DNA of 62,732 bases, filler included, from Coriobacteriales bacterium (GTDB taxonomy: Bacteria > Actinomycetota > Coriobacteriia > Coriobacteriales > UBA8131): the NCBI GenBank assembly GCA_031263105.1. It is 5 parts of 5 records of this genome, joined end to end, with 100 filler letters (N's around TTAATTAATTAA, not from the genome) between each part and the next. Parts side by side here need not be neighbours in the genome. Positions count along the whole stretch, not along the records: positions 26,635 to 53,917 come from JAISGJ010000211.1; 4 more parts are not named here. The stretch is one strand, 5' to 3'. Shown here piece after piece: positions 1 through 62,732 of the stretch. Within the stretch, counting starts at the first letter, position 1; every line of letters begins with the position of its first letter. A model generated the notes under the pieces. It searched no databases. It was not told where the DNA came from and saw nothing but the letters and a program-made list of their open reading frames with translations. The translations under genes and the position numbers were made by a program.

Positions 1-90
1 GGCCCGGGGTGGCAGCGGGGGCCCGGGGTGGCAGCGGGGGCCCGGGGTGGCAGCGGGGGCCCGGGGTGGCAGCGGGGTGCGAACAGGAAC
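1..90. repeat. Right-end remnant of the REP-like element: ~4 tandem 19-mers GGGGGCCCGGGGTGGCAGC
   Basis: The 19-bp unit is a transition variant of GGGGGCTCGGGATGACAGT seen at 16291-16310; it is followed by GGGGTGCGAACAG like the end of copy 26751-26905. Confidence 0.7.
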
Positions 91-127
91 TGGTGGGCGC
101 TGCGTGCGGTGCCGCGCAATGCCTCCC

Positions 128-156
128 TCGACTTTCGCAGGCTGTTCGGGTAGTAT
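128..156 (+). promoter_or_regulatory. Putative sigma-70-type promoter of rpsO
   Basis: TCGACT-17 nt-TAGTAT upstream of rpsO. Confidence 0.55.
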
Positions 157-160
157 GTAC

Positions 161-246
161 CGGTTGTGTAAACTGCCTTCCGCTTGGAGCGACGCTTCCA
201 CCGGCGCGCGTCCCGGCCCAAGGCGCATGAAACGAAAGGTGGAACC
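161..246 (+). promoter_or_regulatory. Possible S15 autoregulatory leader in the rpsO 5' UTR
   Basis: ~85-nt leader with complementary segments (CTTGG/CCAAG, GACGC/GCGTC); S15 leaders are known upstream of rpsO; structure not verified. Confidence 0.3.
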
Positions 247-522
247 ATGCCGCTGAGCAAAGAGAGAACGGCGGAGATCATTGCGGACTTCGGCAAGGAC
301 GCGAAGGACTCCGGCTCCGCAGAGGTCCAGGTCGCACTCCTCACCGCACGCATCAGGGACCTCACCGAGCACCTCAAGATCCACAAGAAGGACCATCACA
401 CGCGTCGAGGGCTGCTCATGCTCGTCGGCAGGCGCAGGCGCCTGCTGACCTACATCAAGAGGCGAGACATCGCAGGCTACCGTGCGCTCATCGCAAAGCT
501 CGGCATCCGCGACAACATCTGA
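247..522 (+). CDS. rpsO: 30S ribosomal protein S15
   Basis: [29 protein letters not shown] motifs; AAAGGTGG RBS; start reassigned to ATG 247. Confidence 0.98.
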
Positions 523-541
523 CGCGGCAGGAACGCAGCTG

Positions 542-572
542 AAGGGAGTGCTTCCCCAAGCACTCCCTTTTT
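542..572 (+). terminator. Intrinsic terminator between rpsO and pnp
   Basis: AAGGGAGTGCTT-CCCC-AAGCACTCCCTT followed by TTT. Confidence 0.85.
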
Positions 573-603
573 CACAAGGCAGTACGAAAAGGAAGAAGAA
601 CAC

Positions 604-2802
604 ATGGCAAAGATCACAGAGACCTTCACACTGTACGGCAAGGAGTACACGCTGACGACGGGCGAGGTCGCCCGGCAGGCCACCGGCGCCGTCGTCGTCA
701 CCCAGGGGGACACCGTCCTGCTGGTGACGGCCGTCGTCTCGGACGAGCGCAAGGACTACGACTTCCTCCCGCTGACCGTCGATTTCGTGGAGCGCATGTA
801 TGCGGTGGGGCGCATCCCCGGCGGCTACCTCAAGCGGGAGTCCCGCCCCTCCGACAAGGGGACGCTCACCGCACGCATGATAGACCGCCCGGTCCGCCCC
901 GGCTTCCCCGACGGCTTCCGCAACGAGGTGCACATCGTCGCGACGACGCTCTCGGCCGACCAGACGAACCAGCCGGACGTCATCTCCATCATGGGCGCCT
1001 CGGCCGCGCTGCTCGTCGGCGGCGTGCCCTTCGACGGCCCTGCCGCCGGCGTGCGCATCGGCCGCAACCGCGAGACGGGCGAGTTCATCGTGAACCCGAC
1101 CTTCGAGGAGGAGGCGGACTCCGACCTCGAGCTGACGCTCGCCGGCACGGCGGACTACCTCTCGATGGTCGAGGCCGGCGCCGACGAGGTGTCCGAGGAG
1201 GACATGCTCGCGGCCATGCAGTTCGGCCAGGAGGCCATCGCCGAGTTCTGCAAGGCGCAGCAGCGCCTCATCGACCGCGTCGCCCCCGAGCCGCGCACCT
1301 ATCCGCTGGACGAGCCGGCCCCCGAGGTCGCCGAGCGCGTCGCGCCGTACTTCGAGCAGATGGGCGCCGCCCTGCGCGACGCGGACAAGCAGTCGCGCAC
1401 CGAGAAGGTCGCCGCCCTCAAGGCGGAGGTCACGGCGACCTTCGGCGAGGACGAGCTTGCCGCATGGGGCAAGGAGGTCAAGGCCCAGCTCAAGGCCTTG
1501 GAGAAGAAGGCCATGCGCGAGATGGTCCTCACGACGGGCGAGCGCGTCGACGGGCGGGCCACAGACGAGATCCGCCCCATCTCCATCACGCCGGGCTTCC
1601 TGCCGCGTGCGCACGGCTCCGGCCTGTTCACGCGTGGGCAGACCCAGGTGCTCTCCGTTCTGACGCTCGGCATGCTCAACGAGTGGCAGCGCCTCGACAC
1701 CATCGATCCCGCCCCCGGCAAACGCTACATCCACCATTACAACTTCCCGCCCTACAGCACGGGCGAGGCAGGCCGCATGGGTGCGCCCAAGCGCCGCGAG
1801 ATCGGCCACGGCTTCCTGGCCGAGCGGGCGCTCCGCCCCGTGCTGCCGGACGAGCTGGACTTCCCCTACACCATCCGCATCGTCTCCGAGGTCACCGAGT
1901 CCAACGGCTCGTCCTCCATGGCGTCCGCCTGCGGCTCGTCGCTTGCGCTCATGGACGCCGGCGTGCCCATCGCCCGCCCGGTCTCCGGCATCGCGATGGG
2001 CCTCATCAAGGAGGGCGACCGCGTCGCCGTCCTCTCGGACATCCAGGGCATCGAGGACTTCCTGGGGGACATGGACTTCAAGGTCTGCGGCACCGAGAAG
2101 GGCATCACGGCCCTCCAGATGGACAACAAGGCCAAGGGCCTGACCGTGGAGATACTCGCCCAGGCGCTCGCCCAGGCGAAGCTCGGGCGCGCCTTCATCC
2201 TCGACAAGATAACCGAGGCCATCTCCGGGCCGCGCACCGAGCTGAGCGAGTACGCGCCGCGCATCATCTCCATCCAGATACCCGTGGACAAGATCCGCGA
2301 CGTCATCGGCAGCGGCGGCAAGGTCATACGCGGCCTGCAGGAGGAGACCGGCGCGACCATCGAGGTCACGGAGGACGGCACGGTCTACATCGCCTCCAAG
2401 GACACGGGCGGCGAGGAGGCCAAGCGCCGCATCGAGCTGATCGTGAAGGTCCCCGAGATCGGCGAGGAGTTCCTGGGCCGCGTCGTCTCCATCCAGAGCT
2501 TCGGCGCCTTCATCGAGCTTCTGCCGGGCAAGGACGGCCTTCTGCACATCAGCCGCGTCGCACGGGGGCACGTCGGCAAGGTGGAGGACGTGCTTGCCAT
2601 CGGCGAGGAGGTCAAGGTCAAGGTCATCGACATCGACGAGAAGGACAAGATATCGCTCGACCGCCTCGACAAGCCCGAGGCCCCCGCAGGCTCCTCTGCC
2701 CCAGGGCGCGACGAGGGCCGCTTCAACCGGGGCCCCGGAGGCCGCAACGACCGCGACCGCAACAGCTCAAGGGACGACCGCCGCCCCCGCAGACGGGGGT
2801 AG
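604..2802 (+). CDS. pnp: Polyribonucleotide nucleotidyltransferase (PNPase)
   Basis: Two RNase PH domains (RGQTQ, ESNGSSSMAS, GDMDFKV), KH (IGSGGKVI) and S1 domains; follows rpsO. Confidence 0.98.
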   Translation: MAKITETFTLYGKEYTLTTGEVARQATGAVVVTQGDTVLLVTAVVSDERKDYDFLPLTVDFVERMYAVGRIPGGYLKRESRPSDKGTLTARMIDRPVRPGFPDGFRNEVHIVATTLSADQTNQPDVISIMGASAALLVGGVPFDGPAAGVRIGRNRETGEFIVNPTFEEEADSDLELTLAGTADYLSMVEAGADEVSEEDMLAAMQFGQEAIAEFCKAQQRLIDRVAPEPRTYPLDEPAPEVAERVAPYFEQMGAALRDADKQSRTEKVAALKAEVTATFGEDELAAWGKEVKAQLKALEKKAMREMVLTTGERVDGRATDEIRPISITPGFLPRAHGSGLFTRGQTQVLSVLTLGMLNEWQRLDTIDPAPGKRYIHHYNFPPYSTGEAGRMGAPKRREIGHGFLAERALRPVLPDELDFPYTIRIVSEVTESNGSSSMASACGSSLALMDAGVPIARPVSGIAMGLIKEGDRVAVLSDIQGIEDFLGDMDFKVCGTEKGITALQMDNKAKGLTVEILAQALAQAKLGRAFILDKITEAISGPRTELSEYAPRIISIQIPVDKIRDVIGSGGKVIRGLQEETGATIEVTEDGTVYIASKDTGGEEAKRRIELIVKVPEIGEEFLGRVVSIQSFGAFIELLPGKDGLLHISRVARGHVGKVEDVLAIGEEVKVKVIDIDEKDKISLDRLDKPEAPAGSSAPGRDEGRFNRGPGGRNDRDRNSSRDDRRPRRRG

Positions 2803-2825
2803 GGAAGCGCCGCAGACAATGCCAT

Positions 2826-2876
2826 AGACGCAGGCGCGCCCCCGGAAGCACTTCCTCCGGGGGCGCGTCTGCGTCT
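2826..2876. terminator. Long GC-rich hairpin between convergent genes (likely bidirectional terminator)
   Basis: AGACGCAGGCGCGCCCCCGGA...TCCGGGGGCGCGTCTGCGTCT inverted repeat. Confidence 0.65.
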
Positions 2877-2913
2877 GCAACGGACCTGTCGGCACTGCGG
2901 GACGGCCTGCCGT

Positions 2914-3279
2914 CTACGTGTCGGTGCCGGCTCCTCCTTCTTCTCCCTCCAGGCGCTTCTCGGCAAGGGCGAGGCGTTGGGCGAGGTCGACGATCTGCTG
3001 GTTGGCGCGGGAGAGCTTGAGGGTGACCGAGAACAGCTTCATGAGCAGGAGGAAGACGACGGCGAGGAAGACGAAGTTGGCGGGGGACTCGAAGCCGAGC
3101 ATCCGGGAGAGCCCTATGGCCGCATGGGGGAACACGCTGGCGACGAGCAACAGGAGGCTTATCAGGATCCAGGAGACGGCATAGTCGATCTGCAGGCGCT
3201 TGCGCCGTATCTGCACGATGAGGAAGACGAGCGTAAGGAGCGACCCCAGGATCAGCAGGACCCTCAACGACGGTGCCAT
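2914..3279 (-). CDS. DUF2304-family small membrane protein (GacJ/WpsB-like)
   Basis: Three hydrophobic segments, LGFESPANFVF motif, C-terminal LAQRLAL; overlaps the upstream GT2. Confidence 0.85.
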   Translation of the reverse strand: MAPSLRVLLILGSLLTLVFLIVQIRRKRLQIDYAVSWILISLLLLVASVFPHAAIGLSRMLGFESPANFVFLAVVFLLLMKLFSVTLKLSRANQQIVDLAQRLALAEKRLEGEEGGAGTDT

Positions 3280-4157
3280 TGTCCATCCTCTCTGTGGCTT
3301 GCAAGTCCGGGCGTGGCGGTCGGCTCCGTCCGGCCTTTGTCCGCAGCGCCTGCCGTCGGACGAGGGGGCGCGGCGGCGGCCTTTGGCTCCGAGGGCGGCC
3401 CGAGGAGACCGAGGCTTCCCTTACGGAAGAATTGTACCAGCAAAATGGAGACGGCCATGCGCAGCATGTAGCGCACCGAGGACAGCGGGCCCAGGTAGCT
3501 CGTCCCTGCCGCACGCTCGTTCATCACTACGGGCACCTCCTGCACACGTGCGCCCAGCCTGACCAGGTGGCTCACGGTGTCGGGCTCAGGGGTCATGTCG
3601 CCTTGGGTCGCGAAGGCCTTGACGACCCGTCTGCCATAGACGCGCAGGCCGCTCGTGGGGTCGGTGAGCCTTTGGCCCGTGGTGGCACGGACGGCCCAGG
3701 AGATGAGCCTGCTGCCCGCCATCCGCAAAGACCTCGGTTTCGGGTCGAGGAGGAAGCGGCTTCCGCAGACGATGTCGAAGCCGGCATCGAGGGCATCGAG
3801 CATTCCCTCCAGGTACTCCGGCCTGTGCTGGCCGTCGGCGTCGAACTGGACGACGGCCCCGTACCCTCTCTCATAGGCGTACCGCATGCCGGCACCTACC
3901 GCCGCGCTCAGGCCGAGGTTGGTGGCGAGGTCTATGAGGGGGAAGCCTCGCTGACGGCAGATCAGCGCTGTCGTGTCGGTGCTCCCGTCGTTCACCACGA
4001 CGAAGTCCAGGTCGGGGCATGTGTCGCGAAGGCCCTCCACTGTGGCGACGATGCTCTCCGCCTCGTTGTGGGCCGGTATGACGAGCAGTGCACGGGCGGG
4101 GCCTGCGGAGGATGTCGGGCCGCCCGTCTCGCTCGTCATGTCGTCCTTTGCGCTCAT
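3264..4157 (-). CDS. GT2 polyprenyl-phosphate glycosyltransferase (DPM1/GacI-like)
   Basis: IPAHNE, VNDGSTD, FDADGQH, GSRF, DPTSGLR motifs. Confidence 0.9.
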   Translation of the reverse strand: MSAKDDMTSETGGPTSSAGPARALLVIPAHNEAESIVATVEGLRDTCPDLDFVVVNDGSTDTTALICRQRGFPLIDLATNLGLSAAVGAGMRYAYERGYGAVVQFDADGQHRPEYLEGMLDALDAGFDIVCGSRFLLDPKPRSLRMAGSRLISWAVRATTGQRLTDPTSGLRVYGRRVVKAFATQGDMTPEPDTVSHLVRLGARVQEVPVVMNERAAGTSYLGPLSSVRYMLRMAVSILLVQFFRKGSLGLLGPPSEPKAAAAPPRPTAGAADKGRTEPTATPGLASHREDGQWHRR

Positions 4158-5422
4158 GACGCCCTCGCGCCCCCTTCGGCATCCCCGGCACCCTCGGCTC
4201 CCAGGCGCCTTGTGCCGACAAGGACCATGATGCCGAACAGGACGAGGACGGGCACCTGGGACAGGACGAACGCCACGCAGGCCCCCGTAAGGCCCAGGCC
4301 GACGATGGCAAGGACGGTCATGGCCGCCGCCGCAGCGGCCCCTATGCTGTATGCCAACAGGATGCCCTTCTGCCTGCGCATGATGACCAGCACGCTGTAG
4401 AGCAGCTGGTTGAGCGCGAACAGCCCCCCTCCGACGATGAGCAGCGACGCCTCAAGGGGAAACCCGCCGAGGTCGACCGCGTACAGCAAGGTCAGGAGGG
4501 GGATGCCGAGCGGCGGCATCGCCAGGGCGACGAGGGCCGTCATCGCGACGACGACGGCCGCCTTCTGCGCGACAAGGCGATGGAAGCCCCTTCTGTCGGC
4601 GTCCCGCAAGGCGCGGGCGATGCTGCTGAGGGCCGGGTTGAAGACGAACTGGCTTATCAGATTGATGACGAGTGCGGGCAGCACGATCATGCTGAAGTAG
4701 CCCTGTGCCTCATCGTCCATGAGGTAGTCGATGCCGTAGCGCGGCGCGTTGAAGACCAGCAGCACGAGGAAGGACGCGACGAAGAGGGGCAGGCACTCCT
4801 TGAGGAGCGCACGGGCCGCACCGGGACGGGCGCCGGGCAGGCCTCGATGGTAGGGCCGCGCCCAACGTGCGCCCCACAGCAAGATCCCCAGGAGGCTTGC
4901 GAGGGTCGATGCCGCCAACGCAAGGCCGATGCTGGCCGTCAGGGCCTGTACGACGACGAAGGCCAGCAGCGCGGCCCCCACACGGAAGGCGAGCGCCTGC
5001 CCGGAGAGGTCGAGGCGGTCCTCCCGGAAAAGGAGGCTCTGGTACAGGTCGCCGAAGGCGTGGGTCAGGAAGAACGCGACAAGCAGCGCCGTGAAGAGCC
5101 TTTTCTCGGGCTCCGCCATCCCCCAGGCGACGAGGGGCACGCAGGCCAGCGCCATCAGCAGGCAGGTGAGCATACGCGCCTTGGCATAGTCGGCAAAGGC
5201 GTACTGCCTTTTGTAGTCCGTCATCTGGAAGAGGTTGACGCCGAAGAGGCCGACAAGGTAGAGCAGCTGCGCGACGGCCAGCGCGATGCCGAAGCAGCCC
5301 ACCGCAGCGACGCTCGAGGTCCGGCTCACCACGACGACCATGACGAGCGTGTTGGCGGCGAACAGGGCGCTGCCGACCGCGTTCCAGACCACGCCTTTTC
5401 TCCGTTGTGCCGACTCGTCCAC
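4154..5422 (-). CDS. Wzx-like oligosaccharide flippase / polysaccharide biosynthesis membrane protein
   Basis: ~12 hydrophobic segments, FQMTD and NAPRYGID motifs; GTG start inferred at 5422. Confidence 0.8.
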   Translation of the reverse strand: MDESAQRRKGVVWNAVGSALFAANTLVMVVVVSRTSSVAAVGCFGIALAVAQLLYLVGLFGVNLFQMTDYKRQYAFADYAKARMLTCLLMALACVPLVAWGMAEPEKRLFTALLVAFFLTHAFGDLYQSLLFREDRLDLSGQALAFRVGAALLAFVVVQALTASIGLALAASTLASLLGILLWGARWARPYHRGLPGARPGAARALLKECLPLFVASFLVLLVFNAPRYGIDYLMDDEAQGYFSMIVLPALVINLISQFVFNPALSSIARALRDADRRGFHRLVAQKAAVVVAMTALVALAMPPLGIPLLTLLYAVDLGGFPLEASLLIVGGGLFALNQLLYSVLVIMRRQKGILLAYSIGAAAAAAMTVLAIVGLGLTGACVAFVLSQVPVLVLFGIMVLVGTRRLGAEGAGDAEGGARAS

Positions 5423-5505
5423 CCGAACACTCCCTGCACGAGGTTGCCTGTGACGCCTGCCGTGCCCGTGATGCCGATGGCACCCGTGACGCAGCCGCCA
5501 CCATT

Positions 5506-6561
5506 CTACCAGTACCGTATGCCCCACCGACGGACGGCCGCCTGGCGCAGGAGGCCGAGAAGGGGCAGCATCAGGTGGAGCCTCTGGCACAGGAGCGCCC
5601 CGGACAGCCCGAGGTTCCTCCCCCTATGGCCCAAGACGTAGCCGGGCGAGCAGAAACGGCTTCGGGAGTACCGGGGGAAGTCCCGTTCGAGCACGGCCCT
5701 CGCCCATCCGAGCGCCTGCGAAAGCGGCATCTCGCGGGCCGCCTCCAGACGCAGGGGGAGCGAGACCCCCAGGTGCGTGAAGGCGACGAGGTCGTACAGC
5801 GCCTGCATCTCCTCGCTCCCGCCCCCTTCTGCCAGCAGCCGCTTCGCCTCCAACAACCCGAGACGGAGGAGGTCGAGGTCGGCGAGGCCCACGTCGGACA
5901 TCAGGGAGCCGGGCCTGACGCGGTACTCGTACAGCGGCTCTGCGACACAGGCGATGCGCCCGACGTGCGGGTAGGCGAGGAGCTGGAAGACCACGTCCTC
6001 GCCGACACGGGGAGGCACGGGCACCCGTCCCGTGTCCTTGAGGGAGGCGGCACGGTAGAGCTTGTTCCAGACGGCCGTGTTGACCGCAAGCAGGATGCCC
6101 GGATCCTCGTCGATGTCGCAGGGCCCCTGTCCAAGGCCGCACATCTCCTCCGAGAGGAGCCGCCCGTCCGCCGCATCGACGCGTCTGAACCCGCAGACGA
6201 CCAGGTCGGCGGAGGCCTCCTGTGCGCGCCCGAGCAGGGTCGCGTACATGTTGGGCGCCGGCCTGTCGCCGCAGTCGCAGAATCCGATGTGGCTCCCTTG
6301 GGCATGCGCCAGACCGGTGAGGCGCGCGCGTCCGGCCCCGTGGTTCTCCGTATGGACGACCGTCAGCGCGGGGCGGCATGCCGCATACGAGTCGAGGATG
6401 CTCCCGCTCGCATCGGTGCTGCCGTCGTCGACGGCCACGACCTGGATGTCCGTCCCCTCCTGCCCGAGCAGGGCATCGAGGCAGGCAGGCAGGTCGTCCG
6501 CGCCGTCATGGACCGGGAGGACGACGCTGACGACGTCGGCGGCACTGGGGGGCGCAGGCAT
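5506..6561 (-). CDS. GT2 glycosyltransferase
   Basis: VSVVLPVH, VDDGSTD, VWNKLY, GEDVVF, YEYRVRPGS motifs; start reassigned to ATG 6561. Confidence 0.88.
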   Translation of the reverse strand: MPAPPSAADVVSVVLPVHDGADDLPACLDALLGQEGTDIQVVAVDDGSTDASGSILDSYAACRPALTVVHTENHGAGRARLTGLAHAQGSHIGFCDCGDRPAPNMYATLLGRAQEASADLVVCGFRRVDAADGRLLSEEMCGLGQGPCDIDEDPGILLAVNTAVWNKLYRAASLKDTGRVPVPPRVGEDVVFQLLAYPHVGRIACVAEPLYEYRVRPGSLMSDVGLADLDLLRLGLLEAKRLLAEGGGSEEMQALYDLVAFTHLGVSLPLRLEAAREMPLSQALGWARAVLERDFPRYSRSRFCSPGYVLGHRGRNLGLSGALLCQRLHLMLPLLGLLRQAAVRRWGIRYW

Positions 6562-6571
6562 GGGGGCCGCC

Positions 6572-8176
6572 TCAGAGGGCCTGGACGAAGGCCAGGAACA
6601 CATCGAGCGCGCCCAGGCAACAGAAGAGGTAGAGGCTCGGGCGCCAGAGGGCCTTGGCGGGTCGGACGAGGCCGTACAGGGAGAGCGCAAGGAGCGGGAG
6701 CGTGGGGACGAGGTAGCGGCCCTGTGCGCCGGCGAGCAGCGGGGACCCGACGGGCGTCCAGCTCACCGAGGCCAGAAGAACCAGCACGTAGACGGTGAGG
6801 GCGATCGCCAGCATGAGGACCCGCGCACTTCTCCGCATCCGCAAAGGCTCCTCGCCTGCGGCAGGGGAGGCGTTGAGCATAAGGAGGGCGAAGACGAGGT
6901 AGTGGGCCCACATCGGCAGCCTGCTCGCGAAGGAGAAGCCGGAGGGGAGGTCGACGAACAGGTCCAGGTGCATGAGGGCGCTCACACCGAAGACCTTGAG
7001 GGCGGACGCGGGCTCTGCGAGGAAGGTCCGCAGGGTGTACGAGTCGGGGTATGCGGCACTGAGGCTCTGCCCTGCGGTCATCTCGGCCACGGCCCCCGAT
7101 GCCTGGCCCGAGGAGAACAGCCCGACGGCGGCAAGCCCGAGCACGAGGATTCCGCCGCACCACAGCAACCTGAAGCGGCGGCACGGCCACTTCCCCTTGG
7201 GGATCACGACCGGCAGGAACAGGAGGGGGAAGTAGACGTACTTCAGGGGTGCCAACAGGACGCCGAGCACCGCCAGAAGGACGATGTCGCGCGGGCGGAC
7301 GCGCTCGGCCTCATAGGCCAGGCGCAGCACGTGGGCGACGAGGAGGAAGGCAAGGACGTTGATCGTGTTGTCGTAGGAGAAGGTCCCGGCGGATGCGAGG
7401 ACGAAGGGCACGAGGCCGAGCAGGACGAAAAGGGCCTTGAAGCGCCGAGGGGCCGCACGGACGGCCAGGTGCACCATGAGGACAGAGAACGCCAGCGAGA
7501 ACAGCTTTGCCACATAAAGGGTGGGAACCTTCCCCAGATGCAGGGCGTGCGCGACCGTCACGCCGAGGGCGGAGGGGAGGTACTGGTAGAACACGCCCAC
7601 GTCCTCGACCGTGAGCGTGGCGGTCGCGCCACGGTCGCGTTCGGCCTCGAAGAGGTGCCCGGCCATGAGGCGGTAGTCACCGACGTCGGTCAGGTGGTGG
7701 TCGAACTGCCTGCCGTCTCCGACCGAAGGGACATTGGCATCCTCGGCGCGTCCCACCCAGCTGAGCCGGCCGTCCTCGGTGACGCCGTGCTCCGCGCCCA
7801 GTGCGACGTCCGAGTAGTAGATCGCCAGGTACACGTGGTCGTCCTCGTCGAACCAGCTGTAGGGGGTGCGGACGAGCAGAAGGAGCAGCCCGAACACCGT
7901 CGCCGCGACGAGGAAGACGGCCCCCATCCCCATGCGCCTCACGAACACGAGGTACCAGAGAGCCGGGATCGCGGCGGTGAGGGGCACGAAGATCGCGAGG
8001 TAGAGGCCGATGAGCGGCCCTGCCTCGCCTGCCGGGGAGCCCTCCCGCATGCTGCGGAACGCGACGGCGTCCACAGCCAGGCAGACGAGCACGAGCGCGG
8101 CAACGACCAGAAGGGGCCTTCGCCCCTTGGCCCAGGCAGCAGGGGAGGCGGGCGGCCCCGTATCGGTTCCCCTCAA
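6572..8176 (-). CDS. DUF2142-like polytopic membrane protein (putative GT-C glycosyltransferase)
   Basis: Multi-TM with FDEDDH, FSYD, KYVY and GAQGRYLVP motifs; TTG start after GAAGGGAGG. Confidence 0.75.
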   Translation of the reverse strand: MRGTDTGPPASPAAWAKGRRPLLVVAALVLVCLAVDAVAFRSMREGSPAGEAGPLIGLYLAIFVPLTAAIPALWYLVFVRRMGMGAVFLVAATVFGLLLLLVRTPYSWFDEDDHVYLAIYYSDVALGAEHGVTEDGRLSWVGRAEDANVPSVGDGRQFDHHLTDVGDYRLMAGHLFEAERDRGATATLTVEDVGVFYQYLPSALGVTVAHALHLGKVPTLYVAKLFSLAFSVLMVHLAVRAAPRRFKALFVLLGLVPFVLASAGTFSYDNTINVLAFLLVAHVLRLAYEAERVRPRDIVLLAVLGVLLAPLKYVYFPLLFLPVVIPKGKWPCRRFRLLWCGGILVLGLAAVGLFSSGQASGAVAEMTAGQSLSAAYPDSYTLRTFLAEPASALKVFGVSALMHLDLFVDLPSGFSFASRLPMWAHYLVFALLMLNASPAAGEEPLRMRRSARVLMLAIALTVYVLVLLASVSWTPVGSPLLAGAQGRYLVPTLPLLALSLYGLVRPAKALWRPSLYLFCCLGALDVFLAFVQAL

Positions 8177-8246
8177 GGCTCTCCCTCCCTTCTGTGCGTG
8201 CGGACAGTAGCAGAAGTGTAACACAGGACGTAAAAGAGCCGCCCCC

Positions 8247-8408
8247 GTTACACGTCACACCCCACTGTCATTCCGAGCCCCGCCGAGGAATCCTTGGACA
8301 CGCAGTGTCCAACGGCAGGTCAGGGGGCCCTTCGACCAGCGGTCGACCGCTGGCGCGGCCGAGGATTCCTCGACAGGCTCGGAATGACAGTGGGGCGTGA
8401 CGTGTAAC
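8247..8408. repeat. REP/REPIN-like palindromic element, complete copy (162 bp)
   Basis: Terminal IR GTTACACGTCACACCCCACTGTCATTCCGAGCC / GGCTCGGAATGACAGTGGGGCGTGACGTGTAAC; internal hairpins. Confidence 0.9.
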
Positions 8409-8517
8409 CCGCCTCCTTCCTGTCCCCTTTCCGTAATGCCTCCTGCGTTCTCCTGCCGCAGGTCTTGCGCTACAATGGTGGCACCGGTCCTATAAACCAC
8501 GAGTCGAGGAGCAGAAC

Positions 8518-9012
8518 ATGAGCGAAGAGAACGTGCCGGAGGCCTCCCAGCCCGTCACGCCCGAGCCGCAGCCCGTCCCACAGCCCGAGCAGGCGCCCCC
8601 GCCCCCGCCCGAAGCGCAACAGGCGCCCTACGTCCCGCCGCAGGGCCCTGCGCCGGGCTACCAGTACGCCCCGCAGCCCGAGCAGCCCTACGCCCCGCAG
8701 CCGGGCTACCAGTATGCGCCCGCACAGGCGCCCTCCTCGCGCACCCAGGGCATCGGCAGCCCCCAGAAGGACAAGTGGGTCGCTGCGGTGCTCGCCTTCG
8801 TCCTCGGCACCCTGGGCATCCACAAGTTCTACCTCGGCTACAAGACCGAGGGCATCATCATGCTCCTCGTCACCATCTTGGGGGCGCCCTGTTTCGGGCT
8901 GGGCATCCTGGTCATGGCGGTCATCTCCCTTATCGAGGCCGTGCGCTACGTCATCCTCACGCAGGACGACTTCGAGCGCACCTACGTCTACGGCTCGAAG
9001 AGCTGGTTTTAA
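8518..9012 (+). CDS. TM2 (NINE) domain protein with Pro/Gln-rich N-terminus
   Basis: KDKWVAAVLAFVLGTLGIHKFYLG; GAGGAG RBS; TACAAT at 8471. Confidence 0.88.
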   Translation: MSEENVPEASQPVTPEPQPVPQPEQAPPPPPEAQQAPYVPPQGPAPGYQYAPQPEQPYAPQPGYQYAPAQAPSSRTQGIGSPQKDKWVAAVLAFVLGTLGIHKFYLGYKTEGIIMLLVTILGAPCFGLGILVMAVISLIEAVRYVILTQDDFERTYVYGSKSWF

Positions 9013-9013
9013 C

Positions 9014-10294
9014 ATGTTCTGCCAGCAGACCGTCCTCGACAACGGCGTAACGGTCATAACCGAGCATATGGAGGGCGTGCGCTCGGTCTCTGTCGGGATA
9101 TGGTTCAAGGTCGGCTCGCGTGACGAGACGGAGGCCGAGCAGGGCATCTCGCACTTCATGGAGCACATGATGTTCAAGGGCACGAAGCGGCGCGACGCCT
9201 TCGCCATCTCCGAGGACTTCGAGTCGATAGGCGCGGAGCAGAACGCGTTCACCTCCAAGGAGTACACCTGCTACTACTCGCGCTTCGTCGACGAGCGGCT
9301 CCCGCAGATCATGGACATACTCGGCGACATGGTGACCTCCTCCGTCTTCGCCCAGACCTCCATCGACCCTGAGCGCGAGGTCGTCATCGAGGAGATAGCC
9401 CGCAGCGAGGACACGCCCGACGACTACATCTACGAGCTGTTCACGAAGGCGGGCTATCCCACGCACCCGCTCGGCCGTCCCATCATCGGCACCCGCGAGG
9501 TCGTCGGCTCCTTCATGCACGAGGACTGCCTGGCTTGGGCGGGCAGGCACTACCACGCCTCCAACTGCATGGCCGTCGCCGCCGGCAACGTGGACCACGA
9601 CGCGTTCGTCGCCCTGTGCAGGCAGCACCTCGGCGCCCTCCCCGCAGGAAGGCGCAACACGCGCGACGCGGTGGAGGGGCAGGACAGGCAGCCCCTCGCC
9701 CTCATGGAGAAGGAGACCGAGCAGGCGCACATCGTCTACGGCATGCCCGGCATACCCCTGGGCGACGACGACCGCTTCGCCGGGGCGCTGCTCGACGCCG
9801 CCCTGGGCGGCGGCATGTCCTCGCGCCTCTTCCAAGAGGTGCGGGAGAAGCGCGGGCTCGCCTATGCCGTCTATGCCTCGACGATGCCCTATCTCAACGC
9901 GGGCCAGTTCATCGTCTATGCCGGCACGCGCCCCTCCAAGATCGAGGAGGTCTGCGGCATCGTGCACCGCGAGATCGGCAAGGCCGCCGCAGGCGGCCTC
10001 ACGCCGGAGGAGCTGGAGCGGGTGCGCGAGTACACGATAGGGCATATCGTGCTCTCCATGGAGTCCACCTCGCAGCGCATGCTCCGCCTGGGGAAGAGCA
10101 CCGTCAGCGAGACCGAGCTGCTCTCCCTCGACGAGCTCATCGAGCGTTACCGCAGGGTCTCCCTTGCCGACATCGAGCGCGTCGCAGAGCGCGTGCTCGT
10201 CGCGCCCCCCACGATAGCGGTCATCTCCCCCCGCCCCTGCGAGGCGCTCGGCGAGGCGCTTGCGCCCTTCCTCGCAGTGCCTGCGGGCAGATAG
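9014..10294 (+). CDS. M16 (pitrilysin) family zinc peptidase
   Basis: HFMEH (HxxEH), NAFTSKEYT, GGGMSSRLFQEVREKRGLAY. Confidence 0.95.
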   Translation: MFCQQTVLDNGVTVITEHMEGVRSVSVGIWFKVGSRDETEAEQGISHFMEHMMFKGTKRRDAFAISEDFESIGAEQNAFTSKEYTCYYSRFVDERLPQIMDILGDMVTSSVFAQTSIDPEREVVIEEIARSEDTPDDYIYELFTKAGYPTHPLGRPIIGTREVVGSFMHEDCLAWAGRHYHASNCMAVAAGNVDHDAFVALCRQHLGALPAGRRNTRDAVEGQDRQPLALMEKETEQAHIVYGMPGIPLGDDDRFAGALLDAALGGGMSSRLFQEVREKRGLAYAVYASTMPYLNAGQFIVYAGTRPSKIEEVCGIVHREIGKAAAGGLTPEELERVREYTIGHIVLSMESTSQRMLRLGKSTVSETELLSLDELIERYRRVSLADIERVAERVLVAPPTIAVISPRPCEALGEALAPFLAVPAGR

Positions 10295-10304
10295 GGGCGC
10301 GTTC

Positions 10305-11105
10305 GTGATACGGGTCGTGCTGAGCGGCTTCAACGGCCGCATGGGCACCCTGATAGCAAAGACGGTCGCAGCCGCAGACGACATGGAGCTGGTCGGCGGC
10401 GCAGACCCGCTTGCGGCCACGGACGCGGTCGAAGTGGACGGCGTCGCGGTCGCCCCCGCCTTCACGGACCTCGCGCACGCGCTGGAGGAGACGCGCCCCG
10501 ACGTCCTCGTGGACTTCACCACGCCGTCCGCCGTCGAGGGGAACCTGCGGTGCGCCCTCGCCCTCGGCATCGACTGCGTCGTAGGGACGACGGGGCTTGC
10601 GCCGGAGCGGCTCGAGGAGCTCGCCGCGTCCGCGCCTGCACAGACGACGCTCTTCCATGCCCCCAACTTCACGCTCGGCGCGGTGCTGATGATGCTGTTC
10701 GCCGAGAAGGCGGCGCGCTACCTCCCGGACGCAGAGGTCATCGAGTTCCATCACAACGGCAAGAAGGACGCGCCCAGCGGGACGGCCGTCGCCACCGCAC
10801 TGCGGATAGCCGCTGCGCGCGACGAGGCACAGGTGCAAAGCGGCGCCCCCGGCAAGGAGACCGAGTCGCCCGGGCGGGAGGGCGCACGCGGCGCGAACGT
10901 CGCGGGCGTGCCCGTCCACTCGGTGCGCTCCGACGGCTTCTTCGCCCATCAGGAGGTCGTCCTCGGGTCTGCGGGGGAGACCCTGACCCTGCGCCACGAC
11001 TCCTTCGACCGGGCGGCCTACATGCCCGGCATCCTTCTCGCCATCCGCGAGGCGGGGAGAAGGAGCGGCCTGGTCATAGGACTGGAGAGCCTCCTTGACC
11101 TGTGA
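10305..11105 (+). CDS. dapB: 4-hydroxy-tetrahydrodipicolinate reductase
   Basis: GFNGRMG, DFT, GTTG, EFHHNGKKDAPSGTA. Confidence 0.97.
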   Translation: MIRVVLSGFNGRMGTLIAKTVAAADDMELVGGADPLAATDAVEVDGVAVAPAFTDLAHALEETRPDVLVDFTTPSAVEGNLRCALALGIDCVVGTTGLAPERLEELAASAPAQTTLFHAPNFTLGAVLMMLFAEKAARYLPDAEVIEFHHNGKKDAPSGTAVATALRIAAARDEAQVQSGAPGKETESPGREGARGANVAGVPVHSVRSDGFFAHQEVVLGSAGETLTLRHDSFDRAAYMPGILLAIREAGRRSGLVIGLESLLDL

Positions 11106-11159
11106 AAGGGCACACGGGATGCCCCCGGCGCATCCGTCGCCCCGTTCGTTGGTCGGCCC

Positions 11160-12467
11160 ATGACGGCCGGCGCGCGCCCTCCCGTACTCGTCATGAAGTT
11201 CGGCGGCACCTCGGTGGGCGGCCCGGAGGGAAGGGCACATCTCGTCGAGCATGTGAGGGCCGAGCGTGACGGGGGCCTCCTGCCCGTCGTCGTCGTCTCG
11301 GCAATGGGGCGCCTCGGCGACCCCTATGCGACGGACACGCTGCTTGCCCTCGTGGAGGAGGGCTGTTGCAGCGCCCACGAGCGCGACCTGCTCATGGGGG
11401 TCGGCGAGGTCGTCTCGGCGGTCGTCGTCGCGTCCCTGCTCAACAAGGGGCAGATCCGTGCCCGTGCCCTCACGGGTGCCGAGGCGGGCATCCTCACCGA
11501 TGCCGTCAGCGGCGCGGCGACCCCTGAGCGGGTAGACGCAGCCCCCCTCATGGCCCTGCTCGACGAGGGCGTCGTGCCCGTGGTCGCGGGCTTCCAGGGC
11601 ATCGACGGGGAAGGGTGCCTCCATACCCTGGGACGCGGCGGCTCGGACACGAGCGCCTGCGCCCTCGGGGCCGCCCTCGGTGCCCGGCGCGTCGACATCT
11701 ACACCGACGTCGACGGCGTGTTCACCGCAGACCCCCGCGTCATCGAGGGGGCGAGGCTGCTTGAGGCCGTCACGGCCGACGAGCTGTTCCAGATGGCACG
11801 GCACGGCTCCAAGGTCGTCCACACGCCCGCTGCGGAACTTGCCCTGCGAAGCGGCGTCGACATGCGGGTCCGCAGCACCTTCGGTGCCCATGAGGGCACC
11901 TGTGTGGTGCCGCTCGACCGCTTCCGTCCTGCCTCGGTCGCGACAGCCGTCACCACGGCGACAGGCGTCACGCGGCTGCGTGCCCGCCTCCCCTACGTGA
12001 AGGACGACCCTGCGGCGCACATGGAGGTCCAGACGCGGGCGTACCGGCTCATGGCGGACGCATCCATCTCCATCGACATGTTCACGCCGATGAACGACCG
12101 CCTCGTCTTCTCCGTCCCCACGGCCCTCGCCGACGAGGCCCGCCGCCTGCTCGCCTCTGAGGGATTCGAGGTCGCACTGCGCACAGGCCTCGGCAAGGTC
12201 ACCCTTGTCGGCTCCGGCATGCACGGCGTCCCCGGCGTCATGGCGCACGTGGCGGAGTGCCTTGCCGAGGCGGGCATCGACATACTGCAGGTCGCCGACT
12301 CCCATGCGACGATCTCGGTGCTCCTCGACGAGGACGACCTCGTCCCCGCCGCCCAGGCGCTCCACCGGGCGTTTGGTCTGGAGAAGGCGCCGCAGGAGCG
12401 CGGGAACTGTTACATTGGGGAGGAGACGACGGGGCAAACCGGCCGGAAGGCGGTATGCGATGATTGA
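11160..12467 (+). CDS. dapG: Aspartate kinase (DapG/aspartokinase I-like)
   Basis: KFGGTSV, VSAMGRLGDPYATDTLL, TLGRGGSD, DVDGVFTADPR, C-terminal ACT. Confidence 0.9.
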   Translation: MTAGARPPVLVMKFGGTSVGGPEGRAHLVEHVRAERDGGLLPVVVVSAMGRLGDPYATDTLLALVEEGCCSAHERDLLMGVGEVVSAVVVASLLNKGQIRARALTGAEAGILTDAVSGAATPERVDAAPLMALLDEGVVPVVAGFQGIDGEGCLHTLGRGGSDTSACALGAALGARRVDIYTDVDGVFTADPRVIEGARLLEAVTADELFQMARHGSKVVHTPAAELALRSGVDMRVRSTFGAHEGTCVVPLDRFRPASVATAVTTATGVTRLRARLPYVKDDPAAHMEVQTRAYRLMADASISIDMFTPMNDRLVFSVPTALADEARRLLASEGFEVALRTGLGKVTLVGSGMHGVPGVMAHVAECLAEAGIDILQVADSHATISVLLDEDDLVPAAQALHRAFGLEKAPQERGNCYIGEETTGQTGRKAVCDD

Positions 12468-12557
12468 CCGTCGTCTCCGAAAGAGCGCCCCCGAGGATGC
12501 CGCTGTCCCCGAGGAGGGCAGGGCGACGGCCCCGGGCCGACGCACGACGTAGAGGAG

Positions 12558-13460
12558 ATGCCCATGGCAACGACGAGAGCCTTCGGCCGCTTCATACCGG
12601 CCATGATAACGCCCTTCGACGAGCACGGCGAGCTCGACCTCGACAGGGCACAGGAGCTTGCCGTCAGCCTTGTCGAGAGGGGCTCCGATGCCCTCATCGT
12701 CAACGGGACGACCGGCGAGTCGCCGACCGTCTTCTATCCCCAGAAGATCGAGCTGTTCAAGGCCGTGCTGGGCGCGGTCGGCGCCCAGGTGCCCGTCATC
12801 GCGAACGTCGGCGACAACTGCACGGCGGATTCCGAGGCCTTTGCACGCGAGGTGGCCGGCCTCGGCATCGACGGCATCATGGCCGTGGTGCCCTACTACA
12901 ACAAGCCGCCCCAGGAGGGCCTGTACCGGCATTTCAGGTCGATCGCGCAGGCGGCCCAGGTGCCGACGATCCTCTATAACATCCCCGGGCGCTGCGTGAT
13001 AAACATGGAGGCGGCCACGACGCTGCGCCTTGCCCATGACGTGGACAACATCGTCGCCATCAAGGAGGCGAGCGGCGACCTCGGGCAGATACGGCGCATC
13101 ATCGACGGCGCCCCCGAAGGCTTCGTGGTCTACTCGGGCGACGACGAGGCCACGCTGCCCATCATGGAGGTCGGCGGCCACGGCGTCATCACCACGACAG
13201 GCAACGTCGCGCCCGAGCGCATGAAGGAGATCGTCGCCGCCATGGCAGAAGGCGACCACGCCCGCGCCCAGGCGGCCCACGACAGGCTCCGGCCGCTGAT
13301 GAGGGAGCTGTTCGTCACCGCAAATCCCATCATGGTGAAGGCCGCCCTGCAGCTCCTCGGCTTCGATTGCGGCGGCGTGCGCCTGCCCCTCATCGACGCG
13401 ACCGAGGAACAGCGCGCCCGTCTCGCCGAGGTCATGCGCTTCGTCGGCGTGCTGGAGTAA
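12558..13460 (+). CDS. dapA: 4-hydroxy-tetrahydrodipicolinate synthase
   Basis: GTTGES, PYYNKP, YNIPGR, AIKEA, SGDD. Confidence 0.97.
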   Translation: MPMATTRAFGRFIPAMITPFDEHGELDLDRAQELAVSLVERGSDALIVNGTTGESPTVFYPQKIELFKAVLGAVGAQVPVIANVGDNCTADSEAFAREVAGLGIDGIMAVVPYYNKPPQEGLYRHFRSIAQAAQVPTILYNIPGRCVINMEAATTLRLAHDVDNIVAIKEASGDLGQIRRIIDGAPEGFVVYSGDDEATLPIMEVGGHGVITTTGNVAPERMKEIVAAMAEGDHARAQAAHDRLRPLMRELFVTANPIMVKAALQLLGFDCGGVRLPLIDATEEQRARLAEVMRFVGVLE

Positions 13461-13522
13461 GGAGCCGGGCCGAGCGCCGGCCGCTTTTCGCGCAGCAGGC
13501 GGCCCATCGACGCCGACGGGCC

Positions 13523-14173
13523 TCATTTCGCATAGTATGTGCGCTCGAACTCCACCCATGACTTCGAGAACGTATGGTCCTGGAAGGCCTCCTTGAGCCC
13601 GCTGACCTGCTTCAGGCGGATGACCTCGTCCAGATCCATGCCCAGGCTCTCCTCTATCCTCTCGTCCGACCAGCCCATCTTCGCCAAGCTGACGACGATG
13701 TCGCTCATGGAGCGGATCTGATGGGTCCCTCTGGCGCGGTTGTGGCGGATGGTGGAGCCCATGCGCTCGTCCAGGGGCTTGTCGATGACGGACAGGGGCA
13801 GGTAGCCATGGTGCCGCTGCGCGATGTCCGGGTACCGGCCCACCTTGTTGCGGTGGAAGCCGTCGGTGATCTCGTAGCGGTCGGAATCGATGCGGTAGGA
13901 CACGATCGGCTGCGTGAAGTCGTCCAACCGGATGGAGGTGTGGAGCAGCTCCATCTCGTCCGGTGCGACGAGATTGGGGTTGTACTCGTTGGCCTGCACG
14001 TTCTCGGCAGGCACCCAGAGGACGTGGTCGACCGGGTCGTCAAACGGGGAGACCTTGCTCAGCTCTCCTCGGATCCTGTTCAACGCCAGGACCTTCTCTT
14101 CCAGTCCCATCGGTTCGAGGAGCTGCCTGATCCGTTCCGTCAGGTCGTCGAGTTCCGAGTTGTCGTGAGGCAT
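13523..14173 (-). CDS. IbrB/YbdM-like ParB/sulfiredoxin-domain protein
   Basis: ANEYNPN, FTQPIV, DGFHR, STIRHNRARG, LGMDLDEVIRLKQ, FSKSW. Confidence 0.9.
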   Translation of the reverse strand: MPHDNSELDDLTERIRQLLEPMGLEEKVLALNRIRGELSKVSPFDDPVDHVLWVPAENVQANEYNPNLVAPDEMELLHTSIRLDDFTQPIVSYRIDSDRYEITDGFHRNKVGRYPDIAQRHHGYLPLSVIDKPLDERMGSTIRHNRARGTHQIRSMSDIVVSLAKMGWSDERIEESLGMDLDEVIRLKQVSGLKEAFQDHTFSKSWVEFERTYYAK

Positions 14174-14618
14174 AGGCGCCTTTCCCCTTCTCATCTGCCG
14201 CTTCCTGACCGTCCCTGCGCAGGAACCAGTAGTTCTTGGTTTCCCGGTAGACCTCGAAGCCCCTGCGCACATAGTAGTCCCTGATGAACCCGATGCTGGT
14301 CGAGGTCCTTATCGGTAGCTTCATGTCCCGGCAATAGAGGAAGCGGGCCTCCGTCAGTGCCCGGAACAGGCCCTTCCTGCGATAGCGGGACTCCACGTAT
14401 TCCGTCGTGAACTCCACGTATCCGGCCTTGACGTCGAGAGAGGAGAAGGCGATGACCTCGCCGTCCCTCTCGACGGTGAACCAGACCTTCTCCGGCTTGT
14501 TGCGCAGGTACGGCATCTGCCGGCTGTACGGTTCCTCCGCAAAGAACCGGCCCATCTTCGCGTAGAAGGCGCCCCTGTCGTAACTGCCGTCGTAGCGGCG
14601 CATATGGAGGTCACTCAT
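14040..14618 (-). CDS. GNAT-family acetyltransferase
   Basis: YVESRYRRKGLFRAL (motif A) and YYVRRGF; overlaps the ibrA stop; C-terminal tail overlaps ibrB by 134 nt. Confidence 0.75.
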   Translation of the reverse strand: MSDLHMRRYDGSYDRGAFYAKMGRFFAEEPYSRQMPYLRNKPEKVWFTVERDGEVIAFSSLDVKAGYVEFTTEYVESRYRRKGLFRALTEARFLYCRDMKLPIRTSTSIGFIRDYYVRRGFEVYRETKNYWFLRRDGQEAADEKGKGAYASRQLGTRRPDGTDQAAPRTDGTGREGPGVEQDPRRAEQGLPV

Positions 14619-15936
14619 CTCCGTCCTCCTGTATCGCCTTGCGGAGCTGCGCGTCCTCTGCGTCCTCCAGGCAGACCAGGTTCCGGTACTTCCTCCTCAG
14701 CTTCGCCAAAAGCGCCTTGTCGGTCTTGGTCTGCCCGAAGCTCAGCCGCTTCAGCCAGAAGTCGTTCTTCTCGATGGCCCGGGCGACCCTCCTCCAGCTG
14801 GGGGCCTTCTTCTGGCTTTCCAGCTTGGGATCCGCCTCGTCCGGGACGTCCTCGATCCCTATCCCGTAGTTGCGATGCCACCAATGGAAGAAGGTCTGGA
14901 GCTTCCGATGGTAGTGGTCGCGCAGCTCGGGCGCGTACAGGCCCAGGCTCTCCAGCAAAAACACGCTGTACTGCTGCCAGCTCATGCCTGCGGGCTTCTC
15001 CGACCTCAGGTTGCCGAGAAGGGACGTCCTGGCGTAGATGTTGCCGAAGTTCACGCCGTGCACCCTGCCTACGACCTTCTCCCAGGTCTCCGGCTCCAAC
15101 GCCCGGAACTGGTCGAGGCCGTTGCGCTGGTCGTCGCCATAGGGCTGGCACAGGCGCTGCTGATGGATGCCCAGGCCGTTCTTGTACATCAGCTCGTAGA
15201 TCTCGTTGAACTCAAGGTCGAGCCGGCTCACGGCCCCCCAGATGTCCTCGGCCTTCCAGTCGTACAAGGGATAGAAATGATAGACGAGGCAGCGCGGGTC
15301 AGGGACCTGGAGCCTTGTCGTCCAGCCGTGGCCCCGGAAGGTCTGCTTGGTCGTGCTGACGATCGTGCCGAACCGGTTCAGGCTCTCGTCGCTTCGGATG
15401 GCGATGCCGACCGCTGCCGGCACGTCGGCCTGTCGCTGGAACCACTGGCTGAACTCATATGTGAACTCCTCGAACTCCATTCCCTTGTAAAACCAGGTCC
15501 AGTCCTCTGGGCAGTTGTCCTCGTTGACCACGCAGTCGTGGGCCGGCATGTCCCGCACCCAGGCATCCCTTGCATCGCTGTCCCAGCATATCCATGCAGG
15601 CTGGATGACGGACACGGCGTTGCGCAGGGAGAGGGGCATGCAGCACCAGTAGAACCGGTCCACCACGTCGGCGGTGAGCTGCCGCAGCCTTTCGACGTGG
15701 GCGATGGTCGCCTGGTACTGGCTCTCCATGTCGATGAGCAACACGCTGAACGTCCTGCCCTGCTCCCGCGCGACCTCCGCACAGAGCTGGAGCATGACGG
15801 ACGAGTCCTTCCCGCCCGACACGCACAGGTACAGGCGGGAAAAGCAGGAGAGGATCAAGGACATCCGCTCCCTCGCAGCGGTCAGGACGTCCTTTTCCGT
15901 ATAGACCTTGGGGATATGAGACACCTCCCTTGCCAT
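14611..15936 (-). CDS. IbrA/YbdN-like PAPS-reductase-domain + DUF3440 protein
   Basis: SGGKDS PP-loop, IRSDESLNR, YPLYDW, QRLCQPYGDDQR, PSWRR, KNDFW; start uncertain (15915-16014). Confidence 0.9.
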   Translation of the reverse strand: MAREVSHIPKVYTEKDVLTAARERMSLILSCFSRLYLCVSGGKDSSVMLQLCAEVAREQGRTFSVLLIDMESQYQATIAHVERLRQLTADVVDRFYWCCMPLSLRNAVSVIQPAWICWDSDARDAWVRDMPAHDCVVNEDNCPEDWTWFYKGMEFEEFTYEFSQWFQRQADVPAAVGIAIRSDESLNRFGTIVSTTKQTFRGHGWTTRLQVPDPRCLVYHFYPLYDWKAEDIWGAVSRLDLEFNEIYELMYKNGLGIHQQRLCQPYGDDQRNGLDQFRALEPETWEKVVGRVHGVNFGNIYARTSLLGNLRSEKPAGMSWQQYSVFLLESLGLYAPELRDHYHRKLQTFFHWWHRNYGIGIEDVPDEADPKLESQKKAPSWRRVARAIEKNDFWLKRLSFGQTKTDKALLAKLRRKYRNLVCLEDAEDAQLRKAIQEDGDE

Positions 15937-16123
15937 GCTGTGCTTCGCTGTGTCTGCCACCACGCTCATCTCCGTGACGGCTCTGTAAAAAGCACGTGCG
16001 GAGTGACCCTTCATGAAGTATTGTACGTTTTTTCTGTCTGTCCTACCATATGAGAACCAAAATGCCTTCCTCGTCCTGCTCGCAAAGGAATCTTAGCTTT
16101 GTCTATTAAGCCGTCCTGCCTGC

Positions 16124-16329
16124 GAGGCCACAGCTCGCGCCCCACTGTCATCCCGAGCCCCCACTGTCATCCCGAGCGAAGCCGAGGGATCCTCGGCCGC
16201 GCCAGCGGTCGACCGCAGGTCGAAGGGCCCCCGACCTGCCGTTGGACACAGCGTGTCCAAAGATTCCTCGGCGGAGCTCGGAATGACAGTGGGGGCTCGG
16301 GATGACAGTGGGGCGCGAGCTGTGGCCTC
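16124..16329. repeat. REP-like element with tandem-duplicated 19-bp arms, at a contig end
   Basis: CCCCACTGTCATCCCGAGC x2 ... GCTCGG(A/G)ATGACAGTGGGG x2; core inverted relative to 8247. Confidence 0.9.
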
Positions 16330-16429
16330 NNNNNNNNNNNNNNNNNNNNNNNNNNNNNNNNNNNNNNNNNNNNTTAATTAATTAANNNNNNNNNNNNNNN
16401 NNNNNNNNNNNNNNNNNNNNNNNNNNNNN
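16330..16429. other. Artificial contig linker
   Basis: 100 nt of N with central TTAATTAATTAA (stops in six frames). Confidence 0.98.
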
Positions 16430-16493
16430 GGTCGGGGTGGCAGTGGGGGGTCGGGGTGGCAGTGGGGGGGGGGGGGGGGGGGTGGACGGTAAC
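16430..16493. repeat. Degenerate right end of the REP-like element
   Basis: GGGGTGGCAGTGGGGG units ending in GGTAAC; poly-G noise. Confidence 0.6.
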
Positions 16494-16509
16494 CGCCGAA
16501 GTTTTCAGC

Positions 16510-17049
16510 TTAACGAAGCCGAGGGTTCTGCGCGTCCTTCTCGGAGAGCTGGGGGGGCGTGCCGGGGGGCAGGGGCCAGGCGATGGCGATGGCGGGGTCG
16601 TTCCAGAGGAGGCCGCCCTCGTCCTCGGGGTGGTAGAACTCGTCGCATTTGTAGGCGAACTCCGCCGTCTCGCTGAGGACGAGGAAGCCGTGGGCGAGGC
16701 CCCGGGGGATGAAGAACTGCCGCTTGTTCTCCGCGCTGAGGCGCACCCCTGCCCATTTGCCGAACGTGGGGCTGCCGGGACGGATGTCCACCGCCACGTC
16801 GAACACCTCGCCGCTGATAACACGCACGAGCTTGGCCTGCGGGAACCGCTTCTGGAAGTGCAGCCCACGCAGCACCCCCTTGGTGGAGCTGGACTGGTTG
16901 TCCTGCACGAAGCGCGCCGTGATGCCCGCCTCGTGGAAGTCGCCCTCGTGGTAGGTCTCCATAAAATAGCCCCTCTCGTCACCGAAGACGGCGGGCTCGA
17001 CAACAAAGACGCCCTCGATGTCCGTTGCCGTGAACGTGAACTTGCCCAT
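16510..17049 (-). CDS. rmlC: dTDP-4-dehydrorhamnose 3,5-epimerase
   Basis: DERGYF, QDNQS, VLRGLHFQ, DVAVDIRPGSPTFG, AHGF. Confidence 0.97.
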   Translation of the reverse strand: MGKFTFTATDIEGVFVVEPAVFGDERGYFMETYHEGDFHEAGITARFVQDNQSSSTKGVLRGLHFQKRFPQAKLVRVISGEVFDVAVDIRPGSPTFGKWAGVRLSAENKRQFFIPRGLAHGFLVLSETAEFAYKCDEFYHPEDEGGLLWNDPAIAIAWPLPPGTPPQLSEKDAQNPRLR

Positions 17050-17131
17050 GGGTCTCTCCTTCTTAAGGCTCTTCCCCGCGTTTATCTGAGTGATAAATCA
17101 TACCAAATAAGACACAGCGTGACAGTTCCCA

Positions 17132-17205
17132 CCCCATTGTCATTCGAGCCTGCCGAGGATTCCTCGGTTCCGGGGCTTCGCCCCTGCACTCGGAATGACA
17201 GTGGG
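17132..17205. repeat. Short REP-like element copy
   Basis: CCCCATTGTCATTCGAGC...CTCGGAATGACAGTGGG. Confidence 0.75.
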
Positions 17206-17228
17206 TACCATGAGGTAGAAGCCGCTAA

Positions 17229-17945
17229 TCAGGAGGCGGAGAAGCTGCGCCTCCTGAGTTCGCGCACGAGGCGGATGCGCCAGGCGAGCATCTGGGCGAG
17301 GCCTGCGTGGGTGGTGGCGGTGGCATTGGCCGTGTGGCGGCGGTAGGCGATGAGCGGCTCGTCGAGGAAGAAGACGCCGCCGTTCTTCTCCCCCACTAGG
17401 CCGAGCCACTGGTCGTGCATGGGGATCCGCTCGGGAAAGGGCAGCGCGACCTGCGTGAGCTCGCGTCGAAAGGCCATGCAGCACCCGATGTAGGAGTTCT
17501 TGAGGATGTTGCGCCAGTATCCCGGCCTGCTGCCCCGCTGCGCGAAGAACGAGGGGGCGACGACCTCAAGGTCCTGATCGACGACCTGGGCATCGTGGAG
17601 GACGAGTGCGGCACCGCTCGCGGCGAAGGCGTCGCGCACCGCTGCCACCTTGTGGGGGCACCAGACGTCGTCCTGGTCGCTGAGGAAGACATACGCGCCC
17701 TCGCTTGCCGCTATGGCTTGCTCGAAGTTCCTGGGCACGCCCTGGCCGGGGCCTTGGAGCACCACGATGCGGGAGTCGGCGGCGGCGAGACCGCACGCAA
17801 GGTCGCAGGTCCCGTCCGTCGAGGGATCGACCGAGAGTATCAGCTGGTCGCCTTCGTGCAGCTGCGGCAGGATGGATTCCACCTGTTCGCGCAGATAAAG
17901 GCTCCCGTTACAGGCAGCGAGGACGACGGAGACCTCACCGGTCAC
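17229..17945 (-). CDS. GT2 glycosyltransferase (putative rhamnosyltransferase)
   Basis: SVVLAACNG, NFE, FLSDQDDVW, GCCMAF, MHDQW, YRRH; GTG start inferred. Confidence 0.88.
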   Translation of the reverse strand: MTGEVSVVLAACNGSLYLREQVESILPQLHEGDQLILSVDPSTDGTCDLACGLAAADSRIVVLQGPGQGVPRNFEQAIAASEGAYVFLSDQDDVWCPHKVAAVRDAFAASGAALVLHDAQVVDQDLEVVAPSFFAQRGSRPGYWRNILKNSYIGCCMAFRRELTQVALPFPERIPMHDQWLGLVGEKNGGVFFLDEPLIAYRRHTANATATTHAGLAQMLAWRIRLVRELRRRSFSAS

Positions 17946-17994
17946 AAGGCCGCCCCCGCCACGGATGCCGCTCCAAGGACACAGGGGGACAAGG

Positions 17995-18074
17995 ACACAG
18001 GGGGCCGGTTCTTTTGTGCCGCCGTATCGGCCTCGACCCTCTTTCGGTAGCACAAAAGAACCGTCCCCCTGTGT
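17995..18074. repeat. Second REP-like inverted repeat type (25-bp arms)
   Basis: ACACAGGGGGCCGGTTCTTTTGTGC ... GCACAAAAGAACCGTCCCCCTGTGT. Confidence 0.75.
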
Positions 18075-18077
18075 GTC

Positions 18078-19130
18078 CTATTCGGTGACGACATAGTGGT
18101 CCGTCTCGGGGGTCGCGGACGCGTCGGGGTCGACGGGCGGCAGGCCCTGTCTGACGCGCTCCATCATCTCGGAGAACTCGGGCTCCTGGATCGCGATGTA
18201 GGAGGCCTCGTCGTGGTAGTTGTTGTACGAGGGGATGGTCTCCATGTAGATGTCGTCGTCCTGTATGTCCTTCAGGCCGAGCAGCAAGGAGACGGCATCC
18301 AGAGACGTCAGGTCGGTCCTGACGCAGGCGGCCAGCCCCTCGATGAGACCGGGCAGGGCGACGGGGTCGGCGGCAAGCACCTCCTTGACGACCGCTTTGA
18401 GGAGGATGCGCTGGTTGACGACCCGCTGGTAGTCGCCCGTGGGATAGCTGCGGCACCGGCTGAGGATGAGCGCCTGCGCACCGTCGAGCCGCTGTTCCCC
18501 CGGCTCGATGCTGACGCCGTCGAGGTACACGGAAACCGGCACATCGACCGTCACGCCTCCCAAGGTGTCGACCAAGCCGACGACGCCCTCGAAGTTTATC
18601 TCCACGTAATGGGCGATGTCGACGCCGCACAGGGCAGAGACCGCCTGTATCGCGCCCGCCTGCTGCCCGTAGGTGTAGGCCGAGTTGATCTTCTGGGAGC
18701 CGTAGCCTTCGAGCTGGATCTCCGTGTCGCGCGGTATGCTGAGAAGCATGGCCTGGGGGACCTCGGGGTCGATACGCGCAAGGATGATGGTGTCGGAGCG
18801 ACCGGTGTAGTCGCCCGGCGTGCGCGAGTCGGAGCCGAGGAGCAGCACGTAATAGGGGTCGTCGACCTCCTTGGGGGCCACAAGGGCCTGCGAGATGCTC
18901 GCCTGCGCCTGCCCGTCGAACGCCAGACCCTCGTCGATACGCTGCGTGTAGAGCGCCGCCCAGACACCCACGGCGACGAGTACGGCGGCAAGCAGGATGC
19001 CGCCTCCTATGAGGGCGCGCTTGGGGGTTATGCGCAGCTTCTTCTTCTCCTGCTGCCCCTTCTGCTGCTCCCCTTGCCCCTTCTGCTGCTTCTTCTGTTC
19101 CGTTGCGCTCTGCCTGAGATGCTGAGCCAT
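18078..19130 (-). CDS. LCP (LytR-CpsA-Psr) family glycopolymer ligase
   Basis: Single TM, LLLGSDSR, RSDTI, SIPRD, KINSAY, GDYQR. Confidence 0.95.
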   Translation of the reverse strand: MAQHLRQSATEQKKQQKGQGEQQKGQQEKKKLRITPKRALIGGGILLAAVLVAVGVWAALYTQRIDEGLAFDGQAQASISQALVAPKEVDDPYYVLLLGSDSRTPGDYTGRSDTIILARIDPEVPQAMLLSIPRDTEIQLEGYGSQKINSAYTYGQQAGAIQAVSALCGVDIAHYVEINFEGVVGLVDTLGGVTVDVPVSVYLDGVSIEPGEQRLDGAQALILSRCRSYPTGDYQRVVNQRILLKAVVKEVLAADPVALPGLIEGLAACVRTDLTSLDAVSLLLGLKDIQDDDIYMETIPSYNNYHDEASYIAIQEPEFSEMMERVRQGLPPVDPDASATPETDHYVVTE

Positions 19131-19248
19131 ACCAACCCTTTCAAGAGAACCGTCGACAGCAAGCCGTCACCTTGCCACAACCTTGCCACGAATGTCGGCA
19201 ACGAACCCTCGGGAGACGATACTACCTGATTATCGTCTCCCGCGCACC

Positions 19249-19629
19249 GTTACTTTCACACCCCCCACTGCCATCCCGAGCCCCCACTGCCATTCCGAGC
19301 CCCCACTGCCATCCCGAGCCCCCACTGTCATTCCGAGCCCCCACTGTCATTCCGAGCCTGCCGAGGACTCCTCGACCGCGCCAGCGGTCGACCGCAGGGC
19401 GAAGGGCCCCCCGACCTGCCGTTGGACACTGCGTGTCCAAAGATTCCTCGGCGAAGCTCGGAATGACAGTGGGCGTGTGAGCAGCAGCCACGCGTCACCG
19501 GGCGCCGTACAGGCAGTGGGCGTGTGGGCAGCAGCCACGCGCCACCGGGCGCCGTACAGGCAGTGGGCGTGTGGGCAGCAGCCACGCGTCACCGTGCGCC
19601 GTACAGGCAGTGGGGGTGTGACGTGTAAC
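19249..19629. repeat. Expanded REP-like element: five tandem 19-bp left arms, core, and 47-bp tandem repeats
   Basis: CCCCCACTG(T/C)CAT(T/C)CCGAG x5; 47-bp period at 19467/19514/19561/19608; GTTAC...GTAAC ends. Confidence 0.9.
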
Positions 19630-19645
19630 CATCGCCTCCCTCGTA

Positions 19646-20722
19646 TCACCGGGCGCCGTACATCCGCTTGTAATAGTCGCGATACGCGCCGGAGGTCACC
19701 CCGGCGACCCAGTCCTGGTTGTCGAGGTACCACTGGATGGTCCTTACGATGCCGTCCTCGAAGGCGGTCTGCGGCCGCCAGCCCAAGGCCTCCCCTATCT
19801 TCGTGGGGTCTATGCCGTAGCGGCGGTCGTGCCCCTTACGGTCGGTCACATGCTCGATGAGGCGCTCGTCGACCGAGCGATCGACCTTCTCGCCCACATA
19901 GGAGAGGATCCCTTTGACGATCTGGATGTTCGTGCGCTCGTTGTGCCCCCCGATGTTGTAGACCTCGCCGGGCACGCCGCCCTCAAGCACCAGGTCGATG
20001 GCCTTGCAGTGATCCTCCACGTACAGCCAGTCGCGCACCTGCATGCCGTCCCCGTAGACGGGCAGCGCCTGATGGTGCAGGGCGTTGTTGAGCATCAGGG
20101 GTATGAGCTTCTCGGGGAACTGGAAGGGCCCGTAGTTGTTGGAGCAGCGGGTGATGTTGACGGGAAGCCGGTAGGTGTCCCCAAAGGCCTTGACAAAGAG
20201 GTCGGCCGCCGCCTTGCTCGCCGCATACGGGCTGTGGGGGTCGAGCGGGGTCTGCTCGGTGAAGAAGCCCTCGGGGCCCAACGAGCCGTAGACCTCATCG
20301 GTCGAGACCTGGAGGTAGCGGACGCCGGGACGGTAGCGGTCGTCGGCGGATGCGGCGGAGCCGACGACCTGCCAGGCCTCCCGGGCACATTGCAGCAGGT
20401 TCACCGTGCCCAGCACGTTGGTCTGCGTGAATATCTGCGGGTCGGATATGCTGCGGTCGACGTGGCTTTCCGCCGCAAAGTTGACGACGTAGTCGATGTC
20501 GTAGGAGGCGAAGAGCTCGGCGATGCGCACGGGGTCGCAGATGTCCGCCTGCACGAAGACGTGGCGCTTGTCCCCCTCTATCGCGCGAAGGTTCTCCAGG
20601 TTGCCAGCATAGGTGAGCTTGTCGACGTTGAGCACGAGAACCTCGGCGTCCTTTTGGAGAAGCTGGAGGACGTAGTTCGAGCCGATGAAGCCCGCGCCTC
20701 CGGTAACAAGATAGGTCCTCAT
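19646..20722 (-). CDS. rmlB: dTDP-glucose 4,6-dehydratase
   Basis: TGGAGFIG, AAESHVDRS, STDEVYG, YAASK, NNYGP, GHDRRY. Confidence 0.97.
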   Translation of the reverse strand: MRTYLVTGGAGFIGSNYVLQLLQKDAEVLVLNVDKLTYAGNLENLRAIEGDKRHVFVQADICDPVRIAELFASYDIDYVVNFAAESHVDRSISDPQIFTQTNVLGTVNLLQCAREAWQVVGSAASADDRYRPGVRYLQVSTDEVYGSLGPEGFFTEQTPLDPHSPYAASKAAADLFVKAFGDTYRLPVNITRCSNNYGPFQFPEKLIPLMLNNALHHQALPVYGDGMQVRDWLYVEDHCKAIDLVLEGGVPGEVYNIGGHNERTNIQIVKGILSYVGEKVDRSVDERLIEHVTDRKGHDRRYGIDPTKIGEALGWRPQTAFEDGIVRTIQWYLDNQDWVAGVTSGAYRDYYKRMYGAR

Positions 20723-20768
20723 GGGCGCTCCTTCCTCGCAGGCGCTTCTTCCCTGTACGCTGCCTCCC

Positions 20769-21665
20769 TCATGGGCGCTCCTTCGCCAGGTATTCCGCAA
20801 GATAGCTGGCGAGGGCGTCCTGCCATTCGCGCATCTCGTCCCCCACGGTGGCCCTGAGACGGGCGTTGTCCAGCATCGAGTACGCAGGGCGCTTGGCGGC
20901 GCGCACGAACTCATCGCTGGAACAGGGGGTCTTCGTGCAGGGCACGCCCGCGCCGTCCACGATGGCGACCGCGAAGTCGAACCAGCTGCAAACGCCGTTG
21001 TTGGTGGCATGATAGATGCCATACTCCGTGGTACGCGCAAGTTTGAGCAGGGTGTAGGCGAGGTCGTTGGCGTTGGTGGGGTTGCCATGCTGGTCGTCCA
21101 CCACCTGTATCGCACCGGCGCTGCGCGCCCGCTCTAAAATGGCCTTGACGAAGTTCTTGCCGACAAGGCCGTACAGCCATGCCGTCCGCGCGATGAAGTA
21201 GCGCTCGCATTCCTCGGCGACCGCCTGCTCGCCGAGGAGCTTGCTCTTGCCGTAGATGCTCTGGGGCGCACACGGGTCCGTCTCGATGCGGGGCGTGGGG
21301 TCGTCGCCCGCGAACACGTAGTCGGTCGAGACGTGCACCAGCACGGCACCTGTCTGCTGTGCGGCGCGCGCAAGGTTGCGCGGCCCGTCCGCGTTGACCG
21401 CGTAGGCGAGGTCCTGATGGGTCTCGCAGGCGTCCACGTCCGTATAGGCGGCACAGTTGATGATAAGGTCGAAGCCTCCCTCGGAAACGAAGCGCTGCAC
21501 CGCCGGCCAGTCGGTGATGTCGAGCTCCTGCATGTCCGTCAGGGCCATCCGCGCGTCCCGGTAGTCGGAGAAGGAGGGACCGATCTGCGCGGCCCCGTCC
21601 CGAATGATGCGCTGAAGCTCGTTGCCCAACTGCCCGTTCGCGCCGGTGATAAGAATGTCCATCAT
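20769..21665 (-). CDS. rmlD: dTDP-4-dehydrorhamnose reductase
   Basis: GANGQLG, AAYTDVD, STDYVF, YGKSK, DQHGNPT. Confidence 0.97.
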   Translation of the reverse strand: MMDILITGANGQLGNELQRIIRDGAAQIGPSFSDYRDARMALTDMQELDITDWPAVQRFVSEGGFDLIINCAAYTDVDACETHQDLAYAVNADGPRNLARAAQQTGAVLVHVSTDYVFAGDDPTPRIETDPCAPQSIYGKSKLLGEQAVAEECERYFIARTAWLYGLVGKNFVKAILERARSAGAIQVVDDQHGNPTNANDLAYTLLKLARTTEYGIYHATNNGVCSWFDFAVAIVDGAGVPCTKTPCSSDEFVRAAKRPAYSMLDNARLRATVGDEMREWQDALASYLAEYLAKERP

Positions 21666-21668
21666 GGG

Positions 21669-22562
21669 TTAAAAGTCCTTTTTCGAAGTGATGATCTTAC
21701 GTGCCGCCACATTGTTCAGGTGCTCCGCATAGGACGACTTCCCATAGCGCTCGGCAGTCTCACGCAGCTTGTCCTCGTCGATCCACTCGTTGAGGTAGGC
21801 GATCTCCTCGAGCGCGGCCAGCACGAGCCCCTGGTGCTCCTGGATCACCTTGACGAACTCGCTTGCCTGATACAGCGTGGAGACGGTGCCGGTGTCGAGC
21901 CAGGTGTAGCCCCGCCCCAAGGTGATGACGTCGAGGGAGCCGTCCTCCAGGTACAGGCGGTTGAGATCGGTTATCTCCAGCTCGCCCCGTGCGCTCGGCT
22001 TGACCCTGTGCGCGAACTCGCAGACCCGCTCGTCGTAGAAGTAGAGCCCCGTCACACAGTAGTTGGACTTGGGCAAGGCGGGCTTCTCCTCCAAGGAGAT
22101 GGCCTTGCCCTCCTCGTCGAACTCCACGATGCCGAAGCGCTGGGGGTCGTCCACATAATACCCGAAGAGCGTGGCGCCCTGCGCACGGGCGGCGGCGGTC
22201 TTGAGGTGGCGCGTCAAGCCGTTGCCGTAGAAGATGTTGTCGCCGAGGATGAGCGCACAGCTGCTTTCGCCCACGAACTCCTCCCCGATGATGAACGCCT
22301 GGGCCAAGCCGTCGGGCGAGGGCTGCACCGCATAGCTGAGGCTGATGCCGAAGCTCGAGCCGTCGCCGAGAAGCCGCTCGAAGTTGGGGAGGTCGTGCGG
22401 CGTGGAGATGAGGAGGATGTCGCGGATGCCCGCCAGCATGAGGATGCTGAGCGGATAGTAGATCATGGGCTTGTCGTAGACCGGCAGAAGCTGCTTGGAT
22501 GTGACGAGCGTCACCGGATAGAGCCGTGTGCCCGACCCTCCCGCAAGAACGATTCCTTTCAC
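21669..22562 (-). CDS. rmlA: Glucose-1-phosphate thymidylyltransferase
   Basis: [39 protein letters not shown]. Confidence 0.98.
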
Positions 22563-23827
22563 ATGCCTTCCTTTCCTGCATCCTGCCTTGGCTGGCGTGC
22601 GCCCGGTGCCGACCCCGATTCCGGCCCCTGCTGCCCCGGCGGCGCCTCGCCCGGCCCTGGCATCTCACCCGGCCCTGGCGGCGCCTCGCCCAAGCCCGCA
22701 TCCGGCCCCGTGTCCGACTCCCCTGGCCTCACGCGCGGGCTGTAATGATGGCGCAGCACCGAGGTGTACAGGCCGAGCCGCCATATCAGGAACGCCGATA
22801 TGAGGGCCAGTCCCGCAAAGAGCGCATAGACCACGATGCCGTGGCTGTTGGAGATAAGTATACCGCCCCCTGTCAACACGGCCGTCCAGACATAGACGAT
22901 AACGACCACCTGCTGAGGGTTGAGCCCGTTGCGCAACATGACGTGATGGAAGTGGTCCATGTCGAACAGGTGCACCGGCTGCCTGCGCCGGATGCGCCGG
23001 ATAATGGCAAAGAGGGTGTCCAGCACGGGGAAGCCCGCGAATATGATGGGAGCGGTCAGGGCGATGACGGTCGGAGAGCGCATGGCCCCGATAAGGGAGA
23101 CGACCCCGAGCAGGGTGCCGAGCATCAACGAGCCGGAGTCCCCCATATACAGGGATGCAGGGTGCCGGTTGTACCGCAGGAACGCAAGGCAGACGCCGAC
23201 GAGGACGATGGAGAGGATCATCGCCTCCGTGCGCCCCTTGAGGAGGGCGACGCAGAGCAAACCGAAGGCGACGATGGCGACGACGCCGGCGGCAAGCCCA
23301 TCCAGCCCGTCGACCAGGTTGATGATGTTGGCAAAGGCGACGAGGTAGAGGATGGTGAGCGGATAGGAGACCCAGCCGAAGGCGACATGCTCGCTTCCGA
23401 AGGGGTTGCCTATGCCTTCGAGCAGGACGCCCGACAAGACGATGGCGGACGCGGCTACGAGCTGGCCGACGAACTTGATGCCCGGGTGCAGCCTCTTGAT
23501 GTCGTCAACGGCACCTACTCCCACCATGAACGTGATGCCGGCCATCACGCCAAGGTACCGGATGGTGGGAAGGTTGCCCGAGTTGAACAGGCCCGGCCAT
23601 CCCCAGACGAACTCGCCGACCGCCTCGACAACCAAGGCGACCAACAGGCCGCCAAACAGGGCGAGCCCGCCCAGGCGTGGCACGGGGTAGGTGTTGATCC
23701 GACGTTTGCTGGGATAGTCTATGGCATCGAACCGCTTGCTCAATCGCTTTGAGGTAGGGACAAGCGCAAGCGTGACGACGAATGCGACAGCGCCCAACAA
23801 CACGGTATGCAGCAAGTCGAACCCCAT
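22559..23827 (-). CDS. WecA/TagO-type undecaprenyl-phosphate GlcNAc-1-P transferase (MraY family)
   Basis: [28 protein letters not shown]; start may be 23875. Confidence 0.92.
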
Positions 23828-24049
23828 AAGAACAAGCCTGGCCTGGCTGGCTTCCCTCCGTTTGCTTTCCTCCAACGAGAGCGCACCGTGCTACCGCCCT
23901 AGCCGTCGCACTCGCAGGCTCGTTGCTCCAAACAAGGGCCCACCGGGCCCTTGTTCCTTTCAAACGACGCACTCGCCCGTACTGTGCTCCTCGCAAAAGG
24001 CAACTTTCAAATGATACCCTACTTTGGGCAGCCCTGCTTGCCAGCCTGT

Positions 24050-24225
24050 GCGCCGTGCGGCAGCGCCGTGCGGCGCCGTGCCGCGCCGTGTGGCGCCGTG
24101 CCGCGCCGTGTGGCGCCGTGCGGCAGCGCCGTGCGGCAGCGCCGTGCCGCGCCGTGCGACAGCGCCGTGCGACAGCGCCGTGCGGCGCCGTGCGGCAGCG
24201 CCCCGCAGCAGCGCCGTGCGGCAGC
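24050..24225. repeat. Tandem array of 10/13-bp units with core GCGCCGTG
   Basis: ~15 copies: GCGCCGTGCGGCA, GCGCCGTGCC, GCGCCGTGTG, GCGCCGTGCGACA. Confidence 0.9.
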
Positions 24226-24234
24226 TGCGGTCGT

Positions 24235-24479
24235 GTTACAGTTCACGCCCCCCTGTCATTCCGAGCTCCGCCGAGGAATCCTTGGACACGCAGTGTCCAA
24301 CGGCAGGTCGGGGGGGCCCTCGACCTGCGGTCGACCGCTTGCGCGGTCGAGGATCCCTCGACCTGCAGTCGACCGCTGGCGCGGTCGAGGATCCCTCGGC
24401 AGGCTCGGGATGACAGCGGGGCTCGGGATGACAGCGGGGCTCGGGATGACAGTGGGGTATCCGTGGGGCGTGAACTAAC
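24235..24479. repeat. REP-like element with triplicated right arm
   Basis: GTTACAGTTCACGCCCC...core...GCTCGGGATGACAG x3...GGGGCGTGAAC. Confidence 0.9.
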
Positions 24480-24515
24480 GCGGTCGTCGCACAGCTGCCG
24501 CTCTGTCGTGAGGTG

Positions 24516-26105
24516 TCAGCCCCGGATGATCTCCAGCGCCTGCTCGCGGAAGGCATCCATCACATAGGTGATGCCGGAGACCTCGGCCGCCTCGGGAGTG
24601 AGCGCGACGAGGTTGTCGCGGGTGATGGAGGCGAGGTTCATGCAGCGCGAGCCCGCCATGATCTGCTGGAGGCCCACCTTGAGGCGGTCGGCGTAGGTGT
24701 AGATGCCGACGGCGCCGAGCGGGATGCGGTCGATGTCCTTGCCGTACTTGGCCTTGAGAGTCTCGTAGGAGACGAATATCTCCTCCTTCGTCGCCCCGAA
24801 CTCGCTGACGGTCTTGGGAAGGTTGCCCTCCTTGATCCACTTCTCGATGTTCCTGCCCACAAAGCCGGGGATCATGAGCGCGCGGCCCATGCAGACGGCC
24901 TTGAAGTACGGCGCACCCATGGCGAGCGCCTTGTAGATGCCCGCCTCCTCGGAGAAGCTGCCGGCGATGGCGAGGTCGGGCACGTAGGCGCCCTGTGCAT
25001 CGAGCATTCCCGCCAGCTCATAGGCCATCGACTGAAGATAGAAGGTCGGGATGCCCCATTCCTCCATCATGCGCCAGGGGCTCATGCCCGTGCCGCCGGG
25101 GGCGCCGTCGATGGTGAGAAGGTCGATGTGCGCGTTGGACGACCACTTGAGCGCCATGGCAAGCTCCCGCATGGGGTAGGCGCCGGTCTTGAGCGTCACA
25201 CGCTTGGCGCCGAGCGCCCTCAGCTCCTCGACGCTGTTGTAGAAGTCCTCCTCGTCTATGAAGCCGAGACGGCTGTGGCGCTCGAAATGCTTGATGGCGC
25301 CGTCCTTGAACGCAGCCTGTATCGCCTCGTTGGAGGGGTCAGGGGTCACGATGTACCCACGGCTCTGCAGCTCAAGGGCGCGCTCGAGGCTGTCGACCTT
25401 GATCTCGCCGCCGATGCACTTCGCGCCCTGGCCCCATTTGAGCTCGACGGTCTCCACGCCAAGCTCCTCGATGACGTAGCGCGCGACGCCGAGACGGGTG
25501 TCCTCGACGTTCATCTGCACGAGGATGTCGCCGTGCTCCTCCTGGAACTCCTTGTACAGCTTGACGCGACGCTCCATGTCGGGGGCCTTGGTGACCTTGC
25601 CCTGCGCATCGCGCTCAAGGGCAGGGTCGATGCCACAGACGTTCTCACCGCAGACCAGCGAGATGCCCGCTATCGCAGTGCCGATGGCGAACTGCTCCCA
25701 ATTGGCGCGCGCGACCTCGGTGGAGCCGAGGGCCCCCGTGAATATGGGCATGGTCATGCGCACCTTGTTCTTCCAGCCGAACTCCGTGCCGGTATCGACG
25801 GTGGGGAAGGTCGCGGTGTCAGGGCCTGCCTCAAGGCCTTCGGGCAGCCCCTCAAGACCCAGCGCATACCCGTTGATGTTGAGGTGCGAGTAGTCGATGG
25901 GGTAGTCCTTGTCCGCGCCTGCGGTCACATGGCCGAAGGGCCCGGGGTAGATGACCTCGCGGCCGCGGAACGAGGACTTGAACACCTCGCAGTTGCCACG
26001 GCAGTCGTCGAGACAGCGCGTGCACAATCCGCTGACGGGCACCACGCTCCGTGAACGGTTGACGGTCTGCGTGGCATCGTTCGAGTTCGGACGTTGCAGG
26101 TTCAT
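24516..26105 (-). CDS. Stand-alone FMN-binding glutamate synthase family protein
   Basis: ELKWGQGAK, DGAPGGTG, KALAMGA, MGRA; N-terminal Cys cluster CTRCLDDCRGNC; GGGAG RBS. Confidence 0.88.
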   Translation of the reverse strand: MNLQRPNSNDATQTVNRSRSVVPVSGLCTRCLDDCRGNCEVFKSSFRGREVIYPGPFGHVTAGADKDYPIDYSHLNINGYALGLEGLPEGLEAGPDTATFPTVDTGTEFGWKNKVRMTMPIFTGALGSTEVARANWEQFAIGTAIAGISLVCGENVCGIDPALERDAQGKVTKAPDMERRVKLYKEFQEEHGDILVQMNVEDTRLGVARYVIEELGVETVELKWGQGAKCIGGEIKVDSLERALELQSRGYIVTPDPSNEAIQAAFKDGAIKHFERHSRLGFIDEEDFYNSVEELRALGAKRVTLKTGAYPMRELAMALKWSSNAHIDLLTIDGAPGGTGMSPWRMMEEWGIPTFYLQSMAYELAGMLDAQGAYVPDLAIAGSFSEEAGIYKALAMGAPYFKAVCMGRALMIPGFVGRNIEKWIKEGNLPKTVSEFGATKEEIFVSYETLKAKYGKDIDRIPLGAVGIYTYADRLKVGLQQIMAGSRCMNLASITRDNLVALTPEAAEVSGITYVMDAFREQALEIIRG

Positions 26106-26343
26106 GATTGTTCTCCCTTCGGATGTACCTATCCTCTCCAGTCCCATAAGTGGGCGCTCCGCTTCGCACCGAGAGGCCTCAGAGGGGGCGCCCGTCCAGC
26201 GCAGGCCGACCCACATGCTCTCAGTACGAACATAAGCTGTTCCATGATAGCACCTCTTGGACAGGAACCCTGCACATCCTACGGTTACCGCACACCGTTA
26301 CTGTGCACTGCGCACTGTGCACACCCTGTGCACCCTGAGCACA

Positions 26344-26534
26344 CCCCCACTGTCATCCGTTACCGAGCTCACGCCCCACTGTCATCCCGAGCCCCCACTG
26401 CCATCCCGAGCCCCCACTGTCATCCCGAGCCCCCACTGGCAGTCCGAGCCCCGCCGAGGAAGCGTTGGACACGCAGTGTCCAACGGCCGGGCGGGGGGGC
26501 CCTTCGACCGGCGGGCGTCCGCTGCGCCGTCGAA
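26344..26534. repeat. REP-like element, truncated by the contig end
   Basis: GTTAC, tandem CCCCACTGTCATCCCGAGC arms, TTGGACACGCAGTGTCCAA core. Confidence 0.85.
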
Positions 26535-26634
26535 NNNNNNNNNNNNNNNNNNNNNNNNNNNNNNNNNNNNNNNNNNNNTTAATTAATTAANNNNNNNNNN
26601 NNNNNNNNNNNNNNNNNNNNNNNNNNNNNNNNNN
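26535..26634. other. Artificial contig linker
   Basis: N run with TTAATTAATTAA. Confidence 0.98.
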
Positions 26635-26750
26635 CCCCGGCTCTGCGTTGGGAACAGGCGGCATTACCACAAGTAGGGCCACCTGTTCCCGCCTTGACCC
26701 GGGGCAATCCGTCCCACAGGCTATCGTACAATTTATTACTTTACAGTTCC

Positions 26751-26905
26751 TTACTGTTCGCACCCTACTGTCATTCCGAGCGAAGCCGAGGAATCTTTGG
26801 ACGCGCCAGCGCCCGACCGGGCCAGTTGGACACTGCGTGTCCAAGGATTCTCACGCTGCGCGCCCTTGCGGGCGCTTCGCTCAGACAGTAGGGTGCGAAC
26901 AGTAA
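26751..26905. repeat. REP-like element variant
   Basis: Perfect 22-bp IR TTACTGTTCGCACCCTACTGTC / GACAGTAGGGTGCGAACAGTAA. Confidence 0.88.
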
Positions 26906-27026
26906 CAGTTACAGGGCTGTTTGGTGCCCGCGCCCTGTGAACAGGAACCGCGCCTTGCATGGGGCGGCTTGAGACCAAGGGGCCAAACTGCGGTACAATC
27001 TATCGGACAGGGAGAAGCAGGAGGAC

Positions 27027-28631
27027 ATGGACAGCACCACCGCTCACAGGAACCGTGTGGCAGGCACTGAAGGGCGAGCCGAGGGCCGCTTGCGCGGAGC
27101 ACTCTTCAGCCGCATCTTCAGCCGACCGCTCCGCTGCTTTCTCGGTCTTGCCTTCCTCGAGGCCCAGACGCAGTTGCTCTACGCAAGCAATGTGCTGCTC
27201 GTGTCGTCGGTCGAGATGCTGCCCCTGTCCATCACACACCTCTTCTCGACTGTCGCCGTCGTTCTGGCGGGCGTCGTCATTCTCGCCTTCTCCACCCGCC
27301 TGACCCCTCTTGCCAGCCGTCGGAAGCTGCTGTGGGCCCTCGCTGTCGCAGGCTCGCTTGGCACCGTCGGCGTGAGCGTTGTCAGCCTCGGCGTGCTCGC
27401 ACCCTGGTGGATGGTTGTCTGCGTCGCCTGCACCGCCTTCTCCGGCTTTGTGCTCACCTTGGCCTGGGTGGAGCTTTTTGCGACCCAGGGGGTGCGCGGT
27501 GCGCTTGTGGCCTATGCGCTGGCCGTTGCCTTGGGCTGGCTGCTGGGCCTTGTGCTCACCTTGCTGCCCCAGGCACTTGCCATCCCCTTGGTCGCCGTGC
27601 TGCCCCTGTGCTCCGTTCTCAGCCTGCGTCCGCACGAGAGCGGCCTGCTTGTCTCCTACGCCGACGAGCGTCCCCGCCCCACCTTGTCGCAGCTGCTGCG
27701 TCTCACCCCTTGGCAGTTCATCCTGGTTGCCGGCCTCGTGAACTTCGCCTTTGGCGCGGTGCGCACCAGCTACCTGCCTGTTGACCCTACGGCGGACACG
27801 ACAGGGCAGTTCCTGCTCACGGCAGCCCTCGGCCTCGTGGCATTCATCATCGCCGGGTTCGTCGCCCTGTTCTCCTTCAGGCGCAATTACACCATAGCAT
27901 ACTATATTGCCATTCCTTGCATCGCTCTCACCTGCCTGCTTCTGGCTCTGCCCATGCCCCTGCCCGCCTCGCTCATGCTTTCTGTCACCTCGGTGGGCAC
28001 CGATCTGGTGCGCCTGCTCGTCTGGCTCCTGCTCATCGCCGCCGTTGCCACCCGACGGGTGCCGATGGCCTTCAGCTTCGCGCTGCTTACGGCAACCCAG
28101 TTCGCCTGCGTTCTGCTCGGGCAGCTTACCGCCGTTGCAGCCGACGCCCACCCCTTCGTCGTCTCCTTCGCGGTGCTCCTCATGCTGCTGATTGCCACGC
28201 TGGTGGTCGTAAGCGCGCGCACGCTGCTCCCCGGCACGGAGCCCGCACCGGCAACAGGGGGCGCTGCCTCACTGGGCGCGTTGGGCGCAGGTGCGTCCGC
28301 CGCCCCCGGCGCACGTGCACCCGGCGTCCCCAGCGCACCGGCCGCCGCCTTGGGCCACGCACCCCCGCCCCCCGTCTCTGCCGTCTCGGCGGCGGCACTG
28401 GGCGCAGAGGAGCAGGCCCGCCTGCTCGCGGTGCGTCACCGCCTCTCTCCGCGCGAGCAGGAGGTCGCCGCCATCTGGCTGGCCGGGCACACCGGCAGCT
28501 ATATCGAGCGCACCCTGCACATCTCGAAGCACACGGTGAAGACCCACTTAGGCCACATCTACCAGAAGACCGGCACCACCAACAAAGAGGAGCTCCTGGC
28601 TCTGCTGGAGCGCCTCCCTCCGCAGGATTGA
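27027..28631 (+). CDS. Multi-TM LuxR-family one-component regulator
   Basis: ~12 TM segments then LSPREQEV...ISKHTVKTHLGHIYQK HTH; AGGAGG RBS; TACAAT at 26994. Confidence 0.92.
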   Translation: MDSTTAHRNRVAGTEGRAEGRLRGALFSRIFSRPLRCFLGLAFLEAQTQLLYASNVLLVSSVEMLPLSITHLFSTVAVVLAGVVILAFSTRLTPLASRRKLLWALAVAGSLGTVGVSVVSLGVLAPWWMVVCVACTAFSGFVLTLAWVELFATQGVRGALVAYALAVALGWLLGLVLTLLPQALAIPLVAVLPLCSVLSLRPHESGLLVSYADERPRPTLSQLLRLTPWQFILVAGLVNFAFGAVRTSYLPVDPTADTTGQFLLTAALGLVAFIIAGFVALFSFRRNYTIAYYIAIPCIALTCLLLALPMPLPASLMLSVTSVGTDLVRLLVWLLLIAAVATRRVPMAFSFALLTATQFACVLLGQLTAVAADAHPFVVSFAVLLMLLIATLVVVSARTLLPGTEPAPATGGAASLGALGAGASAAPGARAPGVPSAPAAALGHAPPPPVSAVSAAALGAEEQARLLAVRHRLSPREQEVAAIWLAGHTGSYIERTLHISKHTVKTHLGHIYQKTGTTNKEELLALLERLPPQD

Positions 28632-28633
28632 GC

Positions 28634-28931
28634 TTACCGTTCACACCCCCACCGTCATTCCGAGTCCCGCCGAGGAATCCTCGGCTGCGAAGCAGCCGAC
28701 TGTGGGCAGAGGCGCCCCCCAACCTGCTGTTGGCCGCTTCGCGTTCCGTGGGCCTGTCGGCCCGTTCTCGCTGAAAACAGACCCGTGGGTTCGCGCAGGC
28801 GCTTCACCCGTCCTTCGCTGACGGGGTGCCACCGGCACCCCGTCCGGGCGCTCGGACCCAAGGATTCCTCGGCTGCGGCGCAGCCTCCGGCAGCGTCTCC
28901 GCTCGGAATGACAGTAGGGTGCGAGCGGTAA
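28634..28931. repeat. REP-like element with a longer, different interior
   Basis: TTACCGTTCACACCCC...GTCATTCCGAG and CTCGGAATGACAGTAGGGTGCGAGCGGTAA ends. Confidence 0.85.
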
Positions 28932-28958
28932 CGGATTAAGGGCCATCGGATCCCCTGT

Positions 28959-29037
28959 ATCCCCCCAGTGCGGGGATACGCGTATGCCACAATCACCGCG
29001 TTGCGGTGATACCTTCTGCCCGGTTCTCCCGTAGTGT
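28959..29037 (+). promoter_or_regulatory. Two 6-7-6 palindromic boxes and the -10 of the flavoprotein gene
   Basis: ATCCCC-N7-GGGGAT (28959-28977), ATCACC-N7-GGTGAT (28992-29010), TAGTGT at 29032. Confidence 0.65.
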
Positions 29038-29086
29038 GAGGCGCAGCCTGCTCTTCGCAGGGACACTCGGGAAAGAAGGAGATCAT

Positions 29087-31051
29087 ATGAGCGAGAACAA
29101 CGGGAGCAACGGGAGCAACGAGCACCACGACATGCTGAGCCGCAGGAGGTTCCTCGTGGGAGCGGGCATCGGCGCGGCGGGCCTTGTGGGAGCGGGCGCG
29201 TTGGCGGCCTGTGCCCCTTCGGCCGCCGGGAGCAGCGACGGAGATGGCGGGGCAGCCGGCAATGAGGGGGCGGCCGGAGGCGCATCCGGCGGCGCTGCCC
29301 CGGCAGCCGGCGGCGGCGGCGTGAACGGGACCATCGGCGGCGCCATCTGCGCCGACGACTGGCTGGGGACGATGCCCGAGATCGCCGAGGCAGACGTCTC
29401 GGAGACCGTCGATGTCGACGTCGTCGTCCTCGGCAGCGGACATGCGGGGACACAGGCTGCGCTTGCGGCGGCCCAGGCAGGGGCCACGGTCGCAGTCGTG
29501 GAGAGGCAGTCGGAGGAGAAGTACGTCTACTTCGGCGACGACATCTGCGCGTACAACTCGCAATGGATAACCGAGAAGGGCTTCGGCGGCTACAACACGG
29601 GCGAGATCACCGCAGAATACGTCCGGCGCGGCATCGGGCGCGTGTCCCCGGACATCATCAGGCTGTTCGTCGAGAACTCGGGGGAGATGTTCGACAACCT
29701 CGTCTCCCTGATACCTGAGACCAGCGACCTGCTCGACTACGAGGGCGGCCGTTGCGTCATCCAGGTGGCCTATGGCAAGGACAAGGGCAGCGACTACCCC
29801 ATAGCGCAGTCCAGCTTCAAGTCCTGGGCGACGACCGTGCAGACCGCCGCCACCATCAACCCCACGGAAGTGATACCCGGGCGCAAGCTCACCCGTCTGA
29901 CCGAGATAGAGACCTATTCGATGTGGGAGGCCGAGAAACTGGGTGCCACGTGGTACTGGGGCTGCTCTGCCGAGGCGCTCGTCATGGACGGCGATGCCGT
30001 CACGGGTGCCTACGCGCTCAAGGAGGACGGCAGCTATCTGCGCCTGAATGCCGCCAAGGGCGTGCTGCTGGCAACCGGGGACTTCTCCGCCAACCCCGAC
30101 ATGGTCTGGAACCTCCTTGACGACGTTGCCGAGTGGGGGAGCCGCGTCGGGATCGAGAGGACGGGCCTGATCGGTCCCGGCCGCGACGGCATGGGCCACA
30201 AGCTCGGCTGCTGGGCAGGCGGGGCCATAGAGCCCCATCCGCGCTCCTCCATGAACATCATGGGCGGACAGCCCGGCCCTTGGGGCACATCGGCCTTCCT
30301 GACCCTCAACAAGGACGGCAGGCGCTTCATGAACGAGAGCATGGCCCAGCTTGCCGGTGCCGCCTGCCTGAGGCAGCCCTTGGGCATCATCGCCTCTGTC
30401 ATGGACGCCAACTTCATGAAGACGGTACAGGGCGCGGGCCTCGATCATGGCGCACCGAACTGGGGCTATCCTCCCATGCTGGAACAGATGGAAGAGGACA
30501 TGCGCAACCTCCAGCCGGGGCCGGACGGCGGGCCGGTCACCTCGTGCTCCATCGTCAGCCTGAACGAGATCAACACCCATGACCCGGAAGGCGAGGCGAG
30601 CGGGGAGAGCTCGATGCCGCCGAGCATCGTGTTCGCGGCCGACAGCATCGAGGAGCTGCTCGGCTACCTTGGCTACAGCGGTGCGGAGCTGGAGACCGCG
30701 CTCGCAGAGATCGAGCGCTACAACGAGCTGTGCAGCCAGGGCAAGGACACGGACTTCGACAAGCAGGCCGATCTGATGATCCCCCTCGAGCAGGCGCCCT
30801 TCTATGGTGCGGTCGCAGAGAACTCCGGCATGACGTCCCCCGGCCTCGTGACGCTTGCGGGCCTTCTCACCGACGCGAGCCTCAACGTCATGAAGGCCGA
30901 CCGCTCCGGCCCCATCAAGGGCCTCTATGCGACCGGCAACTGCCTGGGCCAGCGCTACGGCATGGGCTATGGCACGCCTTCTGCAGGCAACTCGATGGGC
31001 ATGGCCATGACCCACGGGCGCGTCGCAGGCAAGATAATCGCGGCGCAGTGA
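29087..31051 (+). CDS. Tat-exported lipoprotein FAD-dependent oxidoreductase (flavocytochrome c / FAD_binding_2 family)
   Basis: SRRRFL, LAAC lipobox, GSGHAG, LATGDF, GRRFMNE, GLYATGN. Confidence 0.92.
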   Translation: MSENNGSNGSNEHHDMLSRRRFLVGAGIGAAGLVGAGALAACAPSAAGSSDGDGGAAGNEGAAGGASGGAAPAAGGGGVNGTIGGAICADDWLGTMPEIAEADVSETVDVDVVVLGSGHAGTQAALAAAQAGATVAVVERQSEEKYVYFGDDICAYNSQWITEKGFGGYNTGEITAEYVRRGIGRVSPDIIRLFVENSGEMFDNLVSLIPETSDLLDYEGGRCVIQVAYGKDKGSDYPIAQSSFKSWATTVQTAATINPTEVIPGRKLTRLTEIETYSMWEAEKLGATWYWGCSAEALVMDGDAVTGAYALKEDGSYLRLNAAKGVLLATGDFSANPDMVWNLLDDVAEWGSRVGIERTGLIGPGRDGMGHKLGCWAGGAIEPHPRSSMNIMGGQPGPWGTSAFLTLNKDGRRFMNESMAQLAGAACLRQPLGIIASVMDANFMKTVQGAGLDHGAPNWGYPPMLEQMEEDMRNLQPGPDGGPVTSCSIVSLNEINTHDPEGEASGESSMPPSIVFAADSIEELLGYLGYSGAELETALAEIERYNELCSQGKDTDFDKQADLMIPLEQAPFYGAVAENSGMTSPGLVTLAGLLTDASLNVMKADRSGPIKGLYATGNCLGQRYGMGYGTPSAGNSMGMAMTHGRVAGKIIAAQ

Positions 31052-31084
31052 CGCAGTAAGGAATTGTCGGGGAACAGGCACGAC

Positions 31085-31116
31085 GGATGCCGGCAGCCGG
31101 ATGGCTGCCGGCATCC
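31085..31116. terminator. Hairpin between convergent flavoprotein and TetR genes
   Basis: GGATGCCGGCAGCC-GGAT-GGCTGCCGGCATCC. Confidence 0.7.
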
Positions 31117-31683
31117 CTATTCCATCCACTCCTGCTTGACCGGTGAGATTTTCTGCCAATAGCTCAAAGTCCACTTGTTGAACAGATGGGCGAGCCGCGT
31201 CGGCTCGACATCCATCTTCCTCGTGAGCCAACGACTGATCAGGCTCGCATTCGCCGCAGAGAAGAAGAAGGCGGTGTACGCCTTCTCGTCGTCGGGCAGC
31301 TCGAAGTCCTTGAGCACCACGTCGTTCAGGGCGCTCAGCCGCTCGGTCAGAATGCGGACGAGCAGACTGCCGTGCTCGACGCGATTGATCCGCGAGTAGA
31401 ACCGCTCGTGATCTGCGATGCTCTGGTAGATGAGCTCCATCAGTATCTGCGGCGACGATTTTATCCGGAACGTGGGAATCGTCTCCAGCATCCGGTGCTG
31501 CGAGTCCACGACATCATCCTGAACGATGCTCGATAAGACGGTCTCCTTGTTCTGGAAACTATCATAAAACGACGCCCGGGAGACACCCGTCTCCTTGCAT
31601 ATCCGGGTAACGGAGATATCCTCGTAAGGGGTGGACAGAGCAAGCTCCCTGAAGCAGTTCTGGATACTTTGCCTGACAATCAT
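31117..31683 (-). CDS. TetR/AcrR-family regulator
   Basis: ISVTRICKETGVSRASFYDSFQNK HTH; GGAGGTG RBS; divergent from the Mo-enzyme operon. Confidence 0.9.
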   Translation of the reverse strand: MIVRQSIQNCFRELALSTPYEDISVTRICKETGVSRASFYDSFQNKETVLSSIVQDDVVDSQHRMLETIPTFRIKSSPQILMELIYQSIADHERFYSRINRVEHGSLLVRILTERLSALNDVVLKDFELPDDEKAYTAFFFSAANASLISRWLTRKMDVEPTRLAHLFNKWTLSYWQKISPVKQEWME

Positions 31684-31981
31684 AGGCCACCTCCGTAGAG
31701 CCTCCGTAGAGCCGTCTGCCCCGTCCTGCCCAATTATAGACCCAGCCCGCGCGTTCAACCACATGCGGGAGACGGCGGAACCGACAAAGTTCCTGCAAAA
31801 CCCCTGTTCTGCAAGGCATCCCCCTACAGAAGAGACGCTTTGTCTGGCCGACACCTGCAAAACAGCCGGTCAGTTGGAGAACTGCACTCAAAAGAGCGGT
31901 TTTGGCCTGTTGCTGGGCACGTAGCCGCAGGGTATCGTCGGACTATCGAGAACGACAAACAAAGAGCGAGAGGAGGCCCGG

Positions 31982-34651
31982 ATGAGCGAGCAGGTCGAGC
32001 AGGAAGGGCGGGAGCAGGCCCTTCGAGAGCAGGGCGTTCGGGAGCAGACCGTCATCAGGGGCATCGCCTGCGGAGGCACCGGCGGTGACGCGGTGGCGAT
32101 CGACTTCAAGGACGGGAGGATCGTCAGGTTCCGTCCGCTGCACTGGGACATGAGCTACCCATGGGACGACCTTCAAAAGGATCTCTGGGAGTTCGACATC
32201 GACGGCAAGGTGTTCAAGCCAGAGGTCAAGGCGGCCCCGAGCTACTTTGCGCTGGCGTACAAGAACCGCGTCTACTCCAAGAACCGCGTGCGCTACCCGC
32301 TGAAGCGCGTGGACTGGGAGCCGGGCGGGGACCCCGCCAAGACCAACGCCCAGAACCGTGGCATCAGCAAGTTCAAGCGCATCAGCTGGGACGAGGCCCT
32401 CGACATCATCGAGTCCGAGCTGCGCCGCATCATCGGGGACTACGGCCCCTTCGCCGTGCTCTGCATCGGCGAGAACGGCCACCGTGAGTCGAAGGACCTG
32501 CACTCCGGCGGCGGCATGCACGCCACGCTGATGAACGAGCTGGGCGGCTACACCCGCGAGACGCGCACGCCCGACAGCGTCGAAGGCTGGTACTGGGGGG
32601 CCAAGCACGTCTGGGGGCGAGGCTCCACCAACGGCCTCGGCCTGGCGGCGCCGATGGAGACCGGCTACAGCTCGTGGCTGGTCGCCTACGACCTCTGCGA
32701 GAGCTGCGACCTTATCGCCTTTCAGGCCGGCGACCTCGAGCTGACCCAGAACTACGCCGCGCAGGGCGTAAGCCGCCTGATCAAGTACTGGGAGGAGCTG
32801 GGCAAGGAGTTCGTCGTCATCGACCCGTTCTGCACCTATACGGCCGTCTGTCATGAGACGATGAAGTGGATACCCATCCTGCCGAACACGGACTCGGCGC
32901 TGGACTTCGCCCTGATGCACGTGTGGCTCACCGAGGGCCTGTACCAGAAGGACTACGTGGAGACCCACACGGTCCACTTCGACAGGCTCAGGGCCTATGT
33001 CCTCGGCGAGGAGGACGGCGAGCCCAAGACGCCGGAGTGGGCGTCCCCGCTCTGCGGCGTGCCCGAGTGGACCATCAAGGCACTGGCCCGCAAGTGGGGC
33101 ACGCAGCGCACGTCGCTGGCGCACTTCTCCAGCGGCTCGGTGAAAGGCCCCTACTCCCATGAGAACGGCCGCACCGCCGCCTACAAGATGGCGATGCAGG
33201 GCCTGGGCCGTCCCGGCGTGCAGCAGCTGCACATCAACGCCCTTGAGATGGCCAAGCCCATCATCGAGAACAGCACGGTGGGGCAGATGATCATGTGCAA
33301 CCGCTCCCGCATGTACGTGCCCACGGTGCAGTCCATCCCGCGCACCACGGTCGCCCATGCCATTCAGGACGGCGAAGTCACCTGGTGGGGCAGCCCCTCG
33401 ATCATCTGGGCCTCCACCGAGGACCAGTTCCAGGAGTACCGCTACCCTGCGCCCGCCGAGGCGGGCGGCACGCCCATCCGCATGATGTGGAGCGAGAAGC
33501 CCTGCAACATGGTCTGCTGGAACGGCGGCTTCAACTACCAGGACGCCATCCGCGACCCTCAGATCGAGTTCTTCCTCACCAATCACCAGTGGATGGAAAA
33601 CGACAGCCTCTTCTGCGACATGGTCCTGCCGGTGAGCACCTGCGTCGAGGAGAACGACGACGTGGGCGCCGGCATGGTGGTTCCCTTCAAGTACGTGGCC
33701 CTGAACAAGAGGGCCTGCGACCCCATCGGCGAGTCGATGAGCGACTACCAGATCGCCCTGGAGATCGGCAGGCGTTTCGGCGTGGACGAGAACATCTCGC
33801 TCGGCATGGACGAGGACGAGTGGTTCGAGTACGCCTTTGGCAACTCCCGGGTCAGCGAGGAGATCACCTGGGAGCAGTTCAAGGAGAAGAGCTACTACAT
33901 TCCCAAGATCGACCCGGACTGGAAGAAGCTGCCGCACGGCATGCAGAACTTCTATGAGGATCCGGAGGCCTATCCGCTGGACACGCCCACGGGGAAGATC
34001 GAGTTCTGGTCCGATGCGCTGGCAGAGCACTTCCCGAACGACAAGGAGCGTCAGCCGATGGCCCGCTGGATGATCGGCGGCCCGGCGGAAGAGGGCTGGA
34101 CGCACGACGAGACGCCCTTTGGCGAGAAGGCCAAGACTTATCCGCTGCTGCTGGTCTCCACCGCTGCGCGTTGGCGCGTGCATGTCCAGGGCGACGACAT
34201 CGCCTGGTTCCGCGAGATCGAGACCTGCAAGGTGCGCGGTTTCGACGGCTACGCCTACGAGCCTGTCTGGATGACTCCCGAGGACGCCGCCTCCCGTGGC
34301 ATCGCCGCCGGCGACATCGTCAAGGTGACAAACGACCAGGGGACGATTCTGTGCGGTGCCCGCATCTCAGGGCGCGTGACGCCTGGCTCCGTCATGGTCC
34401 ACAAGGGCGCACGGGTGGATCCCATAACGGACTGCCTGGATCGCGGCGGCGCCACCAACCTGATAAGCCCGCCACGTCGTATCTCCCAGCATTGCGTGGG
34501 CTTCGCGGTCACCAATTACCTGGTGGAGTGCTCCAAGCTGGAGCGGGCCGAGCTTGAGGAGTGGAAGCGGAACTATCCCGAGGCCTTTGCGCGGGACTAC
34601 GACCCGGCCATAGGCATCAACTACGCATCGTGGGTGGAAGGAGGCGAGTGA
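31982..34651 (+). CDS. Molybdo-bis-PGD (DMSO reductase family) catalytic subunit, pyrogallol transhydroxylase alpha (AthL)-like
   Basis: KDGRIVR, RVRYPLKR, RISWDEA, PDSVEGWYWGAKHVWG, TPTGKIEF, C-terminal molydop-binding domain; no Tat signal and no N-terminal Fe-S Cys motif. Confidence 0.9.
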   Translation: MSEQVEQEGREQALREQGVREQTVIRGIACGGTGGDAVAIDFKDGRIVRFRPLHWDMSYPWDDLQKDLWEFDIDGKVFKPEVKAAPSYFALAYKNRVYSKNRVRYPLKRVDWEPGGDPAKTNAQNRGISKFKRISWDEALDIIESELRRIIGDYGPFAVLCIGENGHRESKDLHSGGGMHATLMNELGGYTRETRTPDSVEGWYWGAKHVWGRGSTNGLGLAAPMETGYSSWLVAYDLCESCDLIAFQAGDLELTQNYAAQGVSRLIKYWEELGKEFVVIDPFCTYTAVCHETMKWIPILPNTDSALDFALMHVWLTEGLYQKDYVETHTVHFDRLRAYVLGEEDGEPKTPEWASPLCGVPEWTIKALARKWGTQRTSLAHFSSGSVKGPYSHENGRTAAYKMAMQGLGRPGVQQLHINALEMAKPIIENSTVGQMIMCNRSRMYVPTVQSIPRTTVAHAIQDGEVTWWGSPSIIWASTEDQFQEYRYPAPAEAGGTPIRMMWSEKPCNMVCWNGGFNYQDAIRDPQIEFFLTNHQWMENDSLFCDMVLPVSTCVEENDDVGAGMVVPFKYVALNKRACDPIGESMSDYQIALEIGRRFGVDENISLGMDEDEWFEYAFGNSRVSEEITWEQFKEKSYYIPKIDPDWKKLPHGMQNFYEDPEAYPLDTPTGKIEFWSDALAEHFPNDKERQPMARWMIGGPAEEGWTHDETPFGEKAKTYPLLLVSTAARWRVHVQGDDIAWFREIETCKVRGFDGYAYEPVWMTPEDAASRGIAAGDIVKVTNDQGTILCGARISGRVTPGSVMVHKGARVDPITDCLDRGGATNLISPPRRISQHCVGFAVTNYLVECSKLERAELEEWKRNYPEAFARDYDPAIGINYASWVEGGE

Positions 34652-34652
34652 G

Positions 34653-35456
34653 ATGGCAAAGGTGTTCGTTATCGATTACAGGAGCTGTGTCGGCTGCCAT
34701 GACTGCCAAATCGGCTGCAAGGACGAGCACTGCGGCAACGAGTGGGCCCCCTATGCCAGGGCGCAGCCCTTCGTCGGGCAGTTCTGGATGAAGGTCGACC
34801 AGCAGGAGCGCGGCAGACGGCCGCACATCAAGGTCACCCATCTGCCCACGCTCTGCCAGCACTGCGACGACGCGCCCTGCATCAAGGCTGCGCCGGACGC
34901 CGTCTACAAGCGCGACGACGGCCTGGTGATAATCGATCCCAAGAAGGCCGTCGGCAACGAGAGGCTGGCCAGGTCCTGCCCGTATGGCGCCATCTTTTGG
35001 AACGAGGAACTCAGGCTTCCGCAGAAGTGCACCGGTTGCGCCCATCTGCTCGACGGCGGCCACACCATCGACGTCCCGCGCTGTGTGGACAACTGCCATG
35101 TCAACGTCATTCAGTTCGGCGAGGAGGGCGACTTCGACCTCTCTGACTGCGAGGTCATGCACCCCGAGTACGGTACCAGCCCGCGCGTCTACTACAGAGG
35201 CGGGCTGCCCCGGAAGTTCGTGGCCGGCACCGTCTACGACCCTGTGGCGAAAGAGGTGCACGTCGGCGCCACGGTGGCGCTTGTCGGCGAGGCCGGTGCC
35301 TTTACGGCCGTCACTGACGACTGGGGCGACTTCTGGCTGCGCGATCTGCCCGACGCGGACTTCACGCTCACCATCGAGGCCGACGGCAAGGCAAAGACCT
35401 TGGAGGTCAGCACCAGGAAGGAGGACGTCGGTCTCGGCGACATCGCCCTTACCTGA
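34653..35456 (+). CDS. Poly-[4Fe-4S] subunit, transhydroxylase beta (BthL)-like
   Basis: CVGCHDCQIGCKDEH, CQHCDDAPC, CPYG, KCTGCAHLLD, PRC, PRVYY, C-terminal beta-sandwich (TDDWGDF). Confidence 0.9.
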   Translation: MAKVFVIDYRSCVGCHDCQIGCKDEHCGNEWAPYARAQPFVGQFWMKVDQQERGRRPHIKVTHLPTLCQHCDDAPCIKAAPDAVYKRDDGLVIIDPKKAVGNERLARSCPYGAIFWNEELRLPQKCTGCAHLLDGGHTIDVPRCVDNCHVNVIQFGEEGDFDLSDCEVMHPEYGTSPRVYYRGGLPRKFVAGTVYDPVAKEVHVGATVALVGEAGAFTAVTDDWGDFWLRDLPDADFTLTIEADGKAKTLEVSTRKEDVGLGDIALT

Positions 35457-35563
35457 CGCTGCGGCGGTCGCAGCTCACGGAGGCGGCGCATACGGACAGC
35501 GCATACAGACAGGGAGGGACGGTGCCGCGACCGCTCCTCCTCGGACCCCGAGGAGAGTCACCC

Positions 35564-35962
35564 ATGTGTTTCAGGCCAGCGGAGATACAGATGAACACGT
35601 GCCCGTCGTGCGGCAAGGTGAACAAGCCGATTGCCAAGATGTGCGCCGAGTGCGGAGCGGAGCTGCAGAGACAGACGAATGTCGTCTGCCCGATCTGCGG
35701 GTTCCAGAATCCGCCGACGGCCAAGGAGTGCGGTCAATGCGGTGCCACAGAGGCGCAGATCGTGGCAGCCATGGGCACTGCGCCCCGTGCCCCCAAGGCA
35801 CCGGGGATGCCCGCCGCCCCGCCGCGCCCGCCCGCCCCGCCTGCGCCCGGCATCCCCCGTTCGCCCGCCGCCCCGCCCGCGCCCGGAACGCCGCCCCGCC
35901 CACCCGCTGCGCCGCCCAGCATCCCCCGTCCGCCAGACAACGTTCAAAGGAGAACACCATGA
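35564..35962 (+). CDS. Double zinc-ribbon protein with Pro/Ala-rich tail
   Basis: MCFRP start, four CxxC pairs, GAGGAG RBS; ATGA overlap with the SDR. Confidence 0.8.
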   Translation: MCFRPAEIQMNTCPSCGKVNKPIAKMCAECGAELQRQTNVVCPICGFQNPPTAKECGQCGATEAQIVAAMGTAPRAPKAPGMPAAPPRPPAPPAPGIPRSPAAPPAPGTPPRPPAAPPSIPRPPDNVQRRTP

Positions 35963-36723
35963 GGCTCGGTAAACTCTCGTGCGAAGGCACGGTCGCCCTT
36001 GTCGCCGGGGCGAGCTCGGGCATCGGCAAGTCGTCGGCCCTGCTGCTGGCGCAGGCAGGCGCACAGGTCTTCCTCGTCGCCCGTCGGGCCGAGAAACTCG
36101 AAGAGCTCAAAGCTGCAATCGAGGCCGCAGGCGGCGCTGCGGACTGCTTTGCCGCCGATGTCTCGGAAGAGAGCAACTGCAAGGCTGCCGTCGAGGCCTG
36201 CGTCGAGCGCTTCGGCAGCGTGGACGTCCTCGTAAACAGCGTCGGCATGAACTCCGGCCGCATCGAGGACGCCTTCGACACCGAGAACTACCACAAGGTC
36301 ATCAAGGTTGACCTCGATGCGACGGTGTTCATGGTCAAGTACGCCTACCCGCTGATGAGCGATGCGGGCGGCGGCTCTATCATCAACATCTCGTCCAGTG
36401 CCGGCGTCAAGGCGATGGTCGACTCCGGCATCCCGTACACCGCGTCGAAGGGCGCCATTCGCAGTCTCAGCCGCATGTGGGGCAAGCAGTTCGCTCCGGC
36501 GCAGGTGCGCGTCAACAGCATCTACCCGGGATACATCCTCACGGAGATGACCACAGGCGCCTTCGACAACCCGGAGATCATGCCGTACTTCACCAAGGAC
36601 GTGCCCATGGGCACGATAGGCGAGGCGGACGACATCGGCTACTGCGTGCTCTATCTGGCCTCGTCGGCATCGAAGTACGTCACCGGTCAGGACTTCATCA
36701 TAGACGGCGGCATGACCTGCTGA
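35959..36723 (+). CDS. Short-chain dehydrogenase/reductase
   Basis: GASSGIG, NISS, YTASK, VRVNSIYPG, VTGQDFIIDGG. Confidence 0.93.
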   Translation: MRLGKLSCEGTVALVAGASSGIGKSSALLLAQAGAQVFLVARRAEKLEELKAAIEAAGGAADCFAADVSEESNCKAAVEACVERFGSVDVLVNSVGMNSGRIEDAFDTENYHKVIKVDLDATVFMVKYAYPLMSDAGGGSIINISSSAGVKAMVDSGIPYTASKGAIRSLSRMWGKQFAPAQVRVNSIYPGYILTEMTTGAFDNPEIMPYFTKDVPMGTIGEADDIGYCVLYLASSASKYVTGQDFIIDGGMTC

Positions 36724-36799
36724 AGGTGCAAGGCTTTGGGCACGAACCCGCACGGTAGCGGGCCACCTATACAAGCGTTTCGTTGAAAGGAGCACTGCC

Positions 36800-37666
36800 A
36801 TGGCCGAGAAAGAACCGAGTTTGATGCCCTTCGCTGTAGGCAAGATCACCGTTGCGACCTTGCAGAAGATGAAGGACGAGGGCACGCTGATAACGATGGT
36901 CGGCACGGGCCCCTGCGACGCCCTCTGGGTCCTGGCCTGTGAGCGCGCGGGCGTCGAGCTTGTCCGTTACGTCGCCTTTGGCGAGAACTGCGAGGACCGG
37001 GCGCGCAACCTCCACGCGCAGACGCGCGAGATCAGGAAGCTCGCTCCGATGATCTGCCTCAACGCGGTGATGAGCGACTGGACCTACGCGGACAAGTACC
37101 ACGCCACCGAGGTCGCCACCAAGCTGATGATGGACGGTGCCGACTGCGTGCTGCCGATGGGCGTGACCAACGAGACGCTGAAGTATATGTCCGACCGCTG
37201 CATTCCCGTGTTCGGCCATGTGGGCTGCCTCTCCGGCTGGCAGGCCAAGGCCTACGGCGGCTACAAGCGCATCGGCAAGACGGCCAGCGAGGCCATGGAC
37301 GTCTTCCGCATGGCCTACGAGTATCAAGAGAATGGCATGGTGGGCATGACCATCGAGATGACCTCGCGGGAGGTCACCGAGGCCATCGCCAAGAAGCTGC
37401 GCGTCCCCGTGATCGCAGTTGCCGCCGGCGGGGCGGCCGACGGCTCGGAGATGGTCATCTATGACCTGCTCGGCTTCCAGCCGGTGTCCACGATGGCCAA
37501 GCACTCCAAGCACTATCGCACCTATCTCGAGGATTCCATCGCGGCCTTCAAGGAGTTCGACACGGACATCAAGACACGCGCCTATCCCCAAAAGGAGCAC
37601 GGCTGGAGCATGGACGAGCGCGAGCTTGAGAAGTTCCTCACCGATCTGGACAACACCTACAAGTAA
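36800..37666 (+). CDS. Divergent PanB (ketopantoate hydroxymethyltransferase)-like protein
   Basis: ITVATLQKMK, IPVFGHVG, GGYKRIGK, IEM, VPVI, DGSEMVIYDLLG, YPQKEH; lacks GDS. Confidence 0.85.
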   Translation: MAEKEPSLMPFAVGKITVATLQKMKDEGTLITMVGTGPCDALWVLACERAGVELVRYVAFGENCEDRARNLHAQTREIRKLAPMICLNAVMSDWTYADKYHATEVATKLMMDGADCVLPMGVTNETLKYMSDRCIPVFGHVGCLSGWQAKAYGGYKRIGKTASEAMDVFRMAYEYQENGMVGMTIEMTSREVTEAIAKKLRVPVIAVAAGGAADGSEMVIYDLLGFQPVSTMAKHSKHYRTYLEDSIAAFKEFDTDIKTRAYPQKEHGWSMDERELEKFLTDLDNTYK

Positions 37667-37752
37667 TCAGCGGACAGCCGTCTTCCCGTCAGAACGGCAG
37701 GGCGATGCCGGACGGGAAGACGGCCGCTGACTCGAACAGGGAGGTACAAGCG

Positions 37753-39036
37753 ATGGACGCTTCTGTGAATAAGAGCATGAGGTTCAAGGCGAACAAGGCC
37801 TACTTCGGCAGTCTGATCATGGCCGCTTTCTGCCTGGGGTCCTATATCACGTTCTCCAACTACTGGAATCCTCTGGCTGCCAAGCTGGGCGTTTCCCTCG
37901 GACAGATTTCCATAATCATCAGCATAGCCAGTCTGACCAGTGTCATCACCGCCCTGGTCTTGGGGGCGCTGCTCAAGAGAATCAAGATCCGGCTGCTTGT
38001 CAGCATCGCTGCTGTGATCATCATCGCCTTCTTCGTTGCGATATCCCTTGCCACCGACATCATCGCGCTGTATATCATGGCCATACCCTTTGGATTTGCG
38101 ACGGTGGCAGCGGGTTTCCCAGGTGCTCAGGTGATAATGGCCTGGTGGTTCAAAAAGGGCCTTGGCAAGCGGATGAGTTTTCTGGCTATCGGACTGGCGC
38201 TCGTGATCATGACCCTGAGCCCCACGCTGGCAGCATCCATCGAGGCCTACTCTGTGAGTCAGGTGGCGCTGGTGCACGGGCTGGTGGCAGGTGGCGTGAT
38301 TCTGCTCTGCGCGATATTCCTGCTTGCCGAGAAGCCGAGTGAGTACGGTTATGAGGTGCCTGACGAGAAGCCCAAGCAGGTAAGCGAGGCCGAGGCAGGG
38401 CAGATCGAGCATACGGCGGACAAGACCCTCACCGTCAAGGAGATCCTGCGCACCAAGCCGTTCTGGATGATCCTGATCGGCATCTTCGTGGCCTGTATCG
38501 CCACCACGGGGCTGGGCAACAACTCAGCCCCGTTCTTCGAGTCGCTGAACCTCAGCCCCGTCGAGGCAGGAATCTGCGTTGGCGCCTTGGGCATCGCCAC
38601 CTTGGTCTGGGGACCGGTCTTCGGTGTCCTTCTTGATAAGTTCGGGGTGTCCAAGGCCACGACGATGCAGGGAGGCCTGCTCACCGTCGTCTTCTTCGCG
38701 GCCGCCTTTGTGGCAGGGCTCGGCTTCATCCCCGCCCTGATCATTGCCGTCATGCTGGACGCATCGGCTTTCACCGGGAACCTCGGAGCCGTGGCCTATA
38801 CAAAGATCTACGGGCAAAAGGAATCCGCTTCGCTCATCGGCTTTGCCTCGACGGCCTCTGCTTCTGCGGCGATGGTGGGCACCCCTCTGGCAGCGTTCAT
38901 ATTCACCGCCACCAACTCCTACATGATGTTCATGTTCTTCTCCGGAATCCTGGTGGCGGTCTGCGTGGTGCTGGTGATACTCGCTACCCGCATCAGGATA
39001 GTCAAGCCCGAGTCAACACCTGGACAGGAGGGATAG
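37753..39036 (+). CDS. MFS transporter
   Basis: 12 hydrophobic segments, WFKKGLG, LLDKFG; GGGAGG RBS. Confidence 0.9.
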   Translation: MDASVNKSMRFKANKAYFGSLIMAAFCLGSYITFSNYWNPLAAKLGVSLGQISIIISIASLTSVITALVLGALLKRIKIRLLVSIAAVIIIAFFVAISLATDIIALYIMAIPFGFATVAAGFPGAQVIMAWWFKKGLGKRMSFLAIGLALVIMTLSPTLAASIEAYSVSQVALVHGLVAGGVILLCAIFLLAEKPSEYGYEVPDEKPKQVSEAEAGQIEHTADKTLTVKEILRTKPFWMILIGIFVACIATTGLGNNSAPFFESLNLSPVEAGICVGALGIATLVWGPVFGVLLDKFGVSKATTMQGGLLTVVFFAAAFVAGLGFIPALIIAVMLDASAFTGNLGAVAYTKIYGQKESASLIGFASTASASAAMVGTPLAAFIFTATNSYMMFMFFSGILVAVCVVLVILATRIRIVKPESTPGQEG

Positions 39037-39037
39037 G

Positions 39038-39904
39038 ATGTATTCGTTTCACGAGGGTTACCAACGGGCGCTCGGCATCGACGAGACCGGCGTTCCCGGA
39101 ATGTCGAGGGGCACGAACAACGACCCGTCCATGAGCGAGATCCTGAATCTGACCGGCAAGGTCGCCATCGTCACAGGCGGGGCAATGGGCCTGGGGTTCT
39201 GCGTCGTTAACCGCCTGTGCGAGGCAGGGGCCCGTGTGGTTATCGCCGATGTGGCCGACGAGTATGCCGAGAGGGCCTTGGGCTACTTCGGCGACAAGGG
39301 CTATGTCGTTAGGTTCGTAAAGGCAGACGTGACCGACGTCGCCCAGGTCAAGGCCGCCGTGGACTTCACGGTCAAGGAGTTCGGTGCGGTCGACATCCTC
39401 GTCACCGATGCCGGGGTCTGGGCCCATGCGCTGCTCTCGGAGATCACCGAGGAGACCTTCTATGAGATGATCGACATCAACCTGAAGGGCACCCTGTTCT
39501 TCATCCAGGCTGTGGCAGACGCGATGGAGAGGCAGGAGACAGGCGGCCGCATCGTCACCGTCGCCTCGGTCGCAGGCCTTTCCGCCGATCAGGCTCCCAT
39601 CATGTTCGAGTATGTCGCGTCCAAATCGGCGGTCGTCGCCCTGACGAAGTCTCTGGCAAAGGGCCTCAAGCACAAGGGCATTCGCATCAACTGCGTCCTG
39701 CCCGGCGGCATGCTGACGCCCGGTGCGATGACCACGCATGGCACAGAGGCCGCCAAGGAGCTCCGCGAGTCCACTAGGTCGCCCCTTGCCGACCCCGACG
39801 ATGTCGCCCGTGTGATATTCATGCTGTCCACGCCTATCAGCGACTTCATGTACGGCGCGACCCTTTCCGTCGACGGCGGGGCCTTCCTGGGCATCGAGGA
39901 GTGA
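39038..39904 (+). CDS. Short-chain dehydrogenase/reductase with N-terminal extension
   Basis: TGGAMGLG, ADVTD, YVASK, IRINCVLPG, VDGG. Confidence 0.93.
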   Translation: MYSFHEGYQRALGIDETGVPGMSRGTNNDPSMSEILNLTGKVAIVTGGAMGLGFCVVNRLCEAGARVVIADVADEYAERALGYFGDKGYVVRFVKADVTDVAQVKAAVDFTVKEFGAVDILVTDAGVWAHALLSEITEETFYEMIDINLKGTLFFIQAVADAMERQETGGRIVTVASVAGLSADQAPIMFEYVASKSAVVALTKSLAKGLKHKGIRINCVLPGGMLTPGAMTTHGTEAAKELRESTRSPLADPDDVARVIFMLSTPISDFMYGATLSVDGGAFLGIEE

Positions 39905-39946
39905 CGGATGTTCGTTGGCGGCAATTGGTTTTGAAAGGAAGAGGAC

Positions 39947-41620
39947 ATGGCCCACCCATCGGACATCGAGATAGCGCAGTCGGCTGCCCCCCGGCCCATC
40001 GCGGAGGTCGCCGGGGAGCTGGGGATAGGGCCGGGGCACCTTGAGCCCTACGGCCGCTACAAGGCCAAGGTCGGGCTCGGCGTCCTGGACGACGGCCCCG
40101 CTCCTGACGGGAAGCTCATCCTGGTCACCGCCATGACCCCCACGCCCGCCGGCGAGGGCAAGACCACCACGACCGTCGGGTTCGCGGACGCGCTCTCGCG
40201 CCTCGGCAGGCGCCCCGTCGTCGCCCTGCGCGAGCCCTCGCTCGGCCCCGTGTTCGGCGTCAAGGGGGGCGCGGCGGGCGGCGGCTACGCCCAGGTGGTC
40301 CCCATGGAGGACATCAACCTTCACTTCACGGGCGACCTCCACGCCGTAGGCGCGGCCAACAACCTCCTGGCGGCCATGCTCGACAACCACATCCACCAGG
40401 GCAACGCGCTGGGCGTCGACGCCCGCAGCATAACCTGGCGGCGCTGCGTGGACATGAACGACCGGCAGCTGCGGAGCGTCGTGGACGGTCTCGGCGGGTG
40501 CGCGAACGGCACGCCGCGCGAGGACGGTTTCGATATCACGGTGGCGTCGGAGGTCATGGCGGTGCTCTGCCTGGCGGGGTCGCCCGCCGACCTCAGGGAG
40601 CGGCTGGCGCGCGTCGTCGTGGCCTACGACCGCGCGGGTGCGCCCGTCACCGCGGGCGACCTCAAGGCGGCGGGCGCGATGGCGGCGCTGCTGAAGGACG
40701 CCCTGAGCCCCAACCTCGTGCAGACGCTGGAAGGGACCCCCGCCCTCGTCCACGGCGGCCCGTTCGCCAACATCGCCCACGGCTGCAACTCCGTCACGGC
40801 CACGCGCATGGCGCTGTCCCTGGGCGACTACGCGGTGACCGAGGCGGGCTTCGGGGCCGACCTCGGCGCGGAGAAGTTCCTGGACATCAAGTGCCGCATG
40901 GCGGGGCTTGTGCCCGACGCGGTCGTCGTGGTCGCCACCGTGCGGGCGCTCAAGCACCACGGCGGCGTGCGCAGGGAGGACTTGGGGGCCGAGGATCTCG
41001 ACGCGCTGAAAAAGGGCCTGCCCAACCTGCTGCGGCACGTGGAGAACATCACCGAGGTCTACGGGCTGCCCTGCGCGGTCGCCGTCAATCAGTTCCCCAC
41101 CGACACGCCCGCCGAGCTGAGGCTTGTGGAGGACAGGTGCCGTGAGCTGGACGTCAGCGTCGCCCGGTCCGAGGTCTGGGCAAAGGGCGGCGAGGGCGGC
41201 CTGGCGCTCGCGGAGGAGGTGGTGCGCCTCGCGGGTCAGCAAAGCGACTTTACGTTCAGCTATCCGGACTGGCTTTCGATAGAAGAGAAGCTGCATACGA
41301 TCGCAACAAGGATATACCGCGCAGACGGCATCGACCTGACGCCGCAGGCGAAGGAGCAGGCAAAGACGCTGGAAGAGCTGGGCTTCGGCGGCCTGCCGGT
41401 CTGCGTCGCCAAGACCCAGTACTCCTTCTCCGACGACCCCGCCCTGCTCGGCGCCCCCACAGGCTTCCGCGTCACCGTGCGCAACCTGAAGGTATCGGCG
41501 GGCGCGGGCTTCATCGTGGCCTTGACCGGCGACGTCATGACGATGCCGGGGCTCCCGAAGGCCCCCGCCGCCGAGAGGATCGACGTGGACGCCTCCGGCA
41601 GGATAAACGGGCTGTTCTGA
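39947..41620 (+). CDS. fhs: Formate--tetrahydrofolate ligase
   Basis: [49 protein letters not shown]. Confidence 0.98.
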
Positions 41621-41695
41621 TGGGCGCGGCGCCTACAGAACGCCCTTGTGAAGAGCGACATCGGGTTTTCTTGAACGTTGTGAGGAGGTCTTCAC

Positions 41696-42544
41696 ATGGC
41701 GCGGACACTCAAGGGCACCGAGGTCGCCGAAGCACTGAACAGTGAGACGATCAAGGAGGTCGAGGCACTGAAGGCAGGAGGCGTCGAGCCGACGCTCGCC
41801 ATCCTGCGTGTCGGCGAGCGCGCAGACGACGTCTCCTACGAGAGGGGTGTGGCGAGACGGGCCGAGAAGGTCGGCGTAGCTGTCAGGAACATCGTGCTTC
41901 CTGCCGATGCCGGACAAGACGCATTGACCAAGGCCATCGAAGCCCTCAACGCCGACAGCTCCGTGCACGGCGTCCTCATGTTTCGGCCGCTGCCGCCGTC
42001 CCTCGACGAGGGTGTCGCCCGCAACGCGCTCGACCCAGCCAAGGACGTGGACGGCATCACCGATGCGTCGCTTGCCGGCGTCTTTGCCGGTGCGAATACC
42101 GGATATGCCCCCTGCACACCGAGCGCCTGCATGGAGCTGCTTGACCACTACGGCATCGACCCTGCGGGCAGGAGCGTCGTCGTCGTGGGGCGCAGCCTCG
42201 TGGTCGGCAAGCCGGTGGCCATGATGCTGCTCGGTCGCAACGCCACAGTCACTGTCTGCCACTCCCGGACGAAGGAGCTTTTCTCAGTCGTGCGAGAAGC
42301 CGACATCGTTATCGCCTGTGTGGGATGCGCTCATCTGCTTGGTACAGATCACCTTGCCCCCGGCCAGATCGTCATCGATGTGGGGATCAACGTCGCAGAC
42401 GATGGGACGCTTGTCGGCGACGTTGACTTTGAGGCCGCACGAGGCGTCGTTGATGCCCTTACCCCCGTACCTGGCGGTGTAGGCACGGTGACGACCAGTG
42501 TGCTTGTCAAGCATGTCGTCGAGGCGGCCATGCGGCAGACGTAA
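41696..42544 (+). CDS. folD: Methylene-THF dehydrogenase (FolD family)
   Basis: KDVDG, PCT, GRSLVVGKP, DVGIN, GDVDF, PVPGGVG. Confidence 0.95.
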   Translation: MARTLKGTEVAEALNSETIKEVEALKAGGVEPTLAILRVGERADDVSYERGVARRAEKVGVAVRNIVLPADAGQDALTKAIEALNADSSVHGVLMFRPLPPSLDEGVARNALDPAKDVDGITDASLAGVFAGANTGYAPCTPSACMELLDHYGIDPAGRSVVVVGRSLVVGKPVAMMLLGRNATVTVCHSRTKELFSVVREADIVIACVGCAHLLGTDHLAPGQIVIDVGINVADDGTLVGDVDFEAARGVVDALTPVPGGVGTVTTSVLVKHVVEAAMRQT

Positions 42545-42583
42545 GTAAAGCGGTCGGTCCAGGATGACGCAGGACGTGAGCGA

Positions 42584-42950
42584 GAACGTGTACAATAGGC
42601 CCATCAGCCGATTTTGAGGAGATGCTTAAGATTCGCAGTCCCACTATCGCTCGTAAGGCGGTGCAGTGCCTATGGAGCCCCCCGATTTCAAGGTAACCGA
42701 AGAAATCGAAGGGCTTGCGTACAATTGAATCGGCGGCGCGAACATAAAATGGAACTTCACGAAATTCCTCATAGACCGCAAAGGCGAGGTCGTCGCCCGC
42801 TACGCGCCGACCAAGACGCCCGCCGCGCTCGCAGGCGGCATTGCGAGGCTGCTGGAGGACGAGGGCTGATGCCAGAAGGCGCAGGCCCTGCTAATCCCTC
42901 CGAAGATGGCGCGGTTCAAGCCGCCGCCGCGTCAGGCCATCCTCGCAGCG
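42584..42950 (+). pseudogene. Internally deleted duplicate of the fic-gpx region (fic promoter/5' end fused to gpx 3' end)
   Basis: 42584-42719 matches 44834-44969; 42715-42729 matches 46076-46090; 42729-42950 matches 46475-46696. Confidence 0.9.
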
Positions 42951-43462
42951 ATTTTTGCCACCGTTCGGATGTTGCGGCTCGTGAACTTGTCCCTCATGCT
43001 CTTGCGGCCGAGGACTCCCGAGAACCCCGAATCTAACGTAGCGCCTTTGCGGCACTGCCAGTAGAAGACGCCGTTGCTGACTTTGGCGGCCTCGCCTTCC
43101 GACGGCGTGACCTTGTCGAACTCGTCCCGCAAGGTGGCCTCGAAGCCCGGTTCGCAGATAAGGGCATAGGTGTGAAGCTCTGCATTCTCCTCGAATGGCG
43201 CGGAAGCAAGCATCGACACGACCTCCTCGGCGCTCTTCACAAACAGGCTCACGGTGTCGCCGAAGCGCTCCGAGAGCGCCTGTTCCAGAGAGCCCCGAAG
43301 CTCGCCCTGCGGCATGTCGGACTCGAATACCAGGTTACCGGTCGCCAGCACCGGCACCGCTCCTGTCAGCCCTGCCGCCTGCAACGCATCGCAGGCCTCG
43401 GCCATCCTCATCGTCTTGCCGCCGATGTTCACGCCTCGCAAGAACGCGCAGTAGGTTGCCAT
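42932..43462 (-). CDS. DUF1697-family protein
   Basis: AFLRGVNIGG, LATGNLVF, TSRNIRTV. Confidence 0.88.
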   Translation of the reverse strand: MATYCAFLRGVNIGGKTMRMAEACDALQAAGLTGAVPVLATGNLVFESDMPQGELRGSLEQALSERFGDTVSLFVKSAEEVVSMLASAPFEENAELHTYALICEPGFEATLRDEFDKVTPSEGEAAKVSNGVFYWQCRKGATLDSGFSGVLGRKSMRDKFTSRNIRTVAKIAARMA

Positions 43463-43572
43463 GACCGCTCCTTGGTCCCTCGCTCACATCCGTAGGCGCG
43501 AAAAGGCGCCACCGACAAGTATAGCTGTTGAGGGGCACCACCCCAGGGAGGCGATGATTAATCATCGCCTCC

Positions 43573-44682
43573 CTAGATGCTTCCTTTGAGATGTTCGCCC
43601 AAATAGGGGATGGCAAACTCCAGCTCGCCGCGCCCCGGAGATGCGATGGCCCCTGCCTCGATAAGGCGACTTTTGTAGGTTTGGACATGCGAGGCGGAAG
43701 CCTTCAGTCTCGACCTGATGTCCGAGACTCGGGAAGCTCCCTCGTCTTTTGCCATGGCTGCGAGGAACCGCCTGTCCTCTTTCGACAAGAGCCTCAAGAC
43801 CGGAGCGTAGAGGTTGTCCACTAGGGCACGCTTCGAGTTAAGGATTGCCAAATCGACCAGGGTGGACGAAGCCATCCTATCCTCGCCAACCGAATCGACG
43901 ATGTTGTAGCCTATCAACTGCAGCAGATACGGATAGCCCTGCGTGGCTGCTGCTGCGGCGTCGATTGACGTGGCATCGATATCGATATGCAGATCCTGGA
44001 AGGCAACGAGGTAATATGCACTGACCTCGGCCAGCGGCAGTTCGCCCAACTGTTCCTTTTCCGCTCGGTTGAGGAACGTGAGCACCCTGTCGTTGAGAAC
44101 CGACGAAATTGCATCGGGCAATCCCGCCATAGCGACCGCGACATCCATCCCGTCGCCCACCAGTTCCTGGTAGGCTGTCGCAAACTCCTGCACCTCGTCG
44201 GAGGTGGAACGCACCTCGTCGACGAGGAACAGGATGCCCATGCCCCGCCTGTTAATCTCTTCGCAAAGCAACGCCAGCTTGGTCTGGAAGCCATAGTTGT
44301 TCTGAATTTCGTCAGAAAAGGTGAGCCCGAACGAGAAACCGAGTGCCCCGGCGCTGATGCCCTTTATCGGCTTCTTCCTGTCCAGCAGGTGGGCGCCTTG
44401 CAGCTGTGTCTTTTCGATAAGGTTGTCGAGCATCTTCTTGTTGGCAGTCACCCGTACTGGCATGAAGCCTCTGGCCTGCGCTCGGTCCGCCAGCTCAAGT
44501 AACAGCGCGGTCTTGCCCATACCGCGCTGCCCGACGAACAGGGTGGCACGATGCGGATGGCCAGGGTTCCCCGCGAGGCCTTCGATGAACCTCTCGATTA
44601 CCTGTTGCCGCCCGACGAACTGCTGGGGCTTGTTCCCAAACGTCGGGGAGAACACATTTGTGATTGCCACAGTGACCTCCAT
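43573..44682 (-). CDS. AAA ATPase with C-terminal wHTH
   Basis: NVFSPTFG, GQRGMGKT, LVDEV, TFLNRA, GYPYLLQL, RLIEAGAI. Confidence 0.88.
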   Translation of the reverse strand: MEVTVAITNVFSPTFGNKPQQFVGRQQVIERFIEGLAGNPGHPHRATLFVGQRGMGKTALLLELADRAQARGFMPVRVTANKKMLDNLIEKTQLQGAHLLDRKKPIKGISAGALGFSFGLTFSDEIQNNYGFQTKLALLCEEINRRGMGILFLVDEVRSTSDEVQEFATAYQELVGDGMDVAVAMAGLPDAISSVLNDRVLTFLNRAEKEQLGELPLAEVSAYYLVAFQDLHIDIDATSIDAAAAATQGYPYLLQLIGYNIVDSVGEDRMASSTLVDLAILNSKRALVDNLYAPVLRLLSKEDRRFLAAMAKDEGASRVSDIRSRLKASASHVQTYKSRLIEAGAIASPGRGELEFAIPYLGEHLKGSI

Positions 44683-44921
44683 CTCAACAAAAGACCTCGT
44701 AATAGCGCCTGTTTATTATTTCTTGTCAAATTTTATCATTCTTTATCATTTCTGGTCAAAGCGCGGCAATGTCCGTTGCCTCGAACGCCCGCCTCTCTGG
44801 TAAGGGGATGCGCTCAGGCGTCCGTGCAGGCGGGAACGTGTACAATAGGCCTATCAGCCGATTTTGAGGAGATGTTTAAGATTCGCAACCCCACTATCGT
44901 TCGTAAGGTGGTGCAGTGCCT

Positions 44922-46052
44922 ATGGAACTCCCCGATTTCAAGGTAACCGAAGAAATCGAAGGGCTTGCGCTTGAGATCGTCGAGATCTTGGAAGTGATGG
45001 AGAGGGTCGGCGACATCGACACCTTGTTCAAGTTGAGAAGGGCCGGTCGCATAAGCTCCATCCAGTCTTCGGTGGCGATAGAGGCCAATTCTTTGACCCT
45101 TGAGCAGGTCACCGACATCGTCAACGGCAGGAAGGTCATCGGGGATCCGAAGGAGATACAAGAGGTAAAGAACGCCTGGGAGGCCTACGAGGGCATCGGC
45201 GAGTATGATCCCTACTCACGGGACAGTTTTCTTGAGGCCCATAAGAGGATGTCGAGCAAGCTGGTACGGGAAGCCGGAAGGTTCAGGAGCGTGCAGGTCG
45301 GCGTCTACAAGGGCTTTGAGCTGATACACGACGGTGCCAGGCCGGAAGAGATCGAGCGGCTCATGGACATCGTTTTTGAGTGGGGCCTGAAGTCGAACGC
45401 CCACCCCCTCATCAAGAGCTGTGTCATGCATTTCCTCATCGAGTTCGTGCATCCTTTCGAGGACGGCAACGGACGGATGGGCAGGCTCTGGCAGACCGTC
45501 ATACTCGCTGACTGGAAGCCGATCCTCCAGTGGGTGCCCGTAGAGACGATGGTCTATCAGAACCAATATGGATACTATCAGGCCCTGCATACGTCGGAGG
45601 AGGCAGGCGACGCAGGGCCCTTCGTGGTGTTCATGCTCGATATCATCGCGTACACCCTTGGCGTGATCGTGAGGAGCAAGGCGCTGCCGCAGCGCAGGGT
45701 CGGCGAGACGGTGTCCATTCCCTATCTCCCGGACTTCTCGGGATTTCCCGACAACCGCAAGGGGCATATCGACGAAACGGGCAGCATTCCCGATAGGGCG
45801 GGCGCTCTTACCGATAAAATTCCCGATATATTTACCGATAAGCTGACCAAGGGAGAAAAGGAGTTCCTGTCTGCCATCTATCTGTACCTCTGCGAGCATG
45901 GGGAGATCAACAACTATCGGGCGCAGACGCTGACAGGCAAGTCGGCCGACAGCGCGAAGAAGTATCTTGCGAAGCTGGTGAGCGCAGGCCTTCTCCAGGC
46001 CGTCGGCAACAACAAGGCGAGGGTATACCGCTTCGCAGACTTCACGACGTAA
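44922..46052 (+). CDS. Fic-domain protein with C-terminal wHTH
   Basis: SSVAIEAN, intact HPFEDGNGRMGR motif, tetrapeptide-repeat linker, GNNKARVY. Confidence 0.93.
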   Translation: MELPDFKVTEEIEGLALEIVEILEVMERVGDIDTLFKLRRAGRISSIQSSVAIEANSLTLEQVTDIVNGRKVIGDPKEIQEVKNAWEAYEGIGEYDPYSRDSFLEAHKRMSSKLVREAGRFRSVQVGVYKGFELIHDGARPEEIERLMDIVFEWGLKSNAHPLIKSCVMHFLIEFVHPFEDGNGRMGRLWQTVILADWKPILQWVPVETMVYQNQYGYYQALHTSEEAGDAGPFVVFMLDIIAYTLGVIVRSKALPQRRVGETVSIPYLPDFSGFPDNRKGHIDETGSIPDRAGALTDKIPDIFTDKLTKGEKEFLSAIYLYLCEHGEINNYRAQTLTGKSADSAKKYLAKLVSAGLLQAVGNNKARVYRFADFTT

Positions 46053-46129
46053 TGCCCCTGCGCACGACAGCTTGATTGCGTACAATTGAAGCGTTGTAGG
46101 TCCATATGCCGGATTAAGGGAGGCGCCTT

Positions 46130-46615
46130 GTGAACATCTATGACATTGCCGTCAAAGACGCAAAGGGCAGCGACGTGAGCCTGTCCGAATATCGAGGGAA
46201 AGTCCTGCTCGTCGTCAACACTGCGACACAGTGCGGTTTTACGCCGCAATATGCCGACCTGCAAAAACTGTACGAGACGTACAGGGGCCAAGGGTTTGAG
46301 ATCCTCGACTTCCCCTGCAACCAGTTCGGAAGCCAGGCCCCCGGCACGAACGAGGAGATAGGCGGCTTCTGCGCGGGGCGCTTCGGCATCACGTTTCGCC
46401 AGTTCGCCAAGACAGAGGTCAACGGTGAGGACGAAAGCCCCCTCTACACGTGGCTGAAGGGGCGGAAGGGCGGCATCGGCGGCGCGAACATAAAATGGAA
46501 CTTCACGAAATTCCTCATAGACCGCAAAGGCGAGGTCGTCGCCCGCTACGCGCCGACCAAGACGCCCGCCGCGCTTGCAAGCAGCATTGCGAGGCTGTTG
46601 GAGGACGAGGGCTGA
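46130..46615 (+). CDS. Cys-type glutathione peroxidase family protein
   Basis: VNTATQCGFTPQY, FPCNQFG, WNFTKFL; AGGGAGG RBS, GTG start. Confidence 0.95.
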   Translation: MNIYDIAVKDAKGSDVSLSEYRGKVLLVVNTATQCGFTPQYADLQKLYETYRGQGFEILDFPCNQFGSQAPGTNEEIGGFCAGRFGITFRQFAKTEVNGEDESPLYTWLKGRKGGIGGANIKWNFTKFLIDRKGEVVARYAPTKTPAALASSIARLLEDEG

Positions 46616-46697
46616 GACCAGAAGGCGCAGGTCCCGCAGATCCCTCCGAGAATGGTGCGGTTCAAGCTGCCGCCACGTCAGGCCGTCTTCGCAGCGG

Positions 46698-46747
46698 TCT
46701 TACCGATAAAATTCCCGATATATTGACCGATAAGCCGACCAAGGGAG
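46698..46747 (+). repeat. Orphan copy of the 12-bp-period tract from the fic linker
   Basis: Near-identical to 45806-45855. Confidence 0.85.
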
Positions 46748-46785
46748 CTCTCCCTCTGCCGGCGGTTGTCAGACCGAATGTGTGC

Positions 46786-48393
46786 TCACGCGGACTCGAT
46801 GACGCAGGAGTGCGTGCGGGTCTTCTTGTCGTAGCTTATGCCTGCGACCAGCACGGTGCCCGACCAGGCGGCCAACGAGTCCGGGTAGTGCCTGTCACGT
46901 ATCTGGCTTATGGCGGTCTCGGCGGCTGCGTCCCACTTCAGCTCCAGCAGCATCGCCGGGATACCGGATCGATTAGGGCGTGGGATGAAGGCAATATCGA
47001 CAAAGCCCTTGCCGCTCGGAAGCTCTCTGACCAGAGTGTAATAGTCTCTTGCGGCAAAAAGGGCCAAGGAGACCGTGTACGACAGCGCGGCCTCCGAGTT
47101 GTACGTGATGTGGGCGGTGTCCAGGTGTGCGGCCTCTATGCCCGCCGCGACGGATGCGGCGTCGCGCTCCCACAGGGCGTCGAGCAACGCCTTGGATGCC
47201 TGGACGGCTTTCATGACCTCTGGCCACCCGCCGTCCTCCATGGCCCTGCGGTACTCTGCGAGTATCTCTTTGTTGGGGACGAACACCTCGCCGGTCGGGG
47301 AGTCGAGGCCGTCGGTCTCGCTTGTCGGTGTCAGACCTAGGTAGCCCAGATGGACGAGCAGGGTCAAGACGTCGTCCGCCTTGGTGAAGGTGGTCATGTC
47401 GTTCTGGAACTTCGAGGTGTCTGTCGGCACCCTCTCGCCCGCGAGCAGTGCAGTCACCTTGTCGCGCAAGCCGTCGAAATCCAAATCGATGTAGACGCGC
47501 AGCGCCTCGTAGGTCTCGGTTCTCGTCCAATAGCCGCTCAGGTTGTTGTTCTGCAACGCCTTTACGACCGACCTTGGGTTGTAGATCTCGTAGCTGGTGC
47601 CGTTGCTGTCCTGTAGCAGGTAGCCGTTGTACATGACCCTGAAGTCTTCCGCATCGCGCCCGTAGTCTGCGCAAAGGGCCTGCACCTCGTCCTCGGTGAA
47701 CCCGGTGTATCGCGCCAGCTGCAGCTGATCCTCCATCGAGAACTCGTCGAACATGTTGAGCGCCGAATGTGCGCCGTACTTCTTTATCGGCAGTATGCCC
47801 GTCATGTAGGCCAAGGCGATGGAGGGCTTGTCCTTCAGCAGACTCCGCAGGAAGGAGAGGTAGTCCTTCTGCGCCCTCAGGTCGCCCTTCCATTCGCGAA
47901 AGACGCAGTCCCACTCATCGATGATCACGACGAAACGGAGCATGCCGTTCTCCGGCAGGCCCAGCCTTGAGAGGGTGTCTGTCAGGCCGCCTGCGCCACA
48001 GGCATCGCTCCCATAGGCTGCGAGCAGCTCGCTTCGGAGTTTCGACTGGAGCAGGGCGGTCATCTCCTGCATGGTCTGCGATTGCGTGAGAAAGTCGATC
48101 ATGTTGAGGTACAGGACATCGTAGCGGTTGATGCATCGCTCGAACGACGGATGGCCGGCAATCTCGAAAGGGGCAAACAGCTCACGGGAGTCAGCCGAAC
48201 GGTCGTAGTAGGCGCACAGCATCTCGGCGGCCATCGACTTGCCGAAACGACGGGGCCGACTGACGCAGAGGCACTTCTGCTCGGTTTCCAGCACTGAGTT
48301 GGCATAGGCGATAAGGCCGGTCTTGTCCACATAGATGGCGGAATTGACCGATTGCCTGAACCCTGCATTGCCCGGATTCAAATAGATGCCCAT
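46786..48393 (-). CDS. AAA-ATPase-like + PD-(D/E)XK nuclease domain protein
   Basis: YVDKT, RPRRFGKS, IIDEWD, MTGILPI, YNP, GFVDI, LELK, AISQI. Confidence 0.92.
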   Translation of the reverse strand: MGIYLNPGNAGFRQSVNSAIYVDKTGLIAYANSVLETEQKCLCVSRPRRFGKSMAAEMLCAYYDRSADSRELFAPFEIAGHPSFERCINRYDVLYLNMIDFLTQSQTMQEMTALLQSKLRSELLAAYGSDACGAGGLTDTLSRLGLPENGMLRFVVIIDEWDCVFREWKGDLRAQKDYLSFLRSLLKDKPSIALAYMTGILPIKKYGAHSALNMFDEFSMEDQLQLARYTGFTEDEVQALCADYGRDAEDFRVMYNGYLLQDSNGTSYEIYNPRSVVKALQNNNLSGYWTRTETYEALRVYIDLDFDGLRDKVTALLAGERVPTDTSKFQNDMTTFTKADDVLTLLVHLGYLGLTPTSETDGLDSPTGEVFVPNKEILAEYRRAMEDGGWPEVMKAVQASKALLDALWERDAASVAAGIEAAHLDTAHITYNSEAALSYTVSLALFAARDYYTLVRELPSGKGFVDIAFIPRPNRSGIPAMLLELKWDAAAETAISQIRDRHYPDSLAAWSGTVLVAGISYDKKTRTHSCVIESA

Positions 48394-48513
48394 GCCGGCT
48401 CCTCTCTTGGTGAGACCAGTATAGCATCAGGGAAGCGCCGATCAGTTCATTGGCCGCCAGATGGCGCACGAGCAATTAATCGGCGCTTCCCCAGAGCCGT
48501 CCTCTTGTCTTTT

Positions 48514-50259
48514 TCAGAGCTGCGCCGCCGCCTTTCCGGCGAGGCGGCCGAAGGTGACGCTGCGGCCTGCGGCGTCGCCGGCCAGGAGGTTGACGTAGCT
48601 GATGCCGTAGTAGCCGCCCGAGCAGTCGCCTGCGGCGTAGAGGCCTTCGATGGGCTTGCCTGCCGCGTCCAGCACGCGCATGCCCGTGTCGATCCTGACC
48701 CCGTCGAGCGTGGTGATAAAGTAGCCGCCGCGCTGCCTCACGCCGTAGAAGGGGGCGGTGTCAAGGTGCGAGAGGCGATGCGCCTCCTTGCCGAAGTCGC
48801 TGTCTGCGCCGGTGTCCGCGAGCTCGTTGTAGCGGGCGACGGTGGCGGCAAAGGCGGTGGCAGGGATGTTGAGCCTCTCGGCGAGCTCCTCGACGGTGCC
48901 GGCCTCGACGATGACTCCGGCGGCCGCAAGCTCTGCGTTCATGCCCGCGACGACCGGGTCGAGGGGCATGACGGGCAGGGCGCCGTTGTTGTAGGGGTAC
49001 AGGCGCGAGCAGCCATGGGTCTCGAAGCGGAGGATGTCGGCCGCATAGTTCGAGTCCCAGACGGTGCAATAGGTCTTCTCCCTGATGCCGTTGGCGGTGT
49101 GGAGGATAAAGTCGTAGGGGCCGCTCTCGTTGGTGAAGCGGTTGCCGTCGAGGTCCACCTTGAGGAAGGGCTGCGAGCCCATCCAGAAGAAGTTGCCGTC
49201 GGCGACGTCGGTGGAATCAGGCGGTATGGCCCCGCGGTCGAAGATCATCCCCGCATGTACCGGATCCATGGCGGCGCCGGCCCAGAGCATGGCCTTGATG
49301 CCGTCGCCGGTACAGGACGGAAAGGCGAAGTGCACGCTGGCCATGTCGAGCGTGCCCGGCTGCAGGGCCTCGAGCATCTCGGTGTTGGCGGCATAGCCGC
49401 CTGTGCAGACGATGACGCCCTTGCTGGCGCGGTAGCGCACGACGCCCTCCTCGGTCTCTGCGTACAGGCCGGTGACGCGTTCGCCTTCCTGGGAAAGCTG
49501 GAGCATCGTGGTGCCCATATGCGCCTCGAGCCCCAGCCTCTTGCCGTAGTCCAGCAAGAACCCGCCGGTCATGGTGAAGCTTCCGACATTGGGGTCGGCA
49601 GGATCCGACCATTGCAGGGAGTGCCCCACGTCGTAATGGGGCGTGTTGAGCGTGCCCAGCGTGGATGTCTCGAACTTGAACTCGTAGCCGTTCTCGGCCA
49701 GACGCTCGGTGTACCAGTCGATGGCCTCGCCGGAGTGGTCCGCCCACACCTTGTAGAGGCGCTCGTCGCCATAGCCGGAGGAGTGGCGCGTCATCTCGTT
49801 GATGACGGTGAAGGCGTCGGGGTTGTCGCCCGTCTCCTGCTGCTGCGTGGAGTTGAGCGCGGCCAAGGTGTCGCGGACGCCGTTGCCGATCTCCGGTTGC
49901 TTGTCGATGAGGACGGTCTGCGCCCCCTCTTCGACGGCCGCGCAGGCGGCAAAGCACCCGGCGGTGCCGGCACCGACCACGAGGACCTCTGTCTCGACCG
50001 TCCTCACAACATCACCCTCGGCGATCTCTTGAGGGGCGCCCAGCCAATCGGCAGCGGCCCTGTTGCCGCCCGCGCCGCCGCCCTCGCCTGCGGCGGGCGT
50101 CTCTGGTGCGCTTGAAGCGGGGGCGCACCCCGCAAGTATCCCCGCGCCTGCTCCCAGCACACCTGCGCCGGCGGCAGCTACGAGAAAGCCACGCCTCGAC
50201 AGGCCCTCGCTGAACAGGCCCTCGCCGGTCTCCCTGTTCCGTTCTTGTTCTTTGTTCAT
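48514..50259 (-). CDS. Tat-exported lipoprotein FAD-dependent oxidoreductase (FAD_binding_2 family)
   Basis: SRRGFL, LAGC lipobox, GAGTAG, CTGGY, GNRFTNE, GLYAAGD, TFGRLAG. Confidence 0.92.
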   Translation of the reverse strand: MNKEQERNRETGEGLFSEGLSRRGFLVAAAGAGVLGAGAGILAGCAPASSAPETPAAGEGGGAGGNRAAADWLGAPQEIAEGDVVRTVETEVLVVGAGTAGCFAACAAVEEGAQTVLIDKQPEIGNGVRDTLAALNSTQQQETGDNPDAFTVINEMTRHSSGYGDERLYKVWADHSGEAIDWYTERLAENGYEFKFETSTLGTLNTPHYDVGHSLQWSDPADPNVGSFTMTGGFLLDYGKRLGLEAHMGTTMLQLSQEGERVTGLYAETEEGVVRYRASKGVIVCTGGYAANTEMLEALQPGTLDMASVHFAFPSCTGDGIKAMLWAGAAMDPVHAGMIFDRGAIPPDSTDVADGNFFWMGSQPFLKVDLDGNRFTNESGPYDFILHTANGIREKTYCTVWDSNYAADILRFETHGCSRLYPYNNGALPVMPLDPVVAGMNAELAAAGVIVEAGTVEELAERLNIPATAFAATVARYNELADTGADSDFGKEAHRLSHLDTAPFYGVRQRGGYFITTLDGVRIDTGMRVLDAAGKPIEGLYAAGDCSGGYYGISYVNLLAGDAAGRSVTFGRLAGKAAAQL

Positions 50260-50342
50260 GTGTGGCTCTCTTTCTTCCCGGTTTGTTTGCACTCCTGCTT
50301 TCGCACGGAGTGTGCGTGCTCTCTGCCCTGCAGGGCATCTAC

Positions 50343-50438
50343 AGGATAGAGGCAAAGGAAGCCCGCATCCTCACGTGTTTCCGGGTATTGTGTCTTGTGT
50401 GCGGGTGGATTGGGCACAAATACCCGATAATGGGTGAG
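50343..50438 (-). promoter_or_regulatory. Two 6-7-6 boxes and the -10 of the second flavoprotein gene
   Basis: CTCACG-N7-GGGTAT (50370-50388), ATACCC-N7-GGTGAG (50420-50438), minus-strand TATCCT at 50348. Confidence 0.6.
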
Positions 50439-50472
50439 GAGAGGGCAGCCGCAGCATGCGAGCATGTACGTG

Positions 50473-50520
50473 AAGAGAGGGTCCAAGAGAGGGCCCAAGA
50501 GAGGGTTCAAGAGAGGGCAC
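50473..50520 (+). repeat. 4 x 12-bp tandem AAGAGAGGGNNC just upstream of the LuxR start
   Basis: Direct reading. Confidence 0.9.
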
Positions 50521-50527
50521 GTCACAC

Positions 50528-52087
50528 ATGAACAGACCGGTTCCACTCTATCATTTCGGCTGGGCGTTCTTGCTCGCTTGGGTGTTCTGCGTGTTTTATG
50601 TCCAGGTGGTGGAGGGATACACGAGCGCGATGCCCGCAGTTCTCGGGGCATACGACAGGTTGACCACGCTGCTCCTCGTCGGCCTGCCTGTCCTGTCGTC
50701 CGTGGCGACCCTTCTTGCAATCGTGGGACTTGAGAGACGCTTCGGTTCGCCAGCCGTGCATCCGGTGCTCTTTTGGCTCGCCCCGCTCGCCACCGCTTTC
50801 TCGTGCCCGCTTCTGTTCATCCAGTACGAGAGCTTCGAGCTCACCTTGCTCCTCTTTACCGTAGGGGCCCTGCTCACCGGCTCAGGCAGCGGCTTTATGT
50901 GGGTGATGTGGGGAGAGTGCTATTCGAGGATCCCTCAGGACGAGGTCGAGCACATCGCACCCGTCTCCACGGCGGTTGCCGCAGTGCTGGTCTTGCTGGT
51001 GTCGTCCATGAGCGGATGGGCCCCGCTCCTCGTCGTCATGTGCTTCCCCCTGGCAAGCGGCGCGTGCCTGCTGCTTTCGCGGCGCGACGGCGCTGGCCGG
51101 GGAGCCTCGGTGGCATATGCGGGCGGGGCGGCAGGGCATCTGGCCGTGAGGAGCACACCTCCCCAGGTCGCCTCGACTCCCTGGGACGCCCTGCGCACTA
51201 TGGGACGCACAGGGTTCGGCATTTTGACTGCGTGCCTGTTCGTATGCCTGCTCGGCAGCTTTTGGGAGGCCCAGTCCGGCGAGCTCTACCTCCACCAGGC
51301 AGTCATCGTGGCAAGCATCCTGTTCACGATTGTCGTAGCCCTCGTCTCCACGAAGGGCCCGCGCAGGATATCGGTGACCTATCTCTTGCGGTGGATGTGC
51401 CCGGTGCTGGTGCTGGGCTTTGTGTCGGTCATCATCTGGGGGCCGAATGTCGGCAGCTATGTCGCCTACCTCATCGCCATCGCCTCGCGCTTCGCGTTCT
51501 GCCTCATCACGCAGATGTTCTTTGCGCGCTTCGCCGCATGCGGGCGCACCACCGCCGTGCAGGCCTACGGCTTCGGCTGGGCCTTTGTGCACCTGGGGGA
51601 CTTCGTCGGCGTGGTGGCCATCGTGGTGCTCGGTGCCTTGAGAACGGAGGGCGTGGTGGCCACAAACGAGACCGCCGCCGCATCCATCGCCGTGCTCACC
51701 GTCCTCACGATGTTTCTGATCGGCAGCACCAAGGGCTCTTCCCTCGACCGCGCCGTACAGGCCGGGGAGCCCTCGGATGCAGGGACGCTCGGGCAGATGC
51801 TTGCCGGGAAAGCCGGGGCGGTGCGGAGCGAGGGCGAGGGCGAGGGCGAGGGCGAGGGCGAGGGCCTTGAGGGCAGGATCCGCACTCTCTCCCGGTCCCA
51901 TGCCCTCACCCCCCGCGAGACGGAGGTGTTCGGGCTGCTCGCCCGGGGGCGCTCGGTGCCCTTCATCCGCGACGCCCTCGTGATATCGCGTGAGACGGCA
52001 GCAACCCACGTAAAGCACGTCTACGTCAAACTCGACGTGCACTCACGCCAGGAGCTCATCGACCTCGTGTACGGCGAAGGCACCTGA
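50528..52087 (+). CDS. Multi-TM LuxR-family one-component regulator
   Basis: ~12 TM segments, (GE)n linker, LTPRETEV...LARGRS...HVKHVYVKLDVHSRQELIDL. Confidence 0.93.
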   Translation: MNRPVPLYHFGWAFLLAWVFCVFYVQVVEGYTSAMPAVLGAYDRLTTLLLVGLPVLSSVATLLAIVGLERRFGSPAVHPVLFWLAPLATAFSCPLLFIQYESFELTLLLFTVGALLTGSGSGFMWVMWGECYSRIPQDEVEHIAPVSTAVAAVLVLLVSSMSGWAPLLVVMCFPLASGACLLLSRRDGAGRGASVAYAGGAAGHLAVRSTPPQVASTPWDALRTMGRTGFGILTACLFVCLLGSFWEAQSGELYLHQAVIVASILFTIVVALVSTKGPRRISVTYLLRWMCPVLVLGFVSVIIWGPNVGSYVAYLIAIASRFAFCLITQMFFARFAACGRTTAVQAYGFGWAFVHLGDFVGVVAIVVLGALRTEGVVATNETAAASIAVLTVLTMFLIGSTKGSSLDRAVQAGEPSDAGTLGQMLAGKAGAVRSEGEGEGEGEGEGLEGRIRTLSRSHALTPRETEVFGLLARGRSVPFIRDALVISRETAATHVKHVYVKLDVHSRQELIDLVYGEGT

Positions 52088-52138
52088 GCGGCTCGGCACA
52101 AGGATCCAAGGTTTCGGTGCAGAAGTTACGCTGGCCGT

Positions 52139-53065
52139 TCAGTCGTTGATGGCCTCGATGCCCAGGTGCTTCATCTCGTCGAGGTTCTCCCTCATGGTGC
52201 GCAGTTCCTCCGGGGTGTGGCCGGCCCAGTCGGAAACCTCGCCGACGATGCGGAGGGGTTCCCTCGAGCGGTAGGACCTTGTGACGTTGCCAGGGAACTT
52301 CTTGTCGGTCAGGTTGGGGTCGTCCTCGAACCCGCCTGTGGGCTCTACGACATAGACCCGTCCCTTGCCGTCTCCCTCGGCAAGCTCTGCCGCCCAGGCC
52401 ACCCCGTCGGGCAGCGAGGTGAAGTAGATGTAGTTTGCCTTTTCTCCTTCGCCGTAGTTGGATCTGTGGCCCGGTGACAGCAGGTCCCCGACGGACAGGT
52501 CCGCTTTCGTGCCGTGGTAGAACGGCCCCTTGTCGTCGATTCCCCGTGCCACCCGTATCTGTAGGCCTGCCATGACGTCGAGCGCCGCCTGATGCAGCTT
52601 CGGGTCGTGGCTCGCGGTGCACCTCGCATCGACGACGATCGGTGTCTCCGGCTGCGCCGTCTTCGCGAGGACGGCGTTCGAGATGACGCAGATGTTCGAG
52701 ACGAGGCCGACGAGCTCGATTCGCTCGAACGGTGTCGCCTTCAGATACTCGAACAGCTCGTCGGAGCCGAACGCGCCTTTACAAAAGCGCATGTCGTCTT
52801 CCTGGAGCAGTTTCGCCGTCTCGCCGTAAAGGTCGTGCCCGAAAGTCCCTTCGACGCAGTGCGGCACGGCAAGGCACTTCCCCTCCTGCGTCTTCAGGTA
52901 GTCCGCACCGTGCGTGTCGAACGTGAACATGACGGTGTCGCCGTCTGCGCGGTACCTCTCGATCTTCTCCGCAATCAGAGAGTCCAGGAGCTCTGCGCCC
53001 GGAAACCCGAGCGAGCCTGACACGAAGTCGTTCTGATAATCGACCACAATCAAGCATCTTTGCAT
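52139..53065 (-). CDS. Fusion: nicotinamidase-like cysteine hydrolase + NAD+-rifampin ADP-ribosyltransferase (Arr)
   Basis: VVDYQNDF, DTH, PHC, GLVSNICV, then FYHGTKADL, YFT, WAAELA, VEPTG, EDDPNLTDKKFPGN, RSYRS in one frame. Confidence 0.92.
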   Translation of the reverse strand: MQRCLIVVDYQNDFVSGSLGFPGAELLDSLIAEKIERYRADGDTVMFTFDTHGADYLKTQEGKCLAVPHCVEGTFGHDLYGETAKLLQEDDMRFCKGAFGSDELFEYLKATPFERIELVGLVSNICVISNAVLAKTAQPETPIVVDARCTASHDPKLHQAALDVMAGLQIRVARGIDDKGPFYHGTKADLSVGDLLSPGHRSNYGEGEKANYIYFTSLPDGVAWAAELAEGDGKGRVYVVEPTGGFEDDPNLTDKKFPGNVTRSYRSREPLRIVGEVSDWAGHTPEELRTMRENLDEMKHLGIEAIND

Positions 53066-53227
53066 CCTCGTTATCCCTTCCCTCATCCTCGGGCATCCGG
53101 ATCCCGGTGCTCCCTGTCGTCGAGCAGCGGGTTTTCAACCATACATCATGCGCTTCTTCCGCACTCGCCTGTGCGCGGCACAGGCGAGTGGCGCCTCGAA
53201 TGCCGACCCCTCCATTATAACGGTAGC

Positions 53228-53404
53228 GCCGCGCAGCTCGTGCTCATGGCCGGCGTCCTTGTGACGGCAGGCTTCGAATGGGAGGTCTCCCTGAGCCCGG
53301 CGCTGCTCTTCTCGGCATCTTTCCTGCTCTACATGGTCCAGGGGACAAGCTACCTTCTGCTCGAGGGGAGGGGGGCGCGACCCGATGCCGAGGCTGAGAA
53401 CTGA
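53228..53404 (+). pseudogene. Probable truncated or very small membrane-protein ORF preceding the XRE gene
   Basis: Two hydrophobic stretches in a frame overlapping the XRE start; no convincing 5' part. Confidence 0.35.
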
Positions 53405-53588
53405 GCTGAGGCGCTTCCGCCAGGAGCGCGGCATGCGCCAGGAGGAGCTGGCCGAGCTGGTGGGGGTCCGCCGAGAGACGGTCCTGCGCCTCGAGAAGGG
53501 CCTCTACAACCCCTCGCTGAGGCTCGCGATGGACGTCGCAAAGGTGTTCGGCGTGAGCGTTGAGGAGATGTTCTCGTTCGAGGAGTGA
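53385..53588 (+). CDS. XRE/Cro-family HTH regulator
   Basis: QEELAELVGVRRETVLRLEKGLYNPSLRLA...VEEMF. Confidence 0.93.
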   Translation: MPRLRTELRRFRQERGMRQEELAELVGVRRETVLRLEKGLYNPSLRLAMDVAKVFGVSVEEMFSFEE

Positions 53589-53824
53589 GAGGCGCTGTGC
53601 TCTGGGCAACCACTTTAGCGAAATCCCTCGTGTCAGTTCGGAGTACACATCTCCGCTTCCATTTTTGTTCAAGCGGCGATAAGGGGGTTTTAGCGGGGAC
53701 TCAATGATACAATGACTGCATGTCGTTTCTTCGACCCGGCTTTGAAGGCAAAAGCTCACGAATCGACCGAATGGAAACCCTCAATGGAGTTTTTCTTTAA
53801 ATAGAACTTTCCCAATGAGTGAGA

Positions 53825-53917
53825 CTATACCACTTGTTTTCGCGGCCTGCCCCGCTTCCTCTTCGGCGGCTCCTCCGCCTTGGGGATCAGGCCTAGGCTT
53901 TGGAGCACGAGCTCATG
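53825..53917 (-). mobile_element. 3' end of a gene cut by the contig end, possibly an IS transposase
   Basis: Manual translation HELVLQSLGLIPKAEEPPKRKRGRPRKQVV-stop; AT-rich flank; contig break. Confidence 0.4.
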
Positions 53918-54017
53918 NNNNNNNNNNNNNNNNNNNNNNNNNNNNNNNNNNNNNNNNNNNNTTAATTAATTAANNNNNNNNNNNNNNNNNNNNNNNNNNN
54001 NNNNNNNNNNNNNNNNN
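53918..54017. other. Artificial contig linker
   Basis: N run with TTAATTAATTAA. Confidence 0.98.
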
Positions 54018-54124
54018 CGACCGCGCCAGCGGTCGACTGTAGGGTGAAGGGTCTTTCGACCTGCGGTCGACCGCTGGCGCGGTCGAAGATTCCGCGACAG
54101 GTTCGGAATGACAGTGGGGGCGTG
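54018..54124. repeat. REP-like element, right part at the contig start
   Basis: CGACCGCTGGCGCGGTCG core and TCGGAATGACAGTGGGGGCGTG arm. Confidence 0.85.
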
Positions 54125-54211
54125 TCCAGCAACCCACCACTCGCGCCGACCGCACCGACCGCTGGGGCCTGCACTGGTAGCGCTCCCTGCTTTCCTATAC
54201 AATCGTATGCC

Positions 54212-55735
54212 ATGTCTGCCGTAGCAAAGAACAAGCTCATCATAGCGCTCTCCCTCGCGATGTTCCTCGCGGCGGTCGAGGGCACCATCGTGACGCTCGC
54301 GACCCCGACCATCGTCAAGGACCTCGCGGGCTTCGACCTCATCAGCCACGTCTTCTCCGTCTACCTGCTCACGGGCGCCTTGGCCTCGCCCGTCTACGGG
54401 AAGCTCAGCGACCTCTACGGTCGCAAGAGGACCCTCATGGTCGGCATCGCGGTGTTCCTTGCGGGCAGCGCGCTCTGCGGCCTTGCGCAGGGCATGGGCA
54501 TGCTCATCGCCTTCCGCGCCCTGCAGGGCATCGGCGCCGGGGCCATCTACACGGTGCCGATGATACTGGTCGGCGACGTCTTCCCCCTCCGGGAGCGCGG
54601 CAAGGTGCAGGGCTCCCTGAGCATGGTCTGGGGGATAGCGGGGCTGTTCGGCCCCTTCCTCGGCGGGCTGCTCATAGACCTCTTGTCGTGGCATTGGATA
54701 TTCTTCATCAACATCCCCTTCGGCATCCTCACGCTCGTCATCCTGCAGACGAGCCTCCATGAGGAGGCCCGCCACGAGAGGCGCCACATCGACTTCCCGG
54801 GCATCGTTGCACTGACCGGCGCGATGCTGGCTTTCCTCGCCATATTCCTGTTCGGGGAGACGGGCGGCACGCTCCTCACCGTGCGCAACGCCCTGCTGCT
54901 CCTCTCCTCCCTCGTGCTCCTGTTCGTCTTCTGGCGCATCGAGAGGCGTTCGCCCGAGCCGCTCGTCCCCCTCGACGTGCTCACGAGGTCGAGCGTGTTC
55001 GTGAACGTCATCTCGCTGTTCTTCATGGCCGCGCTCATCGGGATAGACGTCTATGCTCCCATCTATCTGCAGAACATCAAGGGCCTCACCCCTCTTCTCG
55101 CGGGGCTTGTGCTGCTGCCCATGTCGCTCTCCTGGATGTTGGCGTCGATCCCCGTCGGGCGCTTCATCGTGCGGTTCGGCGGAAAGCCCGTGCTCGGCGT
55201 CGGCACGGCCCTCGCGCTGGTGGGCATCGTGCCGCTCCTGTTCCTTACGAGCTCCAGCCCCGTCCCTCTGCTTGTCGCGCTCGTGTTCTTCCTGGGGATA
55301 GGCTTCAGCGTCTCCATGTCGACCCAGATGATGATAATCCAGGACTCGGTGGGCTTCGAGAAGCGCGGCTCGGCGGTCGCGGTGAACTCGCTGGTGCGCA
55401 ACCTCGGCCAGACCGTCGGCATCAGCGTCTTCGGCGCGCTCTTCAACCTGGGCATAGTCCGAGGCTTCGAGGCGGGAGGCATCGTCACCTACGACCTCGG
55501 CAACCTCTATGACCTGGGCTCCTATCAGCTGGGGGTGACCTGGGACCAGGTCGTCGTGGTGCTCACCGATGCGGTCCATGTGGTCTTTGCCGTCTTTGCC
55601 GCCGTCGTGGCGCTGTGCCTCCTCCTTGCGCTCGTCATGCCGAGGCCGGTCCTGGTGAGCCAGCCGAAGGGCGCGCCTCCTCTTCCCGAGGGGCCTGACG
55701 GGCCCAGGGCGGCCGAGGCGCCGGAAGCGCAGTAA
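54212..55735 (+). CDS. DHA2 (EmrB/QacA-like) MFS efflux transporter
   Basis: GKLSDLYGRKR, RALQGIGAG, GPFLGG, WHWIFFINIP; ~14 TM; TACAAT at 54197. Confidence 0.93.
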   Translation: MSAVAKNKLIIALSLAMFLAAVEGTIVTLATPTIVKDLAGFDLISHVFSVYLLTGALASPVYGKLSDLYGRKRTLMVGIAVFLAGSALCGLAQGMGMLIAFRALQGIGAGAIYTVPMILVGDVFPLRERGKVQGSLSMVWGIAGLFGPFLGGLLIDLLSWHWIFFINIPFGILTLVILQTSLHEEARHERRHIDFPGIVALTGAMLAFLAIFLFGETGGTLLTVRNALLLLSSLVLLFVFWRIERRSPEPLVPLDVLTRSSVFVNVISLFFMAALIGIDVYAPIYLQNIKGLTPLLAGLVLLPMSLSWMLASIPVGRFIVRFGGKPVLGVGTALALVGIVPLLFLTSSSPVPLLVALVFFLGIGFSVSMSTQMMIIQDSVGFEKRGSAVAVNSLVRNLGQTVGISVFGALFNLGIVRGFEAGGIVTYDLGNLYDLGSYQLGVTWDQVVVVLTDAVHVVFAVFAAVVALCLLLALVMPRPVLVSQPKGAPPLPEGPDGPRAAEAPEAQ

Positions 55736-55840
55736 GCCCGCTGCCCCACACCCGTGCCCCTTTGGCGTACAATGGGCAGGGACGGCCTTGGTGTCGCAGG
55801 GTCGCCGCCTCTGCACACATCAGACATAAGGGGGTTTCCC

Positions 55841-56080
55841 ATGCCGACACTTTCCCTGTACTACTCGCCGACCTGTCCCTTTTCCCTCAAGGTGCTCCGC
55901 TTTATGGAGAAGAGCGGCATCGTGCTCGACCTCAAGAGCACGACGGAGCCTGAGAACCTCAAGGTACTGCTCGAAGTGGGGAAGAAGAACCAGGTCCCCT
56001 GCCTCTTCGTGGACGGCAAGCCCCTGTACGAGAGCGACGACATCATCTCCTACCTCACGCAGAACTTCGCAGTCCGCTGA
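55841..56080 (+). CDS. Glutaredoxin-like protein (CPFS)
   Basis: CPFS, QVPCL, LYESDDII. Confidence 0.9.
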   Translation: MPTLSLYYSPTCPFSLKVLRFMEKSGIVLDLKSTTEPENLKVLLEVGKKNQVPCLFVDGKPLYESDDIISYLTQNFAVR

Positions 56081-56153
56081 GCACGGCACCGGCGAGGAGG
56101 AAAGCGGCGGTTTGGCAACGGAACGAGGGCGGTTCCGTTGACAGGGGCCGCCT

Positions 56154-56185
56154 TTAAGGTTTTTTTAAGGAGCGGATGGTATCGT
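56154..56185 (+). promoter_or_regulatory. OmpR-family-type direct repeat and extended -10 upstream of htrA
   Basis: TTAAG-N6-TTAAG (11-bp period), then TGG-TATCGT. Confidence 0.5.
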
Positions 56186-56229
56186 TTCCCTATTCGTATT
56201 GGCGCAACGACACACAATGAGGTGAGATC

Positions 56230-58071
56230 ATGACTGATACCAACAGGGAGGACTCCGGTTCCCCTTCGACGTCGTTCCTTGACAGCTCCGGGCAGCCCCT
56301 GCCGCAGGAGACGGTGCAGACGCAGGGGGCCCAGGAGTCCCAGGCACAGGGATCACCGGAGCCCGTGCTTGAGGTGCTGCCCGTGCTGGAGGTGGTGCCC
56401 GGGCAGCCGCAGGAGCCGCAGCCGCAGGAGGCCGTGCAGCCGCAGGAGCCGCAGCCGCAGGTGCAGGAGGCCGTGCAGCAGCCGCCCTTCTCCGTGCAGC
56501 CGCAGCCCGCGCCTGAGCCGCAACCCGCGCAGGATTCATGGCCGCAGCCGGTGCAGGCGTCGCAGCCGCAGCCGTCCTTCTTCGCGCAGTCGGCGCAGGA
56601 GCAGCAGCCGGCGCAGGAGCAGGCGTCGCAGCCGCAGCCGTATGCACGGTCGCAGCAGCCGCAGCCCTCCGTGTCGTCGCAGCCGTATCCCACGCAACAG
56701 GCCCAGCCGCAGCCACAGGTGTCGTCCCAGGCCCAGCCACAGGCGTCGTTGCAGCCGCAGGCGCAGCCCTACACGCCGCCGCAGGCCCAGCAGCAGGGCG
56801 GCTACTTCCAGCCGCCCCAGGCGCAGCAGCAGTACCAGGGCCGTCACGCCGACCCCTATGCGGCCGCGCGTCCACAGCAGGGCACGGCCTCCGCGTCCTC
56901 GCGTCAGGCGAAGGGCCCCTCCAAGGTGCTGCCCCTCGTCATGGGACTCGTCGGGGTGCTGGTGGGAGCGGGGCTGAGCGCCGCGCTCTTCTTCGCCCTC
57001 CTCGTTCCCAACGTCGGCCAAGCGCCTGCGCCCGCCCCGACGCAGGGCACCGACACCGGCACCACGTCCCTCACGATCGCCCCGGCCCAGGAGGACGCCT
57101 CCCTCGCCGAGGTCGTCGCGGCGAAGGTCCTCCCCTCCGTCGTCAACATCGACGTCTATGCGTCGTTCGGGGGAGGCTACTTCGGCGACTACGGCAGCGG
57201 CGGGACGGGGGACAGCAGCGGCGCCCTAGAGGAGTACGGCCTGGGCTCCGGTGTCGTCATCAGCGACGACGGCTATATCCTCACCAACTACCACGTCGTC
57301 GAGGGCGGCAGCGAGTACCTCGTCCGCTTCGACCAGGACCACCAGTACAAGGCCACCGTGGTGGGCCAGGACGCAAGCTCCGACCTCGCCGTCCTCAAGG
57401 TCGATGCCACGGGGCTCACGCCCATCGAGATCGGCGACTCGAGCAAGGTCGCCATCGGCGAGTGGGTCATGGCGCTCGGGAGCCCCTTCGGCCTTGAGAA
57501 GTCGGTCTCCACGGGGATAGTCTCGGCGCTCTTCCGCTCGACGACCATGTCGTCGACCACCGGCGTCAACTTCTATGCGAACATGATCCAGACGGACGCC
57601 GCCATCAACCCCGGCAACTCGGGCGGTGCGCTGGTGGACGCCGAGGGCAAGCTCATCGGCATCAACACGCTCATAAGCTCGAACTCGGGGACCTCCTCGG
57701 GCGTGGGCTTCGCCATCCCGAGCAACTACGCGATGAACGTTGCCCGGCAGATAATGGACGGCAAGGAGGTCGAGCACGCCTATCTCGGCATCCAGCTGCA
57801 GACCATCGACGCCGGCAACGCGTCCCGCTTCAACTCCTCGGTCGACAGCGGCGCCTACATCGACCGGGTCGTCCCGGACTCGCCTGCGGACGAGGCCGGC
57901 CTCAAGGAAGGCGACATCGTCACCGCCATGGACGGCGTGTCGATCTCGTCTGCCGCCGAACTGGTCATCAACGTGCGCGGCCACCTTGTCGGAGACACGG
58001 TGACCCTCCAGGTGCAGCGCGACGGCTCCTCCCAGTCCGTCTCCGTGACCCTGGGCTCCGACAAGGGCTGA
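56230..58071 (+). CDS. htrA: HtrA/DegP-family membrane serine protease with PDZ domain and Q/P-rich N-terminus
   Basis: GSGV, TNYHVV, DLAV, QTDAAINPGNSGG, PDZ. Confidence 0.95.
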   Translation: MTDTNREDSGSPSTSFLDSSGQPLPQETVQTQGAQESQAQGSPEPVLEVLPVLEVVPGQPQEPQPQEAVQPQEPQPQVQEAVQQPPFSVQPQPAPEPQPAQDSWPQPVQASQPQPSFFAQSAQEQQPAQEQASQPQPYARSQQPQPSVSSQPYPTQQAQPQPQVSSQAQPQASLQPQAQPYTPPQAQQQGGYFQPPQAQQQYQGRHADPYAAARPQQGTASASSRQAKGPSKVLPLVMGLVGVLVGAGLSAALFFALLVPNVGQAPAPAPTQGTDTGTTSLTIAPAQEDASLAEVVAAKVLPSVVNIDVYASFGGGYFGDYGSGGTGDSSGALEEYGLGSGVVISDDGYILTNYHVVEGGSEYLVRFDQDHQYKATVVGQDASSDLAVLKVDATGLTPIEIGDSSKVAIGEWVMALGSPFGLEKSVSTGIVSALFRSTTMSSTTGVNFYANMIQTDAAINPGNSGGALVDAEGKLIGINTLISSNSGTSSGVGFAIPSNYAMNVARQIMDGKEVEHAYLGIQLQTIDAGNASRFNSSVDSGAYIDRVVPDSPADEAGLKEGDIVTAMDGVSISSAAELVINVRGHLVGDTVTLQVQRDGSSQSVSVTLGSDKG

Positions 58072-58126
58072 GCCGCCGGCTCCCGGCCCGTCTTGGGCAG
58101 AGGGAAGCGCCAGAGAGAACTGCCAG

Positions 58127-58163
58127 AGGGACGGGGCCGCGATATCGGCCCCGTCCCTTTTTT
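58127..58163 (+). terminator. Intrinsic terminator after htrA
   Basis: AGGGACGGGGCCG...CGGCCCCGTCCCT then T-run. Confidence 0.85.
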
Positions 58164-58179
58164 GCTGTCAGCGTGGAAC

Positions 58180-58650
58180 CCCACTGTCATTCTGAGCGGA
58201 GCGCCTGCAAGAGGCCTTGAGCATCCGTGTCTTCTGCTGACGGTCGGAAACCCACTGTCATTCTGAGCGAAGCGCCCGCAAGGTGGATTCCGCGTACCAA
58301 TCTGCGAGAGCGTCCCGAGAAACCCACTGTCATTCCGAGCGGAGCGCCCGCAAGGAAGGTCCTCACGCTGCGCTCAGGATAAACTCCGCGTGAGAATCCT
58401 TGGCCACGCAGGGACCAACGGCAGGTCGCAGGGCCCTTCGGCCTGCGGTCGACCGCTGGCGCGGTCGAGGATCCCTCGGCAGGCTCGGGGTGACAGCACA
58501 CCCTCACTGTCATTCCGAGCGCAGCCGAGGAATCTTTGGACACGCAGTGTCCAACTGGCCCGTCTGGGTGCTGACGAGCTTAAGGATTCCTCGGTTGCGG
58601 CGCTGCCTCCGGCAGCGCCTCCGCTCGGAATGACAGTGGAGTGTGAGTAA
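58180..58650. repeat. Cluster of REP-like arms and elements
   Basis: CACTGTCATT(C/T)-type arms near 58180, 58251, 58323 and 58506; ends ...GAATGACAGTGGAGTGTGAGTAA. Confidence 0.88.
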
Positions 58651-58713
58651 CTGTACGCCCGCCGCCGTGACAGGGCAGAAAAGGGCGACTCCCGCCGCTG
58701 CGACTCCCGTCGG

Positions 58714-59277
58714 CTACATGCCCTTCATCGTGTCCATGGGCGCTGCGCCTCCGCCCCCGGCGTCTGGCGGGACGATGCCGCCGCCGTCCATGGCGCCGCC
58801 TCCTGCGGCGAGCAACTCGGGGTCGAGCATCCCGAAGATCATCGCGACGTGGGCGACGACGAGGAAGACGGAGACGAGGACGGCATGGAGCCGCAGGCGC
58901 CCCTCGGGCGAGAGCTTCCTGCCGATGACGTTGAGCTCAAGCAGGGTCAGTCCGACGTAGGGCACGACGCCGAGGAGGTAGAAGCCCACGGCGACCACGT
59001 CGAAGGGGCCGCGCCACCCCGCGCCGCCCGTCAGGGGGATCACCGCCGTGACGAAGAGGTAGACGAAGACCACCAGGAAATAGGGTCCGGCGACGAGGCC
59101 AGCTATGCGGTTGAGCAGCCGGAGCGTGCCGTCGAGCTTGCGTGTGAGCAGGATGAAGAACTCCGTGATGGCCAAGGCCTCCGCGAAGATGACCGGGATC
59201 GCCATGAACAGGATCAGGTTCCACGGCTGGTTGGTCGCAAGGAGCTCCATATAGTGCGTCATCGGCATGGATTCCAT
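58714..59277 (-). CDS. Met/His-containing 4-TM membrane protein (DUF6803-like)
   Basis: MPMTHYMELLATNQPWNL, WRGPFD, AHVAMIFGMLDP. Confidence 0.8.
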   Translation of the reverse strand: MESMPMTHYMELLATNQPWNLILFMAIPVIFAEALAITEFFILLTRKLDGTLRLLNRIAGLVAGPYFLVVFVYLFVTAVIPLTGGAGWRGPFDVVAVGFYLLGVVPYVGLTLLELNVIGRKLSPEGRLRLHAVLVSVFLVVAHVAMIFGMLDPELLAAGGGAMDGGGIVPPDAGGGGAAPMDTMKGM

Positions 59278-59370
59278 AGGGTCGTCCCCTTTCGAGCGTT
59301 CGAACAGTGTCTCCCTCTTAGGATAGTCCCCGCCGCCACTTCTGCAAGTACGCACAAAATAGTGCCTGAG

Positions 59371-59384
59371 TACCCTTGAGGGTA
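59371..59384. promoter_or_regulatory. CsoR-type operator-like palindrome
   Basis: TACCC-TTGA-GGGTA next to a minus-strand TATTTT (-10) at 59361. Confidence 0.5.
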
Positions 59385-59394
59385 GGTTGCGCGT

Positions 59395-59435
<41 letters not shown>

Positions 59436-59459
59436 CGGGCGGGGGGGGGGGGGGGGCCC

Positions 59460-59820
59460 CCCGAGTCGCCTGCCACGGCGCCGCCGCGGGTGGTGGCGGC
59501 GGCTAGGCGCACCTGTTCGAGGATCTCCGCTGTTGAGAGGTTGCGGATCAGGCCGAGGCCGCCCGTGGCGCAGAAGGGGCAGCCGATCCCGCAGCCCGCC
59601 TGGGCCGAGACGCACAAGGTGGTCCTGTCCGGATAGGCCATGAGGACGGTCTCGATCAGGGCACCTCCGGCGAGGCGCCACAGGGACTTCAGGGTGGTCC
59701 CGGCATCGGCCCGGCGTTCGCGGACTGAGGTGAGAAGAGGCGGGAAGACCGTGGTGACCAGGGCTTCGCGCCCGGCGGCGGGCAGGTCGGTCATCGCGGC
59801 CGGGTCCGTGGTCAGGGACG
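59460..59820 (-). CDS. rlmN: Internal fragment of 23S rRNA m2A2503 methyltransferase (probably chimeric or contaminant)
   Basis: [43 protein letters not shown]; ends in poly-G. Confidence 0.85.
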
Positions 59821-59920
59821 NNNNNNNNNNNNNNNNNNNNNNNNNNNNNNNNNNNNNNNNNNNNTTAATTAATTAANNNNNNNNNNNNNNNNNNNNNNNN
59901 NNNNNNNNNNNNNNNNNNNN
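59821..59920. other. Artificial contig linker
   Basis: N run with TTAATTAATTAA. Confidence 0.98.
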
Positions 59921-59982
59921 CGGGGCGGCAGTGGGGGCCGGGGCGGCGGTGGGGGGGGGGGGGGGGGGGGCGAACGGTGACC
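59921..59982. repeat. Degenerate right end of the REP-like element
   Basis: GGCAGTGGGGG units, poly-G, GCGAACGGTGAC end. Confidence 0.5.
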
Positions 59983-60099
59983 GTTGCGGAGGGCGGCGCC
60001 GGCAGCGGGAAGGCGATATGATGCAGGGATGTGACGCGATGTACTATACTGGGTTCGACCCGCTCTGTCAGACCCGCATACCTCCGAGAAAGGCCGTCG

Positions 60100-61350
60100 A
60101 TGACATTTGAGCACCTCTCAGCGCAGGACCCTGCCGTCGCCGCCGTCATAGGCGACGAGCTTGAGCGGCAGCGCACCCAGATCGAGCTCATCGCCTCGGA
60201 GAACTTCACCTCGATGGCGGTGCTGGAGGCGGTCGGCAGCGTGCTGACCAACAAGTACGCGGAGGGCTACCCCGGCAAGCGCTACTACGGGGGCTGCCAT
60301 GTCGTCGACGAGGGGGAGTCGCTTGCCATCGAGCGCGCGTGCAGGCTCTTCGGCGCGCGCTTCGCCAACGTGCAGCCCCACAGCGGGGTGAGCGCCAACC
60401 TCGCCGCCTACCTCGCGCTCGTGAAGCCGGGCGAGACCGTGCTCGGCATGAGCCTCGCGCACGGCGGGCACCTCACGCACGGCTCGCCCGTCAACTTCAG
60501 CGGGCTCATCTACCATATGGACAGCTACGGCGTGGACCCCGAGACCGAGCGCATCGACATGGACGAGGTCGCGCGCATCGCGCGCGAGTGCCGCCCCAGG
60601 ATGATAATCGCCGGGGCGAGCGCGTACCCCCGCATCATCGACTTCGAGCGCTTCTCCCAGATCGCCAAGGAGGTGGGCGCCGCCCTCATGGTGGACATCG
60701 CCCATATCGCGGGGCTCGTCGCCGGCGGGGCGCACCCCAGCCCCGTGCCCTTCGCCGACGTCGTCACCTCGACCTCGCACAAGACGCTGCGCGGGCCCCG
60801 GGGCGGCTTCATCCTCACGAACGACGAGGCGTTGGCGGCCCGTATCGACAAGGCCATCTTCCCCGGTTCGCAGGGGGGGCCGCTCCAACACGTCATCGCA
60901 GGCAAGGCGGTCGCCTTCGGCGAGGCCCTGGAGCCCGCGTTTGCCACCTACGCCCATCAGGTCGTCACGAACATGAGGGCGATGGGGGAGGGAATGGTCG
61001 AGGGCGGCCTGCGCCTCGTCACGGGCGGGACGGACAACCACCTCGCGCTCGTCGACCTCAGCGCGGCGGACGTGACCGGCAAGGACGCCGAGGGAATGCT
61101 CGAGGAGGTGGGGATAACCGCGAACAAGAACTCCATCCCCAACGAGACCCGCTCCCCGTTCGTGGCAAGCGGCATCCGCGTCGGCAGCGCCGCGATGACG
61201 ACGCGCGGCTTCGACGCGGACGAGGCGCGCGAGATAGGGCGGCTCATCGCACGGGTGATATTCGAGCAGGGGGACAAGGTCGCCCTGACGAAGATAAAGA
61301 ACAGGGTCGCCGACCTGCTGGCGGCCCATCCGCTCTACCCGGGGCTTTGA
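60100..61350 (+). CDS. glyA: Serine hydroxymethyltransferase
   Basis: [39 protein letters not shown]. Confidence 0.98.
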
Positions 61351-61395
61351 CCTGGAAGCGACCTCTTGCAGGGCGGACGGTGGGAAAGGAAACCT

Positions 61396-62067
61396 ATGGC
61401 AGACAACAATGTGGCGATACCCGGTTACTCGACGAGGTTCGTGACGGTCATCGACCATCCGATGGTGCAGCACAAGCTCACCATACTCCGCAACAAGGAG
61501 ACCGGCCCCAAGCAGTTCCGCGAGCTCATCAAGGAGCTGGCGATCTTCGAGGGCTACGAGGCGACGCGGCACTTCCAGCTCGAGCCGATACAGGTCGAGA
61601 CCCCCATCTGCGAGACGGTCGCCTACACCCTCAGGGGCCGCAAGGTCGCCATCGTGCCGATACTCAGGGCGGGGCTGGGCATGGTCGAGGGCATCCTCGA
61701 GCTCATCCCGGCCGCGCGCGTCGGCCATCTCGGGCTGTACCGCGACCCCGAGACCCACCTGCCGGTCGAGTACTACTGCAAGCTGCCCGAGGACATCGGT
61801 GCGCGCGAGGTGCTCATCGTCGACCCCATGCTCGCGACCGGCGGCTCGGCCTCTGCGGCGATCGAGGCACTCAAGCAGCGGGGCGTCGCCTCGGACCAGA
61901 TACGCCTGCTCGTCATCATCGCGGCCCCCGAGGGCATCCAGACCGTCGTCAACACCGACCCCAACGTCAACATCTACACCTGCGCCATCGACGAGCGCCT
62001 TGACGAGCGGGCCTACATCGTCCCCGGCCTCGGCGACGCCGGCGACCGCATCTTCGGGACGAAGTGA
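61396..62067 (+). CDS. upp: Uracil phosphoribosyltransferase
   Basis: [27 protein letters not shown]. Confidence 0.98.
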
Positions 62068-62073
62068 GCGGGC

Positions 62074-62526
62074 ATGGACACGCGTCCCAGCTGGGACACC
62101 TACTTCATGGACATCGCGAACCAGGTCGCGAGGCGCACGACCTGTCGGCGGCGCGCCGTGGGGGCGGTGCTCGTCAAGGAGAAGCGCATCCTCTCCACGG
62201 GCTACAACGGCGTGCCCCAGGGCATAGAGCACTGCCTCGACCGGGGCTGCCTGCGCGAACAGATGGACATACCGAGCGGCCAGCAGCACGAGCTGTGCCG
62301 AGGCCTCCATGCCGAGCAGAACGCCGTCATCCAGGCGGCCAAGCACGGCATCTGCATAGACGGGGCCACGGTGTACTGCACGACCCAGCCCTGCATCATC
62401 TGTGCGAAGATGCTCATAAACGCGGGCATCTCCGAGATCGTCTTCGAGCATTCCTACCCCGACCGGCTGACCGAGGAGATGCTCGCGGAGTCCGGCGTCG
62501 CCACACGTCGCTACGATGCCGGGTGA
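62074..62526 (+). CDS. dCMP/cytidine deaminase family protein (ComEB-like)
   Basis: [23 protein letters not shown]. Confidence 0.95.
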
Positions 62527-62600
62527 GTGCCCCTCGTGCCTGCGCCTCCACCTCCGCCCCGCCCCCCTTTTGCGTTGCCGTTTGCACCCCCCATCGGCAT

Positions 62601-62732
62601 CCCACTGCCATTCCGAGCGGAGGCGCGGCCCGAGGCAGCGCCGCAGCCGCGGAATACGTGAACGCGTGGTGTCCAACAGCGACCCAAGGGCGTCGCGGCC
62701 GGCGGGCCGGAGCGTCGCCGGCGGTGATTACA
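62601..62732. repeat. REP-like element, left part at the window end
   Basis: CCCACTGCCATTCCGAGCGGAG arm and GTGTCCAA core remnant. Confidence 0.75.

Follow-up and report, generated by a model that had tools for sequence, protein, structure and literature searches.

A candidate TetR-controlled mosaic operon from an uncultured termite-gut Coriobacteriia bacterium may join an AthL-like molybdoenzyme to a one-carbon-stripping module

Introduction

Aromatic catabolism can deliver one-carbon (C1) units to tetrahydrofolate (THF), as in Sphingobium sp. SYK-6, where THF-dependent aromatic O-demethylation by LigM and DesA is served by the dedicated folate genes metF and ligH. In purine- and glycine-fermenting clostridia, formyl-THF synthetase is run in reverse for ATP. 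The reactions catalyzed by PanB (ketopantoate hydroxymethyltransferase, EC 2.1.2.11), FolD and Fhs are all reversible. [quoted passage not shown]

The locus described here shares features with each of these systems. As in SYK-6, aromatic catabolism would give C1 units to THF using folate-interconversion genes of its own, and a relative of the source organism carries a LigM homologue together with fhs-fchA-folD and a Mo enzyme. Unlike SYK-6, the host is a strict anaerobe, the C1-capturing enzyme would be PanB-like rather than GcvT-like, and the unit would be a hydroxymethyl group yielding methylene-THF rather than a methyl ether yielding methyl-THF. As in the clostridia, methenyl- or formyl-THF would be converted to formate and ATP via Fhs, and formate channels and FchA are found in clusters related to the operon; the C1 source differs, being a PanB-like enzyme acting on a candidate substrate instead of formiminoglycine or glycine.

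Organization of the locus

The window, i.e. the whole 62,732-nucleotide stretch of DNA analyzed, consists of joined contigs, but the complete array lies inside a single contig (G000:C162, window positions 26635-53917) of a termite-gut metagenome-assembled genome that is 86% complete. Here a TetR gene points away from nine genes that all run in one direction, with little or no space between them, and that encode, in order, an AthL-like Mo subunit, a BthL-like Fe-S subunit, a double zinc-ribbon protein, a short-chain dehydrogenase (SDR1), a PanB-like protein, an MFS transporter, a second SDR (SDR2), Fhs and FolD. An earlier note on this DNA had listed these ten genes, and ORF calls, Pfam and NCBIfam recovered all ten at the coordinates given below. 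From the first co-directional gene to the ninth, the successive intergenic distances are 1, 107, -4, 76, 38, 1, 42 and 75 bases; all nine start with ATG, and a purine-rich GGAG/GAGG-type stretch lies upstream of eight, the exception being the MFS gene. Compared with shuffled sequences, the operon contains no excess of terminator-like (6 vs 5.8) or promoter-like sites (2 vs 1.6).

A 4848-base contig, built by a different assembler from a termite-gut run, is identical to the window over 35321-40168, and because it spans this interval without a difference, the stretch from the Fe-S subunit gene to the start of fhs is bridged. This run probably represents the sample from which the genome came, so it backs the assembly rather than providing independent biology. 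None of the RNA runs searched for the operon stretch contains it. Xenobiotic-type genes, among them pairs of LuxR and flavoprotein reductase genes, make up the patchwork that surrounds the operon on this contig.

A molybdoenzyme of the AthL/BthL type

The TetR-family regulator (31117-31860, minus strand; Pfam TetR_N and TetR_C_8) may truly start downstream of the listed TTG, since its HTH begins only at residue 72. Divergent from it are Mo alpha (31982-34651, plus strand; Pfam Molybdopterin and Molydop_binding), an AthL-type molybdopterin subunit (AthL being the large subunit of pyrogallol hydroxytransferase), and Fe-S beta (34653-35456, plus strand; Pfam Fer4_11 and CarboxypepD_reg), a BthL-type subunit which, like BthL, has a C-terminal beta-barrel domain. 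The earlier assignment of an AthL/BthL-type pair was upheld by PDB matches of both subunits, which align with the P. acidigallici proteins over nearly their full length, and by residue alignment. AthL is the closest solved structure to Mo alpha (4v4c_A, E 1.6e-95), and Fe-S beta matches BthL end to end (4v4c_B, E 1.5e-55, residues 5-264 on 6-272 of 274). As with AthL, inspection of the Mo alpha N-terminus revealed neither a Tat motif nor a Cys cluster/Fe-S motif, and the equivalents of S175 and D174 are retained. Identity to the P. acidigallici pair is nevertheless low; Y152 and R153, which we take to be the pyrogallol-binding residues, correspond to Ser and Gly here, and H144 is shifted. The roles of these AthL residues reportedly derive from Messerschmidt et al. 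2004.

Also unlike the AthL/BthL system, the beta subunit gene is followed by one for a small protein with a double zinc ribbon and a tail rich in Pro and Ala (35564-35962, plus strand; Pfam DZR and Zn_Ribbon_1). The gene's most likely start is the ATG at 35564, its 3' end overlaps SDR1 by ATGA, and its product may serve the Mo enzyme as an accessory. In the gene annotation of the contig, no phloroglucinol reductase, DPGC or TAL gene lies beside the Mo pair, these being the enzymes of the phloroglucinol pathway as given in PMC10470551. The module of TetR, Mo alpha and beta was found again in six other Coriobacteriia genomes at 62-68% identity, with a zinc-ribbon gene after the beta subunit in at least two of these loci (L107 and L112) and TetR_C_8-type TetR genes before the Mo genes in L107, L108, L109 and L111; the TetR of L110 is represented by tblastn matches only. 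From these sequence comparisons, we propose that the module encodes a cytoplasmic AthL/BthL-type enzyme that would move, add or remove a hydroxyl on an aromatic ring, the ring substrate being probably polyphenolic and, we suggest, other than pyrogallol.

A distinct PanB-like subfamily

The PanB-like gene (36800-37666, plus strand) encodes a TIM-barrel enzyme which Pfam, NCBIfam, alignment, modelling and gene neighbourhoods place in a distinct PF02548 subfamily. Its PF02548 match scores 137 bits and covers positions 1-258 of the 259 in the profile, but it reaches only 89 and 101 bits against the NCBIfam panB models, under their equivalog cut-offs of 207.55 and 272, and is about 25-30% identical to PanB. 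Alignment with canonical PanB indicates that the equivalents of His136 and Glu181 are retained, whereas the D45/S46 (GDS), D84 and K112/E114 (K-x-E) motifs are missing; an enzyme without the canonical metal ligands could have a different chemistry. The AF2 model (pLDDT 81.9) has the PanB fold: in the Foldseek listing PanB takes every one of ranks 1-24, with 2-methylisocitrate lyase, dimethylmalate lyase and related lyases coming after it, and sequence-based PDB matches are all PanB. The family comprises 536 clusters at E<=1e-30, uniformly annotated as PanB.

Could the protein nonetheless make pantoate by an unorthodox route, acting as ketopantoate hydroxymethyltransferase with an SDR as ketopantoate reductase? 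It is the sole PF02548 gene found in the source genome, an SDR could serve as the reductase, and the folate genes would provide methylene-THF. We consider this barely credible given the scores and missing Mg/substrate residues described above, and given that panC was sought and not found in the source genome (86% complete), that of five isolate genomes carrying a PanB-like gene, four have it as a paralogue beside true panB, and that several loci (L019, L020, L023 and L041) hold more than one PanB-like paralogue. The genomic context is also catabolic rather than biosynthetic, with transporters, LuxR/TetR regulators, SDRs, chaperone-like genes and formate channels. These findings agree with the earlier view that this is not a pantothenate gene.

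We surveyed 58 genome and 47 metagenome PanB-like loci against 11 canonical panB loci as control; many loci are short, which makes every neighbourhood count a lower bound, and the related genomes among them are not independent. An SDR is present in 50/58 genome loci and a LuxR gene in 46/58. A folate/formate gene (Fhs, FolD, FchA, FocA, GcvT or FolC) lies nearby in a minority, 14 of the 58 (Fhs in 12, FolD 8, FchA 6, FocA 7, GcvT-like 4, FolC 3), compared with 0/11 canonical panB loci. Among the metagenome loci, Fhs, FolD and FchA each occur in five, with Fhs and FolD together in 5/47. The suspected link between PanB-like and folate genes is thus repeated in other anaerobes. One such operon (L060) comprises an SDR, two SDR-like genes, Trigger_C, the PanB-like gene, Fhs, FchA, FolD, FocA and FolC, and those of L016 and L021 resemble it. 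Clusters of acetogens (Acetobacterium, Blautia) mostly lack adjoining folate genes, which other lineages possess.

We propose, from sequence and neighbourhood, that the PanB-like protein is a THF-dependent hydroxymethyl (C1) transferase in catabolism, which like PanB would reversibly transfer a hydroxymethyl group adjoining a carbonyl. Were the protein instead a THF-free member of the isocitrate-lyase/PEP-mutase superfamily, a lyase or hydrolase for a keto compound, with the folate genes serving another enzyme or present by chance, this would account for the missing metal and substrate residues, for the lyases that follow PanB among structural neighbours, for the 44/58 loci where no folate/formate gene was seen nearby, and for the THF-using GcvT-like or LigM-like genes in some of the same neighbourhoods. 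That reading appears quite improbable, as Fhs lies within 10 kb of the PanB-like gene in 12/58 loci vs 0/11 for canonical panB, the leading Foldseek and all sequence-based PDB matches are PanB, and a GcvT-like gene occurs in only 4 loci, which leaves most folate-linked loci with no other THF-using candidate.

Partner genes and the direction of C1 flow

SDR1 (35959-36723, plus strand; Pfam adh_short), a classical short-chain dehydrogenase, shares 45% identity with the SDR beside the orthologous Mo genes of L111 and 44% with one in PanB-like locus L020, and its PDB relatives are generic only. SDR2 (39038-39904, plus strand; Pfam adh_short) is of the type accompanying PanB-like genes in most loci, with tblastn homologues in 50/58 and a highest identity of 62% (L050). 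The MFS transporter (37705-39036, plus strand; Pfam MFS_1) shows distant likeness to lactate, oxalate:formate and bile-salt carriers, its NCBIfam matches (SfMCT, 95.6 bits, and OFA-family models) all falling under cut-off, and has homologues of 32-35% identity beside PanB-like genes in L024, L050 and L052. By sequence it is a proposed substrate importer and/or formate exchanger.

Fhs (formate--tetrahydrofolate ligase; 39947-41620, plus strand; NF010030, 890.9 bits vs a cut-off of 652) and FolD (methylene-THF dehydrogenase/methenyl-THF cyclohydrolase; 41696-42544, plus strand; Pfam THF_DHG_CYH and THF_DHG_CYH_C) are not the genome's sole copies: a core fhs-fchA-folD set resides on contig C24 with MTHFR and RACo. 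The operon copies are 83% (Fhs) and 63% (FolD) identical to those on C24, and in the tree the operon fhs is the sister of the C24 copy (SH-aLRT 98) on a longer branch, which makes it a lineage-specific duplicate of the core gene.

Together, SDR1, PanB-like, MFS, SDR2, Fhs and FolD would form a second module that removes one carbon. A compound imported via the MFS carrier would have a secondary alcohol oxidized by an SDR, placing a CH2OH on a carbon adjoining a carbonyl (a beta-hydroxy carbonyl); the PanB-like enzyme would then run the PanB reaction in reverse, a THF-dependent retro-aldol cleavage giving 5,10-methylene-THF, which FolD would convert to 10-formyl-THF and Fhs, in reverse, to formate and ATP. 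The formate would be exported to hydrogen- and formate-consuming gut partners. Since the SDRs have generic relatives only, this substrate class is argued from chemistry rather than observed. AcsB/CdhC was sought and not found in the source genome, which makes formate the likely fate of C1 oxidation; a FocA gene is present elsewhere in the genome.

This direction, from SDR through the PanB-like enzyme and FolD/Fhs to formate and ATP, is the most likely. Flow could instead be reversed, Fhs and FolD building methylene-THF from formate, the PanB-like enzyme hydroxymethylating an enolizable ketone and an SDR reducing the product, for substrate activation or elongation or for formate disposal. The reversibility of PanB, FolD and Fhs, the bidirectional FocA channels of other clusters, the many acetogens with high methylene-THF flux among PanB-like hosts, and the PanB-like plus SDR pairing in 50/58 loci, which mirrors the logic of canonical PanB plus reductase, are all compatible with this. 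We judge it unlikely, as activating formate would cost ATP without obvious benefit in a fermenting gut bacterium lacking a detected AcsB, the LuxR/TetR regulators and importers suggest an external substrate, and non-acetogen clusters have the full oxidative set and a formate channel.

Are the two modules coupled?

Judged by its sequence relationships, the operon is a mosaic that combines two modules found apart from each other elsewhere. Within the 13-18 kb fetched around each of the six orthologous Mo loci, PanB-like, fhs or folD genes were found in 0/6, and a Mo alpha/beta pair lies near a PanB-like gene in 1/58 genome and 0/47 metagenome loci. The earlier note's central claim, an operon coupling a Mo enzyme to folate C1 capture, accordingly stands for the gene array and for the PanB-like/folate link, but coupling of Mo and PanB-like genes is not conserved. 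The substrate that the note suggested, plausibly a polyphenol carrying a formyl or hydroxymethyl group, is a candidate. Locus L051, from the same bacterial family, has a paralogous AthL-like pair 3.5 kb from the PanB-like gene, with a LuxR gene and an MFS gene on the opposite strand lying between them. In another genome of the family (G007), a second fhs-fchA-folD set is arrayed with a LigM-like THF O-demethylase (E 5.5e-50 to 5x1i), an MFS gene and a Mo/Fe-S pair. Genes of SDR1 type, for a 490-aa MFS, a gapped SDR and VOC proteins occur beside both orthologous Mo and PanB-like loci, at a moderate identity of 30-53% and from large families.

It is conceivable, if somewhat doubtful, that two unrelated catabolic units lie side by side and that any co-transcription has no pathway meaning: the AthL-like enzyme, zinc ribbon and SDR1 under TetR would serve one aromatic substrate, and PanB-like/MFS/SDR2/fhs/folD another, non-aromatic hydroxymethyl compound. 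The independent existence of each module, the absence of C1 genes from the orthologous Mo loci and of Mo genes from 57/58 genome and 47/47 metagenome PanB-like loci, and the patchwork surroundings favour this. Against it are the presence of just one divergent regulator, intergenic spacing of -4 to 107 bases with no excess of terminator-like sites, the position of SDR1 between the modules with homologues at both kinds of locus, and the L051 and G007 arrangements, in which the family repeatedly puts Mo enzymes beside THF-dependent C1 enzymes.

We tentatively prefer, with a probability of roughly 45%, a reading in which this operon of an uncultured Coriobacteriia bacterium from the termite gut is a catabolic mosaic under TetR control and the Mo enzyme would act on the same compound from which the C1 module strips a carbon to formate and ATP. 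The operon thus points to an undescribed anaerobic route for carbon removal from plant-derived compounds, and to a PanB-like family that is widespread, yet unstudied.

Operon organization and genomic context

Through Pfam, NCBIfam and PDB sequence searches we identified every member of the gene group that the earlier note had read between positions 31117 and 42544, confirming a minus-strand TetR gene, at whose outer edge (31117) the stretch begins, divergent from nine co-directional plus-strand genes. The first three of these encode a molybdopterin alpha subunit (31982-34651), an Fe-S beta subunit (34653-35456) and a double zinc ribbon protein with a Pro/Ala-rich tail (35564-35962, 35564 being the most likely start). 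They are followed by a short-chain dehydrogenase, SDR1 (35959-36723), a PanB-like protein of family PF02548 (36800-37666), an MFS carrier with distant likeness to lactate, oxalate:formate and bile-salt carriers (37705-39036), a second short-chain dehydrogenase, SDR2 (39038-39904), the formate--THF ligase Fhs (39947-41620) and the bifunctional dehydrogenase/cyclohydrolase FolD (41696-42544). Intergenic gaps range from -4 to 107 bases, with the zinc-ribbon stop overlapping the start of SDR1; all nine genes begin with ATG, and a purine-rich GGAG/GAGG-type stretch lies upstream of each except the MFS gene (8/9). Terminator-like and promoter-like matches in the operon showed no excess over shuffled sequence, and no inverted repeat of at least 8 bases that might represent a TetR operator was found within 31780-32020. 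SDR1 and SDR2 have only generic relatives in NCBIfam and PDB, from which their substrate cannot be inferred. Composition gave no sign of recent transfer: GC3 (0.76-0.93 across all operon genes) shows no clear break.

The window consists of several MAG contigs end to end and includes 352 N; the whole operon lies on a single contig (C162, window 26635-53917). An SHMT gene at 60031-61350 is on another contig and is thus unlinked to the operon. Among sampled words of the stretch, 96% were present in one termite-gut DNA run, from which a 4848-base contig covers 35321-40168 with zero differences; no RNA run was among the matches listed for the stretch. This second assembly bridges the operon from the Fe-S subunit to fhs, so a single assembler's error does not account for these junctions; as the run is probably the source sample, it does not represent independent biology. 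In termite-gut run X1, summed contig depth rises to 75-77 in 40228-41075, inside fhs, compared with about 24 elsewhere, and contigs fragment there, probably because of the conserved paralogue together with fhs genes of other organisms.

The host genome, 86% complete, amounts to 2.9 Mb on 250 contigs; the collection has 34 draft genomes from its Coriobacteriia family, each split into 20 to 300 contigs. Dozens of molybdopterin oxidoreductase paralogues occur in the host, with 76 stretches matching the alpha subunit. Also identified on the operon's contig were two pairs of a LuxR-type regulator and an FAD_binding_2 flavoprotein reductase (27027-31051 and 48514-52087), a pairing typical of Coriobacteriia xenobiotic reductases, and a single minus-strand ORF (52139-53086) joining an isochorismatase domain to a rifampin ADP-ribosyltransferase (Arr-ms) domain. 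Fic/DOC-domain genes lie within a few kb of the PanB-like gene both here (44916-46052) and in a Clostridiaceae MAG locus (L017, 893-1654), which is probably coincidence.

The PanB-like protein is distinct from canonical PanB

The PanB-like protein matches PF02548 along almost the entire profile (137.4 bits, positions 1-258 of 259), and Foldseek searches with its AlphaFold (AF2) model (pLDDT 81.9) returned PDB matches that, as listed at ranks 1-24, were all PanB (best E 4.2e-15). Its identity to canonical PanB (ketopantoate hydroxymethyltransferase) is only about 25-30%, and its scores lie below the NCBIfam panB cut-offs (TIGR00222, 89.0 bits versus 207.55; NF001452, 100.9 versus 272). When 16 PanB-like and 5 canonical PanB sequences were aligned with MAFFT, the motifs GDS (Asp45/Ser46), ADMPF (Asp84) and VKLEGG (Lys112/Glu114), which we take to supply the Mg2+ and ketopantoate-binding residues of E. 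coli PanB, were confined to the canonical rows, whereas equivalents of His136 and Glu181 were conserved in every row. H140 and E186 are likewise invariant in 38 PanB-like family members. At E<=1e-30 the family numbers 536 clusters, all bearing the PanB name bar one "hypothetical protein"; an 89%-identical relative of the window protein was found on a 3-kb metagenome contig.

That this gene might nevertheless serve an unorthodox pantoate route could be argued from its being the sole PF02548 gene found in the host genome. We consider such a route scarcely credible: panC, panD and panE were not found in the window, panC (PF02569) had no match in the 86%-complete host genome, and a true panB above the equivalog cut-off is present in 4 of 5 isolate genomes carrying a PanB-like gene. 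The PanB-like gene is not panB, in line with the earlier note's remark that neither panC nor panD lies beside it, and it differs from PanB in metal- and substrate-binding motifs, profile scores and gene context alike.

Folate genes recur in PanB-like neighbourhoods

Scanning one genome per species yielded 69 loci, comprising 58 with PanB-like genes (42-67% identity) and 11 with canonical panB (about 30%). PanB-like hosts include Acetobacterium, Blautia and other Lachnospiraceae, Sedimentibacter, Christensenellaceae, termite Treponema, Chloroflexota and Desulfosarcina, among others. Neighbours were counted by tblastn with representative queries (E<=1e-15, at least half of the query covered); because many loci are short, the true numbers may be higher, and related genomes do not provide independent observations. 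The most frequent neighbours of the 58 PanB-like genes were SDR2-like genes (50) and LuxR-type regulators (46), followed by a trigger-factor C-domain protein (25) and a Cpn60 paralogue (24). Folate- and formate-related neighbours comprised Fhs (12), FolD (8), the formate channel FocA (7), FchA (6) and FolC (3), and we also detected an SDR-like protein with an insertion (12), VOC (7), Zn-ADH (5) and GcvT-like genes (4). At least one folate or formate gene was present at 14/58 PanB-like loci versus 0/11 canonical panB loci. For example, Pfam searches resolved arrays of Cpn60, SDR, two SDR-like genes, Trigger_C, PanB-like, Fhs, FchA, FolD, FocA and FolC/5-FTHF cyclo-ligase (L060); SDR-like, Zn-ADH, Fhs, FolD, FocA and PanB-like (L016); and LuxR, SDR, PanB-like, MFS, Fhs and FchA (L021). 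Metagenome contigs provided a further 47 PanB-like loci, 15 of them at least 10 kb long, in which Fhs and FolD occurred together in five and FchA in five. The family-wide signal is solid, and these neighbouring folate genes lend indirect support to a putative use of 5,10-methylene-THF by the PanB-like protein.

Most of the acetogen loci have no adjacent folate genes, a pattern that fits hosts already possessing a high-flux folate pathway. That the PanB-like protein is a THF-independent lyase we regard as very unlikely. Removal of a C1 unit is in our estimation the probable role of the PanB-like/SDR/Fhs/FolD block taken alone. [quoted passage not shown]

Several further features of PanB-like loci were observed. 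A protein consisting only of the trigger-factor C-terminal domain is encoded just upstream of the PanB-like gene in 25/58 loci, for example L032 (6318-10813), L036 (6428-10822) and L060 (4351-10825); this protein and the Cpn60/GroEL paralogue look like dedicated chaperone-like partners of a small TIM-barrel enzyme. In the Bacillota MAG locus L016 (11100-14728, minus strand), the immediate neighbour of the PanB-like/FocA/FolD/Fhs array is a Mo enzyme of the xanthine-dehydrogenase family with three subunits (2Fe-2S, FAD and MoCo), which puts a different Mo family in the same position. Two PanB-like paralogues adjoin a glycyl-radical enzyme and its activase in a Desulfosarcina MAG (L041, 7242-14553), and ORFs lacking any Pfam match, 400-520 residues in length, accompany PanB-like or GcvT-like genes in L019 (3285-4553), L038 (7016-8239), L020 (7399-8748), L023 (8475-10022) and L065 (5476-8792).

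Duplication of folate genes in the host

The operon Fhs is a clear family member (NF010030, 890.9 bits versus a cut-off of 652; PF01268, 874 bits). FolD carries both the catalytic (PF00763, 103.7 bits) and NAD(P)-binding (PF02882, 187.1 bits) domains, and falls below the cut-off of every NCBIfam FolD model (best 262.5 versus 411). The host genome contains two fhs and two folD genes, and the second set, fhs-fchA-folD on contig C24 beside MTHFR, RACo and 5-FTHF cyclo-ligase, is the core folate set; the operon copies are therefore not the sole housekeeping ones, an objection that the earlier note had raised against itself. The two Fhs copies are 83% identical and the two FolD copies 63%. A quick maximum-likelihood tree built from 36 Fhs sequences joins the host copies as sisters (SH-aLRT 98), with branch lengths of 0.27 for the operon copy versus 0.11 for that of C24, and places Fhs linked to PanB-like genes in other phyla elsewhere. 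Although fhs occurs in 31 of the 34 family genomes, two full-length copies on separate contigs were found only in the host and one relative, G007; four others (G006, G014, G017 and G032) each have two matches, at least one of them partial.

The PanB-like gene was found in only 3/34 family genomes, and the nearest relatives of the host gene are in Clostridia and Treponema MAGs; the PanB-like block was probably acquired. Together, the sister relationship of the Fhs copies, the core set on C24 and the rarity of the PanB-like gene indicate that a native fhs-folD pair was duplicated and set behind the PanB-like block, the outcome expected if selection favoured an outlet dedicated to C1. The same enzymes could carry C1 the opposite way, from formate into hydroxymethylation; we judge this inward flow decidedly unlikely. 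AcsB/CdhC was not found in the host genome, and acetogenesis is accordingly unlikely in this organism. A FocA gene is present on another host contig.

In G007, the second fhs-fchA-folD set lies in an array (L146, G007:C44:36000-54000, at about 5900-17100) where a Crp-type regulator diverges from genes for a LigM-like protein, MFS, a molybdopterin oxidoreductase and its Fe-S subunit, Fhs, FchA, FolD and GTP cyclohydrolase I. LigM is a THF-dependent vanillate/3-O-methylgallate O-demethylase that acts on lignin-derived aromatics; the G007 homologue matches 5x1i (E 5.5e-50), and the molybdopterin oxidoreductase is only 25% identical to that of the window. Like this LigM-type array, which represents a second kind of catabolic array with Mo and folate genes, the operon unites a Mo enzyme, a C1-capturing enzyme (putatively, the PanB-like protein) and a private folate set, a parallel which suggests that the host family repeatedly builds operons combining Mo enzymes, THF-dependent C1 enzymes and private folate genes.

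An AthL/BthL-type molybdoenzyme

The Mo subunits belong to the family to which the earlier note had assigned them. The best solved relative of the alpha subunit is AthL (4v4c_A, 324 bits, E 1.6e-95, in two stretches, 31-414 and 442-854), the second-best PDB match being TMAO reductase (E 2.4e-60), and the beta subunit matches BthL over residues 5-264 (4v4c_B, E 1.5e-55), with Fer4_11 (ferredoxin-like Fe-S) and CarboxypepD_reg (C-terminal beta-barrel) domains. A PDS motif aligns with P173-D174-S175 of AthL, retaining equivalents of Asp174 and of Ser175, the latter presumably the serine ligand to Mo in the Pelobacter enzyme. Residues 28-147 of alpha contain a single Cys and neither a Cys cluster nor a twin-arginine motif; with residues 1-27 also inspected, the subunit lacks a Tat signal or N-terminal Fe-S cluster motif, which fits a cytoplasmic location. 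On this basis the pair is an AthL/BthL-type enzyme, alike to that of Pelobacter in S175/D174 and the beta barrel. Unlike it, the alpha subunit has Ser for Y152 and Gly for R153, while H144 aligns with Gly and a His sits one position later; His144, Tyr152 and Arg153 are, we assume, the pyrogallol-binding residues of AthL. The operon enzyme therefore probably has a substrate other than that of the pyrogallol enzyme, and hydroxyl transfer between polyhydroxybenzenes is its putative activity. The transhydroxylase is treated simply as an outgroup to the catechol dehydroxylases in PMC7028382.

Searching 401 Coriobacteriia genomes with the alpha subunit gave 12 with a match at E<=1e-120, in six of which alpha is 62-68% identical. 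We fetched 13-18 kb around each of these six orthologous loci. The BthL-like beta gene adjoins alpha in all six, and a TetR_C_8-type TetR lies directly upstream in four (L107, L108, L109 and L111); in L110 TetR was seen by tblastn matches only, and L112 had no TetR match. A zinc-ribbon gene follows beta in at least two (L107 and L112), both of which continue with a VOC/glyoxalase-like gene, L112 additionally carrying MFS, Zn-ADH and an SDR-like gene with an insertion. PanB-like, fhs and folD genes were absent from all six of the fetched stretches.

Do the two modules act together?

The co-occurrence anticipated by the earlier note held in part: PanB-like genes recur with folate genes, but the Mo pair accompanies them at only 1/58 genome loci and at 0/47 metagenome loci, of which even the best long ones (at most 66% identical) lack Mo genes. 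The exception, L051, from the same family, has an AthL-like pair (41-44% identity) 3.5 kb from the PanB-like gene, with an opposite-strand MFS gene and a LuxR gene between them. SDR1, which lies between the modules, shows 45% identity with an SDR beside the orthologous Mo locus L111 and 44% with an SDR of the PanB-like locus L020, and both kinds of locus share a 490-residue MFS (37-39%), an SDR-like protein with insertion (30-35%) and a VOC protein (31%). Joint action is thus favoured by the one divergent regulator, the operon-like packing, these common partners and L051. It is disfavoured by the rarity of the coupling, including its absence from the six Mo loci, by the large families and only moderate similarity of the shared partners, and by the separation of the L051 pair. 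On balance, that two unrelated units lie side by side appears somewhat unlikely, and the Mo coupling of the PanB-like/folate block is lineage-specific and unproven.

For joint action we propose a mechanism in which C1 would flow outward from a single substrate, probably aromatic. The MFS carrier would import this substrate, and an SDR would oxidise a secondary alcohol to a carbonyl next to the CH2OH-bearing carbon. Through a retro-aldol step that runs the PanB reaction backwards, the PanB-like protein could then transfer the hydroxymethyl carbon to THF, after which FolD and Fhs would convert methylene-THF to formate and ATP, the formate being exported. Before or after this C1 step, the AthL-like enzyme may adjust ring hydroxyls of the same substrate. 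The VOC genes of related loci would be consistent with racemisation of the carbon adjoining the carbonyl, a reaction type that equol-forming bacteria carry out with dihydrodaidzein racemase, and the presence of several SDRs at a locus would be consistent with racemic substrates of the lignin type. The identity, order and associations of the genes are shown by these analyses; reliance on THF, the outward direction, the class of substrate and joint work by the modules are inferred. We place the whole account, C1 stripping with the Mo enzyme acting on the same substrate, at slightly below even odds (about 0.45). Its extension to all nine genes as one undescribed pathway, for anaerobic, energy-conserving removal of a carbon-bound C1 unit from a lignin- or polyphenol-derived compound, is unlikely. 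In such a pathway the AthL-like enzyme would introduce or move a hydroxyl; at its boldest, the proposal has it turn an activated C-methyl into a hydroxymethyl or shift ring hydroxyls to give a keto tautomer. The SDRs would set the carbonyl, the PanB-like protein would pass the hydroxymethyl to THF, and the duplicated FolD and Fhs would yield formate and one ATP per C1.

Implications for anaerobic C1 metabolism

In the full-text literature searched, which leaves most subscription journals outside its scope, we found neither the PanB-like module nor an AthL-like enzyme of Coriobacteriia described. The parts of the operon are of known kinds; what is new is the catabolic use proposed for an enzyme of the PanB type and its link to folate genes of its own, here together with a transhydroxylase-type enzyme. 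The case of the PanB-like protein is directly testable, involving few genes and soluble products. If these proteins are THF-dependent C1-releasing enzymes, hundreds of genes labelled PanB would be misannotated in acetogens, gut Lachnospiraceae, termite-gut spirochaetes, Chloroflexota and Coriobacteriia, and a widespread, overlooked C-C-cleaving route would be revealed by which acetogens and other anaerobes supply their folate pool from carbon-bound hydroxymethyl groups. Acetogens would then spend the C1 carbon on acetogenesis, and in other lineages it would leave as formate with a gain of ATP. In the termite gut, this would bear on the O2-free trimming of lignin-derived or polyphenolic material and on formate cross-feeding.

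Follow-up and report, generated by a model that had tools for sequence, protein, structure and literature searches.

The window analysed here, 62,732 nucleotides of joined parts of the Coriobacteriales genome GCA_031263105.1, encodes a PanB-family protein that, judged from alignment and phylogeny, belongs to a large, uncharacterised clade with a rebuilt Mg2+/2-oxo-acid pocket. The strongest functional clue is the presence of genes for formate-tetrahydrofolate ligase (FTHFS) and FolD just downstream, together with the recurrence of folate C1 genes in related loci. We propose, at about an even chance, that the clade catalyses folate-dependent transfer of a hydroxymethyl-level C1 unit on a substrate that is not a 2-oxo acid, and that the reaction is probably catabolic.

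Gene array and fold of the PanB-like protein

The open reading frame at 36,800–37,666 on the plus strand is a real gene, and it lies within the following array.

31,117–31,860, minus strand: divergent TetR-family regulator
31,982–34,651, plus strand: molybdopterin oxidoreductase large subunit; best solved relative pyrogallol hydroxytransferase (4v4c, 324 bits)
34,653–35,456, plus strand: 4Fe-4S dicluster beta subunit with a C-terminal CarboxypepD_reg domain
35,522–35,962, plus strand: double zinc-ribbon protein with a proline-rich tail and no assigned function
35,959–36,723, plus strand: SDR1, a classical short-chain dehydrogenase of 254 aa, whose start overlaps the previous stop by 4 nt
36,785–36,792, plus strand: Shine-Dalgarno-like GAAAGGAG, read directly, 7 nt upstream of the PanB-like ATG
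36,800–37,666, plus strand: PanB-family paralogue of 288 aa, without equivalents of Asp45, Ser46, Asp84, Lys112 and Glu114; His140 (E. coli His136) and Glu186 (E. coli Glu181) are kept
37,705–39,036, plus strand: MFS transporter; best NCBIfam matches are lactate and oxalate/formate-antiporter families, all under the cut-off
39,038–39,904, plus strand: SDR-A, 288 aa, with an N-terminal extension of about 40 aa
39,947–41,620, plus strand: FTHFS, the second copy in this genome
41,696–42,544, plus strand: FolD (methylene-THF dehydrogenase/cyclohydrolase)

The GC3 of the PanB-like ORF (0.89) is similar to that of the neighbouring genes. A single strand carries, in order, the pyrogallol-transhydroxylase-like Mo enzyme, an SDR, the PanB-like gene, the MFS transporter, a second SDR, FTHFS and FolD, and the gaps from the PanB-like gene to FolD do not exceed 76 nt. 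A promoter and terminator scan of positions 31,000–43,600 gave counts no higher than those of shuffled sequence, so the operon limits are defined by strand and spacing only. The Mo enzyme has an AhtL-like first domain, which scores under the Pfam cut-off. SDR1 is particular to the window locus, with no match of at least 150 bits in 59 related loci. SDR-A is the orthologue (40–53% identity) of the SDR that adjoins PanB-like genes in Acetobacterium, Alkalibaculum, Spirochaetia, Mogibacterium and Actinomycetes. Compared with solved structures, SDR1 and SDR-A gave generic SDR matches, with no phloroglucinol reductase among the matches listed. The other FTHFS copy of the genome adjoins MTHFR on contig C24. 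The sole listed DNA data set that contains the window sequence carries the label termite gut metagenome; the assembly probably comes from it, and it is therefore not independent. No RNA data set with the sequence was listed.

The PanB-like ORF matches Pfam PF02548 at 137.4 bits (gathering cut-off 28.7) over profile positions 1–258 of 259, and scores below the cut-offs of both NCBIfam PanB models, TIGR00222 and NF001452 (the two scores are 100.9 against 272 and 89 against 207.55). The AF2 model has a pLDDT of 93.6 and a pTM of 0.86. Among the Foldseek matches listed for this model, all ranks through 17 are PanB (3vav, 1o68, 1m3u, 3ez4, 1oy0 and 1o66; probability 1.00, TM by target 0.71–0.83), and ICL/PEPM enzymes appear from rank 29 on. 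We are confident that the protein, as modelled, has the PanB fold and belongs to PF02548 in the broad sense. The database names shown for subfamily proteins are '3-methyl-2-oxobutanoate hydroxymethyltransferase' or 'ketopantoate hydroxymethyltransferase', with one 'hypothetical protein', and an ESM Atlas search returned 'putative PanB' clusters only. A weak test for fused forms, at E ≤ 1e-30 among proteins of 505–2000 aa, found none. A more distant relative, P0127, is a tandem PanB-domain protein of 542 aa. Further groups of PF02548 that lack the triad were also seen.

The canonical Mg2+ and 2-oxo-acid ligands are replaced

Residues were compared by aligning the protein in MAFFT, with PanB of E. 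coli K-12 as the reference. In that enzyme we take Asp45, Asp84 and Glu114 to be the Mg2+ ligands, following the literature on 1m3u, and Ser46 and Lys112 presumably bind the carboxylate of the 2-oxo acid. The E. coli segment 44-GDSLG-48 lies opposite V58-A59 and a 3-residue deletion, and the query segment 54-LVRYVAFG-61 contains no acidic or Ser residue. E. coli ADLP (83–86) corresponds to A89-V90-M91-S92, and KIEG (112–115) corresponds to L118-P119-M120-G121. At the Mg2+-ligand positions, Asp45 is replaced by Ala or a gap, Asp84 by Val90 and Glu114 by Met120; at the carboxylate-binding positions, Ser46 is deleted and Lys112 is replaced by Leu118. The kept motifs are GHVG (139–142, with the His136 equivalent), GGYK (153–156), IEM (185–187, with the Glu181 equivalent) and DGSEMVIYDLLG (214–225). 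The initial annotation had listed the absence of GDS, AVMS for ADLP and LPMG for KIEG, with GHVG, GGYK, IEM and DG..V.YDLLG kept, and each was located as claimed.

In a phmmer pairwise alignment with N. meningitidis PanB (1o66), the register is shifted and query D93 lies opposite the ADLP Asp. In the phmmer alignment with 1m3u and in both MAFFT alignments, V90 rather than D93 occupies this place. Among 111 close homologues, 102 have T or S at position 93 and just four have D, so D93 is no conserved substitute ligand. A formal alignment against PanB had been named as a possible refutation, and it does not recover the acidic metal ligands. The earlier description of a PanB fold without its Mg2+/2-oxo-acid ligands but with the catalytic Glu and His thus stands, both against E. 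coli PanB and in 111/111 homologues.

A large, monophyletic subfamily

The same five losses and the retained His and Glu are present in all 111 database homologues and in 69/69 copies from 59 genome loci, whereas canonical PanB loci in the same scan read D-S-D-K-E-H-E in 10/10, which indicates that the substitutions are not due to chance. Across the clade, a deletion or Ala stands in place of Asp45 and Ser46, Val or Tyr in place of Asp84, Leu or Met in place of Lys112, and Met in place of Glu114. Every one of the 145 rows of alignment A1 has His140 and Glu186, and the GGY loop and the DG..V..D..G motif are invariant across the clade. The 69 locus copies share R56, N88, N124, W147, R/K157, E217 and H235 without exception; apart from R/K157, these are new invariant residues of the subfamily. 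Only the canonical metal site is seen to be lost. The enzyme may be metal-independent, and E217 and H235, which accompany the kept His140 and Glu186, could form a relocated metal site.

In the tree, the subfamily lies on one side of a branch with an SH-aLRT of 100 and is monophyletic. Homologue bit scores show a gap between the subfamily (at least 196) and canonical PanB (at most 114), and with the Pfam model the subfamily copies reach 123–150 bits versus 346–368 for canonical PanB. Up to three subfamily copies occur per locus. The carriers are mostly anaerobes, which include the acetogen genera Acetobacterium and Blautia, both of which we take to be O-demethylators. Cultivable carriers include Acetobacterium woodii, A. 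fimetarium, A. malicum, Alkalibaculum sporogenes and Alkalibacter mobilis. A search of 30 relatives of the host did not turn up the subfamily gene, in keeping with an accessory rather than a housekeeping role. In PMC open-access articles and bioRxiv, searched by full text and without subscription journals, no publication describes a PanB subfamily that lacks the metal site or a gene cluster of PanB-like, SDR and FTHFS.

Gene neighbourhoods

Partner genes were counted in the fetched flanks of the 59 loci with self-set tblastn bit-score thresholds; an SDR of the SDR-A or SDR-B type and a LuxR regulator are each found in 47/59 of these loci, which are not phylogenetically independent. In contrast, the canonical loci (n = 11) have no counted partner gene except one MFS match. 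One recurrent atypical SDR has the coniferyl-alcohol dehydrogenase subfamily as its best NCBIfam match (177 bits versus a cut-off of 242). The pyrogallol-hydroxytransferase-like Mo enzyme is present in the window array and in one of the 59 other loci (L038). Corrinoid O-demethylase parts, XDH-type Mo enzyme, glycyl-radical enzyme, OYE and AKR were considered as systematic partners and dropped, each with 1–2 of 59 loci. An extra GroEL occurs in 24/59 loci; why a second GroEL and a trigger-factor-like protein are conserved partners is a question of its own.

The fetched flanks contain FTHFS (10/59), FolC or FolC-MTHFS fusions (8/59), FocA (7/59), FolD (4/59) and GcvT-like genes (4/59), and a FolT-family ECF component is found in PanB-like arrays (133.6 bits versus a cut-off of 60). 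Locus L047 carries on a single strand SDR, SDR, SDR, TF-C, PanB-like, FTHFS, FchA, FolD, FocA and FolC-MTHFS, and three further loci (L003, L005 and L008) resemble this array. No MTHFR was found in these folate-C1 arrays, which fits the entry of C1 at the methylene level. The Acetobacterium loci examined (L015 and L016) have the PanB-like gene with an adjacent SDR and LuxR and no counted folate-C1 gene, and the fetched flanks of 49/59 loci are free of folate genes. Many of these 49 are from acetogens, whose folate genes lie elsewhere; we offer this as an explanation and not as evidence.

The gene context argues against pantothenate synthesis. No pan gene, be it panC, panE, panD or another, occurs in the 22 annotated neighbourhoods, and a search of the window's genome (86% completeness) for PanC (PF02569) gave no match. 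Canonical PanB is present alongside the subfamily copies in 3/5 genomes checked, and it was not found in the other two (G002 and G005) or in the window's genome. The non-ketopantoate reaction put forward by the initial annotation is well supported by the coexistence with canonical PanB, by the missing PanC match, by a neighbourhood that is catabolic and folate-C1 rather than pantothenate, and by the replacement of five pocket residues, mostly by hydrophobic ones, across the clade.

Proposed function

In the reaction that we propose, a formaldehyde-level C1 unit (hydroxymethyl) would be moved between THF and a carbon acid other than a 2-oxo acid. The partner SDR would turn a secondary alcohol of an imported substrate into a ketone; the PanB-like enzyme would then remove the β-hydroxymethyl group by retro-aldol cleavage, with Glu186 and His140 as acid/base, and hand over the C1 unit as 5,10-methylene-THF. 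FolD and FTHFS, which are encoded just downstream, would convert this C1 into formate, NAD(P)H and ATP. We infer THF use, substrate type, direction and metal absence; the THF site is probably kept in the subfamily, as suggested by the residues conserved with PanB. A phenolate or enolate may be the substrate, to which two features of the context lend weak backing: the Mo enzyme of the window array and L038, and the near-universal SDR partner, which fits an alcohol/ketone (enolisable) substrate.

A more specific and quite doubtful version sees in the subfamily a 'dehydroxymethylase' of anaerobes that is coupled to folate and acts on phenylpropanoid units or dimers from lignin (1-aryl-1,3-diols). 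The SDR would oxidise the benzylic (C-alpha) alcohol to a β-hydroxy ketone, from which the PanB-like enzyme, with no canonical metal site, would pass the γ-CH2OH straight to THF. The acetogen carriers, the termite gut label, the coniferyl-alcohol-dehydrogenase-like SDR and the removal of the same carbon as formaldehyde by aerobes, described in a review (PMC12997858), are hints only.

Alternative readings

An enzyme that works on the same barrel independently of THF, such as a formaldehyde-releasing retro-aldolase/lyase, an isomerase/tautomerase or a hydrolase with the His/Glu pair, is unlikely. The folate genes would then only mop up formaldehyde or formate; in favour of this reading, 49/59 loci have none in the fetched flanks. 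The ICL/PEPM superfamily, which is also fold-matched, catalyses numerous folate-independent C-C lyase and mutase reactions, and the unrelated LdpA, PcfL and PinVW free formaldehyde from the γ-CH2OH of lignin dimers in aerobes, according to PMC12997858. However, the same-strand arrays of FTHFS, FolD, FchA, FolC-MTHFS and FolT resemble a dedicated folate cycle rather than detoxification. Moreover, the lost residues are presumably the superfamily-wide metal ligands, whereas the kept ones are common only to canonical PanB.

The same chemistry could also run in the biosynthetic direction, which we consider rather improbable. FTHFS and FolD would make methylene-THF, the PanB-like enzyme would hydroxymethylate a ketone or phenol, the SDR would reduce the product, and the MFS transporter would export a 1,3-diol-type metabolite. 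The direction is ambiguous, as the gene pair mirrors the order of PanB and then ketopantoate reductase in pantoate synthesis (PanB-PanE fusions exist among canonical relatives), and FTHFS, FolD and FocA are reversible; the MFS pump and the LuxR regulator also fit product export. Against this direction, no scaffold-synthesis gene lies nearby, several paralogues may share a locus, the accessory enzymes are varied and of catabolic type (transhydroxylase-like Mo, XDH-type Mo, glycyl-radical with OYE, Zn-ADH and VOC), and the carriers are known as substituent harvesters (acetogens, gut and sediment anaerobes).

A true ketopantoate hydroxymethyltransferase with metal and 2-oxoisovalerate at a relocated site (His140, Glu186, Glu217, His235, Arg56 and Arg157) is very improbable: the Pfam threshold is passed, three carrier genomes gave no canonical PanB and the new invariant Glu, His and Arg could in principle hold metal and carboxylate, but the scores lie far under the NCBIfam equivalog cut-offs, and the genome content, the absence of pan genes, the up to three copies per locus and the accessory distribution all speak against it.

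If the folate-dependent, non-2-oxo-acid reading is true, database entries in the hundreds are wrong to predict that anaerobes of gut, rumen, termite and sediment make vitamin B5, and the clade would extend a family otherwise known for a single reaction. It would also represent an unrecognised route by which C1 units reach the folate pool at the methylene level, perhaps connected with the breakdown of plant aromatics, and would raise the question of how a carbanion or enolate is stabilised on the PanB scaffold without the canonical Mg2+ site. If the lignin dehydroxymethylase is true, acetogens and termite-gut and sediment bacteria would gain a second energy-yielding C1 harvest beside O-demethylation, in which each C1 passing through FolD and FTHFS would give one ATP and one NAD(P)H.

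Comparison with known systems

PanB (EC 2.1.2.11; E. coli 1m3u, N. meningitidis 1o66/1o68 and M. tuberculosis 1oy0) has the fold and Pfam family in common with the window protein, which conserves His136, Glu181, the GGY loop, DG..V..D..G and K237/Y239; methylene-THF/THF as the second substrate is probably also common. However, the solved PanBs share only 22–26% identity with the window protein, in which the loop after strand 2 is shorter and the pantothenate-pathway context is absent. The ICL/PEPM enzymes (2-methylisocitrate lyase, PEP mutase, phosphonopyruvate hydrolase and oxaloacetate decarboxylase) have the same barrel with a swapped C-terminal helix and match at Foldseek E-values of 2e-9 to 4e-8 with 12–14% identity. 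Their divalent-metal site is presumably formed by acidic residues at the ends of strands 2–4; these enzymes depend on such ligands, whereas the same positions are lost in the window protein.

The O-demethylases LigM and DesA would work alike, in that plant-derived C1 passes straight onto THF and then to FTHFS- and FolD-type genes, but they have the unrelated GcvT fold and break C-O bonds, whereas a PanB-type enzyme would make or break C-C bonds at the hydroxymethyl level. SesA (methylenedioxy) we take to be another THF-dependent C1-removing enzyme of aromatic catabolism with the GcvT fold. LdpA, PcfL and PinVW, the C-gamma formaldehyde lyases of aerobic lignin-dimer catabolism, presumably do not have the PanB fold. 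According to PMC12997858, which lists ligM, metF and ligH together, these lyases remove the γ-hydroxymethyl group as formaldehyde-level C1, a possible functional analogy; unlike the proposed enzyme of anaerobes, they release free formaldehyde and occur in aerobes.

Domain assignment and fold of the PanB-like protein

The PanB-like gene lies at positions 36800–37666 (+), encodes a protein of 288 aa and carries GAAAGGAG 7 bases 5´ of its ATG. The runs of N at 16330–16429, 26535–26634, 53918–54017 and 59821–59920 are contig joins within one metagenome-assembled genome (2.9 Mb, 86% complete, 6.5% contaminated), and the 27,283-bp contig at 26635–53917 is the sole part of the window that is physically contiguous with the gene. 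The protein is a PanB family member in the Pfam sense, matching PF02548 from end to end with 137.4 bits (cut-off 28.7), and it scores 100.9 bits (cut-off 272) and 89 bits (cut-off 207.55) against the NCBIfam PanB models. The AlphaFold2 model, made from a 145-row alignment (A1), is confident (pLDDT 93.6, pTM 0.86). Among PDB structures, Foldseek ranks the solved PanBs 3vav, 1o68, 1m3u, 3ez4, 1oy0 and 1o66 first (probability 1.00, 21–26% identity), followed by enzymes of the ICL/PEPM superfamily (E ~1e-9).

The active site lacks the canonical Mg2+ and carboxylate ligands

The query was aligned, together with its relatives, with E. coli K-12 PanB taken from the annotated record. We take Asp45, Asp84 and Glu114 of canonical PanB to bind Mg2+, Ser46 and Lys112 to bind the carboxylate, and Glu181 to be the base, following the PanB structural literature.

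E. coli PanB motifs, their equivalents in the query, and residues at the key positions in 111 close homologues
44-GDSLG-48: V58-A59 and a three-residue gap; Asp45 position Ala 88, Ser 7, Gly 5, Cys 5
83-ADLP-86: A89-V90-M91-S92; Asp84 position Val 106
112-KIEG-115: L118-P119-M120-G121; Lys112 position Met 55, Leu 49; Glu114 position Met 108, Leu 3
G135-H136-L137-G138: G139-H140-V141-G142; His136 position His 111
L180-E181-C182: I185-E186-M187; Glu181 position Glu 111

The query also keeps GGYK (153–156) and DGSEMVIYDLLG (214–225), and the alignment thus bears out the motif losses and retentions listed in the initial annotation. The phmmer pairwise alignment to 1o66 shifts the register such that query D93 falls on the ADLP aspartate, which is seen neither in the 1m3u alignment from the same search nor in the two multiple alignments. 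Among the 111 close homologues, 102 have Thr or Ser at position 93 and 4 have Asp, which rules out D93 as a conserved ligand. At this position the query differs from the subfamily consensus, as it does at T20 (His in 104 of the 111), M84 (Asn in 100) and S92 (Gln in 99).

A genome scan gave 70 loci, from which 79 PanB-family ORFs were extracted (L068, with a match of <230 aa, was left out). The five metal- and carboxylate-binding residues are absent from all 69 copies of the subfamily loci L001–L059, where the Asp84 position is Val, Tyr, Phe or Trp, and the His and Glu are kept in all 69. R56, N88, N124, W147, R/K157, E217 and H235 are common to the same 69 copies. The canonical loci L060–L070 have D-S-D-K-E-H-E in 10/10 copies. 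The residues that the subfamily keeps are presumably common to PanB only and not to the wider superfamily.

A widespread and misnamed subfamily

A word-indexed search returned 540 matches; the best 120 have 57–89% identity, and the source names displayed for these 120 are, with one exception, ketopantoate or 3-methyl-2-oxobutanoate hydroxymethyltransferase. When 1.84 billion representatives were searched exhaustively, the full-length members of the subfamily scored 356, 316, 293, 211 and 197 bits, below which there is a gap to one tandem-domain protein at 157 bits and all others at ≤114 bits. This protein (P0127, 542 aa), which comprises two tandem PanB-family domains, is the nearest non-subfamily relative of the query.

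A tree of 98 rows was built from the query, every second locus copy (35 of 69), 4 representatives, 28 PanBs bearing the Asp/Asp/Glu triad and 30 other triad-less relatives. A single branch (SH-aLRT 100) separates the 40 subfamily rows from all the others. The residue losses are a family trait, not decay. The subfamily is a real and widespread variant within a known enzyme family, and its members are systematically misnamed. It is apparently unstudied so far; no paper on it was found in the PMC open-access and bioRxiv full texts.

Among 63 full-length near relatives in P0130–P0256 (database representatives), 30 lack the triad and keep His136 and Glu181; in one of them Tyr replaces Lys112, and Asp84 is Gly or Ala. 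Since these do not form one clade with the query subfamily in the tree, the PanB family may hold several unrecognised functional groups.

Of five genomes searched whole, three have a canonical PanB (346–368 Pfam bits) plus one or two subfamily copies (125–150 bits), and two have the subfamily copy alone. The host genome, at 86% completeness, yielded no other PF02548 match and no match to pantoate ligase. No subfamily-level match was found in 30 host relatives (representing 18 genera from its own family and 12 further families within the order), three of which have matches of 28–32% identity; the gene is therefore accessory in the host lineage. In the genome scan, Clostridia and a Treponema MAG hold the nearest relatives (63–67% identity).

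Gene array in the window

Genes of the plus-strand array, which has a divergent TetR gene upstream
31982–34651 (+): molybdopterin enzyme; best solved relative pyrogallol hydroxytransferase large subunit (4v4c, 324 bits)
34653–35456 (+): beta subunit of the molybdopterin enzyme, 4Fe-4S / CarboxypepD_reg
35522–35962 (+): double zinc-ribbon protein with a long Pro/Ala-rich tail, no NCBIfam family
35959–36723 (+): short-chain dehydrogenase SDR1
36800–37666 (+): PanB-like gene
37705–39036 (+): MFS transporter
39038–39904 (+): short-chain dehydrogenase SDR-A
39947–41620 (+): FTHFS
41696–42544 (+): FolD

Gaps are ≤76 nt from SDR1 onward. SDR-A is 40–53% identical to SDRs adjoining PanB-like genes in Acetobacterium woodii, Alkalibaculum, Spirochaetia, Mogibacterium and an Actinomycetes MAG. 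A second FTHFS of the host genome adjoins an MTHFR on another contig, so the FTHFS of the array is an extra copy.

The two-subunit molybdopterin enzyme (31982–35456, +) is closest to the Pelobacter pyrogallol-phloroglucinol transhydroxylase (4v4c); visual inspection of its first 40 residues showed no twin-arginine motif. In L038, a Coriobacteriales MAG, the PanB-like gene adjoins a similar pair. The contig also encodes LuxR-type regulators (519–534 aa) paired with FAD_binding_2 flavoprotein reductases, at 27027–28631 (+) with 29006–31051 (+) and 48514–50355 (−) with 50528–52087 (+), a pairing typical of substrate-inducible reductases in Coriobacteriia. One ORF (52139–53086, −) combines isochorismatase and rifampin ADP-ribosyltransferase (Arr) domains.

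Neighbourhoods elsewhere

Twenty-two loci were annotated by Pfam, and partners were counted by tblastn in 59 subfamily and 11 canonical loci, using bit-score thresholds that we set and flanks of ≤8 kb, several contigs being short.

Partners in the 59 subfamily loci
LuxR/GerE regulator, small (about 250 aa): 47
SDR-A or SDR-B type: 47 (SDR-A type 30, SDR-B type 18)
GroEL-type chaperonin: 24
Trigger-factor C-terminal-domain protein (TF-C, about 175 aa): 21
FTHFS: 10
FolC or FolC-MTHFS: 8
FocA: 7
Zn-ADH: 5
FolD: 4
GcvT-like: 4
FchA: 3
FolT-type ECF component: 3
VOC: 3
Transhydroxylase-like Mo enzyme: 1 (L038)

Among the 12 loci without an SDR-A or SDR-B type, other SDR genes occur in five (L002, L003, L005, L007 and L028), and four lie on contigs of ≤6 kb. 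Tblastn on the 11 canonical loci found no counted partner except one MFS match.

Clearest single-strand arrays
L047: SDR, two atypical SDRs, TF-C, PanB-like, FTHFS, FchA, FolD, FocA, unknown gene, FolC-MTHFS
L003: FTHFS, FolD, FocA, PanB-like
L005: SDR, Zn-ADH, FolT, FTHFS, FocA, PanB-like
L008: SDR-A, PanB-like, MFS, FTHFS, FchA

The ECF component belongs to the folate family (133.6 bits, cut-off 60), and MTHFR is absent among the recurrent folate-C1 neighbours. The genomic link of the subfamily to folate C1 metabolism is strong.

Fusions of FolC (folylpolyglutamate synthase) and 5-formyl-THF cyclo-ligase (L047:13955–15775, +; L042:7–1740, −) adjoin FolT-type ECF components and FTHFS, a set resembling a compact module for folate maintenance that accompanies the PanB-like loci. 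A GcvT-like, folate-binding aminomethyltransferase-family protein accompanies a 407–422-aa protein without a Pfam family in 4–5 of the 59 loci (L006:2603–3622 with L006:1285–2550; L025:3969–4982 with L025:5016–6236; also L053 and L058); the pair may constitute a further system for folate-dependent C1 removal. An atypical SDR with an insertion (L047:5502–6344, +, and relatives; 9/59 loci) has as top NCBIfam match the coniferyl-alcohol dehydrogenase subfamily (177 bits, cut-off 242), about twice the next SDR match.

GroEL-type chaperonins (L047:2351–4003, −; L041:4042–5616, −; L042:10441–12093, +; and 21 further loci) and proteins consisting only of the trigger-factor C-terminal domain (e.g. L047:7232–7807, +; L025:7320–7841, +) recurrently adjoin PanB-like genes; neither is present in the window's contig. 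All five genomes checked encode another GroEL elsewhere, and the GroEL of the PanB-like locus is an additional copy with a lower score. Reductive-dehalogenase clusters have dedicated TF-like and GroEL-like chaperones, which the GroEL/TF-C pair resembles.

Proposed function

The query fails the tests for a ketopantoate hydroxymethyltransferase in equivalog score, metal ligands, carboxylate binders and pathway context. The initial annotation's interpretation of a non-ketopantoate, probably metal-independent reaction is partly supported. A new metal site could be built from E217, H235, H140 and E186, which are conserved across the subfamily.

The recurrent neighbours comprise enzymes that convert 5,10-methylene-THF to formate with a gain of NAD(P)H and ATP, plus genes for folate salvage and uptake. 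The lost Mg2+/2-oxo-acid residues, the kept PanB residues and the folate-C1 neighbours without MTHFR point to a folate-dependent enzyme handling C1 at the formaldehyde level, whose reaction would be PanB chemistry on a different carbon acid. We give even credence to a THF-dependent transfer of a hydroxymethyl-level C1 unit on a substrate that is not a 2-oxo acid. An SDR is an almost constant partner, which suggests an alcohol or ketone function in the substrate. An aromatic or otherwise apolar compound would fit the residue replacements, most of which are hydrophobic, as well as the MFS transporters and the window's transhydroxylase-like enzyme. The direction is probably catabolic rather than biosynthetic. 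In the simplest scheme, a secondary alcohol would be oxidised by the SDR, the β-hydroxymethyl group would be removed by the PanB-like enzyme through a retro-aldol reaction onto THF, and FolD and FTHFS would complete the conversion to formate.

The PanB-like enzyme may resemble in function the GcvT-fold folate-dependent demethylases of aromatic catabolism, but the fold is unrelated. In outcome it may resemble the Cγ formaldehyde lyases LdpA, PcfL and PinVW, which act in aerobic lignin-dimer pathways (PMC12997858).

Follow-up and report, generated by a model that had tools for sequence, protein, structure and literature searches.

Within the 62,732-nucleotide stretch of DNA analysed here (hereafter the window), we found a gene in which a predicted PncA-type nicotinamidase is joined in frame to a predicted NAD+--rifampin ADP-ribosyltransferase (Arr), a pairing that is rare, recurrent and apparently undescribed. 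The gene is genuine and single, and in our judgement it probably encodes a bifunctional enzyme in which the nicotinamidase half recycles the by-product of Arr; the two activities would then be kinetically coupled. The gene lies on the minus strand at positions 52139-53065 and comprises 308 codons followed by a TGA stop (52139-52141), an extent defined by the open reading frame (ORF), the start seen in the homologue set, both Pfam domains and a codon map. The ORF call (52139-53086, minus strand; 315 aa in one open frame) additionally includes seven in-frame codons, MREGITR (53066-53086, minus strand). We placed the start at 53065 (MQRCLIVVDYQ...) because the majority of 24 aligned homologues start there, with M-x-R/K-C-L, and the ATG at 53086 is a possible alternative start that is probably unused. 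The host genome is a termite-gut Coriobacteriia metagenome-assembled genome (MAG) of 250 contigs, 86% complete and with 6.5% contamination. The initial annotation, made from the DNA alone, had described one in-frame PncA-Arr ORF, and this reading holds, as the gene is a single open 308-aa frame with both halves above their Pfam cut-offs.

The N-terminal domain (aa 1-172; 52550-53065, minus strand) was delimited using PF00857, alignments with solved structures, Foldseek and residue counts. It matched the Pfam family Isochorismatase (PF00857) at 72.5 bits against a cut-off of 27, over residues 11-175 in the 315-aa numbering and profile positions 2-166 of 175. The NCBIfam PncA equivalog NF008623 (PRK11609), which we take to be a model built on the E. 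coli-type enzyme, matched residues 8-63 alone and scored 18.8 bits, below its cut-off of 174. Among solved structures the best sequence matches were 5zn8, 6a8l, 3s2s, 6kua and 3o90, with identity to solved nicotinamidases of just 23-29%, and Foldseek searches with the predicted model placed PncA-type chains at all ranks from 4 to 10 (TMt 0.80-0.83 to PncA structures; 0.80-0.82 to B. subtilis PncA, 5zn8). The predicted catalytic triad (308-aa numbering) consists of D9 (53039-53041), K96 (52778-52780) and C126 (52688-52690), and the predicted metal ligands are D50 and H52 of a DTH motif and H69 of a PHC motif. These residues align with the matching motifs of 5zn8, 3s2s, 6kua and 3o90; the D-x-H...H metal site and the PHC/GTxG motif likewise line up with PncA structures. 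In 44 fused proteins, D9, D50, H52 and H69 are invariant, K96 is present in 43 and C126 in 41, one of the three proteins that have lost the nucleophile Cys also lacking the Lys. A complete PncA-type domain with an Asp/Lys/Cys triad, DTH and PHC, as originally described, could thus be mapped residue by residue, and the data support assigning the N-terminal half to the nicotinamidases within the isochorismatase superfamily, as a predicted nicotinamide hydrolase.

Assignment of the C-terminal domain (aa 181-308; 52142-52525, minus strand) draws on matches to PF12120, NF033144 and the structure 2hw2. The Pfam profile Arr-ms (PF12120) was matched at 159.6 bits against a cut-off of 25, over residues 189-287 (315-aa numbering) and all 99 of its 99 positions, and the equivalog NF033144 (rifampin_ARR) at 190.5 bits against a cut-off of 130, over positions 3-131 of 131. 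The domain aligned with residues 11-142 of Arr-ms (2hw2; E 1.6e-47, 54% identity), and the predicted model superimposed on the same structure with a TMt of 0.89 and an rmsd of 2.9 over 134 columns (Foldseek). Excerpts of PMC8492726 and PMC6092378 define an H-Y-D catalytic set and an SN[YF] NAD loop for Arr proteins, and a DPN[VL] loop and an M[RK][DE]xL C-terminal helix as the rifampin-binding motifs. In the window protein these correspond to HGT from H184 (52514-52516), SNY at 202-204, Y214 within YIYFT, DPNL at 249-252 (D249, 52319-52321) and MRENL from M291; H184, Y214 and D249 match H19, Y49 and D84 of Arr-ms. The complete Arr domain with FYHGT, YFT and EDDPN reported initially was therefore recovered. 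Among the 44 fused proteins, H184-G-T, N203, Y214 and D249-P-N are present in all and S202 in 43, while position 291 in the C-terminal helix is occupied by M in 33 proteins and by W in the other 11.

The domains are connected by an eight-residue linker, A173-G180 (ARGIDDKG; 52526-52549, minus strand), placed from the tails of stand-alone relatives, the homologue alignment and pLDDT, which agrees with the junction near 52540 proposed earlier. Stand-alone relatives stop just ahead of the linker, at about aa 173, and all rows of a 25-row alignment show an unchanged DxGPFYHGT at its end. The AlphaFold2 model of the whole chain had a mean pLDDT of 93.4 and a pTM of 0.86, with a pLDDT of about 90 in the linker block; such a pTM for a protein of 172+128 residues is a weak hint, from modelling, that the two domains may have a defined mutual orientation. 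Complex prediction with the halves as separate chains (8-181 and 186-315), run without controls, scored 0.02 against a mark of 0.32 and is neutral on docking.

The initial annotation had proposed a search for the domain architecture elsewhere, and the fusion indeed recurs: both domains occur together in 46 of the best 120 protein clusters, drawn from five sources, and an intact fusion was present at nine of the 80 loci kept from genome contigs, in nine Bacillota species genomes. A 403-aa ORF at one locus (L021) was considered as a three-domain form and ruled out, its length stemming from a run of N. The dN/dS ratio was ~0.05-0.17 in each half (nine listed pairs, the window against eight named loci), with dS near or past saturation; both halves are under purifying selection. 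Proteins that are distant in one half tend to be distant in the other (correlation of pairwise distances, r = 0.67; none of 999 permutations reached this value), and the fusion forms a single cluster at 50% identity. In the best tree, the Arr domains of the fused proteins form one clade (SH-aLRT 80 on the quick tree), and a second quick tree search broke this clade up; the tree constrained to the clade was better by 50 lnL units with a p-AU of 0.776, which is a lack of rejection and not proof of the clade. The N-domain tree contains an 83-row clade (SH-aLRT 99) in which 45 fused and 38 non-fused rows are interleaved. The Arr half has been deleted or broken, with PncA retained, in at least four relatives: the Arr core was lost by in-frame deletion in a genome of the same family (L004/P0047), only a nine-residue tail remains in P0049, Arr is cut off at the linker in P0063, and in L024 it is frameshifted, truncated and HGT-mutated. 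Because Arr is broken in these relatives, and the PncA Cys is gone in three of 44 fused proteins, each half is dispensable over evolution and coupling is not obligatory. The pattern suggests a single event in which arr was joined to the housekeeping pncA of anaerobic Clostridia, after which the fused unit would have passed as one gene between Bacillota and Coriobacteriia, the Arr half often being lost again.

The surroundings of the fused genes vary. The nine fused loci have no conserved neighbours, no 9-mer was common to three or more of them in the upstream or downstream flanks, and the window had no synteny beyond the gene itself with the family relatives L004, L005, L009 and L011. pncB was beside none of the nine fused genes in the fetched flanks. 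A single fused locus (L020) has a resistance context, lying beside TetR and MFS genes. Searches of mobile elements returned no record covering at least 80% of the protein, either among 1767 matching plasmid records (72,556 plasmid records searched) or among 13 matching phage records. Upstream of the gene, the perfect minus-strand TATAAT noted earlier at 53214-53219 is present in the sequence, 149 nt from the start, and is a lone hexamer since a promoter scan of 51950-53650 found no acceptable -35/-10 pair; a terminator scan of the same interval found no site. Between the fusion gene and a divergent small membrane ORF with an XRE regulator lies a perfect inverted repeat of 13 nt whose arms are separated by 3 nt (53162-53190). 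At the 10 other loci inspected, the upstream regions contained neither this repeat nor any perfect inverted repeat of at least 8 nt. No conserved upstream palindrome was seen; the initial annotation had likewise seen no rifamycin-associated-element palindrome.

From these features we infer that each half is enzymatically active, that the substrate is a rifamycin and that coupling brings a benefit. The C-terminal Arr would move ADP-ribose from NAD+ onto rifamycin, inactivating the drug and freeing nicotinamide, which the N-terminal metal-dependent Cys-hydrolase would convert to nicotinate and ammonia. The host PncB would then feed nicotinate back into NAD synthesis (the Preiss-Handler route). 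The host genome encodes pncB elsewhere (its NF006695 score, 556.9 bits, exceeds the cut-off of 469), and therefore nicotinate can re-enter NAD synthesis; NadA had no match in this 86% complete genome. The fusion gene is the only PF00857 match and the only PF12120 match there, and its PncA half probably also serves as the only nicotinamidase of the cell. Fusion would provide 1:1 co-expression and proximity of the two enzymes, and functional coupling of the halves, which is plausible, would lower the pyridine-pool cost per detoxification event and keep nicotinamide from building up at the transferase. A precedent for pairing a nicotinamidase with an NAD consumer comes from E. coli, where, according to an excerpt of PMC5734772, deletion of the nicotinamidase phenocopied deletion of CobB, an NAD-consuming sirtuin inhibited by nicotinamide. 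We found no report of nicotinamide inhibition of Arr in the literature searched, and no NAD or rifamycin genomic context backing coupling at the nine fused loci. We are more hesitant about a stronger version, which is possible but doubtful, in which the protein is a self-recycling resistance enzyme of NAD-auxotrophic gut anaerobes, its docked nicotinamidase trapping nicotinamide at the source, preventing product inhibition and making the reaction near pyridine-neutral.

Given that the host genome is a fragmented, partly contaminated MAG (250 contigs, 6.5% contamination), two neighbouring genes might have been joined artificially through an overlooked stop or a chimeric contig, and the assembly check used Logan contigs instead of raw reads. 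Nevertheless, a 372-base contig from run X1, which may be the source sample of this genome, matches 52302-52673 without differences and spans the junction, and a 1249-base contig from a different sample (run X2) covers 52139-53068 with 97 substitutions and no gaps, being 10% divergent; no insertion or deletion in the gene was listed for any run in these contigs. At the level of contigs, the support across the junction that the initial annotation had proposed to seek was thus obtained, with neither a stop nor a frameshift at that point, and the fusion is not a one-off with a dead domain. Combined with the identical in-frame architecture in the 46 clusters and in nine independently assembled named genomes, the bridging contigs effectively refute an artefact of assembly or gene calling, to which we give a negligible chance. 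It is also very improbable that the N-terminal half is another isochorismatase-family amidase or an inactive scaffold: despite its low identity to solved nicotinamidases, its low PRK11609 score and the loss of the nucleophile in a few fused proteins, the full D-K-C triad and the metal site and PHC/GTxG motifs align with PncA structures, nicotinamidases outrank other family members in both sequence and fold searches, and pncB adjoins the PncA gene at 35 of 71 related loci without an intact fusion (L024-L094). Somewhat less remote, though still improbable, is the possibility that the Arr half ADP-ribosylates a small molecule or macromolecule other than a rifamycin, in an NAD-linked housekeeping or signalling role. 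Nothing in the analysis points to such a non-antibiotic role. Rifamycin exposure is undocumented in the habitat (a paper on termite-associated actinobacteria names rifamycin in its reference list alone), and eight of the nine fused loci are without resistance context; against this, the NF033144 cut-off is exceeded by 60 bits, the domain is 54% identical to an Arr-ms that was crystallised with rifampin, and the rifampin-binding motifs DPNL and MRENL are kept.

A more serious competitor, although one we hold to be the less probable reading, is that the fusion is incidental. Under this scenario, arr landed behind a housekeeping pncA whose stop was lost, and the halves work independently, with neither a kinetic nor an NAD-saving benefit; the fusion would persist only through the need for its PncA half and the occasional usefulness of Arr. 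The interleaving of fused and stand-alone forms in the N-domain clade, the repeated loss of Arr with PncA kept, the status of the fusion gene as the only isochorismatase-family match in its host and the lack of conserved neighbours common to the fused loci are all in line with such a history, and the occurrence of Arr behind GNAT, SDR, AHSA1, Imm5-like and Zn-ADH domains elsewhere suggests that it fuses readily. However, the fused state has been retained while the proteins diverged to 66% identity and synonymous sites became saturated, with both halves constrained, and fused loci span 42-63% GC and hosts in two phyla. The linker is short, with an invariant DxGPFYHGT end, and the chemistry is matched, in that one half would consume what the other produces, which does not hold for the remaining Arr fusions observed. 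Our preferred interpretation is still a bifunctional enzyme with a nicotinamidase that recycles the by-product of Arr.

The closest Arr systems are the NAD+--rifampin ADP-ribosyltransferases Arr-ms of Mycolicibacterium smegmatis (2HW2) and the plasmid-borne Arr-2 (PDB 9IBA); the C-terminal half aligns end to end with Arr-ms and keeps its HGT, SNY, Tyr, DPNL and MRExL helix. The fusion differs: it is 308 aa long, with the Arr N-terminus replaced by the eight-residue linker to a 172-residue enzyme, its hosts are strict-anaerobe, gut-type Clostridia and Coriobacteriia, and it is on none of the 72,556 plasmid records. Known functional Arr proteins are stand-alone and of ~140-150 aa according to an excerpt of PMC8492726, a size that is a usual trait of characterised Arr and no catalytic requirement. 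The earlier statement that Arr is normally stand-alone is thus roughly true, but tandem and multi-domain forms occur among 16 scanned representatives, all of them putative genes: Arr-Arr (P0075, P0121) and Arr with Imm5-like (P0159), AHSA1 (P0134), GNAT (P0140), SDR (P0144) or Zn-ADH (P0202) domains. Our protein is like these putative metagenomic forms in that an entire Arr-ms domain closes a longer chain, and unlike them in having a partner that would act on what the Arr reaction releases, as none of theirs does.

As for the other half, it has the same predicted fold as PncA of B. subtilis (5ZN8), S. pneumoniae (3O90) and M. tuberculosis (3PL1), with a TMt of 0.69-0.83 and aligned triad and metal site, and stand-alone orthologues commonly lie beside pncB. 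It departs from the solved enzymes in its low identity, in its C-terminal fusion to an NAD-consuming transferase and in the absence of pncB from the fetched flanks of the fused loci. The yeast proteins Pnc1 and Sir2 are a functional pair of nicotinamidase and sirtuin. Nicotinamidase-sirtuin pairs are separate proteins with a deacylase as the consumer, whereas here one polypeptide would hold the nicotinamidase and an antibiotic-modifying ADP-ribosyltransferase; the proposed likeness to E. coli PncA/CobB is that a nicotinamidase clears nicotinamide from an NAD consumer (PMC5734772, excerpt). The initial annotation did not know this architecture as characterised, and we likewise found no description of a nicotinamidase-Arr fusion in the literature searched.

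Were the coupling real, it would mean that the cofactor expense of modifying an antibiotic can suffice to select for a built-in salvage step, and the gene would offer a natural, ready-made construct in which to measure product inhibition, as well as the NAD economy, in Arr-type resistance. Should the self-recycling reading be true, this would be the first antibiotic-modifying enzyme with its own cofactor-salvage module. The family is, in addition, a compact and clear illustration of how domains fuse, spread between phyla and then repeatedly decay in part. Finally, fused genes are easily missed in resistome surveys: among the 22 of 46 fused clusters that carry source names, 21 are named for the nicotinamidase half only, one for the Arr half only and none for both.

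The PncA-Arr fusion is real. A single minus-strand ORF of 315 aa spans window positions 52139..53086; because most of 24 aligned homologues open at its second Met (M-x-R/K-C-L-I-V-V-D-Y-Q), we placed the start at 53065, as the initial annotation had done, which leaves 308 aa and, at 52139-52141, the stop codon TGA. Numbered along these 308 aa, the PncA domain (aa 1-172; 52550-53065, minus strand) is joined by the linker ARGIDDKG (aa 173-180; 52526-52549, minus strand) to the Arr domain (aa 181-308; 52142-52525, minus strand). Profile matches, in 315-aa numbering, were Pfam Isochorismatase (PF00857) at residues 11-175 (72.5 bits, cut-off 27), Pfam Arr-ms (PF12120) at 189-287 (159.6 bits, cut-off 25; 99 of 99 profile positions) and the NCBIfam equivalog for NAD+--rifampin ADP-ribosyltransferase, NF033144, at 187-315 (190.5 bits, cut-off 130). 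NF008623 (PncA), presumably a model of the E. coli-type enzyme, matched residues 8-63 at 18.8 bits, below its cut-off of 174. Each part is an ordinary member of a well-known family, and the novelty lies in the combination. The initial annotation did not know this architecture as characterised, and our full-text literature search likewise yielded no description of it; proteins of this length could still be among those in Table S1 or S2 of PMC8492726.

The junction was checked on assembled contigs, not raw reads, from runs labelled termite gut metagenome. The region is tiled by exact contigs of run X1, possibly the source sample, and the contig covering 52302-52673 bridges the junction near 52540, where the initial annotation had wanted read support, with 0 differences. 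A 1249-base contig from another sample, X2, aligns to 52139-53068 without a gap and differs there by 97 substitutions, and no indels in the fused gene were listed among the contigs of the runs examined. X1 also contains a second allele, on four contigs with 17/184, 29/372, 24/248 and 17/190 differences; this allele, ~8-10% divergent, is present in both X1 and the second termite-gut sample X2. Similarity of the variant contigs to the window ends at or within a few bases of both gene ends, and therefore the second allele sits in a different context, which fits movement as a single gene.

The fusion is recurrent but rare. In a homologue search that scored 8000 candidates, with the best 120 clusters examined, the first 46 clusters (P0001-P0046, 66-100% identical) carried both Pfam domains; their public names are nicotinamidase (21), Arr (1) or none (24), so that the named ones cover one half only. 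Among the best 80 of 511 relatives kept from 185,579 species genomes, an intact full-length fused copy was found at nine loci (L015-L023), all from MAGs labelled Bacillota, including Eubacteriales, Family XIII, Gracilibacteraceae, Oscillospiraceae, Syntrophomonadaceae and Thermacetogenium. By these counts the fusion is no one-off. We take the MAG name codes Im510, Kf353, Nc350, Gx485, Nm470, Md513, GLO_ and EPI_ to denote termite and millipede gut bins. When 1.84 billion representatives at 50% identity were searched without a word index, 4940 hits reached E <= 0.001, and among the best 150 of these only P0045 had both halves (427.6 bits), the next match, at 260.8 bits, being a tandem Arr; the whole fusion family is therefore one 50% cluster. 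The host's pncB has its best named relatives in Coriobacteriales MAGs (74% and 69% identity), placing the host in Coriobacteriia, where no match spanning both halves was found in 60 relatives from its own lineage or in 400 further genomes of its class.

Both halves keep their motifs. Excerpts of PMC8492726 and PMC6092378 give the Arr motifs as HGT (H19), SN[YF], Y49 and the catalytic D84 in DPN[VL], together with a helix, M[RK][DE]xL, that contacts rifampin; the window protein has FYHGT (H184), SNY (202-204), Y214, DPNL (D249) and MRENL (from M291). Across 44 fused proteins, H184, G185, T186, N203, Y214, D249, P250 and N251 are each invariant (44/44), with S202 in 43 and Y204 in 41. In the PncA half, D9, D50, H52 and H69 are each kept in 44/44, K96 in 43 and C126 in 41 (S in 2, G in 1), and these residues align with the motifs of solved nicotinamidases from B. 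subtilis (5zn8), S. mutans (3s2s), S. aureus (6kua) and S. pneumoniae (3o90). The complete motifs described initially for both domains are present here and mostly kept across the fused proteins. Nei-Gojobori comparison of 36 pairs among 9 genes (the window gene and 8 named loci, L021 being omitted because of a run of N) gave median dN of 0.125 for the PncA half and 0.208 for the Arr half. In the 9 pairs printed, dN/dS was ~0.05-0.17 per half where dS was defined; dS was >1 or undefined through saturation in many pairs, and the medians are rough because undefined values were entered as -1. An AlphaFold2 single-chain model, built from 145 aligned rows (the window protein, 43 fused, 52 PncA and 49 Arr), had a mean pLDDT of 93.4 and a pTM of 0.86, the latter hinting at a fixed arrangement of the predicted domains. 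In Foldseek comparisons the Arr half matched 2hw2 (54% identity, TMt 0.89) and the PncA half matched PncA structures (TMt 0.80-0.83); no solved chain covered both halves (best TMq 0.51).

As to function, pncB adjoins the PncA gene at 35 of 71 loci (L024-L094), mostly directly downstream (e.g. L035, L091), which marks the stand-alone relatives of the N-terminal half as genuine salvage genes. In the host genome (86% complete, 6.5% contamination), pncB is present (NF006695, 556.9 bits against 469; TIGR01513, 517.8 against 297.4), and neither NadA nor a second PF00857 or PF12120 match was found in that 86% complete assembly. Judging from this gene content, the fused gene is probably the cell's only nicotinamidase, and the organism may rely on salvaging pyridines. 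Arr consumes NAD+ and releases nicotinamide, whose formation served to gauge product yield in the assays of PMC6092378. Fusion would keep the producer and the consumer of nicotinamide co-expressed and close together, and proximity may help in one of two ways: product inhibition would be eased, or the cell would retain the diffusible pyridine ring. Nicotinamide may inhibit Arr, the support for this being an analogy with E. coli PncA/CobB (PMC5734772); our literature search found no publication on the effect of nicotinamide on Arr.

A serious rival, which we rate as less likely than not, is that the fusion is incidental and maintained by the need for PncA. We take it seriously because some family members do without one or the other half (the PncA Cys is absent in 3 of 44 fused proteins, and Arr decays as described below), because Arr also occurs C-terminal to several unrelated domains, because the literature consulted yielded no documentation of rifamycin exposure in these habitats and because NAD or drug context is absent at fused loci save one. 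At that locus, L020 (3746-5984, in one Bacillota MAG), a TetR-family regulator and a divergent MFS transporter immediately precede the fused gene, the sole resistance-like context among 9 fused loci.

In our reading of the family's history, the two domains fused once and were inherited as a unit, the gene passed between Bacillota and Coriobacteriia, and the Arr half was lost repeatedly. An Arr-domain tree united all 45 fused rows in one clade (SH-aLRT 80); when the analysis was repeated with four more rows this clade fell apart, and a tree constrained to it was 50.5 lnL units better and not rejected (p-AU 0.776). Distances of the two halves were correlated (r = 0.67, as high in 0 of 999 permutations). 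The PncA-domain tree has an 83-row clade (SH-aLRT 99) within which 45 fused and 38 unfused copies are intermingled. Several unfused forms carry what their sequences mark as footprints of a lost Arr half, a natural decay series: in G005, a genome from the same family as the host, the Arr core has been deleted in frame, so that the linker runs straight into the last 33 Arr residues (L004 = G005:C74, like P0047); P0049 retains only the last 9 Arr residues; P0063 has a stop within the linker; and L024 has a frameshift, with HGT changed to HSA and a stop ~30 codons further on. P0002, P0047 and P0048 share with the window copy a starred clade of 4 rows, which nests, with weak support, among Bacillota MAG copies (P0009 = L017). 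GC of the fused gene is close to host GC in most genomes (here 62.1% and 63.2%), the exception being L022 (57% against 44%), and no neighbour, flank-motif, plasmid or phage link was found, which points to long residence and to movement of the gene by itself.

Between the fused gene and a divergent small membrane ORF plus XRE-type HTH gene (53385-53588) lies a 13-nt inverted repeat without mismatches, its arms 3 nt apart (53162-53190), which may be an operator; it was absent upstream of 10 other loci examined. An FAD_binding_2 flavoprotein reductase (48514-50355, minus strand) adjoins a multi-pass membrane LuxR/GerE regulator with a (Gly-Glu)n run ahead of its HTH (50528-52087, plus strand), a pairing typical of Eggerthellaceae-like genomes. 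Upstream on the same contig are a weak AAA_16-like ATPase, below the Pfam cut-off (43573-44682, minus strand), a Fic/DOC-domain protein (44916-46052, plus strand) and a predicted AAA-ATPase_like plus PDDEXK_9 nuclease protein (46786-48393, minus strand). An MFS transporter at 54044-55735 was set aside as a neighbour because the window joins separate contigs, the one carrying the fused gene (G000:C162) ending at 53917 before a run of N. Elsewhere, complete Arr-ms domains are part of other predicted multi-domain proteins: tandem Arr-Arr proteins of 239-245 aa (P0075, P0121), one named NAD(+)--rifampin ADP-ribosyltransferase from Leptolyngbya sp. NIES-2104, and predicted fusions to Imm5-like (P0159), AHSA1/SRPBCC (P0134), GNAT (P0140), SDR (P0144) and Zn-ADH (P0202) domains. 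Stand-alone homologues of the PncA half (<=57% identity) occur on 13 phage records, including H13 (MT835572.1), unannotated 'Bacteriophage sp.' entries from human faecal samples.
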